From: the human T2T-CHM13v2.0 reference genome, Homo sapiens
DNA: 64,000 nucleotides
Assembly: GCF_009914755.1 (NCBI RefSeq)
Contig: NC_060926.1
Reading direction: 5' to 3' (one strand)
The translations under genes were made by a program, and so were the position numbers. How positions within the stretch are numbered: position 1 is the first letter of the stretch; the number at the start of each line of letters is the position of its first letter. The notes under the pieces are model-generated. The model searched no databases. It worked only from the letters and a program-made list of their open reading frames with translations, and was not told the DNA's origin. This document shows positions 1-64,000 of this stretch, in pieces.

Positions 1-1
1 G

Positions 2-681
2 CATTCCCAGAAACTTCTTTGTGATGTTTGCATTCAAGTCACAGAGTTGAACATTCCCTTTCATAGAGCAGGTTTGAAACACTCTTTTTGTAGTATCTGG
101 ATGTGGACATTTGGAGCGCTTTCAGGCCTATGGTGAAAAAGGAAATATCTTCCCCTGAAAACTAGACAGAAGCATTCTCAGAAACTTATTTGTGATGTGC
201 GCCCTCAACTAACAGTGTTAAACCTTTCTTTTGATAGAGGAGTTTTGAAACACTCTTTTTGTAAAATCTGCAAGAGGATATTTGGATAGCTTTGAGGATT
301 TCGTTGGAAACGGGATTCTCTTCATATTAACCCTAGACAGTAGCATTCTCAGAAGGTTCATTGGGATGTTTCAATTGAAGTCACAGTGTTGAACAGTCAC
401 TTTTATAGAGCAGGTTTGAAACACTCTTTTTGTAGCATCTGGAAGTGGACATTTGGAGCGCTCTCAGGACTACGGTGAAAAAGGAAATATCTTCCAATAA
501 AAGCTAGATAGAAGCAATGTCAGAAACTTTTTCATGATGTATCTACTCAGCTAAAAGAGTTGAACCTTTCTTTTGTGAGAGCAGTTTTGAAACACTATTT
601 TTGTGGAATCTGCAAGTGGATATTTGTCTAGCTTTGAGGATTTCGTTGGAAACGGGATTACATATAGAAAGCAGACAGCAG
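2..681 (+). repeat. Reference HOR unit (my numbering): m1 2-172 (A), m2 173-343 (B), m3 344-514 (A), m4 515-681 (B, 167 bp)
   Basis: Monomer starts CATTCCCAGAAACTTCT, CATTCTCAGAAACTTAT, CATTCTCAGAAG(C/G)TTCA and CAATGTCAGAAACTTTT; the next unit starts at 682. Confidence 0.93.
299..315 (+). promoter_or_regulatory. CENP-B box (representative; repeats every ~340 bp, next at 641-657)
   Basis: TTTCGTTGGAAACGGGA matches the 17-bp consensus YTTCGTTGGAARCGGGA and is found in m2 and m4 of each HOR. Confidence 0.96.
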
Positions 682-3600
682 CGTTCCCAGAAACTTCTTT
701 GTGAAATTTGCATTCAAGTCACAGACTTCAGCATTCCCTTTCATAGAGCAGGTTTGAAACACTCTTTTTGTAGTATCTGGATGTGGACGTTTGGAGCGCT
801 TTCAGGCCTATGGTGAAAAAGGAAATATCTTCCCCTGAAAACTATACAGAAGCATTCTCAGAAACTTATTTGTGATGTGCGCCCTCAACTAACAGTGTTG
901 AACCTTTCTTTTGATAGAGCAGTTTTGAAACACTCTTTTTGTAAAATCTGCAAGAGGATATTTGGATAGCTTTGAGGATTTCGTTGGAAACGGGATTGTC
1001 TTCATATACAATCTAGACAGAAGCATTCTCAGAAGCTTCATTGGGATGTTTCAATTGAAGTCACAGTGTTGAACAGTCCCTTTCGTAGAGCAGGTTTGAA
1101 ACACTCTTTTTGTAATATGTTCAAGTGGAGATTTGGAGCGCTCTCAGGACTACGGTGAAAAAGGAAATATCTTCCAATAAAAGCTAGATAGAAGCAATGT
1201 CAGAAACTTTTTCATGATGTATCTACTCAGCTAACAGAGTTGAACCTTTTTTTTGAGAGAGCAGTTTTGAAACACTCTTTTTGTTGGATCTGCAGGTGGA
1301 TATTTGTCTAGCTTTGAGGATTTCGTTGGAAACGGGATTACATATAAAAAGCAGACAGCAGCATTCCCAGAAACTTCTTTGTGATGTTTGCATTCAAGTC
1401 ACAGAGTTGAACATTCCCTTTCATAGAGCAGGTTTGAAACACTCTTTTTGTAGTATCTGGATGTGGACATTTGGAGCGCTTTCAGGCCTATGGTGAAAAA
1501 GGAAATATCTTCCCCTGAAAACTAGACAGAAGCATTCTCAGAAACTTATTTGTGATGTGCGCCGTCAACTAACAGTGTTGAACCTTTCTTTTGATAGAGT
1601 AGTTTTGAAACACTCTTTTTGTAAAATCTGCAAGAGGATATTTGGATAGCTTTGAGTATTTCGTTGGAAACGGGATTGTCTTCATATAAACTCTAGACAG
1701 TAGCATTCTGAGAAGCTTCATTGGGATGTTTCAATTGAAGTCACAGTGTTGAACAGTCCCTTTCATAGAGCAGGTTTGAAACACTCTTTTTGTAGCATCT
1801 GCAAGTGGACATTTGGAGCGCTCTCAGGACTACGGTGAAAAAGGAAATATCTTCAAATAAAAGCTAGATAGAAGCAATGTGAGAAACTTTTTCATGATGT
1901 ATCTACTCAGCTAAAAGAGTTGAACCTTTCTTTTGAGAGAGCAGTTTTGAAACACTCTTTTTGTGGAATCTGCAAGTGGATATTTGTCTAGCTTTGAGGA
2001 TTTCTTTGGAAACGGGACTACATATAAAAAGCAGACAGCAGCATTCCCAGAAACTTCTTTGTGATGTTTGCATTCAAGTCACAGAGTTGAACAATCCCTT
2101 TCATAGAGCAGGTTTGAAACACTCTTTTTGTAGTATCTGGATGTGGACATTTGGAGCGCTCTCAGGCCTATGGTGAAAAAGGAAATATCTTCCCCTGAAA
2201 ACTAGACAGAAGCATTCTCAGAAACTTATTTGTGATGTGCGCCCTCAACTAACAGTGTTGAACTTTTCTTTTGATAGAGCAGTTTTGAAACACACTTTTT
2301 GTAAAATCTGCAAGAGGATATTTGGATAGCTTTGAGGATTTCGTTGGAAACGGGATTGTCTTCATATAAAATCTAGACAGAAGCATTCTCAGAAGCTTCA
2401 TTGGGATGTTTCAATTGAAGTCACAGTGTTGAACAGTCCCTTTCATAGAGCATGTTTGAAACAATCTTTTTGTAGTATCTGGAAGTGGACATTTGGAGCG
2501 CTCTCAGGACTACGGTGAAAAAGGAAATATCTTCCAAATAAAGCTAGATAGAAGCAATGTCACAAAATTTTTCATGATGTATCTATTCAGCTAACAGAGT
2601 TGAACCTTTCTTTTGACAGAGCAGTTTTGAAACACTCTTTTTGTGGAATCTGCAAGTGGATATTTGTCTAGCTTTGAGGATTTCGTTGGAAACGGGATTA
2701 CATATAAAAAGCAGAAAGCAGCATTCCCAGAAACTTCTTTGTGATATTTGCATTCAAGTCACAGACTTGAACATTCCCTTTCATAGAGCAGGTTTGAAAC
2801 ACTCTTTTTGTAGTATCTGGATGTGGACATTTGGAGCCCTTTCAGGCCTATGGTGAAAAAGGAAATATCTTCCCCTGAAAACTAGACAGAAGCATTCTCA
2901 GAAACTTATTTGTGATGTGCGCCCTCAACTAACAGTGTTGAAGCTTTCTTTTGATAGAGCAGTTTTGAAACACTCTTTTTGTAAAATCTGCAAGAGGATA
3001 TTTGGATAGCTTTGAGGATTTCGTTGGAAACGGGATTGTCTTCATATACAATCTTGACAGAAGCATTCTCAGAAGCTTCGTTGGGATGTTTCAATTGAAG
3101 TCACAGTGTTGAACAGTCCCTTTCGTAGAGCAGGTTTGAAACACTCTTTTTGTAATATCTGGAAGTGGACATTTGGAGCGTTCTCAGGACTATGGTGAAA
3201 AAGGAAATATCTTCCAATAAAAGCTAGATAGAAGCAATGTCAGAAACTTTTTCATGATGTATCTACTCAGCTAGCAGAGTTGAACCATTCTTTTGAGAGT
3301 GCCGTTTTGAAACACTCTTTTTGTTCGATCTGCAGGTGGATATTTGTCTAGCTTTGAGGATATCGTTGGAAACGGGATTACATATAAAAAGCAGACAGCA
3401 GCATTCCCAGAAACTTCTTTGTGATGTTTGCATTCAAGTCACAGAGTTGAACATTCCCTTTCATAGAGCAGGTTTGAAACACTCTTTTTGTAGTATCTGG
3501 ATGTGGACATTTGGAGCGCTTTCAGGCCTATGGTGAAAAAGGAAATATCTTCCCCTGAAAACTAGACAGAAGCATTCTCAGAAACTTATTTGTGATGTGC

Positions 3601-6600
3601 GCCCTCAACTAACAGTGTTAAACCTTTCTTTTGATAGAGGAGTTTTGAAACACTCTTTTTGTAAAATCTGCAAGAGGATATTTGGATAGCTTTGAGGATT
3701 TCGTTGGAAACGGGATTGTCTTCCTATTAACCCTAGACAGTAGCATTCTCAGAAGGTTCATTGGGATGTTTCAATTGAAGTCACAGTGTTGAACAGTCAC
3801 TTTTATAGAGCAGGTTTGAAACACTCTTTTTGTAGCATCTGGAAGTGGACATTTGGAGCGCTCTCAGGACTACGGTGAAAAAGGAAATATCTTCCAATAA
3901 AAGCTAGATAGAAGCAATGTCAGAAACTTTTTCATGATGTATCTACTCAGCTAAAAGAGTTGAACCTTTCTTTTGTGAGAGCAGTTTTGAAACACTATTT
4001 TTGTGGAATCTGCAAGTGGATATTTGTTTAGCTTTGAGGATTTCGTTGGAAACGGGATTACATATAGAAAGCAGACAGCAGCATTCCCAGAAACTCCTTT
4101 GTGAAATTTGCATTCAAGTCACAGACTTGAGCATTCCCTTTCATAGAGCAGGTTTGAAACACTCTTTTTGTAGTATCTGGATGTGGACGTTTGGAGCGCT
4201 TTCAGGCCTATGGTGAAAAAGGAAATATCTTCCCCTGAAAACTATACAGAAGCATTCTCAGAAACTTATTTGTGATGTGCGCCCTCAACTAACAGTGTTG
4301 AAGCTTTCTTTTGATAGAGCAGTTTTGAAACACTCTTTTTGTAAAATCTGCAAGAGGATATTTGGATAGCTTTGAGAATTTCGTTGGAAACGGGATTGTC
4401 TTCATATACAATCTAGACAGAAGCATTCTCAGAAGCTTCATTGGGATGTTTCAATTGAAGTCACAGTGTTGAACAGTCCCTTTCGTAGAGCAGGTTTGAA
4501 ACACTCTTTTTGTAATATCTGGAAGTGGACATTTGGAGCGTTCTCAGCACTATGGTGAAAAAGGAAATATCTTCCAATAAAAGCTAGATAGAAGCAATGT
4601 CAGAATCTTTTTCATGATGTATCTACTCAGCTAACAGAGTTGAACCTTTCTTTTGAGAGAGCCGTTTTGAAACACTCTTTTTGTGGAATCTGCAAGTGGA
4701 TATTTGTCTAGCTTTGAGGATTTCGTTGGAAACGGGATTACATATAAAAAGCAGACAGCAGCATTCCCAGAAACTTCTTTGTGATGTTTGCATTCAAGTC
4801 ACAGAGTTGAACATTCCCTTTCATAGAGCAGGTCTTAAACACTCTTTTTGTAGTATCTGAATGTGGACATTTGGAGCGCTTTCAGGCCTATGGTGAAAAA
4901 GGAAATATCTTCCCCTGAAAACTAGACAGAAGCGTTCTCAGAAACTTATTTGTGATGTGCGCCCTCAACTAACAGTGTTAAACCTTTCTTTTGATAGAGT
5001 AGTTTTGAAACACTCTTTGTAAAATCTGCAAGAGGATATTTTGATAGCTTTGAGGATTTCTTTGGAAACGGGATTGTCTGCATATAAAATCTAGACAGAA
5101 GCATTCTCAGAAGCTTCATTGGGATGTTTCAATTGAAGTCACAGTGTTGAACAGTCCCTTTCATAGAGCATGTTTGAAACACTCTTTTTGTAGTATCTGG
5201 AAGTTGACATTTGGAGCGTTTTCAGGACTACGGTGAAAAAGGAAATATCTTCCAAATAAAGCTAGATAGAAGAAATGTCAGAAAATTTTTCATGATGTAT
5301 CTACTCAGCTAAAAGAGTTGAACCTTTCTTTTGTGAGAGCAGTTTTGAAACACTCTTTTTGTGGAATCTGCAAGTGGATATTTGTCTAGCTTTGAGGATT
5401 TCGTTGGAAACGGGATTACATATAAAAAGCAGACAGCAGCATTCCCAGAAACTTCTTTGTGATGTTTGCATTCAAGTCACAGAGTTGAACATTCCCTTTC
5501 ATAGAGCAGGTTTGAAACACTCTTTTTGTAGTATCTGGATGTGCACATTTGGAGCGCTTTCAGGCCTATGGTGAAAAAGGAAATATCTTTCCCTGAAAAC
5601 TAGACAGAAGCATTCTCAGAAACTTATTTGTGATGTGCACCCTCAACTAACAGTGTTGAAGCTTTCTTTTGACAGAGCAGTTTGAAACACTCTTTTTGTA
5701 AAATCTGCAAGAGGATATTTGGATTGCTTTGAGGATTTCGGTGGAAATGGGATTGTCTTCATATAAACTCTAGACAGTAGCATTCTCAGAAGCTTCATTG
5801 GGATGTTTCAATTGAAGTCACAGTGTTGAACAGTCCCTTTCATAGAGCAGGTTTGAAACACTCTTTTTGTAGTATCTGGAAGTGGACATTTGGAGCGCTC
5901 TCAGGACTACGGTGAAAAAGGAAATATCTTCCAATAAAAGCTAGATAGAAGCAATGTCAGAAACTTTTTCATGATGTATCTACTCAGCTAACAGAGTTGA
6001 ACCTTTTTTTTGAGAGAGCAGTTTTGAAACACTCTTTTTGTTCGATCTGCAGGTGGATATTTGTCTAGGTTTGAGGATTTCGTTGGAAACGGGATTACAT
6101 ATAAAAAGCAGACAGCAGCATTCCCAGAAACTTCTTTGTGATGTTTGCATTCAAGTCACAGAGTTGAACATTCCCTTTCATAGAGCAGGTTTGAAACACT
6201 CTTTTTGTAGTATCTGGATGTGGACATTTGGAGCGCTCTCAGGCCTATGGTGAAAAAGGAAATATCTTCCCCTGCAAACTAGACAGAAGCATTCTCAGAA
6301 ACTTATTTGTGATGTGCGCCCTGAACTAACAATGTTGAACCTTTCTGTTGATAGAGTAGTTTTGAAACACTCTTTTTGTAAAATCTGCAAGAGGATATTT
6401 GGATAGCTTTGAGGATTTCGTTGGAAACGGGATTGTCTTCATATTAACCCTAGACAGTAGCATTCTCAGAAGGTTCATTGGGATGTTTCAATTGAAGTCA
6501 CAGTGTTGAACAGTCACTTTCATAGAGCAGGTTTGAAACACTCTTTTTGTAGCATCTGGAAGTGGACATTTGGAGCGCTCTCAGGACTACGGTGAAAAAG

Positions 6601-9600
6601 GAAATATCTTCCAATAAAAGCTAGATAGAAGCAATGTCAGAAACTTTTTCATGATGTATCTACTCAGCTAAAAGAGTTGAACCTTTCTTTTGTGAGAGCA
6701 GTTTTGATACACTATTTTTGTGGAATCTGCAAGTGGATATTTGTCTAGCTTTGAGGATTTCGTTGGAAACGGGATTACATATAAAAAGCAGACAGCAGCA
6801 TTCCCAGAAACTTCTTTGTGAAATTTGCATTCAAGTCACAGACTTGAACATTCCCTTTCATAGAGCAGGTTTGAAACACTCTTTTTGTAGTATCTGGATG
6901 TGGACGTTTGGAGCGCTTTCAGGCCTATGGTGAAAAAGGAAATATCTTCCCCTGAAAACTATACAGAAGCATTCTCAGAAACTTATTTGTGATGTGCGCC
7001 CTCAACTAACAGTGTTGAACCTTTCTTTTGATAGAGCAGTTTTGAAACACTCTTTTTGTAAAATCTGCAAGAGGATATTTGGATAGCTTTGAGGATTTCG
7101 TTGGAAACGGGATTGTCTTCATATAGAATCTAGACAGAAGCATTCTCAGAAGCTTCATTCAGATGTTTCAATTGAAGTCACAGTGTTGAACAGTCCCTTT
7201 CATAGAGCATGTTTGAAACACTCTTTTTGTAGTATCTGGAAGTGGACATTTGGAGCGTTCTCAGGACTACAGTGAAAAAGGAAATATCTTCCAATAAAAG
7301 CTAGATAGAAGCAATGTCAGAAAATTTTTCATGATGTATCTACTCAGCTAACAGAGTTGAACCTTTCTTTGGAGAGAGTAGTTTTGAAACACTCTTTTTG
7401 TGGAATCTGCAAGTGGATATTTGTGTAGTTTTGAGGATTGCGTTGGAAACGGTATTACATATAAAAAGCAGACAGCAGCATTCCCAGAAACTTCTTTGTG
7501 ATATTTGCATTGAAGTCACAGACTTGAACATTCCGTTTCATAGAGCAGGTTTGAAACACTCTTTTTGTAGTATCTGGATGAGGACATTTGGAGCGCTTTC
7601 AGTCCTATGGTGAAAAAGGAAATATCTTCCCCTGAAAACTAGACAGAAGCATTCTTAGAAACTTATTTGTGATGTGCGCCCTCAACTAACAGTGTTGATC
7701 CTTTCTTTTGATAGAGCAGTTTTGATACACTCTTTTTGTAAAATCCGCAAGAGGATATTTGGATAGCTTTGAGGATTTCATTGGAAACGGGATTGTCTTC
7801 ATATAGAATCTAGACAGAATCATTCTCAGAAGCTTCATTGGGATGTTTCAATTGAAGTCACAGTGTTGAACAGTCCCTTTCATAGAGCAGGTTTGAAACA
7901 CTCTTTTTGTAATATCTGGAAGTGGACATTTGGAGCGTTCTCAGGACTATGGTGAAAAAGGAAATATCTTCCAATAAAAGCTAGATAGAAGCAATGTCAG
8001 AAACTTTTTCATGATGTATCTACTCAGCTAACAGAGTTGAACCTTTCTTTTGAGAGAGCCGTTTTGAAACACTCTTTTTGTGGAATCTGCAAGTGGATAT
8101 TTGTCTAGCTTTGAGGATTTCGTTGGAAACGGGATTACATATAAAAAGCAGACAGCAGCATTCCCAGAAACTTCTTTGTGATGTTGGCATTCAAGTCACA
8201 GAGTTGAACATTCCCTTTCATAGAGCAGGTTTGAAACACTCTTTTTGTAGTATCTGGATGTGGACATTTGGAGCGCTTTCAGGCCTATGGTGAAAAAGGA
8301 AATATCTTCCCCTGAAAACTAGACAGAAGCATTCTCAGAAACTTATTTGTGATGTGCGCCCTCAACTAACAGTGTTAAACCTTTCTTTTGATAGAGTAGT
8401 TTTGAAACACTCTTTGTAAAATCTGCAAGAGGATATTTGGATAGCTTTGAGGATTTCTTTGGAAACGGGATTGTCTTCATATAAAATCTAGACAGAAGCA
8501 TTCTCAGAAGCTTCATTGGGATGTTTCAATTGAAGTCACAGTGTTGAACAGTCCCTTTCATAGATCATGTTTGAAACACTCTTTTTGTAGTATCTGGAAG
8601 TTGACATTTGGAGCGTTTTCAGGACTACGGTGAAAAAGGAAATATCTTCCAAATAAAGCTAGATAGAAGCAATGTCAGAAAATTTTTCATGATGTATCTA
8701 CTCAGCTAACAGAATTTAACCTTTCTTTTGAGAGAGCAGTTTTGAAACACTCTTTTTGTGGAATCTGCAAGTGGATATTTGTCTAGGTTTGAGGATTTCG
8801 TTGGAAACGGGATTACATATAAAAAGCAGACAGCAGCATTCCCAGAAACTTCTTTGTGATATTTGCATTCAAGTCACAGAGTTGAACATTCCCTTTCATA
8901 GAGCAGGTTTGAAACACTCTTTTTGTAGTATCTGGATGTGGACATTTGGAGCGCTTTCAGGCCTATGGTGAAAAAGGAAATATCTTCCCCTGAAAACTAG
9001 ACAGAAGCATTCTCAGAAACTTATTTGTGATGTGCACCCTCAACTAACAGTGTTGAAGCTTTCTTTTGACAGAGCTGTTTGAAACACTCTTTTTGTAAAA
9101 TCTGCAAGAGGATATTTGGATTGCTTTGAGGATTTCGGTGGAAATGGGATTGTCTTCATATAAACTCTAGACAGTAGCATTCTCAGAAGCTTCATTGGGA
9201 TGTTTCAATTGAAGTCACAGTGTTGAACAGTCCCTTTCATAGAGCAGGTTTGAAACACTCTTTTTGTAGTATCTGGAAGTGGACATTTGGAGCGCTCTCA
9301 GGACTACGGTGAAAAAGGAAATATCTTCCAATAAAAGCTAGATAGAAGCAATGTCAGAAACTTTTTCATGATGTATCTACTCAGCTAACAGAGTTGAAAC
9401 TTTTTTTTGAGAGAGCAGTTTTGAAACACTCTTTTTCTTCGATCTGCAGGTGGATATTTGTCTAGGTTTGAGGATTTCGTTGGAAACGGGATTGCATATA
9501 AAAAGCAGACAGCAGCATTCCCAGAAACTTCTTTGTGATGTTTGCATTCACGTCACAGAGTTGAACATTCCCTTTCATAGAGCAGGTTTGAAACACTCTT

Positions 9601-12600
9601 TTTGTAGTATCTGGATGTGGACATTTGGAGCGCTCTCAGGCCTATGGTGAAAAAGGAAATATCTTCCCCTGCAAACTAGACAGAAGCATTCTCAGAAACT
9701 TATTTGTGATGTGCGCCCTGAACTAACAATGTTGAACCTTTCTGTTGATAGAGTAGTTTTGAAACACTCTTTTTGTAAAATCTGCAAGAGGATATTTGGA
9801 TAGCTTTGAGGATTTCGTTGGAAACGGGATTGTCTTCATATTAACCCTAGACAGTAGCATTCTCAGAAGGTTCATTGGGATGTTTCAATTTAAGTCACAG
9901 TGTTGAACAGTCACTTTCATAGAGCAGGTTTGAAACACTCTTTTTGTAGCATCTGGAAGTGGACATTTGGAGCGCTCTCAGGACTACGGTGAAAAAGGAA
10001 ATATCTTCCGATAAAAGCTAGATAGAAGCAATGTCAGAAACTTTTTCATGATGTATCTACTCAGCTAAAAGAGTTGAACCTTTCTTTTGTGAGAGCAGTT
10101 TTGAAACACTATTTTTGTGGAACCTGCAAGTGGATATTTGTCTAGCTTTGAGGATTTCGTTGGAAACGGGATTACATATAAAAAGCAGACAGCAGCATTC
10201 CCAGAAACTTCTTTGTGAAATTTGCATTCAAGTCACAGACTTGAACATTCCCTTTCATAGAGCAGGTTTGAAACACTCTTTTTGTAGTATCTGGATGTGG
10301 ACGTTTGGAGCGCTTTCAGGCCTATGGTGATAAAGGAAATATCTTCCCCTGAAAACTATACAGAAGCATTCTCAGAAACTTATTTGTGATGTGCGCCCTC
10401 AACTAACAGTGTTGAACCTTTCTTTTGATAGAGCAGTTTTGAAACACTCTTTTTGTAAAATCTGCAAGAGGATATTTGGTTAGCTTTGAGGATTTCGTTG
10501 GAAACGGGATTGTCTTCATATAGAATCTAGACAGAAGCATTCTCAGAAGCTTCATTCGGATGTTTCAATTGAAGTCACAGTGTTGAACAGTCCCTTTCAT
10601 AGATCATGTTTGAAACAATCTTTTTGTAGCATCTGGAAGTGGACATTTGGAGCGCTCTCAGGACTACAGTGAAAAAGGAAATATCTTCCAATAAAAGCTA
10701 GATAGAAGCAATGTCAGAAAATTTTTCATGATGTATCTACTCAGCTAACAGAGTTGAACCTTTCTTTGGAGAGAGTAGTTTTGAAACACTCTTTTTGTGG
10801 AATCTGCAAGTGGATATTTGTCTAGTTTTGAGGATTGCGTTGGAAACGGTATTACATATAAAAAGCAGACAGCAGCATTCCCAGAAACTTCTTTGTGATA
10901 TTTGCATTGAAGTCACAGACTTGAACATTCCGTTTCATAGAGCAGGTTTGAAAAACTCTTTTTGTAGTATCTGGATGTGGACATTTGGAGCGCTTTCAGG
11001 CCTATGGTGAAAAAGGAAATATCTTCCCCTGAAAACTAGACAGAAGCATTCTCAGAAACTTATTTGTGATGGGCGCCCTCAACAAACAGTGTTGAACCTT
11101 TCTTTTGATAGAGCAGTTTTGATACACTCTTTTTGAAAAATCCGCAAGAGGATATTTGGATAGCTTTGAGGATTTCGTTGGAAACGGGATTGTCTTCATA
11201 TAGAATCTAGACAGAATCATTCTCAGAAGCTTCATTGGGATGTTTCAATTGAAGTCACAGTGTTGAACAGTCCCTTTCATAGAGCAGATTTGAAACACTC
11301 TTTTTGTAGTATCTGGAAGTGGACATTTGGAGCGTTCTCAGGACTACAATGAAAAAGGAAATATCTTCCAATAAAAGCTAGATAGAAGCAATGTCAGAAA
11401 ATTTTTCATGATGTATCTACTCAGCTAACAGGGTTGAACCTTTCTTTTGAGAGAGCAGTTTTGAAACACTCTTTTTGTGGAATCTGCAAGTGGATATTTG
11501 TCTAGCTTTGAGGATTGCGTTGGAAACGGGATTACATATAAAAAGCAGACAGCAGCATTCCCAGAAACTTCTTTGTGATACTTGCATTCAAGTCACAGAC
11601 TTGAACATTCCCTTCCATAGAGCGGGTTTGAAACACTCTTTTTGTAGTATCTGGATGTGGACATTTGGAGCGCTTTCAGGCCTATGGTGAAAAAGGAAAT
11701 ATCTTCCCCTGAAAACTAGACAGTAGCATTCTCAGAAACTTATTTGTGATGTGCGCCCTCAACTAACAGTGTTAAACCTTTCTTTTGATAGAGTAGTTTT
11801 GAAACACTCTTTTTGTAAAATCTGCAAGAGGATATTTGGATAGCTTTGAGGATTTCGTTGGAAACGGGATTGTCTTCATATAAACTCTAGACAGTAGCAT
11901 TCTCAGAAGCTTCATTGGGATGTTTCAACTGAAGTCACAGTGTTGAACAGTCCCTTTCATAGAGCAGGTTTGAAACACTCTTTTTGTAGTATCTGGAAGT
12001 GGACATTTGGAGCGCTCTCAGGACTACGGTGAAAAAGGAAATATCTTCCAATAAAAGCTAGATAGAAGCAATGTCAGAAACTTTTTCATGATGTATCTAC
12101 TCAGCTAACAGAGTTGAACCTTTCTTTTGAGAGAGCAGTTTTGAAACACTCTTTTTGTGGAATCTGCAAGTGGATATTTGTCTAGCTTTGAGGATTTCGT
12201 TGGAAACGGGATTACATATAAAAAGCAGACAGCAGCATTCCCAGAAACTTCTTTGTGATGTTTGCATTCAAGTCACAGAGTTGAACATTCCCTTTCATAG
12301 AGCAGGTTTGAAACACTCTTTTTGTAGTATCTGGATGTGGACATTTGGAGCGCTTTCAGGCCTATGGTGAAAAAGGAAATATTTTCCACTGAAAACTGGA
12401 CAGAAGGAGTCTCAGAAACTTATTTGTGATGTGCGCCCTCAACTAACAGTGTTGAAGCTTTCTTTTGATAGAGCAGTTTTGAAACATTCTTTTTGTAAAA
12501 TCTGCAAGAGGATATTTGGATAGCTTTGAGGATTTCGTTGGAAACGGGATTGTCTTCATATTAACCCTAGACAGTAGCATTCTCAGAAGCTTCATTGGGA

Positions 12601-13595
12601 TGTTTCAATTGAAGTCACAGTGTTGAACAGTCCCTTTCATAGAGCAGGTTTGAAACACTTTTTTTGTAGCATCTGGAAGTGGACATTTGGAGCGTTCTCA
12701 GGACTACGGTGAAAAAGGAAATATCTTCCAATAAAAGCTAGATAGAAGCAATGTCAGAAACTTTTTCATGATGTATCTACTCAGCTAAAAGAGTTGAACC
12801 TTTCTTTTGCGAGAGCAGTTTTGAAACACTCTTTTTGTGGAATCTGCAAGTGGATATTTGTCTAGCTTTGAGGATTTCGTTGGAAACGGGATTACATATA
12901 AAAAGCAGACAGCAGCATTCCCAGAAACTTCTTTGTGAAATTTGCATTCAAGTCACAGACTTGAACATTCCCTTTCATAGAGCAGGTTTGAAACACTCTT
13001 TTTGTAGTATCTGGATGTGGACATTTGGAGCGCTTTCAGGCCTATGGTGAAAAAGGAAATATCTTCTCCTGAAAACTAGAGAGAAGCATTCTCAGAATCT
13101 TATTTGTGATGTGCGCCCTCAACTAACAGTGTTGAAGCTTTCTTTTGATAGAGCAGTTTTGAAACACTCTTTTCGTAAAATCTGCAAGAGGATATTTTGA
13201 TAGCTTTGAGGATTTCGTTGGAAACGGGATTGTCTTCATATAAACTCTAGACAGAAGCATTCTCAGAAGCTTCATTGGGATGTTTCAATTGAAGTCACAG
13301 TGTTGAACAGTCCCTTTCATAGAGCATGTTTGAAACACTCTTTTTGTAGTATCTGGAAGTGGACATTTGGAGAGATCTCAGGAATACGGTGATAAAGGAA
13401 ATATCTTCCAATAAAAGCTAGATAGAAGCAATGTCAGAAACTTTTTCATGATGTATCTACTCAGCTAACAGAGTTGAACCTTTCTTTTGAGAGAGCAGTT
13501 TTGAAACACTCTTTTTGTGGAATCTGCAAGTGGATATTTGTCTAGCTTTGAGGATTTCGTTGGAAACGGGATTACATAGAAAAAGCAGACAGCAG

Positions 13596-13766
13596 CATTC
13601 CCAGTAACTTCTTTGTGATGTTTGCATTCAAGTCACAGAGTTGAACATTCCCTTTCATAGAGCAGGTTTGAAACACTCTTTTTGTAGTATCTGGATGTGG
13701 ACATTTGGAGCGCTTTCAGGCCTATGGTGAAAAAGGAAATATCTTCCAATAAAAGCTAGATAGAAG
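13596..13766 (+). repeat. Hybrid monomer m1/m3 (late crossover) giving a 338-bp 2-mer; second copy at 32284-32454
   Basis: m1 sequence through GGCCTATGGTGAAAAAGGAAATATCTTCC, then the m3 tail AATAAAAGCTAGATAGAAG, followed directly by m4. Anchor spacing 13515->13853 = 338. Confidence 0.9.
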
Positions 13767-16700
13767 CAATGTCAGAAACTTTTTCATGATGTATCTACTC
13801 AGCTAACAGAGTTGAACCTTTCTTTTGAGAGAGCAGTTTTGAAACACTCTTTTTGTGGAATCTGGAAGTGGATATTTGTCTAGCTTTGAGGATTTCGTTG
13901 GAAACGGGATTACATATAAAAAGCAGACAGCAGCATTCCCAGTAACTTCTTTGTGATGTTTGCATTCAAGTCACAGAGTTGAACATTCCCTTTCATAGAG
14001 CAGGTTTGAAACACTCTTTTTGTAGTATCTGGATGTGGACATTTGGAGCGCTTTCAGGCCTATGGTGAAAAAGGAAATATCTTCCCCTGAAAACTAGACA
14101 GAAGCATTCTCAGAAACTTATTTGTGATGTGCACCCTCAACTAACAGTGTTGAAGCTTTCTTTTGACAGAGCTGTTTGAAACACTCTTTTTGTAAAATCT
14201 GCAAGAGGATATTTGGATTGCTTTGAGGATTTCGGTGGAAATGGGATTGTCTTCATATAAACTCTAGACAGTAGCATTCTCAGAAGCTTCATTGGGATGT
14301 TTCAATTGAAGTCACAGTGTTGAACAGTCCCTTTCATAGAGCAGGTTTGAAACACTCTTTTTGTAGTATCTGGAAGTGGACATTTGGAGCGCTCTCAGGA
14401 GTACGGTGAAAAAGGAAATATCTTCCAATAAAAGCTAGATAGAAGCAATGTCAGAAACTTTTTCATGATGTATCTACTCAACTAACAGAGTTGAACCTTT
14501 CTTTTGAGAGAGCAGTTTTGAAACACTGTTTTTGTGGAATCTGCAAGTGGATATTTGTCTAGCTTTGAGGATTTCGTTGGAAACGGGATTATATATAAAA
14601 AGCAGACAGCAGCATTCCCAGAAACTTCTTTGTGATGTTTGCATTCAAGTCACAGAGTTGAACATTCCCTTTCATAGAGCAGGTTTGAAACACTCTTTTT
14701 GTAGTATCTGGATGTGGACATTTGGAGCGCTTTCAGGCCTATGGTGAAAAAGGAAATATCTTCCCCAGAAAACTAGACAGAAGCATTCTCAGAATCTTAT
14801 TTGTGATGTGCGCCCTCAACTAACAGTGTTTAACCTTTCTTTTGATAGAGCAGTTTTGAAACACTCTTTTTGTAATATCTGCAAGAGGATATTTGGATAG
14901 CTTTGAGGATTTCGTTGGAAACGGGATTGTCTTCATATAAACTCTAGACAGAAGCATTCTCAGAAGCTTCATTGGGATGTTTCAATTGAAGTCACAGTGT
15001 TGAACAGTTCCTTTCATAGAACAGGTTTGAAACACTCTTTTTGTAGTATCTGGAAGTGGACATTTGGAGCGCTCTCAGGACTTCGGTGAAAAAGGAAATA
15101 TCTTCCAATAAAAGCTACATAGAAGCAATGTCAGAAACTTTTTCATGATGTATCTACTCAGCTAACAGAGTTGAACCTTTCCTTTGAGAGAGCAGTTTTG
15201 AAACACTCTTTTTGTGGAATCTGCAAGTGGATATTTGTCTAGCTTTGAGGATTTCGTTGGAAACGGGATTACATATAAAAAGCAGACAGCAGCATTCCCA
15301 GTAACTTCTTTGTGATGTTTGCATTCAAGTCAGAGAGTTGAACATTCCCTTTCATAGAGCAGGTTTGAAAGACTCTTTTTGAAGTATCTGGATGTGGACA
15401 TTTGGAGCGCTTTCAGGCCTATGGTGAAAAAGGAAATATCTTCCCCTGAAAACTAGACAGAAGCATTCTCAGAATCTTATTTGTCATGTGCGCCCTCAAC
15501 TAACAGTGTTGAACCTTTCTTTTGATAGAGCAGTTTTGAAACACTCTTTTTGTAATATCTGCAAGAGGATATTTGGATAGCTTTGAGGATTTCGGTGGAA
15601 ACGGGATTGTCTTCATATAAACTCTAGACAGAAGCATTCTCAGAAGCTTCATTGGGATGTTTCAATTGAAGTCACAGTGTTGAACAGTCCCTTTCATAGA
15701 GCAGGTTTGAAACACTCTTTTTGTAGTATCTGGAAGTGGACATTTGGAGCGCTCTCAGGACTACGGTGATAAAGGAAATATCTTCCAATAAAAGCTAGAT
15801 AGAAGCAATGTCAGAAACTTTTTCATGATGTATCTACTCGGCTAACAGAGTTGAACCTTTCTTTTGAGAGAGCAGTTTTGAAACACTCTTTTTGTGGAAT
15901 CTGCAAGTGGATATTTGTCTAGCTTTGAGGATTTCGTTGGAAACGGGATTACATATAAAAAGCAGACAGCAGCATTCCCAGAATCTTCTTTGTGATGTTT
16001 GCATTCAAGTCACAGAGTTGAACATTCCCTTTCATAGTGCAGGTTTGAAACACTCTTTTTGTAGTATCTGGATGTGGACATTTGGAGCGCTTTCAGGCCT
16101 ATGGTGAAAAAGGAAATATCTTCCCCTGAAAACTAGACAGAAGCATTCTGAGAATCTTATTTGTGATGTGCGCCCTCAACTATCAGTGTTGAAGCTTTCT
16201 TTTGATAGAGCAGTTTTGAAACACTCTTTTTGTAAAATCTGCAAGAGGATATTTGGATAGCTTTGAGGATTTCGTTGGAAACGGGATTGTCTTCATATAA
16301 ACTCTAGACAGAAGCATTCTCAGAAGCTTCATTGGGATGTTTCAATTAAAGTCACAGTGTTGAACAGTCCCTTTCATAGAGCAGGTTTGAAACACTCTTT
16401 TTGTAGTATCTGGAAGTGGACATTTGGAGCGCTCTCAGGACTGCGGTGAAAAAGGAAATATCTTCCAATAAAAGCTAGATAGAAGCAATGTCAGAAACTT
16501 TTTCATGATGTATCTACTCAGCTAACAGAGTTGAACCTTCATTTGAGAGAGCAGTTTTGAAACACTCGTTTTGTGGAATCTGCAAGTGGATATTTGTCTA
16601 GCTTTGAGGATTTCGTTGGAAACGGGATTACATATAAAAAGCAGACAGCAGCATTCCCAGAAACTTCTTTGTGATGTTTGCATTCAAGTCACAGAGTTGA

Positions 16701-19700
16701 ACATTCCCTTTCATAGAGCAGGTTTGAAACACTCTTTTTGTAGTATCTGGATGTGGACATTTGCAGCGCTTTCAGGCCTAAGGTGAAAAAGGAAATATCT
16801 TCCCCTGAAAACTAGACAGAAGCATTCTCAGAAACTTATTTGTGATGTGCGCCCTCAACTAACAGTGTTGAAGCTTTCTTTTGATAGAGCAGTTTTGAAA
16901 CACTCTTTTTGTAATATCTGCAAGAGGATATTTGGATAGCTTTGAGGATTTCGTTGGAAACGGGATTGTCTTCATATAAACTCTAGACAGAAGCATTCTC
17001 AGAAGCTTCATTGGGATGTTTCAATTGAAGTCACAGTGTTGAACAGTTCCTTTCATAGAACAGGTTTGAAACACTCTTTTTGTAGTATCTGGAAGTGGAC
17101 ATTTGGAGCGCTCTCAGGACTAAGGTGAAAAAGGAAATATCTTCCAATAAAAGCTACATAGAAGCAATGTCAGAAACTTTTTCATGATGTATCTACTCAG
17201 CTAACAGAGTTGAACCTTTCCTTTGAGAGAGCAGTTTTGAAACACTCTTTTTGTGGAATCTGCAAGTGGATATTTGTCTAGCTTTGAGGATTTCGTTGGA
17301 AACGGGATTACATATAAAAAGCAGACAGCAGCATTCCCAGTAACTTCTTTGTGATGTTTGCATTCAAGTCAGAGAGTTGAACATTCCCTTTCATAGAGCA
17401 GGTTTGAAACACTCTTTTTGAAGTATCTGGATGTGGACATTTGGAGCGCTTTCAGGCCTATGGTGAAAAAGGAAATATCTTCCCCTGAAAACTAGACAGA
17501 AGCATTCTCAGAAACTTATTTGTGATGTAAGCCCTCAACTAACAGTGTTGAAGCTTTCTTTTGATAGAGCAGTTTTGAAACACTCTTTTTGTAATATCTG
17601 CAAGAGGATATTTGGATAGCTTTGAGGATTTCGTTGGAAACGGGATTGTCTTCATATAAACTCTAGACAGAAGCATTCTCAGAAGCTTCATTGGGATGTT
17701 TCAATTGAAGTCACAGTGTTGAACAGTCCCTTTCATAGAGCAGGTTTGAAACACTCTTTTTGTAGTATCTGGAAGTGGACATTTGGAGCGCTCTCAGGAC
17801 TACGGTGATAAAGGAAATATCTTCCAATAAAAGCTAGATAGAAGCAATGTCAGAAACTTTTTCATGATGTATCTACTCAGCTAACAGAGTTGAACCTTTC
17901 TTTTGAGAGAGCAGTTTTGAAACACTCTTTTTGTGCAATCTGCAAGTGGATATTTGTCTAGCTTTGAGGATTTCGTTGGAAACGGGATTACATATAAAAA
18001 GCAGACAGCAGCATTCCCAGAATCTTCTTTGTGATGTTTGCATTCAAGTCACAGAGTTGAACATTCCCTTTCATAGAGCAGGTTTGAAACACTCTTTTTG
18101 TAGTATCTGGATGTGGACATTTGGAGCGCTTTCAGGCCTATGGTGAAAAAGGAAATATCTTCCCCTGAAAACTGGACAGAAGCATTCTCAGAATCTTATT
18201 TGTGATGTGCGCCCTCAACTAACAGTGTTGAAGCTTTCTTTTGATAGAGCAGTTTTGAAACACTCTTTTTGTAAAATCTGCAAGAGGATATTTGGATAGC
18301 TTTGAGGATTTCGTTGGAAACGGGATTGTCTTCATATAAACTCTAGACAGAAGCATTCTCAGAAGCTTCATTGGGATGTTTCAATTAAAGTCACAGTGTT
18401 GAACAGTCCCTTTCATAGAGCAGGTTTGAAACACTCTTTTTGTAGTATCTGGAAGTGGACATTTGGAGCGCTTTCAGGACTGCGGTGAAAAAGGAAATAT
18501 CTTCCAATAAAAGCTAGATGGAAGCAATGTCAGAAACTTTTTCATGATGTATCTACTCAGCTAACAGAGTTGAACCTTCATTTGAGAGAGCAGTTTTGGA
18601 ACACTCGTTTTGTGGAATCTGCAAGTGGATATTTGTCTAGCTTTGAGGATTTCGTTGGAAACGGGATTACATAGAAAAAGCAGACAGCAGCATTCCCAGA
18701 AACTTCTTTGTGATGTTTGCATTCAAGTCACAGAGTTGAACATTCCCTTTCATAGAGCAGGTTTGAAACACTCTTTTTGTAGTATCTGGATGTGGACTTT
18801 TGCAGCGCTTTCAGGCCTAAGGTGAAAAAGGAAATATCTTCCCCTGAAAACTAGACAGAAGCATTCTCAGAAACTTATTTGTGATGTGCGCCCTCAACTA
18901 ACAGTGTTGAAGCTTTCTTTTGATAGAGCAGTTTTGAAACACTCTTTTTGTAATATCTGCAAGAGGATATTTGGATAGCTTTGAGGATTTCGTTGGAAAC
19001 GGGATTGTCTTCATATAAACTCTAGACAGAAGCATTCTCAGAAGCTTCATTGGGATGTTTCAATTGAAGTCACAGTGTTGAACAGTTCCTTTCATAGAAC
19101 AGGTTTGAAACACTCTTTTTGTAGTATCTGGAAGTGGACATTTGGAGCGCTCTCAGGACTAAGGTGAAAAAGGAAATATCTTCCAATAAAAGCTACATAG
19201 AAGCAATGTCAGAAACTTTTTCATGATGTATCTACTCAGCTAACAGAGTTGAACCTTTCCTTTGAGAGAGCAGTTTTGAAACACTCTTTTTGTGGAATCT
19301 GCAAGTGGATATTTGTCTAGCTTTGAGGATTTCGTTGGAAACGGGATTACATATAAAAAGCAGACAGCAGCATTCCCAGTAACTTCTTTGTGATGTTTGC
19401 ATTCAAGTCAGAGAGTTGAACATTCCCTTTCATAGAGCAGGTTTGAAACACTCTTTTTGAAGTATCTGGATGTGGACATTTGGAGCGCTTTCAGGCCTAT
19501 GGTGAAAAAGGAAATATCTTCCCCTGAAAACTAGACAGAAGCATTCTCAGAAACTTATTTGTGATGTGCGCCCTCAACTAACAGTGTTGAAGCTTTCTTT
19601 TGATAGAGCAGTTTTGAAACACTCTTTTTGTAATATCTGCAAGAGGATATTTGGATAGCTTTGAGGATTTCGTTGGAAACGGGATTGTCTTCATATAAAC

Positions 19701-21580
19701 TCTAGACAGAAGCATTCTCAGAAGCTTCATTGGGATGTTTCAATTGAAGTCACAGTGTTGAACAGTCCCTTTCATAGAGCAGGTTTGAAACACTCTTTTT
19801 GTAGTATCTGGAAGTGGACATTTGGAGCGCTCTCAGGACTACGGTGATAAAGGAAATATCTTCCAATAAAAGCTAGATAGAAGCAATGTCAGAAACTTTT
19901 TCATGATGTATCTACTCAGCTAACAGAGTTGAACCTTTCTTTTGAGAGAGCAGTTTTGAAACACTCTTTTTGTGCAATCTGCAAGTGGATATTTGTCTAG
20001 CTTTGAGGATTTCGTTGGAAACGGGATTACATATAAAAAGCAGACAGCAGCATTCCCAGAATCTTCTTTGTGATGTTTGCATTCAAGTCACAGAGTTGAA
20101 CATTCCCTTTCATAGAGCAGGTTTGAAACACTCTTTTTGTAGTATCTGGATGTGGACATTTGGAGCGCTTTCAGGCCTATGGTGAAAAAGGAAATATCTT
20201 CCCCTGAAAACTGGACAGAAGCATTCTCAGAATCTTATTTGTGATGTGCGCCCTCAACTAACAGTGTTGAAGCTTTCTTTTGATAGAGCAGTTTTGAAAC
20301 ACTCTTTTTGTAAAATCTGCAAGAGGATATTTGGATAGCTTTGAGGATTTCGTTGGAAACGGGATTGTCTTCATATAAACTCTAGACAGAAGCATTCTCA
20401 GAAGCTTCATTGGGATGTTTCAATTAAAGTCACAGTGTTGAACAGTCCCTTTCATAGAGCAGGTTTGAAACACTCTTTTTGTAGTATCTGGAAGTGGACA
20501 TTTGGAGCGCTCTCAGGACTGCGGTGAAAAAGGAAATATCTTCCAATAAAAGCTAGATAGAAGCAATGTCAGAAACTTTTTCATGATGTATCTACTCAGC
20601 TAACAGAGTTGAACCTTCATTTGAGAGAGCAGTTTTGGAACACTCGTTTTGTGGAATCTGCAAGTGGATATTTGTCTAGCTTTGAGGATTTCGTTGGAAA
20701 CGGGATTACATATAAAAAGCAGACAGCAGCATTCCCAGAAACTTCTTTGTGATGTTTGCATTCAAGTCACAGAGTTGAACATTCCCTTTCATAGAGCAGG
20801 TTTGAAACACTCTTTTTGTAGTATCTGGATGTGGACTTTTGCAGCGCTTTCAGGCCTAAGGTGAAAAAGGAAATATCTTCCCCTGAAAACTAGACAGAAG
20901 CATTCTCAGAAACTTATTTGTGATGTGCGCCCTCAACTAACAGTGTTGAAGCTTTCTTTTGATAGAGCAGTTTTGAAACACTCTTTTTGTAATATCTGCA
21001 AGAGGATATTTGGATAGCTTTGAGGATTTCGTTGGAAACGGGATTGTCTTCATATAAACTCTAGACAGAAGCATTCTCAGAAGCTTCATTGGGATGTTTC
21101 AATTGAAGTCACAGTGTTGAACAGTTCCTTTTATAGAACAGGTTTGAAACACTCTTTTTGTAGTATCTGGAAGTGGACATTTGGAGCGCTCTCAGGACTA
21201 TGGTGAAAAAGGAAATATCTTCCAATAAAAGCTACATAGAAGCAATGTGAGAAACTTTTTCATGATGTATCTACTCAGCTAACAGAGTTGAACCTTTCCT
21301 TTGAGAGAGCAGTTTTGAAACACTCTTTTTGTGGAATCTGCAAGTGGATATTTGTCTAGCTTTGAGGATTTCGTTGGAAACGGGATTACATATAAAAAGC
21401 AGACAGCAGCATTCCAGGTAACTTCTTTGTGATGTTTGCATTCAAGTCACAGAATTGAACATTCCCTTTCATAGAGCAGGTTTGAAACACTCTGTTTGTA
21501 GTATCTGGATGTGGACATTTGGAGCGCTTTCAGGCCTATGGTGAAAAAGGAAATATCTTCCCCTGAAAACTAGACAGAAG

Positions 21581-21747
21581 CATTCTCAGAAACTTATTTG
21601 TGATGTGCGCCCTCAACTAACAGTGTTGAACCTTTCTTTTGATAGAGCAGTTTTGAAACACTCTTTTTGTAATATCTGCAAGAGGATATTTGGATAGCTT
21701 TGAGGATTTCGTTGGAAACGGGATTACATATAAAAAGCAGACAGCAG
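21581..21747 (+). repeat. Hybrid monomer m2/m4 joined at the CENP-B box (2-mer variant); another at 50629-50795
   Basis: m2 body (GCGCCCTCAAC...AAGAGGATATTTGGATAGC), CENP-B box, then the m4 tail GGGATTACATATAAAAAGCAGACAGCAG, followed by m1. Confidence 0.9.
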
Positions 21748-22769
21748 CATTCCCAGAATCTTGTTTGTGATGTTTGCATTCAAGTCACAGAGTTGAACAT
21801 TCCCTTTCAGAGAGCAGGTTTGAAACACTCTTTTTATAGTATCTGGATGTGGACATTTGGAGCGCTTTCAGGCCTATGGTGAAAAAGGAAATATCTTCTC
21901 CTGAAAACTAGACAGAAGCATTCTCAGAATCTTATTTGTGATGTGCGCCCTCAACTAACAGTGTTGAAGCTTTCTTTTGATAGAGCAGTTTTGAAACACT
22001 CTTTTCGTAAAATCTGCAAGAGGATATTTTGATAGCTTTGAGGATTTCGTTGGAAACGGGATTGTCTTCATATAAACTCTAGACAGAAGCATTCTCAGAA
22101 GCTTCATTGGGATGTTTCAATTGAAGTCACAGTGTTGAACAGTCCCTTTCATAGAGCAGGTTTGAAACACTCTTTTTGTAGTATCTGGAAGTGGACATTT
22201 GGAGAGATCTCAGGAATACGGTGATAAAGGAAATATCTTCCAATAAAAGCTAGATAGAAGCAATGTCAGAAACTTTTTCATGATGTATCTACTCAGCTAA
22301 CAGAGTTGAACCTTTCTTTTGAGAGAACAGTTTTGAAACACTCTTTTTGTGGAATCTGCAAGTGGATATTTGTCTAGCTTTGAGGATTTCGTTGGAAACG
22401 GGATTACATAGAAAAAGCAGACAGCAGCATTCCCAGTAACTTCTTTGTGATGTTTGCATTCAAGTCACAGAGTTGAACATTCCCTTTCATAGAGCAGGTT
22501 TGAAACACTCTTTTTGTAGTATCTGGATGTGGACATTTGGAGCGCTTTCAGGTCTATGGTGAAAAAGGAAATATCTTCCCCTGAAAACTAGACAGAAGAA
22601 TTCTCAGAATCTTATTTGTGATGTGCGCCCTCAACTAACAGTGTTGAAGCTTTCTTTTGATAGAGCAGTTTTGAAACACTCTTTTCGTAAAATCTGCAAG
22701 AGGATATTTGGATAGCTTTGAGGATTTCGTTGGAAACGGGATTGTCTTCATATAAACTCTAGACAGAAG

Positions 22770-23107
22770 CATTCTCAGAAGCGTCATTGGGATGTTTCAA
22801 TTGAAGTCACAGTGTTGAACAGTCCCTTTCATAGAGCAGGTTTGAAACACTCTTTTTGTAGTATCTGGATGTGGACATTTGGAGCGCTTTCAGGCCTATG
22901 GTTTAAAAGGAAATATCTTCCCCTGAAAACTAGACAGAAGCATTCTCAGAAACTTATTTGTGATGTGCGCCCTCAACTAACAGTGTTGAAGCATTCTTTT
23001 GATAGAGCAGTTTTGAAACACTCTTTTTGTGGAATCTGCAAGTGGATATTTGTGTAGCTTTGAGGATTTCGTTGGAAACGGGATTACATATAAAAAGCAG
23101 ACTGCAG
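22770..23107 (+). repeat. Chimeric dimer m3/m1 + m2/m4 replacing m3+m4 (length-neutral 4-mer); related copies at 24809-25145 and 37720-38056
   Basis: An m3 head switches to an m1 tail (CTGGATGTGG...GGCCTATGGTTTAAAAGG...CCCCTGAAAACTAG); then an m2 head switches to an m4 tail (GTGGAATCTGCAAGTGG...GGGATTACATAT). Confidence 0.88.
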
Positions 23108-26100
23108 CATTCCCAGAAACTTCTTTGTGATGTTTGCATTCAAGTCACAGAGTTGAACATTCCCTTTCATAGAGCAGGTTTGAAACACTCTTTTTGTAGT
23201 ATCTGGATGTGGACATGTGGAGCGCTTTCAGGCCTATGGTGAAAAAGGAAATATCTTCCCCTGAAAACTAGACAGAAGCATTCTCAGAATCTTATTTGTG
23301 ATGTGCGCCCTCAACTAACAGTGTTGAAGCTTTCTTTTGATAGAGCAGTTTTGAAACACTCTTTTTGTAAAATCTGCAAGAGGATATTTGGATAGCTTTG
23401 AGGATTTCGTTGGAAACGGGATTGTCTTCATATAAACTGTAGACAGAAGCATTCTCAGAAGCTTCATTGGGATGTTTCAATTGAAGTCACAGTGTTGAAC
23501 AGTCCCTTTCATAGAGCAGGTTTGAAACACTCTTTTTGTAGTATCTGGAAGTGGACATTTGGAGCGCTCTCAGGACTGCGGTGAAAAAGGAAATATCTTC
23601 CAATAAAAGCTAGATAGAAGCAATGTCAGAAACTTTTTCATGATGTATCTACTCAGCTAACAGAGTTGAACCTTCCTTTGAGAGAGCAGTTTTGAAACAC
23701 TCTTTTTGTGGAATCTGCAAGTGGATATTTGTCTAGCTTTGAGGATTTCGTTGGAAACGGGATTACATATAAAAAGCAGACAGCAGCATTCCCAGAAACT
23801 TCTTTGTGATGTTTGCATTCAAGTCACAGAGTTGAACATTCTCTTTCATAGAGCAGGTTTGAAACACTCTTTTTGTAGTATCTGGATGTGGACATTTGCA
23901 GCGCTTTCAGGCCTAAGGTGAAAAAGGAAATATCTTCCCCTGAAAACTAGACAGAAGCATTCTCAGAAACTTATTTGTGATGTGCGCCCTCAACTAACAG
24001 TGTTGAAGCTTTCTTTTGATAGAGCAGTTTTGAAACACTCTTTTTGGAATATCTGCAAGAGGGTAATTGGATAGCTTTGAGGATTTCGTTGGAAACGGGA
24101 TTGTCTTCATATAAACTCTAGACAGAAGCATTCTCAGAAGCTTCATTGGGATGTTTCAATTGAAGTCACAGTGCTGAACAGTTCCTTTCATAGAACAGGT
24201 TTGAAACACTCTTTTTGTAGTATCTGGAAGTGGACATTTGGAGCGCTCTCAGGACTATGGTGAAAAAGGAAATATCTTCCAATAAAAGCTACATAGAAGC
24301 AATGTCAGAAACTTTTTCATGATGTATCTACTCAGCTAACAGAGTTGAACCTTTCCTTTGAGAGAGCAGTTTTGAAACACTCTTTTTGTGGAATCTGCAA
24401 GTGGATATTTGTCTAGCTTTGAGGATTTCGTTGGAAACGGGATTACATATAAAAAGCAGACAGCAGCATTCCCAGTAACTTCTTTGTGGTGTTTGCATTC
24501 AAGTCACAGAGTTGAACATTCCCTTTCATAGAGCAGGTTTGAAACACTCTTTTTGTAGTATCTGGATGTGGACATTTGGAGCGCTTTCAGGCCTATGGTG
24601 AAAAAGGAAATATCTTCCCCTGAAAACTAGACAGAAGCATTCTCAGAATCTTATTTGTGATGTGCGCCCTCAACTAACAGTGTTGAAGCTTTCTTTTGAT
24701 AGAGCAGTTTTGAAACACTCTTTTTGTAAAATCTGCAAGAGGATATTTGGATAGCTTTGAGGATTTCGTTGGAAACGGGATTGTCTTCATATAAACTCTA
24801 GACAGAAGCATTCTCAGAAGCATCATGGGGATGTTTCAATTGAAGTCACAATGTTGAACAGTCCCTTTCATAGAGCAGGTTTGAAACACTCTTTTTGTAG
24901 TATCTGGATGTGGACATTTGAGCGCTTTCAGGCCTATGGTTTAAAAGGAAATATCTTCCCCTGAAAACTAGACAGAAGCATTCTCAGAAACTTATTTGTG
25001 ATGTGCGCCCTCAACTAACAGTGTTGAAGCATTCTTTTGATAGAGCAGTTTTGAAACACTCTTTTTGTGGAATCTGCAAGTGGATATTTGTCTAGCTTTG
25101 AGGATTTCGTTGGAAACGGGATTACATATAAAAAGCAGACAGCAGCATTCCCAGAAACTTCTTTGTGATGTTTGCATTCAAGTCACAGAGTTGAACATTC
25201 CCTTTTATAGAGCAGGTTTGAAACACTCTTTTTGTAGTATCTGGATGTGGACATTTGGAGCGCTTTCAGGCCTATGGTGAAAAAGGAAATATCTTCCCCT
25301 GAAAACTAGACAGAAGCATTCTCAGAAACTTATTTGTGATGTGCGCCCTCAACTAACAGTGTTGAACCTTTCTTTTGATAGAGCAGATTTGAAACACTCT
25401 TTTTGTAATATCTGCAAGAGGATATTTGGATAGCTTTGAGGATTTCTTTGGAAACGGGATTGTCTTCATATAAACTCTAGACAGAAGCATTCTCAGAAGC
25501 TTCATTGGGATGTTTCAATTGAAGTCACAGTGTTGAACAGTCCCTTTCATAGAGCAGGTTTGAAACACTCTTTTTGTAGTATCTGGAAGTGGACATTTGT
25601 AGAGATCTCAGGAATACGGTGATAAAGGAAATATCTTCCAATAAAAGCTAGATAGAAGCAATGTCAGAAACTTTTTCATGATGTATCTACTCAGCTAACA
25701 AAGTTGAACCTTCATTTGAGAGAGCAGTTTTGAAACACTCGTTTTGTGGAATCTGCAAGTGGATATTTGTCTAGCTTTGAGGATTTCGTTGGAAACGGGA
25801 TTACATATAAAAAGCAGACAGCAGCATTCCCAGAAACTTCTTTGTGATGTTTGCATTCAAGTCACAGAGTTGAACATTCCCTTTCATAGAGCAGGTTTGA
25901 AACACTCTTTTTGTAGTATCTGGATGTGGACATTTGGAGCGCTTTCAGGCCTATGGTGAAAAAGGAAATATCTTCCCCTGAAAACTAGACAGAAGCATTC
26001 TCAGAATCTTATTTGTGATGTGCGCCCTCAACTAACAGTGTTGAAGCTTTCTTTTGATAGAGCAGTTTTGAAACACTCTTTTTGTAAAATCTGCAAGAGG

Positions 26101-27525
26101 ATATTTGGATAGCTTTGAGGATTTCGTTGGAAACGGGATTGTCTTCATATAAACTGTAGACAGAAGCATTCTCAGAAGCTTCATTGGGATGTTTCAATTG
26201 AAGTCACAGTGTTGAACAGTCCCTTTCATAGAGCAGGTTTGAAACACTCTTTTTGTAGTATCTGGAAGTGGACATTTGGAGCGCTCTCAGGACTACGGTG
26301 AAAAAGGAAATATCTTCCAATAAAAGCTAGATAGAAGCAATGTCAGAAACTTTTTCATGATGTATCTACTCAGCTAACAGAGTTGAACCTTCATTTGAGA
26401 GAGCAGTTTTGGAACACTCTTTTTGTGGAATGTGCAAGTGGATATTTGTCTAGCGTTGAGGATTTCGTTGGAAACGGGATTACATATAAAAAGCAGACAG
26501 CAGCATTCCCAGAAACTTCTTTGTGATGTTTGCATTCAAGTCACAGAGTTGAACATTCCCTTTCATAGAGCAGGTTTGAAACACTCTTTTTGTAGTATCT
26601 GGATGTGGACATTTGGAGCGCTTTCAGGCCTAAGGTGAAAAAGGAAATATCTTCCCCTGAAAAATAGACAGAAGCATTCTCAGAAACTTATTTGTGATGT
26701 GCGCCCTCAACTAGCAGTGTTGAAGCTTTCTTTTGATAGAGCAGTTTTGAAACACTCTTTTTGTAATATCTGCAAGAGGATATTTGGATAGCTTTGAGGA
26801 TTTCGTTGGAAACGGGATTGTCTTCATATAAACTCTAGACAGAAGCATTCTCAGAAGCTTCATTGGGATGTTTCAATTGAAGTCACAGTGTTGAACAGTT
26901 CCTTTCATAGAACAGGTTTGAAACACTCTTTTTGTAGTATCTGGAAGTGGACATTTGGAGCGCTCTCAGGACTATGGTGAAAAAGGAAATATCTTCCAAT
27001 AAAAGCTACATAGAAGCAATGTCAGAAACTTTTTCATGATGTATCTACTCAGCTAACAGAGTTGAACCTTTCTTTTGAGAGAACAGTTTTGAAACACTCT
27101 TTTTGTGGAATCTGCAAGTGGATATTTGTCTAGCTTTGAGGATTTCGTTGGAAACGGGATTACATATAAAAAGCAGACAGCAGCATTCCCAGAAACTTCT
27201 TTGTGATATTTGCATTCAAGTCACAGACTTGAACATTCCCTTTCATAGAGCAGGTTTGAAACACTCTTTTTGTAGTATCTGGATGTGGACATTTGGAGCG
27301 CTTTCAGGCCTATGGTGAAAAAGGAAATATCTTCCCCTGCAAACTAGACAGAAGCATTCTCAGAAACTTATTTGTGATGTGCGCCCTCAACTAACAATGT
27401 TGAACCTTTCTGTTGATAGAGTAGTTTTGAAACACTCTTTTCGTAAAATCTGCAAGAGGATATTTGGATAGCTTTGAGGATTTCGTTGGAAACGGGATTG
27501 TCTTCATATTAACCCTGGACAGTAG

Positions 27526-27696
27526 CATTCTCAGAAGGTTCTTTGGGATGTTTCAATTGAAGTCACAGTGTTGAACAGTCACTTTCATAGAGCAGGTTTG
27601 AAACACTCTTTTTGTAAAATCCGCAAGAGGATATTTGGATAGCTTTGAGGATTTCGTTGGAAACGGGATTGTCTTCATATAGAATCTAGACAGAAT
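27526..27696 (+). repeat. Hybrid monomer m3/m2 creating an 851-bp 5-mer HOR; copies at 29736-29906 and 39756-39926
   Basis: Anchor spacing 27103->27954 and 29313->30164 = 851. An m3 head is joined in TTTGAAACACTCTTTTTGTA to an m2 tail with a CENP-B box, followed by a normal m3. Confidence 0.92.
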
Positions 27697-30600
27697 CATT
27701 CTCAGAAGCTTCATTGGGATGTTTCAATTGAAGTCACAGTGTTGAACAGTCCCTTTCATAGAGCAGATTTGAAACACTCTTTTTGTAGTATCTGGAAGTG
27801 GACATTTGGAGCGTTCTCAGCACTACAGTGAAAAAGGAAATATCTTCCAATAAAAGCTAGATAGAAGCAATGTCAGAAAATTTTTCATGATGTATCTACT
27901 CAGCTAACAGGGTTGAACCTTTCTTTTGAGAGAGCAGTTTTGAAACACTCTTTTTGTGGAATCTGCAAGTGGATATTTGTCTAGCTTTGAGGATTTCGTT
28001 GGAAACGGGATTACATATAAAAAGCAGACAGCAGCATTCCCAGAAACTTCTTTGTGATATTTGCATTCAAGTCACAGACTTGAACATTCCCTTCCATAGA
28101 GCGGGTTTGAAACACTCTTTTTGTAGTATCTGGATGTGGACATTTGGAGCGCTTTCAGGCCTATGGTGAAAAAGGAAATATCTTCCCCTGAAAACTAGAC
28201 AGTAGCATTCTCAGAAACTTATTTGTGATGTGCGCCCTCAACTAACAGTGTTAAACCTTTCTTTTGATAGAGTAGTTTTGAAACACACTTTTTGTAAAAT
28301 CTGCAAGAGGATATTTGGATAGCTTTGAGGATTTCGTTGGAAACGGGATTGTCTTCATATAAACTGTAGACAGTAGCATTCTCAGAAGCTTCATTGGGAT
28401 GTTTCAACTGAAGTCACAGTGTTGAACAGTCCCTTTCATAGAGCAGGTTTGAAACACTCTTTTTGTAGTATCTGGAAGTGGACATTTGGAGCGCTCTCAG
28501 GACTACGGTGAAAAAGGAAATATCTTCCAATAAAAGCTAGATAGAAGCAATGTCAGAAACTTTTTCATGATGTATCTACTCAGCTAACAGAGTTGAACCT
28601 TCATTTGAGAGAGCAGTTTTGGAACACTCTTTTTGTGGAATGTGCAAGTGGATATTTGTCTAGCTTTGAGGATTTCGTTGGAAACGGGATTACATATAAA
28701 AAGCAGACAGCAGCATTCCCAGAAACTTCTTTGTGATGTTTGCATTCAAGTCACAGAGTTGAACATTCCCTTTCATAGAGCAGGTTTGAAACACTCTTTT
28801 TGTAGTATCTGGATGTGGACATTTGCAGCGCTTTCAGGCCTAAGGTGAAAAAGGAAATATCTTCCCCTGAAAAATAGACAGAAGCATTCTCAGAAACTTA
28901 TTTGTGATGTGCGCCCTCAACTAGCAGTGTTGAAGCTTTCTTTCGATAGAGCAGTTTTGAAACACTCTTTTTGTAATATCTGCAAGAGGATATTTGGATA
29001 GCTTTGAGGATTTCGTTGGAAACGGGATTGTCTTCATATAAACTCTAGACAGAAGCATTCTCAGAAGCTTCATTGGGATGTTTCAATTGAAGTCACAGTG
29101 TTGAACAGTTCCTTTCATAGAACAGGTTTGAAACACTCTTTTTGTAGTATCTGGAAGTGGACATTTGGAGCGCTCTCAGGACTATGGTGAAAAAGGAAAT
29201 ATCTTCCAATAAAAGCTACATAGAAGCAATGTCAGAAACTTTTTCATGATGTATCTACTCAGCTAACAGAGTTGAACCTTTCTTTTGAGAGAACAGTTTT
29301 GAAACACTCTTTTTGTGGAGTCTGCAAGTGGATATTTGTCTAGCTTTGAGGATTTCGTTGGAATCGGGATTACATATAAAAAGCAGACAGCAGCATTCCC
29401 AGAAACTTCTTTGTGATATTTGCATTCAAGTCACAGACTTGAACATTCCCTTTCATAGAGCAGGTTTGAAACACTCTTTTTGTAGTATCTGGATGTGGAC
29501 ATTTGGAGCGCTTTCAGGCCTATGGTGAAAAAGGAAATATCTTCCCCTGCAAACTAGACAGAAGCATTCTCAGAAACTTATTTGTGATGTGCGCCCTCAA
29601 CTAACAATGTTGAACCTTTCTGTTGATAGAGTAGTTTTGAAACACTCTTTTCGTAAAATCTGCAAGAGGATATTTGGATAGCTTTGAGGATTTCGTTGGA
29701 AACGGGATTGTCTTCATATTAACCCTAGACAGTAGCATTCTCAGAAGGTTCTTTGGGATGTTTCAATTGAAGTCACAGTGTTGAACAGTCACTTTCATAG
29801 AGCAGGTTTGAAACACTCTTTTTGTAAAATCCGCAAGAGGATATTTGGATAGCTTTGAGGATTTCGTTGGAAACGGGATTGTCTTCATATAGAATCTAGA
29901 CAGAATCATTCTCAGAAGCTTCATTGGGATGTTTCAATTGAAGTCACAGTGTTGAACAGTCCCTTTCATAGAGCAGATTTGAAACACTCTTTTTGTAGTA
30001 TCTGGAAGTGGACATTTGGAGCGTTCTCAGCACTACAGTGAAAAAGGAAATATCTTCCAATAAAAGCTAGATAGAAGCAATGTCAGAAAATTTTTCATGA
30101 TGTATCTACTCAGCTAACAGGGTTGAACCTTTCTTTTGAGAGAGCAGTTTTGAAACACTCTTTTTGTGGAATCTGCAAGTGGATATTTGTCTAGCTTTGA
30201 GGATTTCGTTGGAAACGGGATTACATATAAAAAGCAGACAGCAGCATTCCCAGAAACTTCTTTGTGATATTTGCATTCAAGTCACAGACTTGAACATTCC
30301 CTTCCATAGAGCGGGTTTGAAACACTCTTTTTGTAGTATCTGGATGTGGACATTTGGAGCGCTTTCAGGCCTATGGTGAAAAAGGAAATATCTTCCCCTG
30401 AAAACTAGACAGTAGCATTCTCAGAAACTTATTTGTGATGTGCGCCCTCAACTAACAGTGTTAAACCTTTCTTTTGATAGAGTAGTTTTGAAACACTCTT
30501 TTTGTAAAATCTGCAAGAGGATATTTGGATAGCTTTGAGGATTTCGTTGGAAACGGGATTGTCTTCATATAAACTCTAGACAGTAGCATTCTCAGAAGCT

Positions 30601-33600
30601 TCATTGGGATGTTTCAACTGAAGTCACAGTGTTGAACAGTCCCTTTCATAGAGCAGGTTTGAAACACTCTTTTTGTAGTATCTGGAAGTGGACATTTGGA
30701 GCGCTCTCAGGACTACGGTGAAAAAGGAAATATCTTCCAATAAAAGCTAGATAGAAGCAATGTCAGAAACTTTTTCATGATGTATCTACTCAGCTAACAG
30801 AGTTGAACCTTTCTTTTGAGAGAGCAGTTTTGAAACACTCTTTTTGTGGAATCTGCAAGTGGATATTTGTCTAGCTTTGAGGATTTCGTTGGAAACGGGA
30901 TTACATATAAAAAGCAGACAGCAGCATTCCCAGAAACTTCTTTGTGATGTTTGCATTCAAGTCACAGAGTTGAACATTCCCTTTCATAGAGCAGGTTTGA
31001 AACACTCTTTTTGTAGTATCTGGATGTGGACATTTGGAGCGCTTTCAGGCCTATGGTGAAAAAGGAAATATTTTCCACTGAAAACTGGACAGAAGGAGTC
31101 TCAGAAACTTATTTGTGATGTGCGCCCTCAACTAACAGTGTTGAAGCTTTCTTTTGATAGAGCAGTTTTGAAACATTCTTTTTGTAAAATCTGCAAGAGG
31201 ATATTTGGATAGCTTTGAGGATTTCGTTGGAAACGGGATTGTCTTCATATTAACCCTAGACAGTAGCATTCTCAGAAGCTTCATTGGGATGTTTCAATTG
31301 AAGTCACAGTGTTGAACAGTCCCTTTCATAGAGCAGGTTTGAAACACTTTTTTTGTAGCATCTGGAAGTGGACATTTGGAGCGTTCTCAGGACTACGGTG
31401 AAAAAGGAAATATCTTCCAATAAAGCTAGATAGAAGCAATGTCAGAAACTTTTTCATGATGCATCTACTCAGCTAAAAGGGTTGAACCTTTCTTTTGAGA
31501 GAGCAGTTTTGAAACACTCTTTTTGTGGAATCTGCAAGTGGATATTTGTCTAGCTTTGAGGATTTCGTTGGAAACGGGATTACATATAAAAAGCAGACAG
31601 CAGCATTCCCAGAAACTTCTTTGTGAAATTTGCATTCAAGTCACAGACTTGAACATTCCCTTTCATAGAGCAGGTTTGAAACACTCTTTTTGTAGTATCT
31701 GGATGTGGACATTTGGAGCGCTTTCAGGCCTATGGTGAAAAAGGAAATATCTTCTCCTGAAAACTAGACAGAAGCATTCTCAGAATCTTATTTGTGATGT
31801 GCGCCCTCAACTAACAGTGTTGAAGCTTTCTTTTGATAGAGCAGTTTTGAAACACTCTTTTCGTAAAATCTGCAAGAGGATATTTTGATAGCTTTGAGGA
31901 TTTCGTTGGAAACGGGATTGTCTTCATATAAACTCTAGACAGAAGCATTCTCAGAAGCTTCATTGGGATGTTTCAATTGAAGTCACAGTGTTGAACAGTC
32001 CCTTTCATAGAGCAGGTTTGAAACACTCTTTTTGTAGTATCTGGAAGTGGACATTTGGAGAGATCTCAGGAATACGGTGATAAAGGAAATATCTTCCAAT
32101 AAAAGCTAGATAGAAGCAATGTCAGAAACTTTTTCATGATGTATCTACTCAGCTAACAGAGTTGAACCTTTCTTTTGAGAGAGCAGTTTTGAAACACTCT
32201 TTTTGTGGAATCTGCAAGTGGATATTTGTCTAGCTTTGAGGATTTCGTTGGAAACGGGATTACATAGAAAAAGCAGACAGCAGCATTCCCAGTAACATCT
32301 TTGTGATGTTTGCATTCAAGTCACAGAGATGAACATTCCCTTTCATAGAGCAGGTTTGAAACACTCTTTTTGTAGTATCTGGATGTGGACATTTGGAGCG
32401 CTTTCAGGCCTATGGTGAAAAAGGAAATATCTTCCAATAAAAGCTAGATAGAAGCAATGTCAGAAACTTTTTCATGATGTATCTACTCAGCTAACAGAGT
32501 TGAACCTTTCTTTTGAGAGAGCAGTTTTGAAACACTCTTTTTGTGGAATCTGGAAGTGGATATTTGTCTAGCTTTGAGGATTTCGTTGGAAACGGGATTA
32601 CATATAAAAAGCAGACAGCAGCATTCCCAGTAACTTCTTTGTGATGTTTGCATTCAAGTCACAGAGTTGAACATTCCCTTTCATAGAGCAGGTTTGAAAG
32701 ACTCTTTTTGTAGTATCTGGATGTGGACATTTGGAGCGCTTTGAGGCCTATGGTGAAAAAGGAAATATCTTCCCCTGAAAACTAGACAGAAGCATTCTCA
32801 GAAACTTATTTGTGATGTGCACCCTCAACTAACAGTGTTGAAGCTTTCTTTTGACAGAGCTGTTTGAAACACTCTTTTTGTAAAATCTGCAAGAGGATAT
32901 TTGGATAGCTTTGAGGATTTCGGTGGAAACGGGATTGTCTTCATATAAACTCTAGACAGAAGCATTCTCAGAAGCTTCATTGGGATGTTTCAATTGAAGT
33001 CACAGTGTTGAACAGTCCCTTTCATAGAGCAGGTTTGAAACACTCTTTTTGTAGTATCTGGAAGTGGACATTTGGAGCGCTCTCAGGACTACGGTGATAA
33101 AGGAAATATCTTCCAATAAAAGCTAGATAGAAGCAATGTCAGAAACTTTTTCATGATGTATCTACTCGGCTAACAGAGTTGAACCTTTCTTTTGAGAGAG
33201 CAGTTTTGAAACACTCTTTTTGTGGAATCTGCAAGTGGATATTTGTCTAGCTTTGAGGATTTCGTTGGAAACGGGATTACATATAAAAAGCAGACAGCAG
33301 CATTCCCAGAATCTTCTTTGTGATGTTTGCATTCAAGTCACAGAGTTGAACATTCCCTTTCATAGTGCAGGTTTGAAACACTCTTTTTGTAGTATCTGGA
33401 TGTGGACATTTGGAGCGCTTTCAGGCCTATGGTGAAAAAGGAAATATCTTCCCCTGAAAACTAGACAGAAGCATTCTCAGAATCTTATTTGTGATGTGCG
33501 CCCTCAACTAACAGTGTTGAAGCTTTCTTTTGATAGAGCAGTTTTGAAACACTCTTTTTGTAAAATCTGCAAGAGGATATTTGGATAGCTTTGAGGATTT

Positions 33601-36600
33601 CGTTGAAAACGGGATTGTCTTCATATAAACTCTAGACAGAAGCATTCTCAGAAGCTTCATTGGGATGTTTCAATTAAAGTCACAGTGTTGAACAGTCCCT
33701 TTCATAGAGCAGGTTTGAAACACTCTTTTTGTAGTATCTGGAAGTGGACATTTGGAGCGCTCTCAGGACTGCGGTGAAAAAGGAAATATCTTCCAATAAA
33801 AGCTAGATAGAAGCAATGTCAGAAACTTTTTCATGATGTATCTACTCAGCTAACAGAGTTGAACCTTCATTTGAGAGAGCAGTTTTGAAACACTCGTTTT
33901 GTGGAATCTGCAAGTGGATATTTGTCTAGCTTTGAGGATTTCGTTGGAAACGGGATTACATATAAAAAGCAGACAGCAGCATTCCCAGAAACTTCTTTGT
34001 GATGTTTGCATTCAAGTCACAGAGTTGAACATTCCCTTTCATAGAGCAGGTTTGAAACACTCTTTTTGTAGTATCTGGATGTGGACATTTGCAGCGCTTT
34101 CAGGCCTAAGGTGAAAAAGGAAATATCTTCCCCTGAAAACTAGACAGAAGCATTCTCAGAAACTTATTTGTGATGTGCGCCCTCAACTAACAGTGTTGAA
34201 GCTTTCTTTTGATAGAGCAGTTTTGAAACACTCTTTTTGTAATATCTGCAAGAGGATATTTGGATAGCTTTGAGGATTTCGTTGGAAACGGGATTGTCTT
34301 CATATAAACTCTGGACAGAAGCATTCTCAGAAGCTTCATTGGGATGTTTCAATTGAAGTCACAGTGTTGAACAGTTCCTTTCATAGAACAGGTTTGAAAC
34401 ACTCTTTTTGTAGTATCTGGAAGTGGACATTTGGAGCGCTCTCAGGACTAAGGTGAAAAAGGAAATATCTTCCAATAAAAGCTACATAGAAGCAATGTCA
34501 GAAACTTTTTCATGATGTATCTACTCAGCTAACAGAGTTGAACCTTTCCTTTGAGAGAGCAGTTTTGAAACACTCTTTTTGTGGAATCTGCAAGTGGATA
34601 TTTGTCTAGCTTTGAGGATTTCGTTGGAAACGGGATTACATATAAAAAGCAGACAGCAGCATTCCCAGTAACTTCTTTGTGATGTTTGCATTCAAGTCAG
34701 AGAGTTGAACATTCCCTTTCATAGAGCAGGTTTGAAAGACTCTTTTTGAAGTATCTGGATGTGGACATTTGGAGCGCTTTCAGGCCTATGGTGAAAAAGG
34801 AAATATCTTCCCCTGAAAACTAGACAGAAGCATTCTCAGAAACTTATTTGTAATGTGCGCCCTCAACTAACAGTGTTGAACCTTTCTTTTGATAGAGCAG
34901 TTTTGAAACACTCTTTTTGTAATATCTGCAAGAGGATATTTGGATAGCTTTGAGGATTTCTTTGGAAACGGGACTGTCTTCATATAAACTCTAGACAGAA
35001 GCATTCTCCGAAGCTTCATTGGGATGTTTCAATTGAAGTCACAGTGTTGAACAGTCCCTTTCATAGAGCAGGTTTGAAACACTCTTTTTGTAGTATCTGG
35101 AAGTGGACATTTGGAGCGCTCTCAGGACTACGGTGATAAAGGAAATATCTTCCAATAAAAGCTAGATAGAAGCAATGTCAGAAACTTTTTCATGATGTAT
35201 CTACTCGGCTAACAGAGTTGAACCTTTCTTTTGAGAGAGCAGTTTTGAAACACTCTTTTTGTGGAATCTGCAAGTGGATATTTGTCTAGCTTTGAGGATT
35301 TCGTTGGAAACGGGATTACATATAAAAAGCAGACAGCAGCATTCCCAGAATCTTCTTTGTGATGTTTGCATTCAAGTCACAGAGTTGAACATTCCCTTTC
35401 ATAGTGCAGGTTTGAAACACTCTTTTTGTAGTATCTGGATGTGGACATTTGGAGCGCTTTCAGGCCTATGGTGAAAAAGGAAATATCTTCCCCTGAAAAC
35501 TAGACAGAAGCATTCTCAGAATCTTATTTGTGATGTGCGCCCTCAACTAACAGTGTTGAAGCTTTCTTTTGATAGAGCAGTTTTGAAACACTCTTTTTGT
35601 AAAATCTGCAAGAGGATATTTGGATAGCTTTGAGGATTTCGTTGGAAACGGGATTGTCTTCATATAAACTCTAGACAGAAGCATTCTCAGAAGCTTCATT
35701 GGGATGTTTCAATTAAAGTCACAGTGTTGAACAGTCCCTTTCATAGAGCAGGTTTGAAACACTCTTTTTGTAGTATCTGGAAGTGGACATTTGGAGCGCT
35801 CTCAGGACTGCGGTGAAAAAGGAAATATCTTCCAATAAAAGCTAGATAGAAGCAATGTCAGAAACTTTTTCATGATGTATCTACTCAGCTAACAGAGTTG
35901 AACCTTCATTTGAGAGAGCAGTTTTGAAACACTCGTTTTGTGGAATCTGCAAGTGGATATTTGTCTAGCTTTGAGGATTTCGTTGGAAACGGGATTACAT
36001 ATAAAAAGCAGACAGCAGCATTCCCAGAAACTTCTTTGTGATGTTTGCATTCAAGTCACAGAGTTGAACATTCCCTTTCATAGAGCAGGTTTGAAACACT
36101 CTTTTTGTAGTATCTGGATGTGGACATTTGCAGCGCTTTCAGGCCTAAGGTGAAAAAGGAAATATCTTCCCCTGAAAACTAGACAGAAGCATTCTCAGAA
36201 ACTTATTTGTGATGTGCGCCCTCAACTAACAGTGTTGAAGCTTTCTTTTGATAGAGCAGTTTTGAAACACTCTTTTTGTAATATCTGCAAGAGGATATTT
36301 GGATAGCTTTGAGGATTTCGTTGGAAACGGGATTGTCTTCATATAAACTCTAGACAGAAGCATTCTCAGAAGCTTCATTGGGATGTTTCAATTGAAGTCA
36401 CAGTGTTGAACAGTTCCTTTCATAGAACAGGTTTGAAACACTCTTTTTGTAGTATCTGGAAGTGGACATTTGGAGCGCTCTCATGACTAAGGTGAAAAAG
36501 GAAATATCTTCCAATAAAAGCTACATAGAAGCAATGTCAGAAACTTTTTCATGATGTATCTACTCAGCTAACAGAGTTGAACCTTTCCTTTGAGAGAGCA

Positions 36601-39600
36601 GATTTGAAACACTCTTTTTGTGGAATCTGCAAGTGGATATTTGTGTAGCTCTGAGGATTTCGTTGGAAACGGGATTACATATAAAAAGCAGACTGCAGCA
36701 TGCCCAGAAACTTCTTTGTGATGTTTGCATTCAAGTCACAGAGTTGAACATTCCCTTTCATAGAGCAGGTTTGAAACACTCTTTTTGTAGTATCTGGATG
36801 TGGACATGTGGAGCGCTTTCAGGCCTATGGTGAAAAAGGAAATATCTTCCCCTGAAAACTAGACAGAAGCATTCTCAGAATCTTATTTGTGATGTGCGCC
36901 CTCAACTAACAGTGTTGAAGCTTTCTTTTGATAGAGCAGTTTTGAAACACTCTTTTTGTAAAATCTGCAAGAGGATATTTGGATAGCTTTGAGGATTTCG
37001 TTGGAAACGGGATTGTCTTCATATAAACTCTAGACAGAAGCATTCTCAGAAGCTTCATTGAGATGTTTCAATTGAAGTCACAGTGTTGAACAGTCCCTTT
37101 CATAGAGCAGGTTTGAAACACTCTTTTTGTAGTATCTGGAAGTGGACATTTGGAGCGCTCTCAGGACTGCGGTGAAAAAGGAAATATCTTCCAATAAAAG
37201 CTAGATAGAAGCAATGTCAGAAACTTTTTCATGATGTATCTACTCAGCTAACAGAGTTGAACCTTCCTTTGAGAGAGCAGTTTTGAAACACTCTTTTTGT
37301 GGAATCTGCAAGTGGATATTTGTCTAGCTTTGAGGATTTCGTTGGAAACGGGATTACATATAAAAAGCAGACAGCAGCATTCCCAGTAACTTCTTTGTGG
37401 TGTTTGCATTCAAGTCACAGAGTTGAACATTCCCTTTCATAGAGCAGGTTTGAAACACTCTTTTTGTAGTATCTGGATGTGGACATTTGCAGCGCTTTCA
37501 GGCCTATGGTGAAAAAGGAAATATCTTCCCCTGAAAACTAGACAGAAGCATTCTCAGAATCTTATTTGTGATGTGCGCCCTCAACTAACAGTGTTGAAGC
37601 TTTCTTTTGATAGAGCAGTTTTGAAACACTCTTTTTGTAAAATCTGCAAGAGGATATTTGGATAGCTTTGAGGATTTCGTTGGAAACGGGATTGTCTTCA
37701 TATAAACTCTAGACAGAAGCATTCTCAGAAGCATCATGGGGATGTTTCAATTGAAGTCACAATGTTGAACAGTCCCTTTCATAGAGCAGGATTGAAACAC
37801 TCTTTTTGTAGTATCTGGATGTGGACATTTGAGCGCTTTCAGGCCTATGGTTTAAAAGGAAATATCTTCCCCTGAAAACTAGACAGAAGCATTCTCAGAA
37901 ACTTATTTGTGATGTGCGCCCTCAACTAACAGTGTTGAAGCATTCTTTTGATAGAGCAGTTTTGAAAGACTCTTTTTGTGGAATCTGCAAGTGGATATTT
38001 GTCTAGCTTTGAGGATTTCGTTGGAAACGGGATTACATATAAAAAGCAGACAGCAGCATTCCCAGAAACTTCTTTGTGATGTTTGCATTCAAGTCACAGA
38101 GTTGAACATTCCCTTTTATAGAGCAGGTTTGAAACACTCTTTTTGTAGTATCTGGATGTGGACATTTGGAGCGCTTTCAGGCCTATGGTGAAAAAGGAAA
38201 TATCTTCCCCTGAAAACTAGACAGAAGCATTCTCAGAAACTTATTTGTGATGTGCGCCCTCAACTAACAGTGTTGAACCTTTCTTTTGATAGAGCAGATT
38301 TGAAACACACTTTTTGTAATATCTGCAAGAGGATATTTGGACAGCTTTGAGGATTTCTTTGGAAACGGGATTGTCTTCATATAAACTCTAGACAGAAGCA
38401 TTCTCAGAAGCTTCATTGGGATGTTTCAATTGAAGTCACAGTGTTGAACAGTCCCTTTCATAGAGCAGGTTTGAAACACTCTTTTTGTAGTATCTGGAAG
38501 TGGACATTTGTAGAGATCTCAGGAATACGGTGATAAAGGAAATATCTTCCAATAAAAGCTAGATAGAAGCAATGTCAGAAACTTTTTCATGATGTATCTA
38601 CTCAGCTAACAAAGTTGAACCTTCATTTGAGAGAGCAGTTTTGAAACACTCGTTTTGTGGAATCTGCAAGTGGATATTTGTCTAGCTTTGAGGATTTCGT
38701 TGGAAACGGGATTACATATAAAAAGCAGACAGCAGCATTCCCAGAAACTTCTTTGTGATGTTTGCATTCAAGTCACAGAGTTGAACATTCCCTTTCATAG
38801 AGCAGGTTTGAAACACTCTTTTTGTAGTATCTGGATGTGGACATTTGGAGCGCTTTCAGGCCTATGGTGAAAAAGGAAATATCTTCCCCTGAAAACTAGA
38901 CAGAAGCATTCTCAGAAACTTATTTGTGATGTGCACCCTCAACTAACAGTGTTGAAGCTTTCTTTTGACAGAGCAGTTTGAAACACTCTTTTTGTAAAAT
39001 CTGCAAGAGGATATTTGGATTGCTTTGAGGATTTCGGTGGAAATGGGATTGTCTTCATATAAACTCTAGACAGTAGCATTCTCAGAAGCTTCATTGGGAT
39101 GTTTCAATTGAAGTCACAGTGTTGAACAGTCCCTTTCATAGAGCAGGTTTGAAACACTCTTTTTGTAGTATCTGGAAGTGGACATTTGGAGCGCTCTCAG
39201 GACTACGGTGAAAAAGGAAATATCTTCCAATAAAAGCTAGATAGAAGCAATGTCAGAAACTTTTTCATGATGTATCTACTCAGCTAACAGAGTTGAACCT
39301 TTTTTTTGAGAGAGCAGTTTTGAAACACTCTTTTTGTTCGATCTGCAGGTGGATATTTGTCTAGGTTTGAGGATTTCGTTGGAAACGGGATTACATATAA
39401 AAGCAGACAGCAGCATTCCCAGAAACTTCTTTGTGATGTTTGCATTCAAGTCACAGAGTTGAACATTCCCTTTCATAGAGCAGGTTTGAAACACTCTTTT
39501 TGTAGTATCTGGATGTGGACATTTGGAGCGCTCTCAGGCCTATGGTGAAAAAGGAAATATCTTCCCCTGCAAACTAGACAGAAGCATTCTCAGAAACTTA

Positions 39601-42600
39601 TTTGTGATGTGCGCCCTCAACTAACAATGTTGAACCTTTCTGTTGATAGAGTAGTTTTGAAACACTCTTTTCGTAAAATCTGCAAGAGGATATTTGGATA
39701 GCTTTGAGGATTTCGTTGGAAACGGGATTGTCTTCATATTAACCCTAGACAGCAGCATTCTCAGAATGTTCTTTGGGATGTTTCAATTGAAGTCACAGTG
39801 TTGAACAGTCACTTTCATAGAGCAGGTTTGAAACACTCTTTTTGTAAAATCCGCAAGAGGATATTTGGATAGATTTGAGGATTTCGTTGGAAACGGGATT
39901 GTCTTCATATAGAATCTAGACAGAATCATTCTCAGAAGCTTCATTGGGATGTTTCAATTGAAGTCACAGTGTTGAACAGTCCCTTTCATAGAGCAGATTT
40001 GAAACACTCTTTTTGTAGTATCTGGAAGTGGACATTTGGAGCGTTCTCAGCACTACAGTGAAAAAGGAAATATCTTCCAATAAAAGCTAGATAGAAGCAA
40101 TGTCAGAAAATTTTTCATGATGTATCTACTCACCTAACAGGGTTGAACCTTTCTTTTGAGAGAGCAGTTTTGAAACACTCTTTTTGTGGAATCTGCAAGT
40201 GGATATTTGTCTAGCTTTGAGGATTGCGTTGGAAACGGGATTACATATAAAAAGCAGACAGCAGCATTCCCAGAAACTTCTTTGTGATATTTGCATTCAA
40301 GTCACAGACTTGAACATTCCCTTCCATAGAGCGGGTTTGAAACACTCTTTTTGTAGTATCTGGATGTGGACATTTGGAGCGCTTTCAGGCCTATGGTGAA
40401 AAAGGAAATATCTTCCCCTGAAAACTAGACAGAAGCATTCTCAGAAACTTATTTGTGATGTGCGCCCTCAACTAACAGTGTTGAACTTTTCTTTTGATAG
40501 AGCAGATTTGAAACACTCTTTTTGTAATATCTGCAAGAGGATATTTCGATAGCTTTGAGGATTTCTTTGGAAACGGGATTGTCTTCATATAAACTCTAGA
40601 CAGAAGCATTCTCAGAAGCTTCATTGGGATGTTTCAATTGAAGTCACAGTGTTGAACAGTCCCTTTCATAGAGCAGGTTTGAAACACTCTTTTTGTAGTA
40701 TCTGGAAGTGGACATTTGTAGAGATCTCAGGAATACGGTGATAAAGGAAATATCTTCCAATAAAAGCTAGATAGAAGCAATGTCAGAAACTTTTTCATGA
40801 TGTATCTACTCAGCTAACAAAGTTGAACCTTCATTTGAGAGAGCAGTTTTGAAACACTCGTTTTGTGGAATCTGCAAGTGGATATTTGTCTAGCTTTGAG
40901 GATTTCGTTGGAAACGGGATTACATATAAAAAGCAGACAGCAGCATTCCCAGAAACTTCTTTGTGATGTTTGCATTCAAGTCACAGAGTTGAACATTCCC
41001 TTTCATAGAGCAGGTTTGAAACACTCTTTTTGTAGTATCTGGATGTGGACATTTGGAGCGCTTTCAGGCCTATGGTGAAAAAGGAAATATCTTCCCCTGT
41101 AAACTAGACAGAAGCATTCTCAGAAACTTATTTGTGATGTGCGCCCTCAACTAAAAGTGTTGAACCTTTCTTTTGATAGAGCAGTTTTGAAACACTCTTT
41201 TGTAAAATCTGCAAGAGGATATTTGGATAGCTTTGAGGATTTCGTTGGAAACGGGATTGTCTTCATATAGAATCTAGACAGAAGCATTCTCAGAAGCTTC
41301 ATTGGGATGTTTCAATTGAAGTCACAGTGTTGAACAGTCCCTTTCATAGAGCAGGTTTGAAACACTCTTTTTGTAGTATCTGGAAGTGGACATTTGGAGC
41401 GTTCTCAGGACTAGAGTGAAAAAGGAAATATCTTCCAATAAAAGCTAGATAGAAGCAATGTCAGAAAATTTTTCATGATGTATCTACTCAGCTAACAGAG
41501 TAGAAACTTTCTTTTGAGAGAGCAGTTTTGAAACACTCTTTTTGTGGAATCTGCAAGTGGATATTTGTCTAGCTTTGAGGATTGCGTTGGAAACGGGATT
41601 ACATATAAAAAGCAGACAGCAGCATTCCCAGAAACTTCTGTGTGATATTTGCATTCAAGTCACAGACTTGAACATTCCCTTTCATAGAGCAGGTTTGAAA
41701 CACTCTTTTTGTAGTATCTGTATGTGGACATTTGGAGCGCTTTCAGGCCTATGGTGAAAAAGGAAATATCTTCCCCTGAAAACTAGACAGAAGCATTCTC
41801 AGAAACTTATTTGTGATGTGCGCCCTCAACTAACAGTGTTGAACATTTCTTTTGATAGAGCAGTTTTGAAACACTCTTTTTGTAAAATCTGCAAGAGGAT
41901 ATTTGGATAGCTTTGAGGATTTCGTTGGAAACGGGATTGTCTTCATATAAAATCTAGACAGAAGCATTCTCAGAAGCTTCATTGGGATGTTTCAATTGAA
42001 GTCACAGTGTTGAACAGTCCCTTTCATAGAGCTGGTTTGAAACACCCTTTTTGTAGTATCTGGAAGTGGACATTTGGAGCGTTCTCAGGACTACGGTGAA
42101 AAAGGAAATATCTTCCAATAAAAGCTAGATAGAAGCAATGTCAGAAAATTTTTCATGATGTATCTACTCAGCTAACAGAGTTGAACCTTTCTTTTGACAG
42201 AGCCGTTTTGAAACACTCTTTTTTTGGAATCTGCAAGTGGATATTTGTCTAGCTTTGAGGATTTCGTTGGAAACGGGATTACATATAAAAAGCAGACAGC
42301 AGCATTCCCAGAAACTTCTTTGTGATGTTTGCATTCAAGTCACAGAGTTGAACATTCCGTTTCATAGAGCAGGTTTGAAACACTCTTTTTGTAGTATCTG
42401 GATTTGGACATTTGGAGCGCTTTCAGGCCTATGGTGAAAAAGGAAATATCTTCCACTGAAAACTAGACAGAAGTATTCTCAGAAACATATTTGTGATGTG
42501 TGCCCTCAACTAACAGTGTTGAAGCTTTCTTTTGATAGAGCAGTTTTGAAACATTCTTTTTGTAAAATCTGCAAGAGGATATTTGGATAGCTTTGAGGAT

Positions 42601-43662
42601 TTCGTTGGAAACGGGATTGTCTTCATATTAACCCTAGACAGTAGCATTCTCAGAAGCTTCATTGGGATATTTCAATTGAAGCCACAGTGTTGAACAGTCC
42701 CTTTCATAGAGCAGGTTTGAAACACTCTTTTTGTAGCATCTGGAAGTGGACATTTGGAGCGTTCTCAGGACTACGGTGCAAAAGGAAATATCTTCCAATA
42801 AAAGCTAGATAGAAGCAATATCAGAAACTTTTTCATGATGTATCTACTCAGCTAAAAGAGTTGAACCTTTCTTTTGAGAGAGCAGTTTTGAAACACTATT
42901 TTTGTGGAATCTGCAAGTGGATATTTGTCTAGTTTTGAGGATCGCGTTGGAAACGGGATTACATATAAAAAGCAGACAGCAGCATTCCCAGAAATTTCTT
43001 TGTGAAATTTGCATTCAAGTCACAGACTTGAACATTCCCTTTCATAGAGCAGGTTTGAAACACTCTTTTTGTAGTATCTGGATGTGGACATTTGGAGCGC
43101 TTTCAGGCCTATGGTGAAAAAGGAAATATCTTCCCCTGAAAACTAGACAGAAGCATTCTCAGAAACTTATTTGTGATGTGCTCCCTCAACTAACGGTGTT
43201 GAACCTTTCTTTTGAAAGAGCAGTTTTGAAACACTCTTTTTGTAAAATCTGCAATAGGATATTTGGATAGCTTTGAGGATTTCGTTGGAAACGGGATTGT
43301 CTTCATATAGAATCTAGACAGAAGCATTCTCAGAAGCTTCATTGGGATGTTTCAATTGAAGTCACAGTGTTGAACAGTCCCTTTCATAGAGCAGGTTTGA
43401 AACACTCTTTTTGTAGTATCTGGAGGTGGACATTTGGAGCGTTCTCAGGACTACAGTGGAAAAGGAAATATCTTCCAGTAAAAGCTAGATAGAAGCAATG
43501 TCAGAAAATTTTTCATGATGTATCTACTCAGCTAACAGAGTTGAACCTTTCTTTTGAGAGAGCAGTTTTGAAACACTCTTTTTGTGGAATCTGCAAGTGG
43601 ATATTTGTCTAGGTTTGAGGATTGCGTTTGAAACGGGATTACATATAAAAAGCAGACAGCAG

Positions 43663-43833
43663 CATTCCCAGAAACTTCTTTGTGATGTTTGCATTCAAGT
43701 CACAGAGTTGAACATTCCCTTTCATAGAGCAGGTTTGAAACACTCTTTTTGTAGTATCTGGAAGTGGACATTTGGAGCGCTCTCAGGACTACGGTGAAAA
43801 AGGAAATATCTTCCAATAAAAGCTAGATAGAAG
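43663..43833 (+). repeat. Hybrid monomer m1/m3 (mid-monomer crossover) giving a 338-bp 2-mer; also 48081-48251 and 52156-52326
   Basis: m1 head to AACATTCCC, then m3-type CTGGAAGTGG...CTCAGGACTACGG...CCAATAAAAGCTAG, followed by m4. Confidence 0.9.
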
Positions 43834-46800
43834 CAAAGTCAGAAACTTTTTAATGATCTATCTACTCAGCTAACAGAGTTGAACCTTTCTTTTGAGAGAG
43901 CAGTTTTGAAACACTCTTTTGGTGGAATCTGCAAGTGGATATTTGTCTAGCTTTGAGGATTTCGTTGGAAACGGGATTACATATAAAAAGCAGACAGCAG
44001 CATTCCCAGAAACTTCTTTGTGATGTTTGCATTCAAGTCACAGAGTTGAACATTCCCTTTCATAGAGCAGGTTGGAAACACTCTTTTTGTAGTATCTGGA
44101 TGTGGACATTTGGAGCGCTTTCAGGCCTATGGTGAAAAAGGAAATATCTTCCCCTGAAAACTAGACAGAAGCATTCTCAGAATCTTATTTGTGATGTGCG
44201 GACTCAACTAACAGTGTTGAAGCTTTCTTTTGATAGAGCAGTTTTGAAACACTCTTTTTGTAAAATCTGCAAGAGGATATTTGGATAGCTTGGAGGATTT
44301 CGTTGGAAACGGGATTGTCTTCATATTAACCCTAGACAGTTGCATTCTCAGAAGCTTCATTGGGATGTTTCAATTGAAGTCACAGTGTTGAACAGTCCCT
44401 TTCATAGAGCAGGTTTGAAACACTCTTTTTGTAGCATCTGGAAGTGGACATTTGGAGCGTTCTCAGGACTACGGTGAAAAAGGAAATATCTTCCAATAAA
44501 AGCTAGATAGAAGCAATGTCAGAAACTTTTTCATGATGTATCTACTCAGCTAAAAGAGTTGAACCTTTCTTTTGAGAGAGCAGTTTTGAAACACTATTTT
44601 TGTGGAATCTGCAAGTGGATATTTGTCTAGCTTTGAGGATTTCGTTGGAAACGGGATTACATATAAAAAGCAGACAGCAGCATTCCCAGAAAGTTCTTTG
44701 TGAAATTTGCATTCAAGTCACAGACTTGAACATTCCCTTTCACAGAGCAGGTTTGAAACACTCTTTTTGTAGTATCTGGATGCGGACATTTGGAGCGCTT
44801 TCAGGCCTATGGTGAAAAAGGAAATATCTTCCCCTGAAAACAAGACAGAAGCATTCTCAGAATCTTATTTGTGATGTGCGCCCTCAACTAACAGTGTTGA
44901 AGCTTTCTTTTGATAGAGCAGTTTTGAAACACTCTTTTTGTAAAATCTGCAAGAGGATATTTGGATAGCTTTGAGGATTTCGTTGGAAACGGGATTGTCT
45001 TCATATAGAATCTAGACAGAAGCATTCTCAGAAGCTTCATTGGGATGTTTCAATTGAAGTCACAGTGTTGAACAGTCCCTTTCATAGAGCAGGTTTGAAA
45101 CACTCTTTTTGTAGCATCTGGAAGTGGACATTTGGAGCGTTCTCAGGACTACGGTGAAAAAGGAAATATCTTCCAATAAAAGCTAGATAGAAGCAATATC
45201 ATAAACTTTTTCATGATGTATCTACTCAGCTAAAAGAGTTGAACCTTTCTTTTGAGAGAGCAGTTTTCAAACACTCTTTTTGTGGAATCTGCAAGTGGAT
45301 ATTTGTCTGGCTTTGAAGATTTCGTTGGAAACGGGATTACATATAAAAAGCAGACAGCAGCATTCCCAGAAAGTTCTTTGTGAAATTTGCATTCAAGTCA
45401 CAGACTTGAACATTCCCTTTCATAGAGGAGGTTTGAAACACTCTTTTTGTAGTATCTGGATGTGGACATTTGAAGCGCTTTCAGGCCTATGGTGAAAAAG
45501 GAAATATCTTCCCCTGAAAACTAGAGAGAAGCATTCTCAGAATCTTATTTGTGATGTGCGCCCTCAACTAACAGTGTTGAACCTTTCTTTTGATAGAGCA
45601 GTTTTGAAACACTCTTTTTGTAAAATCTGCAAGAGGATATTTGGATAGCTTTGAGGATTTCGTTGGAAACGGGATTGTCTTCATATAGAATCTAGACAGA
45701 AGCATTCTCAGAAGCTTCATTGGGATGTTTCAATTGAAGTCACAGTGTTGAACAGTCCCTTTCATAGAGCAGGTTTGAAACACTCTTTTTGTAGTATCTG
45801 GAAGTGGACATTTGGAGCGTTCTCAGGACTACGGTGAAAAAGGAAATATCTTCCAATAAAAGCTAGATAGAAGCAATATCATAAACTTTTTCGTGATGTA
45901 TCTACTCAGCTAAAAGAGTTGAACCTTTCTTTTGAGAGAGCAGTTTTCAAACACTGTTTTTGTGGAATCTGCAAGTGGATATTTGTCTGGCTTTGAGGAT
46001 TTCGTTGGAAACGGGATTACATATAAAAAGCAGACAGCAGCTTTCCCAGAAAGTACTTTGTGAAATTTGCATTCAAGTCACAGACTTGAACATTCCCTTT
46101 CATAGAGCAGGTTTGAAACACTCTTTTTGTAGTATCTGGATGTGGACATTTGGAGCGCTTTCAGGCCTATGGTGAAAAAGGAAATATCTTCCCCTGAAAA
46201 CTAGACAGAAGCATTCTCAGAATCTTATTTGTGATGTGCGCCCTCAACTAACAGTGTTGAACCTTTCTTTTGATAGAGCAGTTTTGAAACACTCTTTTTG
46301 TAAAATCTGCAAGAGGATATTTGGATAGCTTTGAGGATTTCGTTGGAAACGGGATTGTCTTCATATAAACTCTAGACAGAAGCATTCTCAGAAGCTTCAT
46401 TGGGATGTTTCAATTGAAGTCACAGTGTTGAACAGTCCCTTTCATAGAGCAGGTTTGAAACACTCTTTTTGTAGTATCTGGAAGTGGACATTTGGAGCGC
46501 TCTCAGGACTACGGTGAAAAAGGAAATATCTTCCAATAAAAGCCAGATAGAAGCAATGTCAGAAACATTTTCATGATGTATCTACTCAGCTAACAGAGTT
46601 GAACCTTTCTTTCGAGAGAGCAGTTTTGAAACACTCTTTTTGTGGAATCTGCAAGTGGATATTTGTCTAGCTTTGAGGATTTCGTTGGAAACGGGATTAC
46701 ATATAAAAAGCAGACAGCAGCATTCCCAGAAACTTCTTTGTGATGTTTGCATTCAAGTCACAGAGTTGAACATTCCCTTTCATAGAGCAGGTTTGAAACA

Positions 46801-49800
46801 CTCTTTTTGTAGTATCTGGATGTGGACATTTGGTGCGCTTTCAGGTCTATGGTGAAAAAGGAAATATCTTCCCCTGAAAACTAGACAGAAGCATTCTCAG
46901 AATCTTATTTGTGATGTGCACCCTCAACTAACAGTGTTGAACCTTTCTTTTGATAGAGCAGTTTTGAAACACTCTTTTTGTAAAATCTGCAAGAGGATAT
47001 TTGGTTAGCTTTGAGGATTTCGTTGGAAACGGGATTGTCTTCATATAAAATCTAGACAGAAGCATTCTCAGAAGCTTCATTGGGATGTTTCAATTGATGT
47101 CACAGAGTTGAACATTCCATTTCATAGAGCAGGTTTGAAACACTCTTTTTGTAGTATCTGGAAATGGACATTTGGAGCGCTCTCAGGACTACGGTGAAAA
47201 AGGAAATATCTTCCAATAAAAGCTAGATAGAAGCAATGTCAGAAACATTTTCATGATGTATCTACTCAGCTAACAGAGTTGAACCTTTCTTTTGAGAGAG
47301 CAGTTTTGAAACACTCTTTTTGTGGAATCTGCAAGTGGATATTTGTCTAGCTTTGGGGATTTCGTTGGAAACGGGATTACATATAAAAAGCAGACAGCAG
47401 CATTCCCAGAAACTTCTTTGTGATGTTTGCATTCAAGTCACAGAGTTGAACATTCCCTTTCATAGAGCAGGTTTGAAACACTCTTTTTGTAGTATCTGAA
47501 TGTGGACATTTGGAGCGCTTTCAGGCCTATGGTGAAAAAGGAAATATCTTCCCCTGAAAACTAGACAGAAGCATTCTCAGAATCTTATTTGTGATGTGCG
47601 CCCTCAACTAACAGTGTTGAAGCTTTCTTTTGATAGAGCAGTTTTTAAACACTCTTTTTGTAAAATCTGCAAGAGGATATTTGGATAGCTTTGAGGATTT
47701 CGTTGGAAACGGGATTGTCTTCATATTAACCCTAGACAGTAGGATTCTCAGAAGCTTCATTGGGATGTTTCAATTGAAGTCACAGTGTTGAACAGTCCCT
47801 TTCATAGAGCAGGTTTGAAACACTCTTTTTGTAGTATCTGGAAGTGGACTTGTGGAGCGTTCTCAGGACTACAGTGAAAAAGGAAATATCTTCCAATAAA
47901 AGCTAGATAGAAGCAATGTCAGAAAATTTTTCATGATGTATCTACTCAGCTAACAGAGTTGAACCTTTCTTTTGAGAGAGCAGTTTTGAAACACTCTTTT
48001 GGTGGAATCTGCAAGTGGATATTTGTCTAGCTTTGAGGATATCGTTGGAAACGGGATTACATATAAAAAGCAGACAGCAGCATTCCCAGAAACTTCTTTG
48101 TGATGTTTGCATTCAAGTCACAGAGTTGAACATTCCCTTTCATAGAGCAGGTTTGAAACACTCTTTTTGTAGTATCTGGAAGTGGACATTTGGAGCGCTC
48201 TCAGGACTACGGTGAAAAAGGAAATATCTTCCAATAAAAGCTAGATAGAAGCAATGTCAGAAACATTTTCATGATGTATCTACTCAGCTAACAGAGTTGA
48301 ACCTTTCTTTTGAGAGAGCAGTTTTGAAACACTGTTTTTGTGGAATCTGCAAGTGGATATTTGTCTAGCTTTGAGGATTTCGTTGGAAACGGGATTACAT
48401 ATAAAAAGCAGACAGCAGCATTCCCAGAAACTTCTTTGTGATGTTTGCATTCAAGTCACAGAGTTGAACATTCCCTTTCATAGAGCAGGTTTGAAACACT
48501 CTTTTTGTAGTATCTGGATGTGGACATTTGGAGCGCTTTCAGGCCTATGGTGAAAAAGGAAATATCTTCCCCTGAAAACTAGACAGAAGCATTCTCAGAA
48601 ACTTATTTGTGATGTGCGCCCTCAACTAACAGTGTTGAAGCTTTCTTTTGATAGAGCAGTTTTGAAACACTCTTTTTGTAAAATCTGCAAGGGGATATTT
48701 GGATAGCTTTGAGGATTTCGTTGGAAACGGGATTGTCTTCATATAAGCTCTAGACAGAAGCATTCTCAGAAGCTTCATTGGGATGTTTCAATTGAAGTCA
48801 CAGTGTTGAACAGTCCCTTTCATAGAGCAGGTTTGAAACACTCTTTGTGTAGTATCTGGAAGTGGACATTTGGAGCGCTCTCAGGACTGTGGTGAAAAAG
48901 GAAATATCTTCCAATAAAAGCTAGATAGAAGCAATGTCAGAAACTTTTTCATGATGTATCTACTCAGCTAACAGAGTTGAACCTTCCTTTGAGAGAGCAG
49001 TTTTGAAACACTCTTTTTGTGGAATCTGCAAGTGGATATTTGTCTAGCTTTGAGGATTTCGTTGGAAACGGGATTACATATAAAAAGCAGACAGCAGCAT
49101 TCCCAGAAACTTCTTTGTGATGTTTGCATTCAAGTCACAGAGTTGAACATTCCCTTTCATAGAGCAGGTTTGAAACACTCTTTTTGTAGTATCTGGATGT
49201 GGACATTTGGAGCGCTTTCGGGCCTATGGTGAAAAAGGAAATATCTTCCCCTGAAAACTAGACAGAAGCATTCTCAGAAACTTATTTGTGATGTGCGCCC
49301 TCAACTAACAGTGTTAAACCTTTCTTTTGATAGAGTAGTTTTGAAACACTGTTTGTGTAAAATCTGCAAGAGGATATTTGGATAGCTTTGAGGATTTCGT
49401 TGGAAACGGGATTGTCTTCATATAAACTCTAGACAGAAGCATTCTCAGAAGCTTCATTGGGATGTTTCAATTGAAGTCACAGTGTTGAACAGTCCCTTTC
49501 ATAGAGCAGGTTTGAAACACTCTTTTTGTAGTATCTGGAAGTGGACATTTTGAGCGCTCTCAGGACTACGGTGAAAAAGGTAATATCTTCCAATAAAAGC
49601 TAGATAGAAGCAATGTCAGAAACTTTTTCATGATGTATCTACTCAGCTAACAGAGTTGAACCTTTCTTTTGAGAGAGCAGTTTTGAAACACTCTTTTTGT
49701 GGAATCTGCAAGTGGATATTTGTCTAGCTTTGAGGATTTCGTTGAAAACGGGATTACATATAAAAAGCAGACAGCAGCATTCCCAGAAACTTCTTTGTGA

Positions 49801-52800
49801 TGTTTGCATTCAAGTCACAGAGTTGAACATTCCCTTTCATAGAGCAGGTTTGAAACACTCTTTTTGTAGTATCTGGATGTGGACATTTGGAGCGCTTTCA
49901 GGTCTATGGTGAAAAAGGAAATATCTTCCCCTGAAAACTAGACAGAAGCATTCTCAGAATCTTATTTGTGATGTGCACCCTCAACTAACAGTGTTGAACC
50001 TTTCTTTTGATAGAGCAGTTTTGAAACACTCTTTTTGTAAAATCTGCAAGAGGATATTTGGTTAGCTTTGAGGATTTCGTTGGAAACGGGATTGTCTTCA
50101 TATAAAATCTAGACAGAAGCATTCTCAGAAGCTACATTGGGATGTTTCAATTGATGTCACAGAGTTGAACATTCCATTTCATAGAGCAGGTTTGAAACAC
50201 TCTTTTTGTAGTATCTGGAAATGGACATTTGGAGCGCTCTCAGGACTACGGTGAAAAAGGAAATATCTTCCAATAAAAGCTAGATAGAAGCAATGTCAGA
50301 AACATTTTCATGATGTATCTACTCAGCTAACAGAGTTGAACCTTTCTTTTGAGAGAGCAGTTTTGAAACACTCTTTTTGTGGAATCTGCAAGTGGATATT
50401 TGTCTAGCTTTGGGGATTTCGTTGGAAACGGGATTACATATAAATAGCAGACAGCAGCATTCCCAGAAACTTCTTTGTGATGTTTGCATTCAAGTCACAG
50501 AGTTGAACATTCCCTTTCATAGAGCAGGTTTGAAACACTCTTTTTGTAGTATCTGAATGTGGACATTTGGAGCGCTTTCAGGCCTATGGTGAAAAAGGAA
50601 ATATCTTCCCCTGAAAACTAGACAGAAGCATTCTCAGAATCTTATTTGTGATGTGCGCCCTCAACTAACAGTGTTGAACCTTTCTTTTGATACAGCAGTT
50701 TTGAAACACTCTTTTTGTAAAATCTGCAAGAGGATATTTGGATAGCTTTGAGGATTTCGTTGGAAACGGGATTACATATAAAAAGCAGACAGCAGCATTC
50801 CCAGAAAGTTCTTTGTGAAATTTGCATTCAAGTCACAGACTTGAACATTCCCTTTCATAGAGCAGGTTTGAAACACTCTTTTTGTATTATCTGGATGCGG
50901 ACATTTGGAGCGCTTTCAGGCCTATGGTGAAAAAGGAAATATCTTCCCCTGAAAACTAGACAGAAGCATTCTCAGAATCTTATTTGTGATGTGCGCCCTG
51001 AACTAACAGTGTTGAAGCTTTCTTTTGATAGAGCAGTTTTGAAACACTCTTTTTGTAAAATCTGCAAGAGGATATTTGGATAGCTTTGAGGATTTCGTTG
51101 GAAACGGGATTGTCTTCATACAGAATCTAGACAAAAGCATTCTCAGAAGCTTCATTGGGATGTTTCAATTGAAGTCACAGTGTTGAACAGTCCCTTTCAT
51201 AGAGCAGGTTTGAAACACTCTTTTTGTAGTATCTGGACGTGGACATTTGGAGCGCTCTCAGGACTACGGTGAAAAAGGAAATATCTTCCAATAAAAGCTA
51301 GATAGAAGCAATGTCAGAAACTTTTTCATGATGTATCTACTCAGCTAACAGAGTTGAACCTTTGTTTTGAGAGAGCCGTTTTGAAACACTCTTTTTGTGG
51401 AATCTGCAAGTGGATATTTGTCTAGCTTTGAAGATTTCGTTGGAAACGGGATTACGTATAAAAAGCAGACAGCAACATTCACAGAAACTTCTTTGTGATG
51501 TTTGCATTCAAGTCACAGAGTTGAACATTCCCTTTCATAGAGCAGGATTGAAACACTCTTTTTGTAGTATCTGGATGTGGACATTTGGAGCGCTTTCAGG
51601 CCTATGGTGAAAAAGAAAATATCTTCCCCTGAAAACTAGACAGAAGCATTCTCAGAATCTTATTTGTGATGCGCGCCCTCAACTAACAGTGTTGAAGCTT
51701 TCTTTTGATAGAGCAGTTTTGAAACACTCTTTTTGTAAAATCTGCAAGAGGATATTTGGATAGCTTTGAGGATTTCGTTGGAAACGGGATTGTCTTCATT
51801 TTAACCCTAGACAGTCGCATTCTCAGAAGCTTCATTGGGATGTTTCAATTGAAGTCACAGTGTTGAACAGTCCCTTTCATAGAGCAGGTTTGAAACACTC
51901 TTTTTGTAGTATCTGGAAGTGGACTTGTGGAGCGTTCTCAGGACTACAGTGAAAAAGGAAATATCTTCCAATAAAAGCTAGATAGAAGCAATGTCAGAAA
52001 ATTTTTCATGATGTATCTACTCAGCTAACAGAGTTGAACCTTTCTTTTGAGAGAGCAGTTTTGAAACACTCTTTTGGTGGAATCTGCAAGTGGATATTTG
52101 TCTAGCTTTGAGGATATCGTTGGAAACGGGATTACATATAAAAAGCAGACAGCAGCATTCCCAGAAACTTCTTTGTGATGTTTGCATTCAAGTCACAGAG
52201 TTGAACATTCCCTTTCATAGAGCAGGTTTGAAACACTCTTTTTGTAGTATCTGGAAGTGGACATTTGGAGCGCTCTCAGGACTACGGTGAAAAAGGAAAT
52301 ATCTTCCAATAAAAGCTAGATAGAAGCAATGTCAGAAACATTTTCATGATGTATCTACTCAGCTAACAGAGTTGAACCTTTCTTTTGAGAGAGCAGTTTT
52401 GAAACACTGTTTTTGTGGAATCTGCAAGTGGATATTTGTCTAGCTTTGAGGATTTCGTTGGAAACGGGATTACATATAAAAAGCAGACAGCAGCATTCCC
52501 AGAAACTTCTTTGTGATGTTTGCATTCAAGTCACAGAGTTGAACATTCCCTTTCATAGAGCAGGTTGGAAACACTCTTTTTGTAGTATCTGGATGTGGAC
52601 ATTTGGAGCGCTTTCAGGCCTATGGTGAAAAAGGAAATATCTTCCCCTGAAAACTAGACAGAAGCATTCTCAGAATCTTATTTGTGATGTGCGCCCTCAA
52701 CTAACAGTGTTGAAGCTTTCTTTTGATAGAGCAGTTTTGAAACACTCTTTTTGTAAAATCTGCAAGAGGATATTTGGATAGCTTTGAGGATTTCGTTGGA

Positions 52801-55800
52801 AACGGGATTGTCTTCATATAAACTCTAGACAGAAGCATTCTCAGAAGCTTCATTGGGATGTTTCAATTGAAGTCACAGTGTTGAACAGTCCCTTTCATAG
52901 AGCAGGTTTGAAACACTCTTTTTGTAGTATCTGGAAGTGGACATTTGGAGTTCTCTCAGGACTGCGGTGAAAAAGGAAATATCTTCCAATAAAAGCTAGA
53001 TAGAAGCAATGTCAGAAACTTTTTCATGATGTATCTACTCAGCTAACAGAGTAGAACCTTCCTTTGAGAGAGCAGTTTTGAAACACTCTTTTTGTGGAAT
53101 CTGCAAGTGGATATTTGTCTAGCTTTGAGGATTTCGTTGGAAACGGGATTACATATAAAAAGCAGACAGCAGCATTCCCAGAAACTTCTTTGTGATGTTT
53201 GCATTCAAGTCACAGAGTTGAACATTCCCTTTCATAGAGCAGGTTTGAAACACTCTTTTTGTAGTATCTGGATGTGGACATTTGGAGCGCTTTCAGGCCT
53301 ATGGTGAAAAAGGAAATATCTTCCCCTGAAAACTAGACAGAAGCATTCTCAGAAACTTATTTGTGATGTGCGCCCTCAACTAACAGTGTTGAAGCTTTCT
53401 TTTGATAGAGCAGTTTTGAAACACTCTTTTTGTAAAATCTGCAAGAGGATATTTGGATAGCTTTGAGGATTTCGTTGGAAACGGGATTGTCTTCATATAA
53501 ACTCTAGACAGAAGCATTCTCAGAAGCTTCATTGGGATGTTTCAATTGAAGTCACAGTGTTGAACAGTCCCTTTCATAGAGCAGGTTTGAAACACTCTTT
53601 GTGTAGTATATGGAAGTGGACATTTGGAGCGCTCTCAGGACTGTGGTGAAAAAGGAAATATCTTCCAATAAAAGCTAGATAGAAGCAATGTCAGAAACTT
53701 TTTCATGATGTATCTACTCAGCTAACAGAGTTGAACCTTCCTTTGAGAGAGCAGTTTTGAAACACTCTTTTTGTGGAATCTGCAAGTGGATATTTGTCTA
53801 GCTTTGAGGATTTCGTTGGAATCGGGATTACATATAAAAAGCAGACAGCAGCATTCCCAGAAACTTCTTTGTGATGTTTGCATTCAAGTCACAGAGTTGA
53901 ACATTCCCTTTCATAGAGCAGGTTTGAAACACTCTTTTTGTAGTATCTGGATGTGGACATTTGGAGCGCTTTCGGGCCTATGGTGAAAAAGGAAATATCT
54001 TCCCCTGAAAACTAGACAGAAGCATTCTCAGAAACTTATTTGTGATGTGCGCCCTCAACTAACAGTGTTAAACCTTTCTTTTGATAGAGTAGTTTTGAAA
54101 CACTGTTTGTGTAAAATCTGCAAGAGGATATTTGGATAGCTTTGAGGATTTCGTTGGAAACGGGATTGTCTTCATATAAAATCTAGACAGAAGCATTCTC
54201 AGAAGCTTCATTGGGATGTTTCAATTGAAGTCACAGTGTTGAACAGTCCCTTTCATATAGCAGGTTTGAAACACTCTTTTTGTAGTATCTGGAAGTGGAC
54301 ATTTTGAGCGCTCTCAGGACTACGGTGAAAAAGGAAATATCTTCCAATAAAAGCTAGATAGAAGCAATGTCAGAAACTTTTTCATGATGTATCTACTCAG
54401 CTAACAGAGTTGAACCTTTCTTTTGAGAGAGCAGTTTTGAAACACTCTTTTTGTGGAATCTGCAAGTGGATATTTGTCTAGCTTTGAGGATTTCGTTGAA
54501 AACGGGATTACATATAAAAAGCAGACAGCAGCATTCCCAGAAACTTCTTTGTGATGTTTGCATTCAAGTCACAGAGTTGAACATTCCCTTTCATAGAGCA
54601 GGTTTGAAACACTCTTTTTGTAGTATCTGGATGTGGACATTTGGAGCTCTTTCAGGCCTATGGTGAAAAAGGAAATATCTTCCCCTGAAAACTAGACAGA
54701 AGCATTCTCAGAATCTTATTTGTGATGTGCGCCCTCAACTAACAGTGTTGAAGCTTTTTTTTGATAGAGCAGTTTTGAAACACTCTTTTTGTAAAATTTG
54801 TAAGAGGATATTAGGATAGCTTTGAGGATTTCGTTGGAAACGGGATTGTCTTCATATAAACTCTAGACAGAAGCATTCTCAGAAGCTTCATTGGGATGTT
54901 TCAATTGAAGTCACAGTGTTGAACAGTCCCTTTCATAGAGCAGGTTTGAAACACTCTTTTTGTAGTATCTGGAAGTGGACATTTGGAGCGCTCTCAGGAC
55001 TACGGTGAAAAAGAAAATATCTTCCAATAAAAGCTAGATAGAAGCAATGTCAGAAACATTTTCATGATGTATCTACTCAGCTAACAGAGTTGAACCTTTC
55101 TTTTGAGAGAGCAGTTTTGAAACACTCTTTTGGTGGAATCTGCAAGTGGATATTTGTCTAGCTTTGAGGATTTCGTTGGAAACGGGATTACATATAAAAA
55201 GCAGACAGCAGCATTCCCAGAAACTTCTTTGTGATGTTTGCATTCAAGTCACAGAGTTGAACATTCCCTTTCATAGAGCAGGTTGGAAACACTCTTTTTG
55301 TAGTATCTGGATGTGGACATTTGGAGCGCTTTCAGGCCTATGGTGAAAAAGGAAATATCTTCCCCTGAAAACTAGACAGAAGCATTCTCAGAATCTTATT
55401 TGTGATGTGCGCCCTCAACTAACAGTGTTGAAGCTTTCTTTTGATAGAGCAGTTTTGAAACACTCTTTTTGTAAAATCTGCAAGAGGATATTTGGATAGC
55501 TTTGAGGATTTCGTTGGAAACGGGATTGTCTTCATATAAACTCTAGACAGAAGCATTCTCAGAAGCTTCATTGGGATGTTTCAATTGAAGTCACAGTGTT
55601 GAACAGTCCCTTTCATAGAGCAGGTTTGAAACACTCTTTTTGTAGTATCTGGAAGTGGACATTTGGAGCGCTCTCAGGACTACGGTGAAAAAGGAAATAT
55701 CTTCCAATAAAAGCCAGATAGAAGCAATGTCAGAAACATTTTCATGATGTATCTACTCAGCTAACAGAGTTGAACCTTTCTTTCGAGAGAGCAGTTTTGA

Positions 55801-57673
55801 AACACTCTTTTTGTGGAATCTGCAAGTGGATATTTGTCTAGCTTTGAGGATTTCGTTGGAAACGCGATTACATATAAAAAGCAGACAGCAGCATTCCCAG
55901 AAACTTCTTTGTGATGTTTGCATTCAAGTCGCAGAGTTGAACATTCCCTTTCATAGAGCAGGTTTGAAACACTCTTTTTGTAGTATCTGGATGTGGACAT
56001 TTGGAGCGCTTTCAGGTCTATGGTGAAAAAGGAAATATCTTCCCCTGAAAACTAGACAGAAGCATTCTCAGAATCTTATTTGTGATGTGCACCCTCAACT
56101 AACAGTGTTGAACCTTTCTTTTGATAGAGCAGTTTTGAAACACTCTTTTTGTAAAATCTGCAATAGGATATTTGGTTAGCTTTGAGGATTTCGTTGGAAA
56201 CGGGATTGTCTTCATATAAAATCTAGACAGAAGCATTCTCAGAAGCTTCATTGGGATGTTTCAATTGATGTCACAGAGTTGAACATTCCATTTCATAGAG
56301 CAGGTTTGAAACACTCTTTTTGTAGTATCTGGAAATGGACGTTTGGAGCGCTCTCAGGACTACGGTGAAAAAGGAAATATCTTCCAATAAAAGCTAGATA
56401 GAAGCAATGTCAGAAACATTTTCATGATGTATCTACTCAGCTAACAGAGTTGAACCTTTCTTTTGAGAGAGCAGTTTTGAAACACTCTTTTTGTGGAATC
56501 TGCAAGTGGGTATTTGTCTAGCTTTGAGGATTTCGTTGGAAACGGGATTACATATAAAAAGCAGACAGCAGCATTCCCAGAAACTTCTTTGTGATGTTTG
56601 CATTCAAGTCACAGAGTTGAACATTCCCTTTCATAGAGCAGGTTTGAAACACTCTTTTTGTAGTATCTGGATGTGGACATTTGGAGCGCTTTCAGGCCTA
56701 TGGTGAAAAAGGAAATATCTTCCCCTGAAAACTAGACAGAAGCATTCTCAGAATCTTATTTGTGATGTGCGCCCTCAACTAACAGTGTTGAACCTTTCTT
56801 TTGATATAGCAGTTTTGAAACACTCTTTTTGTAAAATCTGCAAGAGGATATTTGGATAGCTTTGAGGATTTCGTTGGAAACGGGATTGTCTTCATATAAA
56901 CTCTAGACAGAAGCATTCTCAGAAGCTTCATTGGGATGTTTCAATTGAAGTCACAGTGTTGAACAGTCCCTTTCATACAGCAGGTTTGAAACACTCTTTT
57001 TGTAGTATCTGGAAGTGGACATTTGGAGCGCTCTCAGGACTACGGTGAAAAAGGAAATATCTTCAAATAAAAGCTAGATAGAAGCAATGTCAGAAACTTT
57101 TTCAGGATGTATCTACTCAGCTAACAGTGTTGAACCTTTCTTTTGAGAGAGCAGTTTTGAAACACTCTTTTTGTGGAATCTGGAAGTGGATATTTGTCTA
57201 GCTTTGAGGATTTCGTTGGAAACGGGATTACATATAAAAAGCAGACAGCAGCATTCACAGAAATTTCTTTGTGATGTTTGCATTCAAGTCACAGAGTTGA
57301 ACATTCCCTTTCTTAGAGCAGGTTTGAAACACTCTTTTTGTAGTATCTGGATGTGGACATTTGGAGCGCTTTCAGGCCTATGGTGAAAAAGGAAATATCT
57401 TCCCCTGAAAACTAGACAGAAGCATTCTCAGAATCTTATTTGTGATGTGCGCCCTCAACTAACAGTGTTGAAGCTTTCTTTTGATAGAGCAGTTTTGAAA
57501 CACTCTTTTTGTAAAATCTGCAAGAGGATATTTGGATAGCTTTGAGGATTTCGTTGGAAACGGGATTGTCTTCATATAAACTCTAGACAGAATCATTCTC
57601 AGAAGCTTCATTGGGATGTTTCAATTGAAGTCACAGTGTTGAACAGTCCCTTTCATAGAGCAGGTTTGAAACA

Positions 57674-57712
<39 letters not shown>

Positions 57713-57719
<7 letters not shown>

Positions 57720-57797
57720 AAATATGCGCACCACATACAGCTATATCCCAATTTATTTGTGTTCCAGGATATGTGAAGAAAGACATTCACTACAGCA
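57713..57797 (-). other. 85-bp non-satellite 3'-transduced sequence between two poly(A) tracts (copy 1)
   Basis: Lies between T36 (57677-57712) and T13 (57798-57810). The minus strand reads TGCTGTAGTGAATGTCTTTCTTCACATATCCTGGAACACAAATAAATTGGGATATAGCTGTATGTGGTGCGCATATTTTTAATTT, with AATAAA at 57752-57757. Confidence 0.88.
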
Positions 57798-57938
57798 TTT
57801 TTTTTTTTTTATTATACTCTAAGTTTTAGGGTACATGTGCACATTGTGCAGGTTAGTAACATATGTATACATGTGCCATGCTGGTGCGCTGCACCCACTA
57901 ATGTGTCATCTAGCATTAGGTATATCTCCCAATGCTAT

Positions 57939-57972
57939 CCCTCCCCCCTCCCCCGACCCCACCACAGTCCCC
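57939..57972 (-). other. L1 3'UTR G-rich tract / G-quadruplex motif (copy 2 at 63481-63514)
   Basis: Minus strand GGGGACTGTGGTGGGGTCGGGGGAGGGGGGAGGG, with at least four G3+ runs; this is the known L1HS 3'UTR polypurine tract. Confidence 0.8.
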
Positions 57973-58015
57973 AGAGTGTGATATTCCCCTTCCTGTGTCC
58001 ATGTGATCTCATTGT

Positions 58016-58459
58016 TCAATTCCCACCTATGCGTGAGAATATGCGGTGTTTGGTTTTTTGTTCTTGCGATAGTTTACTGAGAATGATGGTTTCCAATTTC
58101 ATCCATGTCCCTACAAAGGATATGAACTCATCATTTTTTATGGCTGCATAATATTCCATGGTGTATATGTGCCACATTTTCTTAATCCAGTCTATCATTG
58201 TTGGACATTTGGGTTGGTTCCAAGTCTTTGCTATTGTGAATAGTGCCGCAATAAACATACGTGTGCATGTGTCTTTATAGCAGCATGATTTATAGACCTT
58301 TGGGTATATACCCAGTAATGGGATGGCTGGGTCAAATGGTATTTCCAGTTCTAGATCCCTGAGGAATCGCCACACTGACTTCCACAATGGTTGAACTAGT
58401 TTAAAGTCCCACCAACAGTGTAAAAGTGTTCCTATTTCTCCGCATCCTCTCCAGCACCT
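58016..58459 (-). pseudogene. L1 ORF2p C-terminal fragment (no start, no EN/RT domains)
   Basis: Translates RCWRGCGEIGTLLHCWWDFKLVQPLWKSVWRFLRDLELEIPFDPAIPLLGIYP...KHRIFSRIGGN*; TGA stop at 58016-58018. Confidence 0.93.
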
Positions 58460-58464
58460 TTTTT
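58460..58464 (+). repeat. Probable short target-site duplication TTTTT (left copy 57677-57681, merged with the tail)
   Basis: The empty site is ACACTCTTTTTGTAG; the filled site is ACACTC-T36...L1...CACCT-TTTTT-GTAG. Exact TSD length is ambiguous inside T runs. Confidence 0.65.
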
Positions 58465-61400
58465 GTAGTATCTGGAAGTGGACATTTGGAGAGTTCTCAG
58501 GAATACGGTGAAAAAGGAAATATCTTCCAATAAAAGCTAGATAGAAGCAATGTCAGAAACTTTTTAATGATGTATCTACTCAGCTAACAGAGTTGAACCT
58601 TTCTTTTGAGAGAGCAGTTTTGAAACACTCTTTTTGTGGAATCTGCAAGTGGATATTTGTCTAGCTTTGAGGATTTCGTTGGAAACGGGATTACATATAA
58701 AAAGCAGACAGCAGCATTCCCAGAAATTTCTTTGTGATGTTTGCATTCAACTCACAGAGTTGAACATTCCCTTTCTTAGAGCAGGTTTGAAACACTCTTT
58801 TTGTAGTATCTGGATGTGGACATTTGGAGCGCTTTCAGGCCTATGGTGAAAAAGGAAATATCTTCCCCTGAAAACTAGACAGAAGCATTCTCAGAATCTT
58901 ATTTGTGATGTGCGCCCTCAACTAACAGTGTTGAAGCTTTCTTTTGATAGAGCAGTTTTGAAACACTCTTTTTGTAAAATCTGCAAGAGGATATTTGGAT
59001 AGGTTTGAGGATTTCGTTGAAAACGGGATTGTCTTCATATAAACTCTAGACAGAAGCATTCTCAGAAGCTTCATTGGGATGTTTCAATTGAAGTCACAGT
59101 GTTGAACAGTCCCTTTCATAGAGCAGGTTTGAAACGCTCTTTTTGTAGTATCTGGAAGTGGACATTTGGAGAGTTCTCAGGAATACGGTGAAAAAGGAAA
59201 TATCTTCCAATAAAAGCTAGACAGAAGCAATGTCAGAAAATTGTTCATGATGTATCTACTCAGCTAACAGTGTTGAACCTTCCTTTTGAGAGAGCAGTTT
59301 TGAAACACTATTTTTGTGGAATCTGCAAGTGGATATTTGTCTAGATTTGAGGATTTCGTTGGAAACGGGATTACATATAAAAAGCAGACAGCAGCATTCC
59401 CAGAAACTTCTTTGTGATGTTTGCATTCAAGTCACAGAGTTGAACATTCCCTTTCATAGAGCAGGTTTGAAACACTCTTTTTGTAGTATCTGGATGTGGA
59501 CATTTGGAGCGCTTTCAGGCCTATGGTGAAAAAGGAAATATCTTCCCCTGAAAACTAGACAGAAGCATTCTCAGAAACTTATTTGTGATGTGCGCCCTCA
59601 ACTAACAGTGTTGAAGCTTTCTTTTGATAGAGCAGTTTTGAAACACTCTTTTTGTAAAATCTGCAAGAGGATATTTGGATAGCTTTGAGGATTTCGTTGG
59701 AAACGGGATTGTCTTCATATAAACTCTAGACAGAAGCATTCTCAGAAGCTTCATTGGGATGTTTCAATTGAAGTCACAGTGTTGAACAGTCCCTTTCATA
59801 GAGCAGGTTTGAAAAACTCATTTTGTAGTATCTGGAAGTGGACATTTGGAGCGCTCTCAGGACTACGGTGAAAAAGGAAATATCTTCCAATAAAAGCTAG
59901 ATAGAAGCAATGTCAGAAACATTTTCATGATGTATCTACTCAGCTAACAGAGTTGAACCTTTCTTTTGAGAGAGCAGTTTTGAAACACTCTTTTTGTGGA
60001 ATCTGCAAGTGGAAATTTGTCTAGATTTGAGGATTTCGTTGGAAACGGGATTACATATAAAAAGCAGACAGCAGCATTCCCAGAAACTTCTTTGTGATGT
60101 TTGTATTCAAGTCACAGAGTTGAACATTCCCTTTCATAGAGCAGGTTTGAAACACTCTTTTTGTAGTATCTGGATGTGGACATTTGGAGCGCTTTCAGGC
60201 CTATGGTGAAAAAGGAAATATCTTCCCCTGAAAACTAGACAGAAGCATTCTCAGAATCTTATTTGTGATGTGCGCCCTCAACTAACAGTGTTGAAGCTTT
60301 CTTTTGATAGAGCAGTTTTGAAACACCCTTTTTGTAAAATCTGCAAGAGGATATTTGGATAGCTTTGAGGATTTCGTTGGAAACGGGATTGTCTTCATAT
60401 AAACTCTAGACAGAAGCATTCTCAGAAGCTTCATTGGGATGTTTCAACAGAAGTCACAGTGTTGAACAGTCCCTTTCATAGAGCAGGTTTGAAACACTCT
60501 TTTTGTAGTATGTGGAAGTGGACCTTTGGAGAGTTCTCAGGAATACCGTGAAAAAGGAAATATCTTCCAATAAAAGCTAGATAGAAGCAATGTCAGAAAC
60601 TTTTTCATGATGTATCTACTCAGCTAACAGAGTTGAACCTTTCTTTTGAGAGAGCAGTTTTGAAACACTCTTTTTGTGGAATCTGCAAGTGGATATTTGA
60701 CTAGCTTTGAGGATTTCGTTGGAAACGGGATTATATATAAAAAGCAGACAGCAGCATTCCCAGAAACTTCTTTGTGATGTTTGCATTTAAGTGACAGAGT
60801 TGAACATTCCCTTTCATAGAGCAGGTTTGAAACACTCTTTTTGTAGTATCTGGATGTGGAAATTTGGAGCGCTTTCAGGCCTATGGTGAAAAAGGAAATA
60901 TCTTCCCCTGAAAACTAGACAGAAGTAGTCTCAGAAACTTATTTGTGATGTGCGCCCTCAACTAACAGTGTTGAAGCTTTCTTTTCACAGAGCCGTTTTG
61001 AAACACGCTTTTTGTAAAATCTGCAAGAGGATATTTGGATAGCTTTGAGGATTTCGTTGGAAACGGGATTGTCTGCATATAAACTCTAGACAGAAGCATT
61101 CTCAGAAGCTTCATTGGGATGTTTCAATTGAAGTCACAGTGTTGAACAGTCCCTTTCATAGAGCAGGTTTGAAACACTCTTTTTGTAGTATCTGGAAGTG
61201 CACATTTGGAGCGATCTCAGGACTACGGCGAAAAAGGAAATATCTTCCAATAAAAGCTAGATAGAAGCAATGTCAGAAACATTTTCGTGATGTATCTACT
61301 CAGCTAACAGAGTTGAACCTTTCTTTTGAGAGAGCAGTTTTGAAACACTCTTTTGGTGGAATCTGCAAGTGGATATTTGTCTAGCTTTGAGGATTTCGTT

Positions 61401-63216
61401 GGAAACGGGATTACATATAAAAAGCAGACAGCAGCATTCCCAGAAACTTCTTTGTGATGTTTGCATTCAAGTCACAGAGTTGAACATTCCCTTTCATAGA
61501 GCAGGTTGGAAACACTCTTTTTGTAGTATCTGGATGTGGACATTTGGAGCGCTTTCAGGCCTATGGTGAAAAAGGAAATATCTTCCCCTGAAAACTAGAC
61601 AGAAGCATTCTCAGAATCTTATTTGTGATGTGCGCCCTCAACTAACAGTGTTGAAGCTTTGTTTTGATAGAGCAGTTTTGAAACACTCTTTTTGTAAAAT
61701 CTGCAAGAGGATATTTGGATAGCTTTGAGGATTTCGTTGGAAACGGGATTGTCTTCATATAAACTCTAGACAGAAGCATTCTCAGAAGCTTCATTGGGAT
61801 GTTTCAATTGAAGTCACAGTGTTGAACAGTCCCTTTCATAGAGCAGGTTTGAAACACTCTTTTTGTAGTATCTGGAAGTGGACATTTGGAGCGCTCTCAG
61901 GACTACGGTGAAAAAGGAAATATCTTCCAATAAAAGCCAGATAGAAGCAATGTCAGAAACATTTTCATGATGTATCTACTCAGCTAACAGAGTTGAACCT
62001 TTCTTTCGAGAGAGCAGTTTTGAAACACTCTTTTTGTGGAATCTGCAAGTGGATATTTGTCTAGCTTTGAGGATTTCGTTGGAAACGCGATTACATATAA
62101 AAAGCAGACAGCAGCATTCCCAGAAACTTCTTTGTGATGTTTGCATTCAAGTCACAGAGTTGAACATTCCCTTTCATAGAGCAGGTTTGAAACACTCTTT
62201 TTGTAGTATCTGGATGTGGACATTTGGAGCGCTTTCAGGTCTATGGTGAAAAAGGAAATATCTTCCCCTGAAAACTAGACAGAAGCATTCTCAGAATCTT
62301 ATTTGTGATGTGCACCCTCAACTAACAGTGTTGAACCTTTCTTTTGATAGAGCAGTTTTGAAACACTCTTTTTGTAAAATCTGCAATAGGATATTTGGTT
62401 AGCTTTGAGGATTTCGTTGGAAACGGGATTGTCTTCATATAAACTCTAGACAGAAGCATTCTCAGAAGCTTCATTGGGATGTTTCAATTGATGTCACAGA
62501 GTTGAACATTCCATTTCATAGAGCAGGTTTGAAACACTCTTTTTGTAGTATCTGGAAATGGACGTTTGGAGCGCTCTCAGGACTACGGTGAAAAAGGAAA
62601 TATCTTCAAATAAAAGCTAGATAGAAGCAATGTCAGAAACTTTTTCAGGATGTATCTACTCAGCTAACAGTGTTGAACCTTTCTTTTGAGAGAGCAGTTT
62701 TGAAACACTCTTTTTGTGGAATCTGGAAGTGGATATTTGTCTAGCTTTGAGGATTTCGTTGGAAACGGGATTACATATAAAAAGCAGACAGCAGCATTCA
62801 CAGAAATTTCTTTGTGATGTTTGCATTCAAGTCACAGAGTTGAACATTCCCTTTCTTAGAGCAGGTTTGAAACACTCTTTTTGTAGTATCTGGATGTGGA
62901 CATTTGGAGCGCTTTCAGGCCTATGGTGAAAAAGGAAATATCTTCCCCTGAAAACTAGACAGAAGCATTCTCAGAATCTTATTTGTGATGTGCGCCCTCA
63001 ACTAACAGTGTTGAAGCTTTCTTTTGATAGAGCAGTTTTGAAACACTCTTTTTGTAAAATCTGCAAGAGGATATTTGGATAGCTTTGAGGATTTCGTTGG
63101 AAACGGGATTGTCTTCATATAAACTCTAGACAGAATCATTCTCAGAAGCTTCATTGGGATGTTTCAATTGAAGTCACAGTGTTGAACAGTCCCTTTCATA
63201 GAGCAGGTTTGAAACA

Positions 63217-63224
<8 letters not shown>
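58460..63224 (+). repeat. Alpha-satellite 4-mer HOR array, continued in register between the two L1 copies (7 HOR periods)
   Basis: Resumes at TTTTTGTAGTATCTGGAAG in the same monomer 3 that was interrupted. Anchors 58634, 59314, 59994, 60674, 61354, 62034, 62714 are spaced 680 bp apart. Confidence 0.97.
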
Positions 63225-63256
<32 letters not shown>

Positions 63257-63263
<7 letters not shown>

Positions 63264-63341
63264 AAATATGCGCACCACATACAGCTATATCCCAATTTAT
63301 TTGTGTTCCCGGATATGTGAAGAAAGACATTCACTACAGCA
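63257..63341 (-). other. 85-bp 3'-transduced sequence (copy 2)
   Basis: Identical to 57713-57797 except A57766 -> C63310 (GTTCCAGG vs GTTCCCGG); AATAAA on the minus strand at 63296-63301. Confidence 0.88.
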
Positions 63342-63557
63342 TTTTTTTTTTTATTATACTCTAAGTTTTAGGGTACATGTGCACATTGTGCAGGTTAGTA
63401 ACATATGTATACATGTGCCATGCTGGTGCGCTGCACCCACTAATGTGTCATCTAGCATTAGGTATATCTCCCAATGCTATCCCTCCCCCCTCCCCCGACC
63501 CCACCACAGTCCCCAGAGTGTGATATTCCCCTTCCTGTGTCCATGTGATCTCATTGT

Positions 63558-64000
63558 TCAATTCCCACCTATGCGTGAGAATATGCGGTGTTTGGTTTTT
63601 TGTTCTTGCGATAGTTTACTGAGAATGATGGTTTCCAATTTCATCCATGTCCCTACAAAGGATATGAACTCATCATTTTTTATGGCTGCATAATATTCCA
63701 TGGTGTATATGTGCCACATTTTCTTAATCCAGTCTATCATTGTTGGACATTTGGGTTGGTTCCAAGTCTTTGCTATTGTGAATAGTGCCGCAATAAACAT
63801 ACGTGTGCATGTGTCTTTATAGCAGCATGATTTATAGACCTTTGGGTATATACCCAGTAATGGGATGGCTGGGTCAAATGGTATTTCCAGTTCTAGATCC
63901 CTGAGGAATCGCCACACTGACTTCCACAATGGTTGAACTAGTTTAAAGTCCCACCAACAGTGTAAAAGTGTTCCTATTTCTCCGCATCCTCTCCAGCACC
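63558..64000 (-). pseudogene. L1 ORF2p C-terminal fragment, copy 2
   Basis: ORF track 63558..63929 is identical to 58016..58387; the frame is open to the window end. Confidence 0.92.

What the first reader, a model, noticed from the sequence alone, without database searches (positions are those of the whole stretch)
57713..57810. 85-bp 3' transduction: foreign DNA imported into a centromere and a barcode for the source L1
Seen: the minus strand reads L1 3' end - A13 - 85 bp non-satellite - poly(A), with AATAAA ending 39 nt before the tail. Established: read-through of the weak L1 polyadenylation signal mobilises 3' flanking DNA. Inference: the 85 bp is the flank of the donor L1, and its first bases ((A)nTGCTGTAGTG) should include the donor's 3' TSD. 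The signal-to-tail distance is longer than the usual ~10-30 nt, so priming at an A-rich flank is an alternative.
Basis: partly seen in the sequence, partly recalled or inferred. Interest (0 to 1): 0.75.

Follow-up and report, generated by a model that had tools for sequence, protein, structure and literature searches.

The report
Centromere L1 traced to cancer-active parent
A short jumping-gene (L1) fragment that sits in six copies in the human chromosome 2 centromere carries 85 bases matching the DNA right behind a full-length L1 on chromosome 1 that still jumps in tumours, so that element is very likely its parent, and the piece likely landed once and was then multiplied by duplications of the centromeric repeat.

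Summary
Confirmed and extended. Window 57713-57797 (minus strand) is an 85-bp 3' transduction between an A13 linker and a poly(A) tail, attached to a 5'-truncated (about 650 bp) L1HS. A search of T2T-CHM13 gave 7 matches: six in the chr2 alpha-satellite array (a second lies in this window, 63257-63341) and one at chr1:86.52 Mb, directly 3' of a full-length L1HS whose target-site duplication forms the start of the tag. That element is the known hot source '1p22.3': tumour insertions in PCAWG carry the same tag, 20 of 22 ending at 64-65 nt, against 87 nt here. All six copies share both junctions, so there was one insertion, later amplified in whole 680-bp HOR steps. The insertion is already catalogued (Logsdon 2025, at least 22 rows in 10 haplotypes) as a plain L1HS; I found no paper that names its tag or parent, but one relevant supplement was not visible. 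The insert shows a 2-4-fold excess of substitutions over its parent (P 0.01-0.1): suggestive only. Ordinary mechanism, useful new link.

The parts
57677..57712 (-). Poly(A) tail of the insertion (A36); its outer 5 bases double as the 3' copy of a short target-site duplication
   Evidence: T36 run; empty sites read T5 in 229 of 283 sites matched
57713..57797 (-). 85-bp 3' transduction from chr1:86,519,027-86,519,113 (87 nt in the donor)
57752..57757 (-). AATAAA of the donor's flank; 16 nt upstream of the usual end of tumour transductions, 39 nt upstream of this tail
57787..57797 (-). Remnant of the donor's 3' target-site duplication (one substitution, two bases lost beside the A-run)
   Evidence: an 18-bp copy precedes the donor's 5' end
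57798..57810 (-). A13 linker: the donor L1's own genomic poly(A) (A16 in the CHM13 donor allele)
57811..58459 (-). 3' 648-649 bp of an L1HS (Ta, Ta-0 type by recalled diagnostics), 5'-truncated, no inversion
   Evidence: annotated L1HS 5491-6154 in Logsdon 2025 Supp. Table 58
58460..58464 (-). 5' copy of the target-site duplication (at most 5 A); likely nick site 5'-TTTTT/G-3' on the + strand
   Evidence: junction against empty sites
58460..63219 (.). Seven 680-bp alpha-satellite HORs between copy 1 and copy 2
   Evidence: spacer of 4761 bp = 7.01 HORs
63220..64000 (-). Second copy of the whole insertion: A37 tail (63220-63256), tag (63257-63341, one T>G change), A11 linker (63342-63352), L1 (63353-64000)
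1..57676 (.). Chromosome 2 alpha-satellite HOR array (171-bp monomers, 680-bp unit; D2Z1 by position)
   Evidence: array name

Best explanation
The 85 bp match the DNA directly 3' of the full-length L1HS at 1p22.3 (chr1:86.52 Mb) and were very likely carried into the chr2 centromere in one germline retrotransposition of a read-through transcript, after which the insertion was likely multiplied to six copies by in-register duplications of the satellite array. Shown: tag identity, adjacency to the donor, the donor's TSD at the start of the tag, identical junctions in all six copies, spacers of 7, 8, 8 and 17 whole HORs, and the same tag in tumour insertions from this donor. Inferred from the established TPRT model: the transcript skipped the L1 poly(A) signal, was cut and polyadenylated about 40 nt after the flank AATAAA (a minor distal site; tumours mostly use the site 16 nt after it), was reverse-transcribed from a nick at TTTTT/G in a HOR, and ended after about 650 nt of L1 with a TSD of at most 5 bp. 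The fragment has no promoter or intact ORF, cannot move by itself, and is a passenger marker of array turnover.
For: 7 of 7 matches explained, the only non-centromeric one abutting a full-length L1. Donor TSD on both sides of the donor, so chr1 is the origin. Same 5' junction and tail junction in 6 of 6 copies; 0 differences among them in 648 bp of L1 and 1 in the tag. The insertion HOR and the next 4-5 HORs differ by 0-3 bases (4-8 for one hybrid unit, the fourth HOR after the copy in question), against a median of 24 between HORs of this region. Donor and insert share the minority allele 308T (4 of 23 other close L1s; 1 of the 18 position-picked Ta loci covering it). PCAWG source '1p22.3' rows print the same tag sequence.
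Against: The insert differs from the CHM13 donor allele at 7 of 648 L1 positions; 5 of the 23 other L1s examined are as close or closer by one or two bases (5-6 differences), so the L1 part alone would not name the donor. The 3' end at 87 nt is seen in 0 of 22 visible tumour rows. The TSD (5 bp or less) is short. The CHM13 donor allele has a broken ORF2, so the parent must have been another or earlier allele, or was complemented in trans.
Confidence: 0.88

Rival explanations
1. Two-step origin: 1p22.3 first made a full-length daughter with the tag; that daughter, absent from CHM13, gathered mutations and then produced the centromeric fragment.
For: Five substitutions and the two-base loss are shared by all centromeric copies seen, also in other haplotypes, and tumour insertions from the donor show the donor state where readable. 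The 3' end is atypical.
Against: No such locus in CHM13. No second TSD remnant or composite tail in the insert. Faster mutation in HOR arrays is reported and could account for the load.
Confidence: 0.08
2. Same donor, but reverse transcription was primed internally on the A-rich patch just 3' of the tag, and the tail grew by slippage instead of by polyadenylation.
For: 39 nt from AATAAA to the tail; the donor's next bases are A-rich (11 A in 17).
Against: No pure A-run of five at the junction; the tail is pure A, 22-37 long, and none of the interrupting bases is copied. One tumour transduction is listed as 118 nt, so distal ends occur.
Confidence: 0.1
3. DNA-level capture (ectopic repair, gene conversion) of chr1 sequence, several independent insertions, or assembly false duplication.
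For: Centromeric arrays are hard to assemble; the copies are nearly identical.
Against: Non-templated tail, 5' truncation and T-rich target point to retrotransposition. Identical junctions exclude independent insertions. Copies differ in tail, linker and flanking HORs, and independent assemblies hold 1-6 copies per haplotype.
Confidence: 0.02

Closest known systems
L1-mediated partnered 3' transduction (Hoyt et al. bioRxiv 10.1101/2021.07.12.451456, section 7 part 1 and passages; Rodriguez-Martin 2020 PMC7058536, Supp. Table 2 rows)
   Same: L1 3' end, donor poly(A), unique flank with its own AATAAA, new poly(A), traceable donor.
   Different: Germline insertion in an active alpha-satellite array, amplified afterwards; very short TSD; distal 3' end.
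Hot source L1 '1p22.3' (hg19 1:87,144,764-87,150,795 in PMC7058536; Zumalave bioRxiv 10.1101/2024.08.27.596794, passages and section 6)
   Same: Same flank sequence printed in three tumour rows; their 64-nt end falls 16 nt after the AATAAA in my donor sequence.
   Different: Tumour tags end at 64-65 nt in 20 of 22 rows, here at 87. The CHM13 allele has a broken ORF2. No centromeric germline offspring is named in the passages I saw.
L1HS insertion and its duplications in D2Z1 (Logsdon 2025, PMC12350169, passages and Supp. Table 58 rows)
   Same: It is the same insertion: identical 5' junction and tag in 22 visible rows from 10 haplotypes; the paper already reads the copies as duplications.
   Different: The table lists it as L1HS with an 11-13 base 'possible tail' (the linker); the word transduction has 0 hits in the stored part of that file.

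Membership tests
L1 partnered 3' transduction | Non-L1 segment between L1 3' end and a poly(A) tail | tested here: met
L1 partnered 3' transduction | Segment maps directly 3' of a full-length L1 in the same orientation elsewhere | tested here: met
L1 partnered 3' transduction | Tag starts with the donor's 3' TSD | tested here: met
   (one substitution, two bases lost)
L1 partnered 3' transduction | TPRT hallmarks at the new site: TSD and T-rich endonuclease site | tested here: met
   TSD of at most 5 bp inside the T-run, site TTTTT/G; weak, because the TSD is all A
L1 partnered 3' transduction | Polyadenylation signal 10-30 nt before the new tail | tested here: inconclusive
   AATAAA present but 39 nt away; the usual site of this donor is 16 nt away
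L1HS Ta (Ta-0) | ACA trinucleotide and G near the 3' end; G/C at the two Ta-0/Ta-1 sites | tested here: met
   present in insert and donor; the diagnostic positions and their labels are recalled, two paper searches gave no passage that I read defining them
Retrotransposition-competent source L1 | Two intact ORFs | tested here: not met
   CHM13 allele: ORF1 338 aa intact, ORF2 in pieces of 764, 282 and 200 aa; other alleles are active in tumours but could not be read in full
Array-amplified mobile element insertion | Identical junctions and flanks, spacing in whole HOR units | tested here: met

The most novel reading that the evidence does not exclude
The insert is a built-in mutation reporter with a known template: non-satellite DNA inside an active centromeric array has mutated 2-4 times faster than its parent locus, with a transversion bias, which conversion between HOR copies cannot explain; and one L1 locus has stayed active from before the split of today's chr2 centromere haplotypes (roughly 0.4 to over 1.5 million years) to present-day tumours, seeding satellite arrays on chr2 and chr22.
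Probability: 0.3. Interest if true: 0.65.

Novelty: new member of a known kind. Interest (0 to 1): 0.45.

Why it matters
It names the parent of a common centromeric L1 insertion and links it to an element that is still hot in cancers. Because the ancestral sequence is known from the donor, the roughly 730-bp insert can root trees of chr2 centromere haplotypes, order array duplications, and test whether high centromeric mutation rates are true point mutation or HOR-to-HOR conversion. Practical: multi-copy, near-identical tags in cen2 can draw reads away from real 1p22.3 transductions when T2T-CHM13 is the reference (inference).

Tried and rejected
Independent insertions: rejected (identical junctions). 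Tag originating in the centromere: rejected (donor TSD on both sides). Further long-tag siblings in CHM13: none. A pattern for very short tags gave 15 hits: donor, six centromeric copies, one chr22 element with a 6-nt tag, and 7 others; I fetched 2 of those 7 and neither is a sibling. Strong hypermutation claim: not upheld. Against 20 Ta loci picked by position on chr1, all included, 3.3 private changes are expected in 648 bp (P 0.24); dropping two outliers with 13 and 16 changes gives 1.9 (P 0.047 for 5, 0.13 for 4). The first comparison set was chosen by likeness to the insert and is biased. A search for recalled genome coordinates of the donor in main texts found one irrelevant paper. Searches for a prior description of this transduction listed none by title or abstract start; passages of Altemose, Gao ('transduc' 0 hits), HPRC2 and xTea did not mention it.

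Full report
Observation. On the minus strand the window reads L1 3' UTR, A13 (57798-57810), 85 non-satellite bases (57713-57797) and A36 (57677-57712); AATAAA (57752-57757) ends 39 nt before the tail. The L1 part runs to 58458-58459, where 171/680-bp alpha satellite resumes. A second, almost identical copy occupies 63220-64000: one substitution in the tag, linker A11, tail A37.

Donor. The 85-mer has 7 matches in CHM13, all 7 candidates scored: six on chr2 (94,008,933; 94,021,275; 94,027,484; 94,297,714; 94,303,258; 94,309,465) and one at chr1:86,519,028-86,519,112. The chr1 match directly follows the poly(A) of a 6,014-bp L1 in the same orientation. An 18-bp sequence precedes that L1's 5' end and recurs after its poly(A): it is the donor's TSD, and the tag starts with it. 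This fixes the direction chr1 to chr2. The CHM13 allele has an intact ORF1 and an ORF2 broken by a 4-bp deletion and a stop. The Ta and Ta-0 labels rest on recalled diagnostics.

The donor is a known hot L1. In the stored part of the PCAWG table (PMC7058536, supplement 3, cut when stored; I saw 22 of 22 rows for this source) source '1p22.3' (hg19 1:87,144,764-87,150,795) has three rows whose contigs print this tag, one of them up to its poly(A). 20 of the 22 rows end at 64-65 nt, one at 118 nt, one has an odd coordinate, none at 87. In my donor sequence position 64 lies 16 nt after the AATAAA. Zumalave et al. (bioRxiv 10.1101/2024.08.27.596794, passages and section 6) call a 1p22.3 source hot, with 65 derived copies and transductions ending 64 bp downstream; PRCGAP (10.64898/2026.05.28.728591, passages) reports 55 solo insertions from an L1 at 1p22.3 in one cell line. 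These two give no coordinates in what I saw; identity with this donor rests on the 64-bp end for the first and on the band name alone for the second.

Target site. Empty sites read T5 in 229 of 283 sites matched (the pattern pools related monomers); the filled site has T6 at the L1 5' junction, and the sixth base fits L1, so the TSD is at most 5 bp and the nick would be TTTTT/G. The tail is pure A and not templated by the donor, whose next bases are A-rich but interrupted; I therefore prefer a minor distal polyadenylation site to internal priming (inference).

One insertion, six copies. All six share both junctions, are identical over 648 bp of L1 and differ at one tag position (3 of 6) and in A-run lengths. 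They form two clusters of three, 270 kb apart, with spacers of 17, 8, 7 and 8 HORs. The insertion-bearing HOR and the next four or five units differ by 0-3 bases between copies, apart from one hybrid unit after the window's first copy, against a median of 24 between 64 HORs of the region. This is repeated in-register duplication; whether by unequal sister exchange or break-induced replication cannot be told from one genome.

What is known. Logsdon 2025 (PMC12350169; passages) reports L1HS or Alu insertions in 80% of D2Z1 haplotypes, mostly duplications of one element. Its Supp. Table 58 (cut when stored, cells cut at 400 characters) holds this insertion in at least 22 rows from 10 haplotypes of 8 samples, 1-6 copies each, annotated as L1HS with the linker taken as tail; 'transduction' has 0 hits in the stored file. 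The changes at L1 positions 55 and 163 are in 12 of 12 plus-oriented rows; those at 427, 601, the tag substitution and the two-base loss in 10 of 10 minus-oriented rows; the change at 113, shared by all six CHM13 copies, in 0 of 12. So most changes predate the split of these haplotypes, and CHM13's six copies descend from, or were homogenised to, one later copy. Hoyt et al. (bioRxiv; passages and section 7 part 1) catalogued CHM13 transductions, 6% of top-confidence ones in centromeric regions; their Table S13 was not visible and may list this event, though a TSD-based caller may miss a 5-bp all-A TSD (inference). Four searches and passages of Altemose, Gao, HPRC2, xTea and Ebert showed no mention of the link.

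Mutation load. Against the donor the insert has 7 differences in 648 bp of L1: five are absent from 23 close L1s, one is private to the CHM13 donor allele, one is a polymorphic CpG site. With the tag substitution that is 6 derived changes in 733 bp. The donor lineage gained 12 to 24 changes in 6,014 bp over at most the same time (hand-polarised), a ratio of 4.1 to 2.0 (conditional P 0.01 to 0.10). Against 20 position-picked Ta loci the excess is not significant with all included (P 0.24) and borderline without two outliers (P 0.047). Transversions: 4 of 6, or 8 of 12 with later variants read by eye from the supplement rows, against 10 of 32 in controls (P 0.12 and 0.04). At the HOR rates of Gao et al. 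(passages) five shared changes equal 17,000-26,000 generations; at the centromere rate of 1.0e-7 in Porubsky 2025 (passages) about 68,000 (hand arithmetic). Ebert et al. give a mean Ta-0 age of 1.63 Myr (passage). The age is thus loosely 0.4 to over 1.5 Myr. This is a lead, not a result.

Other likely daughters. A full-length L1 in a 68-bp satellite array at chr22:1.24 Mb ends in A11, six bases equal to the start of the donor TSD, then A23; it differs from the donor at 18 of about 6,000 positions. A 2,952-bp L1 on chr14 shares most donor-lineage variants. Both assignments are inferred.

Verdict. The observation and interpretation hold. The mechanism is textbook, the insertion and the donor are each in print, and the link between them appears unreported within what I could see. 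New member of a known kind; interest 0.45.

Noticed in passing
window 63220-64000: Second full copy of the L1 plus tag insertion, 7 HORs downstream; a third lies 6.2 kb further, beyond the window, and three more 270 kb upstream.
   Followed up: yes
L044 (G000:C22:1240000-1249900), L1 at about 1,243,595-1,249,611: Full-length L1HS inside a 68-bp satellite array on chr22p with a 6-nt micro-tag equal to the start of the 1p22.3 donor's TSD: likely a second satellite-embedded daughter, cut just past the L1's own signal.
   Followed up: partly
L047 (G000:C14:33590000-33598500), locus 4517-7468: 2,952-bp 5'-truncated L1 with 5 mismatches to the donor and most of its lineage variants: likely solo daughter. 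L045 (chr13, 844 bp, 2 mismatches) may be another.
   Followed up: partly
L008 (chr1:86,519,130-86,525,143): The CHM13 allele of this hot source L1 has a broken ORF2, and tumour-derived copies show an extra AAT before the poly(A) and lack a CHM13-private base: clear allelic heterogeneity.
   Followed up: partly
PMC12350169 Supp. Table 58, rows 88-90: Three rows with this insertion's exact junctions are labelled chr10, not chr2: probably a labelling slip, or else an interchromosomal transfer worth checking.
   Followed up: no
window 1-57676: Several 1,017-1,018-bp (6-monomer) and one 851-bp HOR variants interrupt the 680-bp register; a block of seven HORs here is nearly identical (0-1 differences each) to the block upstream of the first copy at chr2:94.00 Mb.
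   Followed up: partly
L066, L070 (chr1:106.46 and 147.35 Mb): Two L1 3' ends carry the Ta ACA motif yet have 13 and 16 private changes in about 650 bp: older elements with a converted or convergent motif.
   Followed up: no
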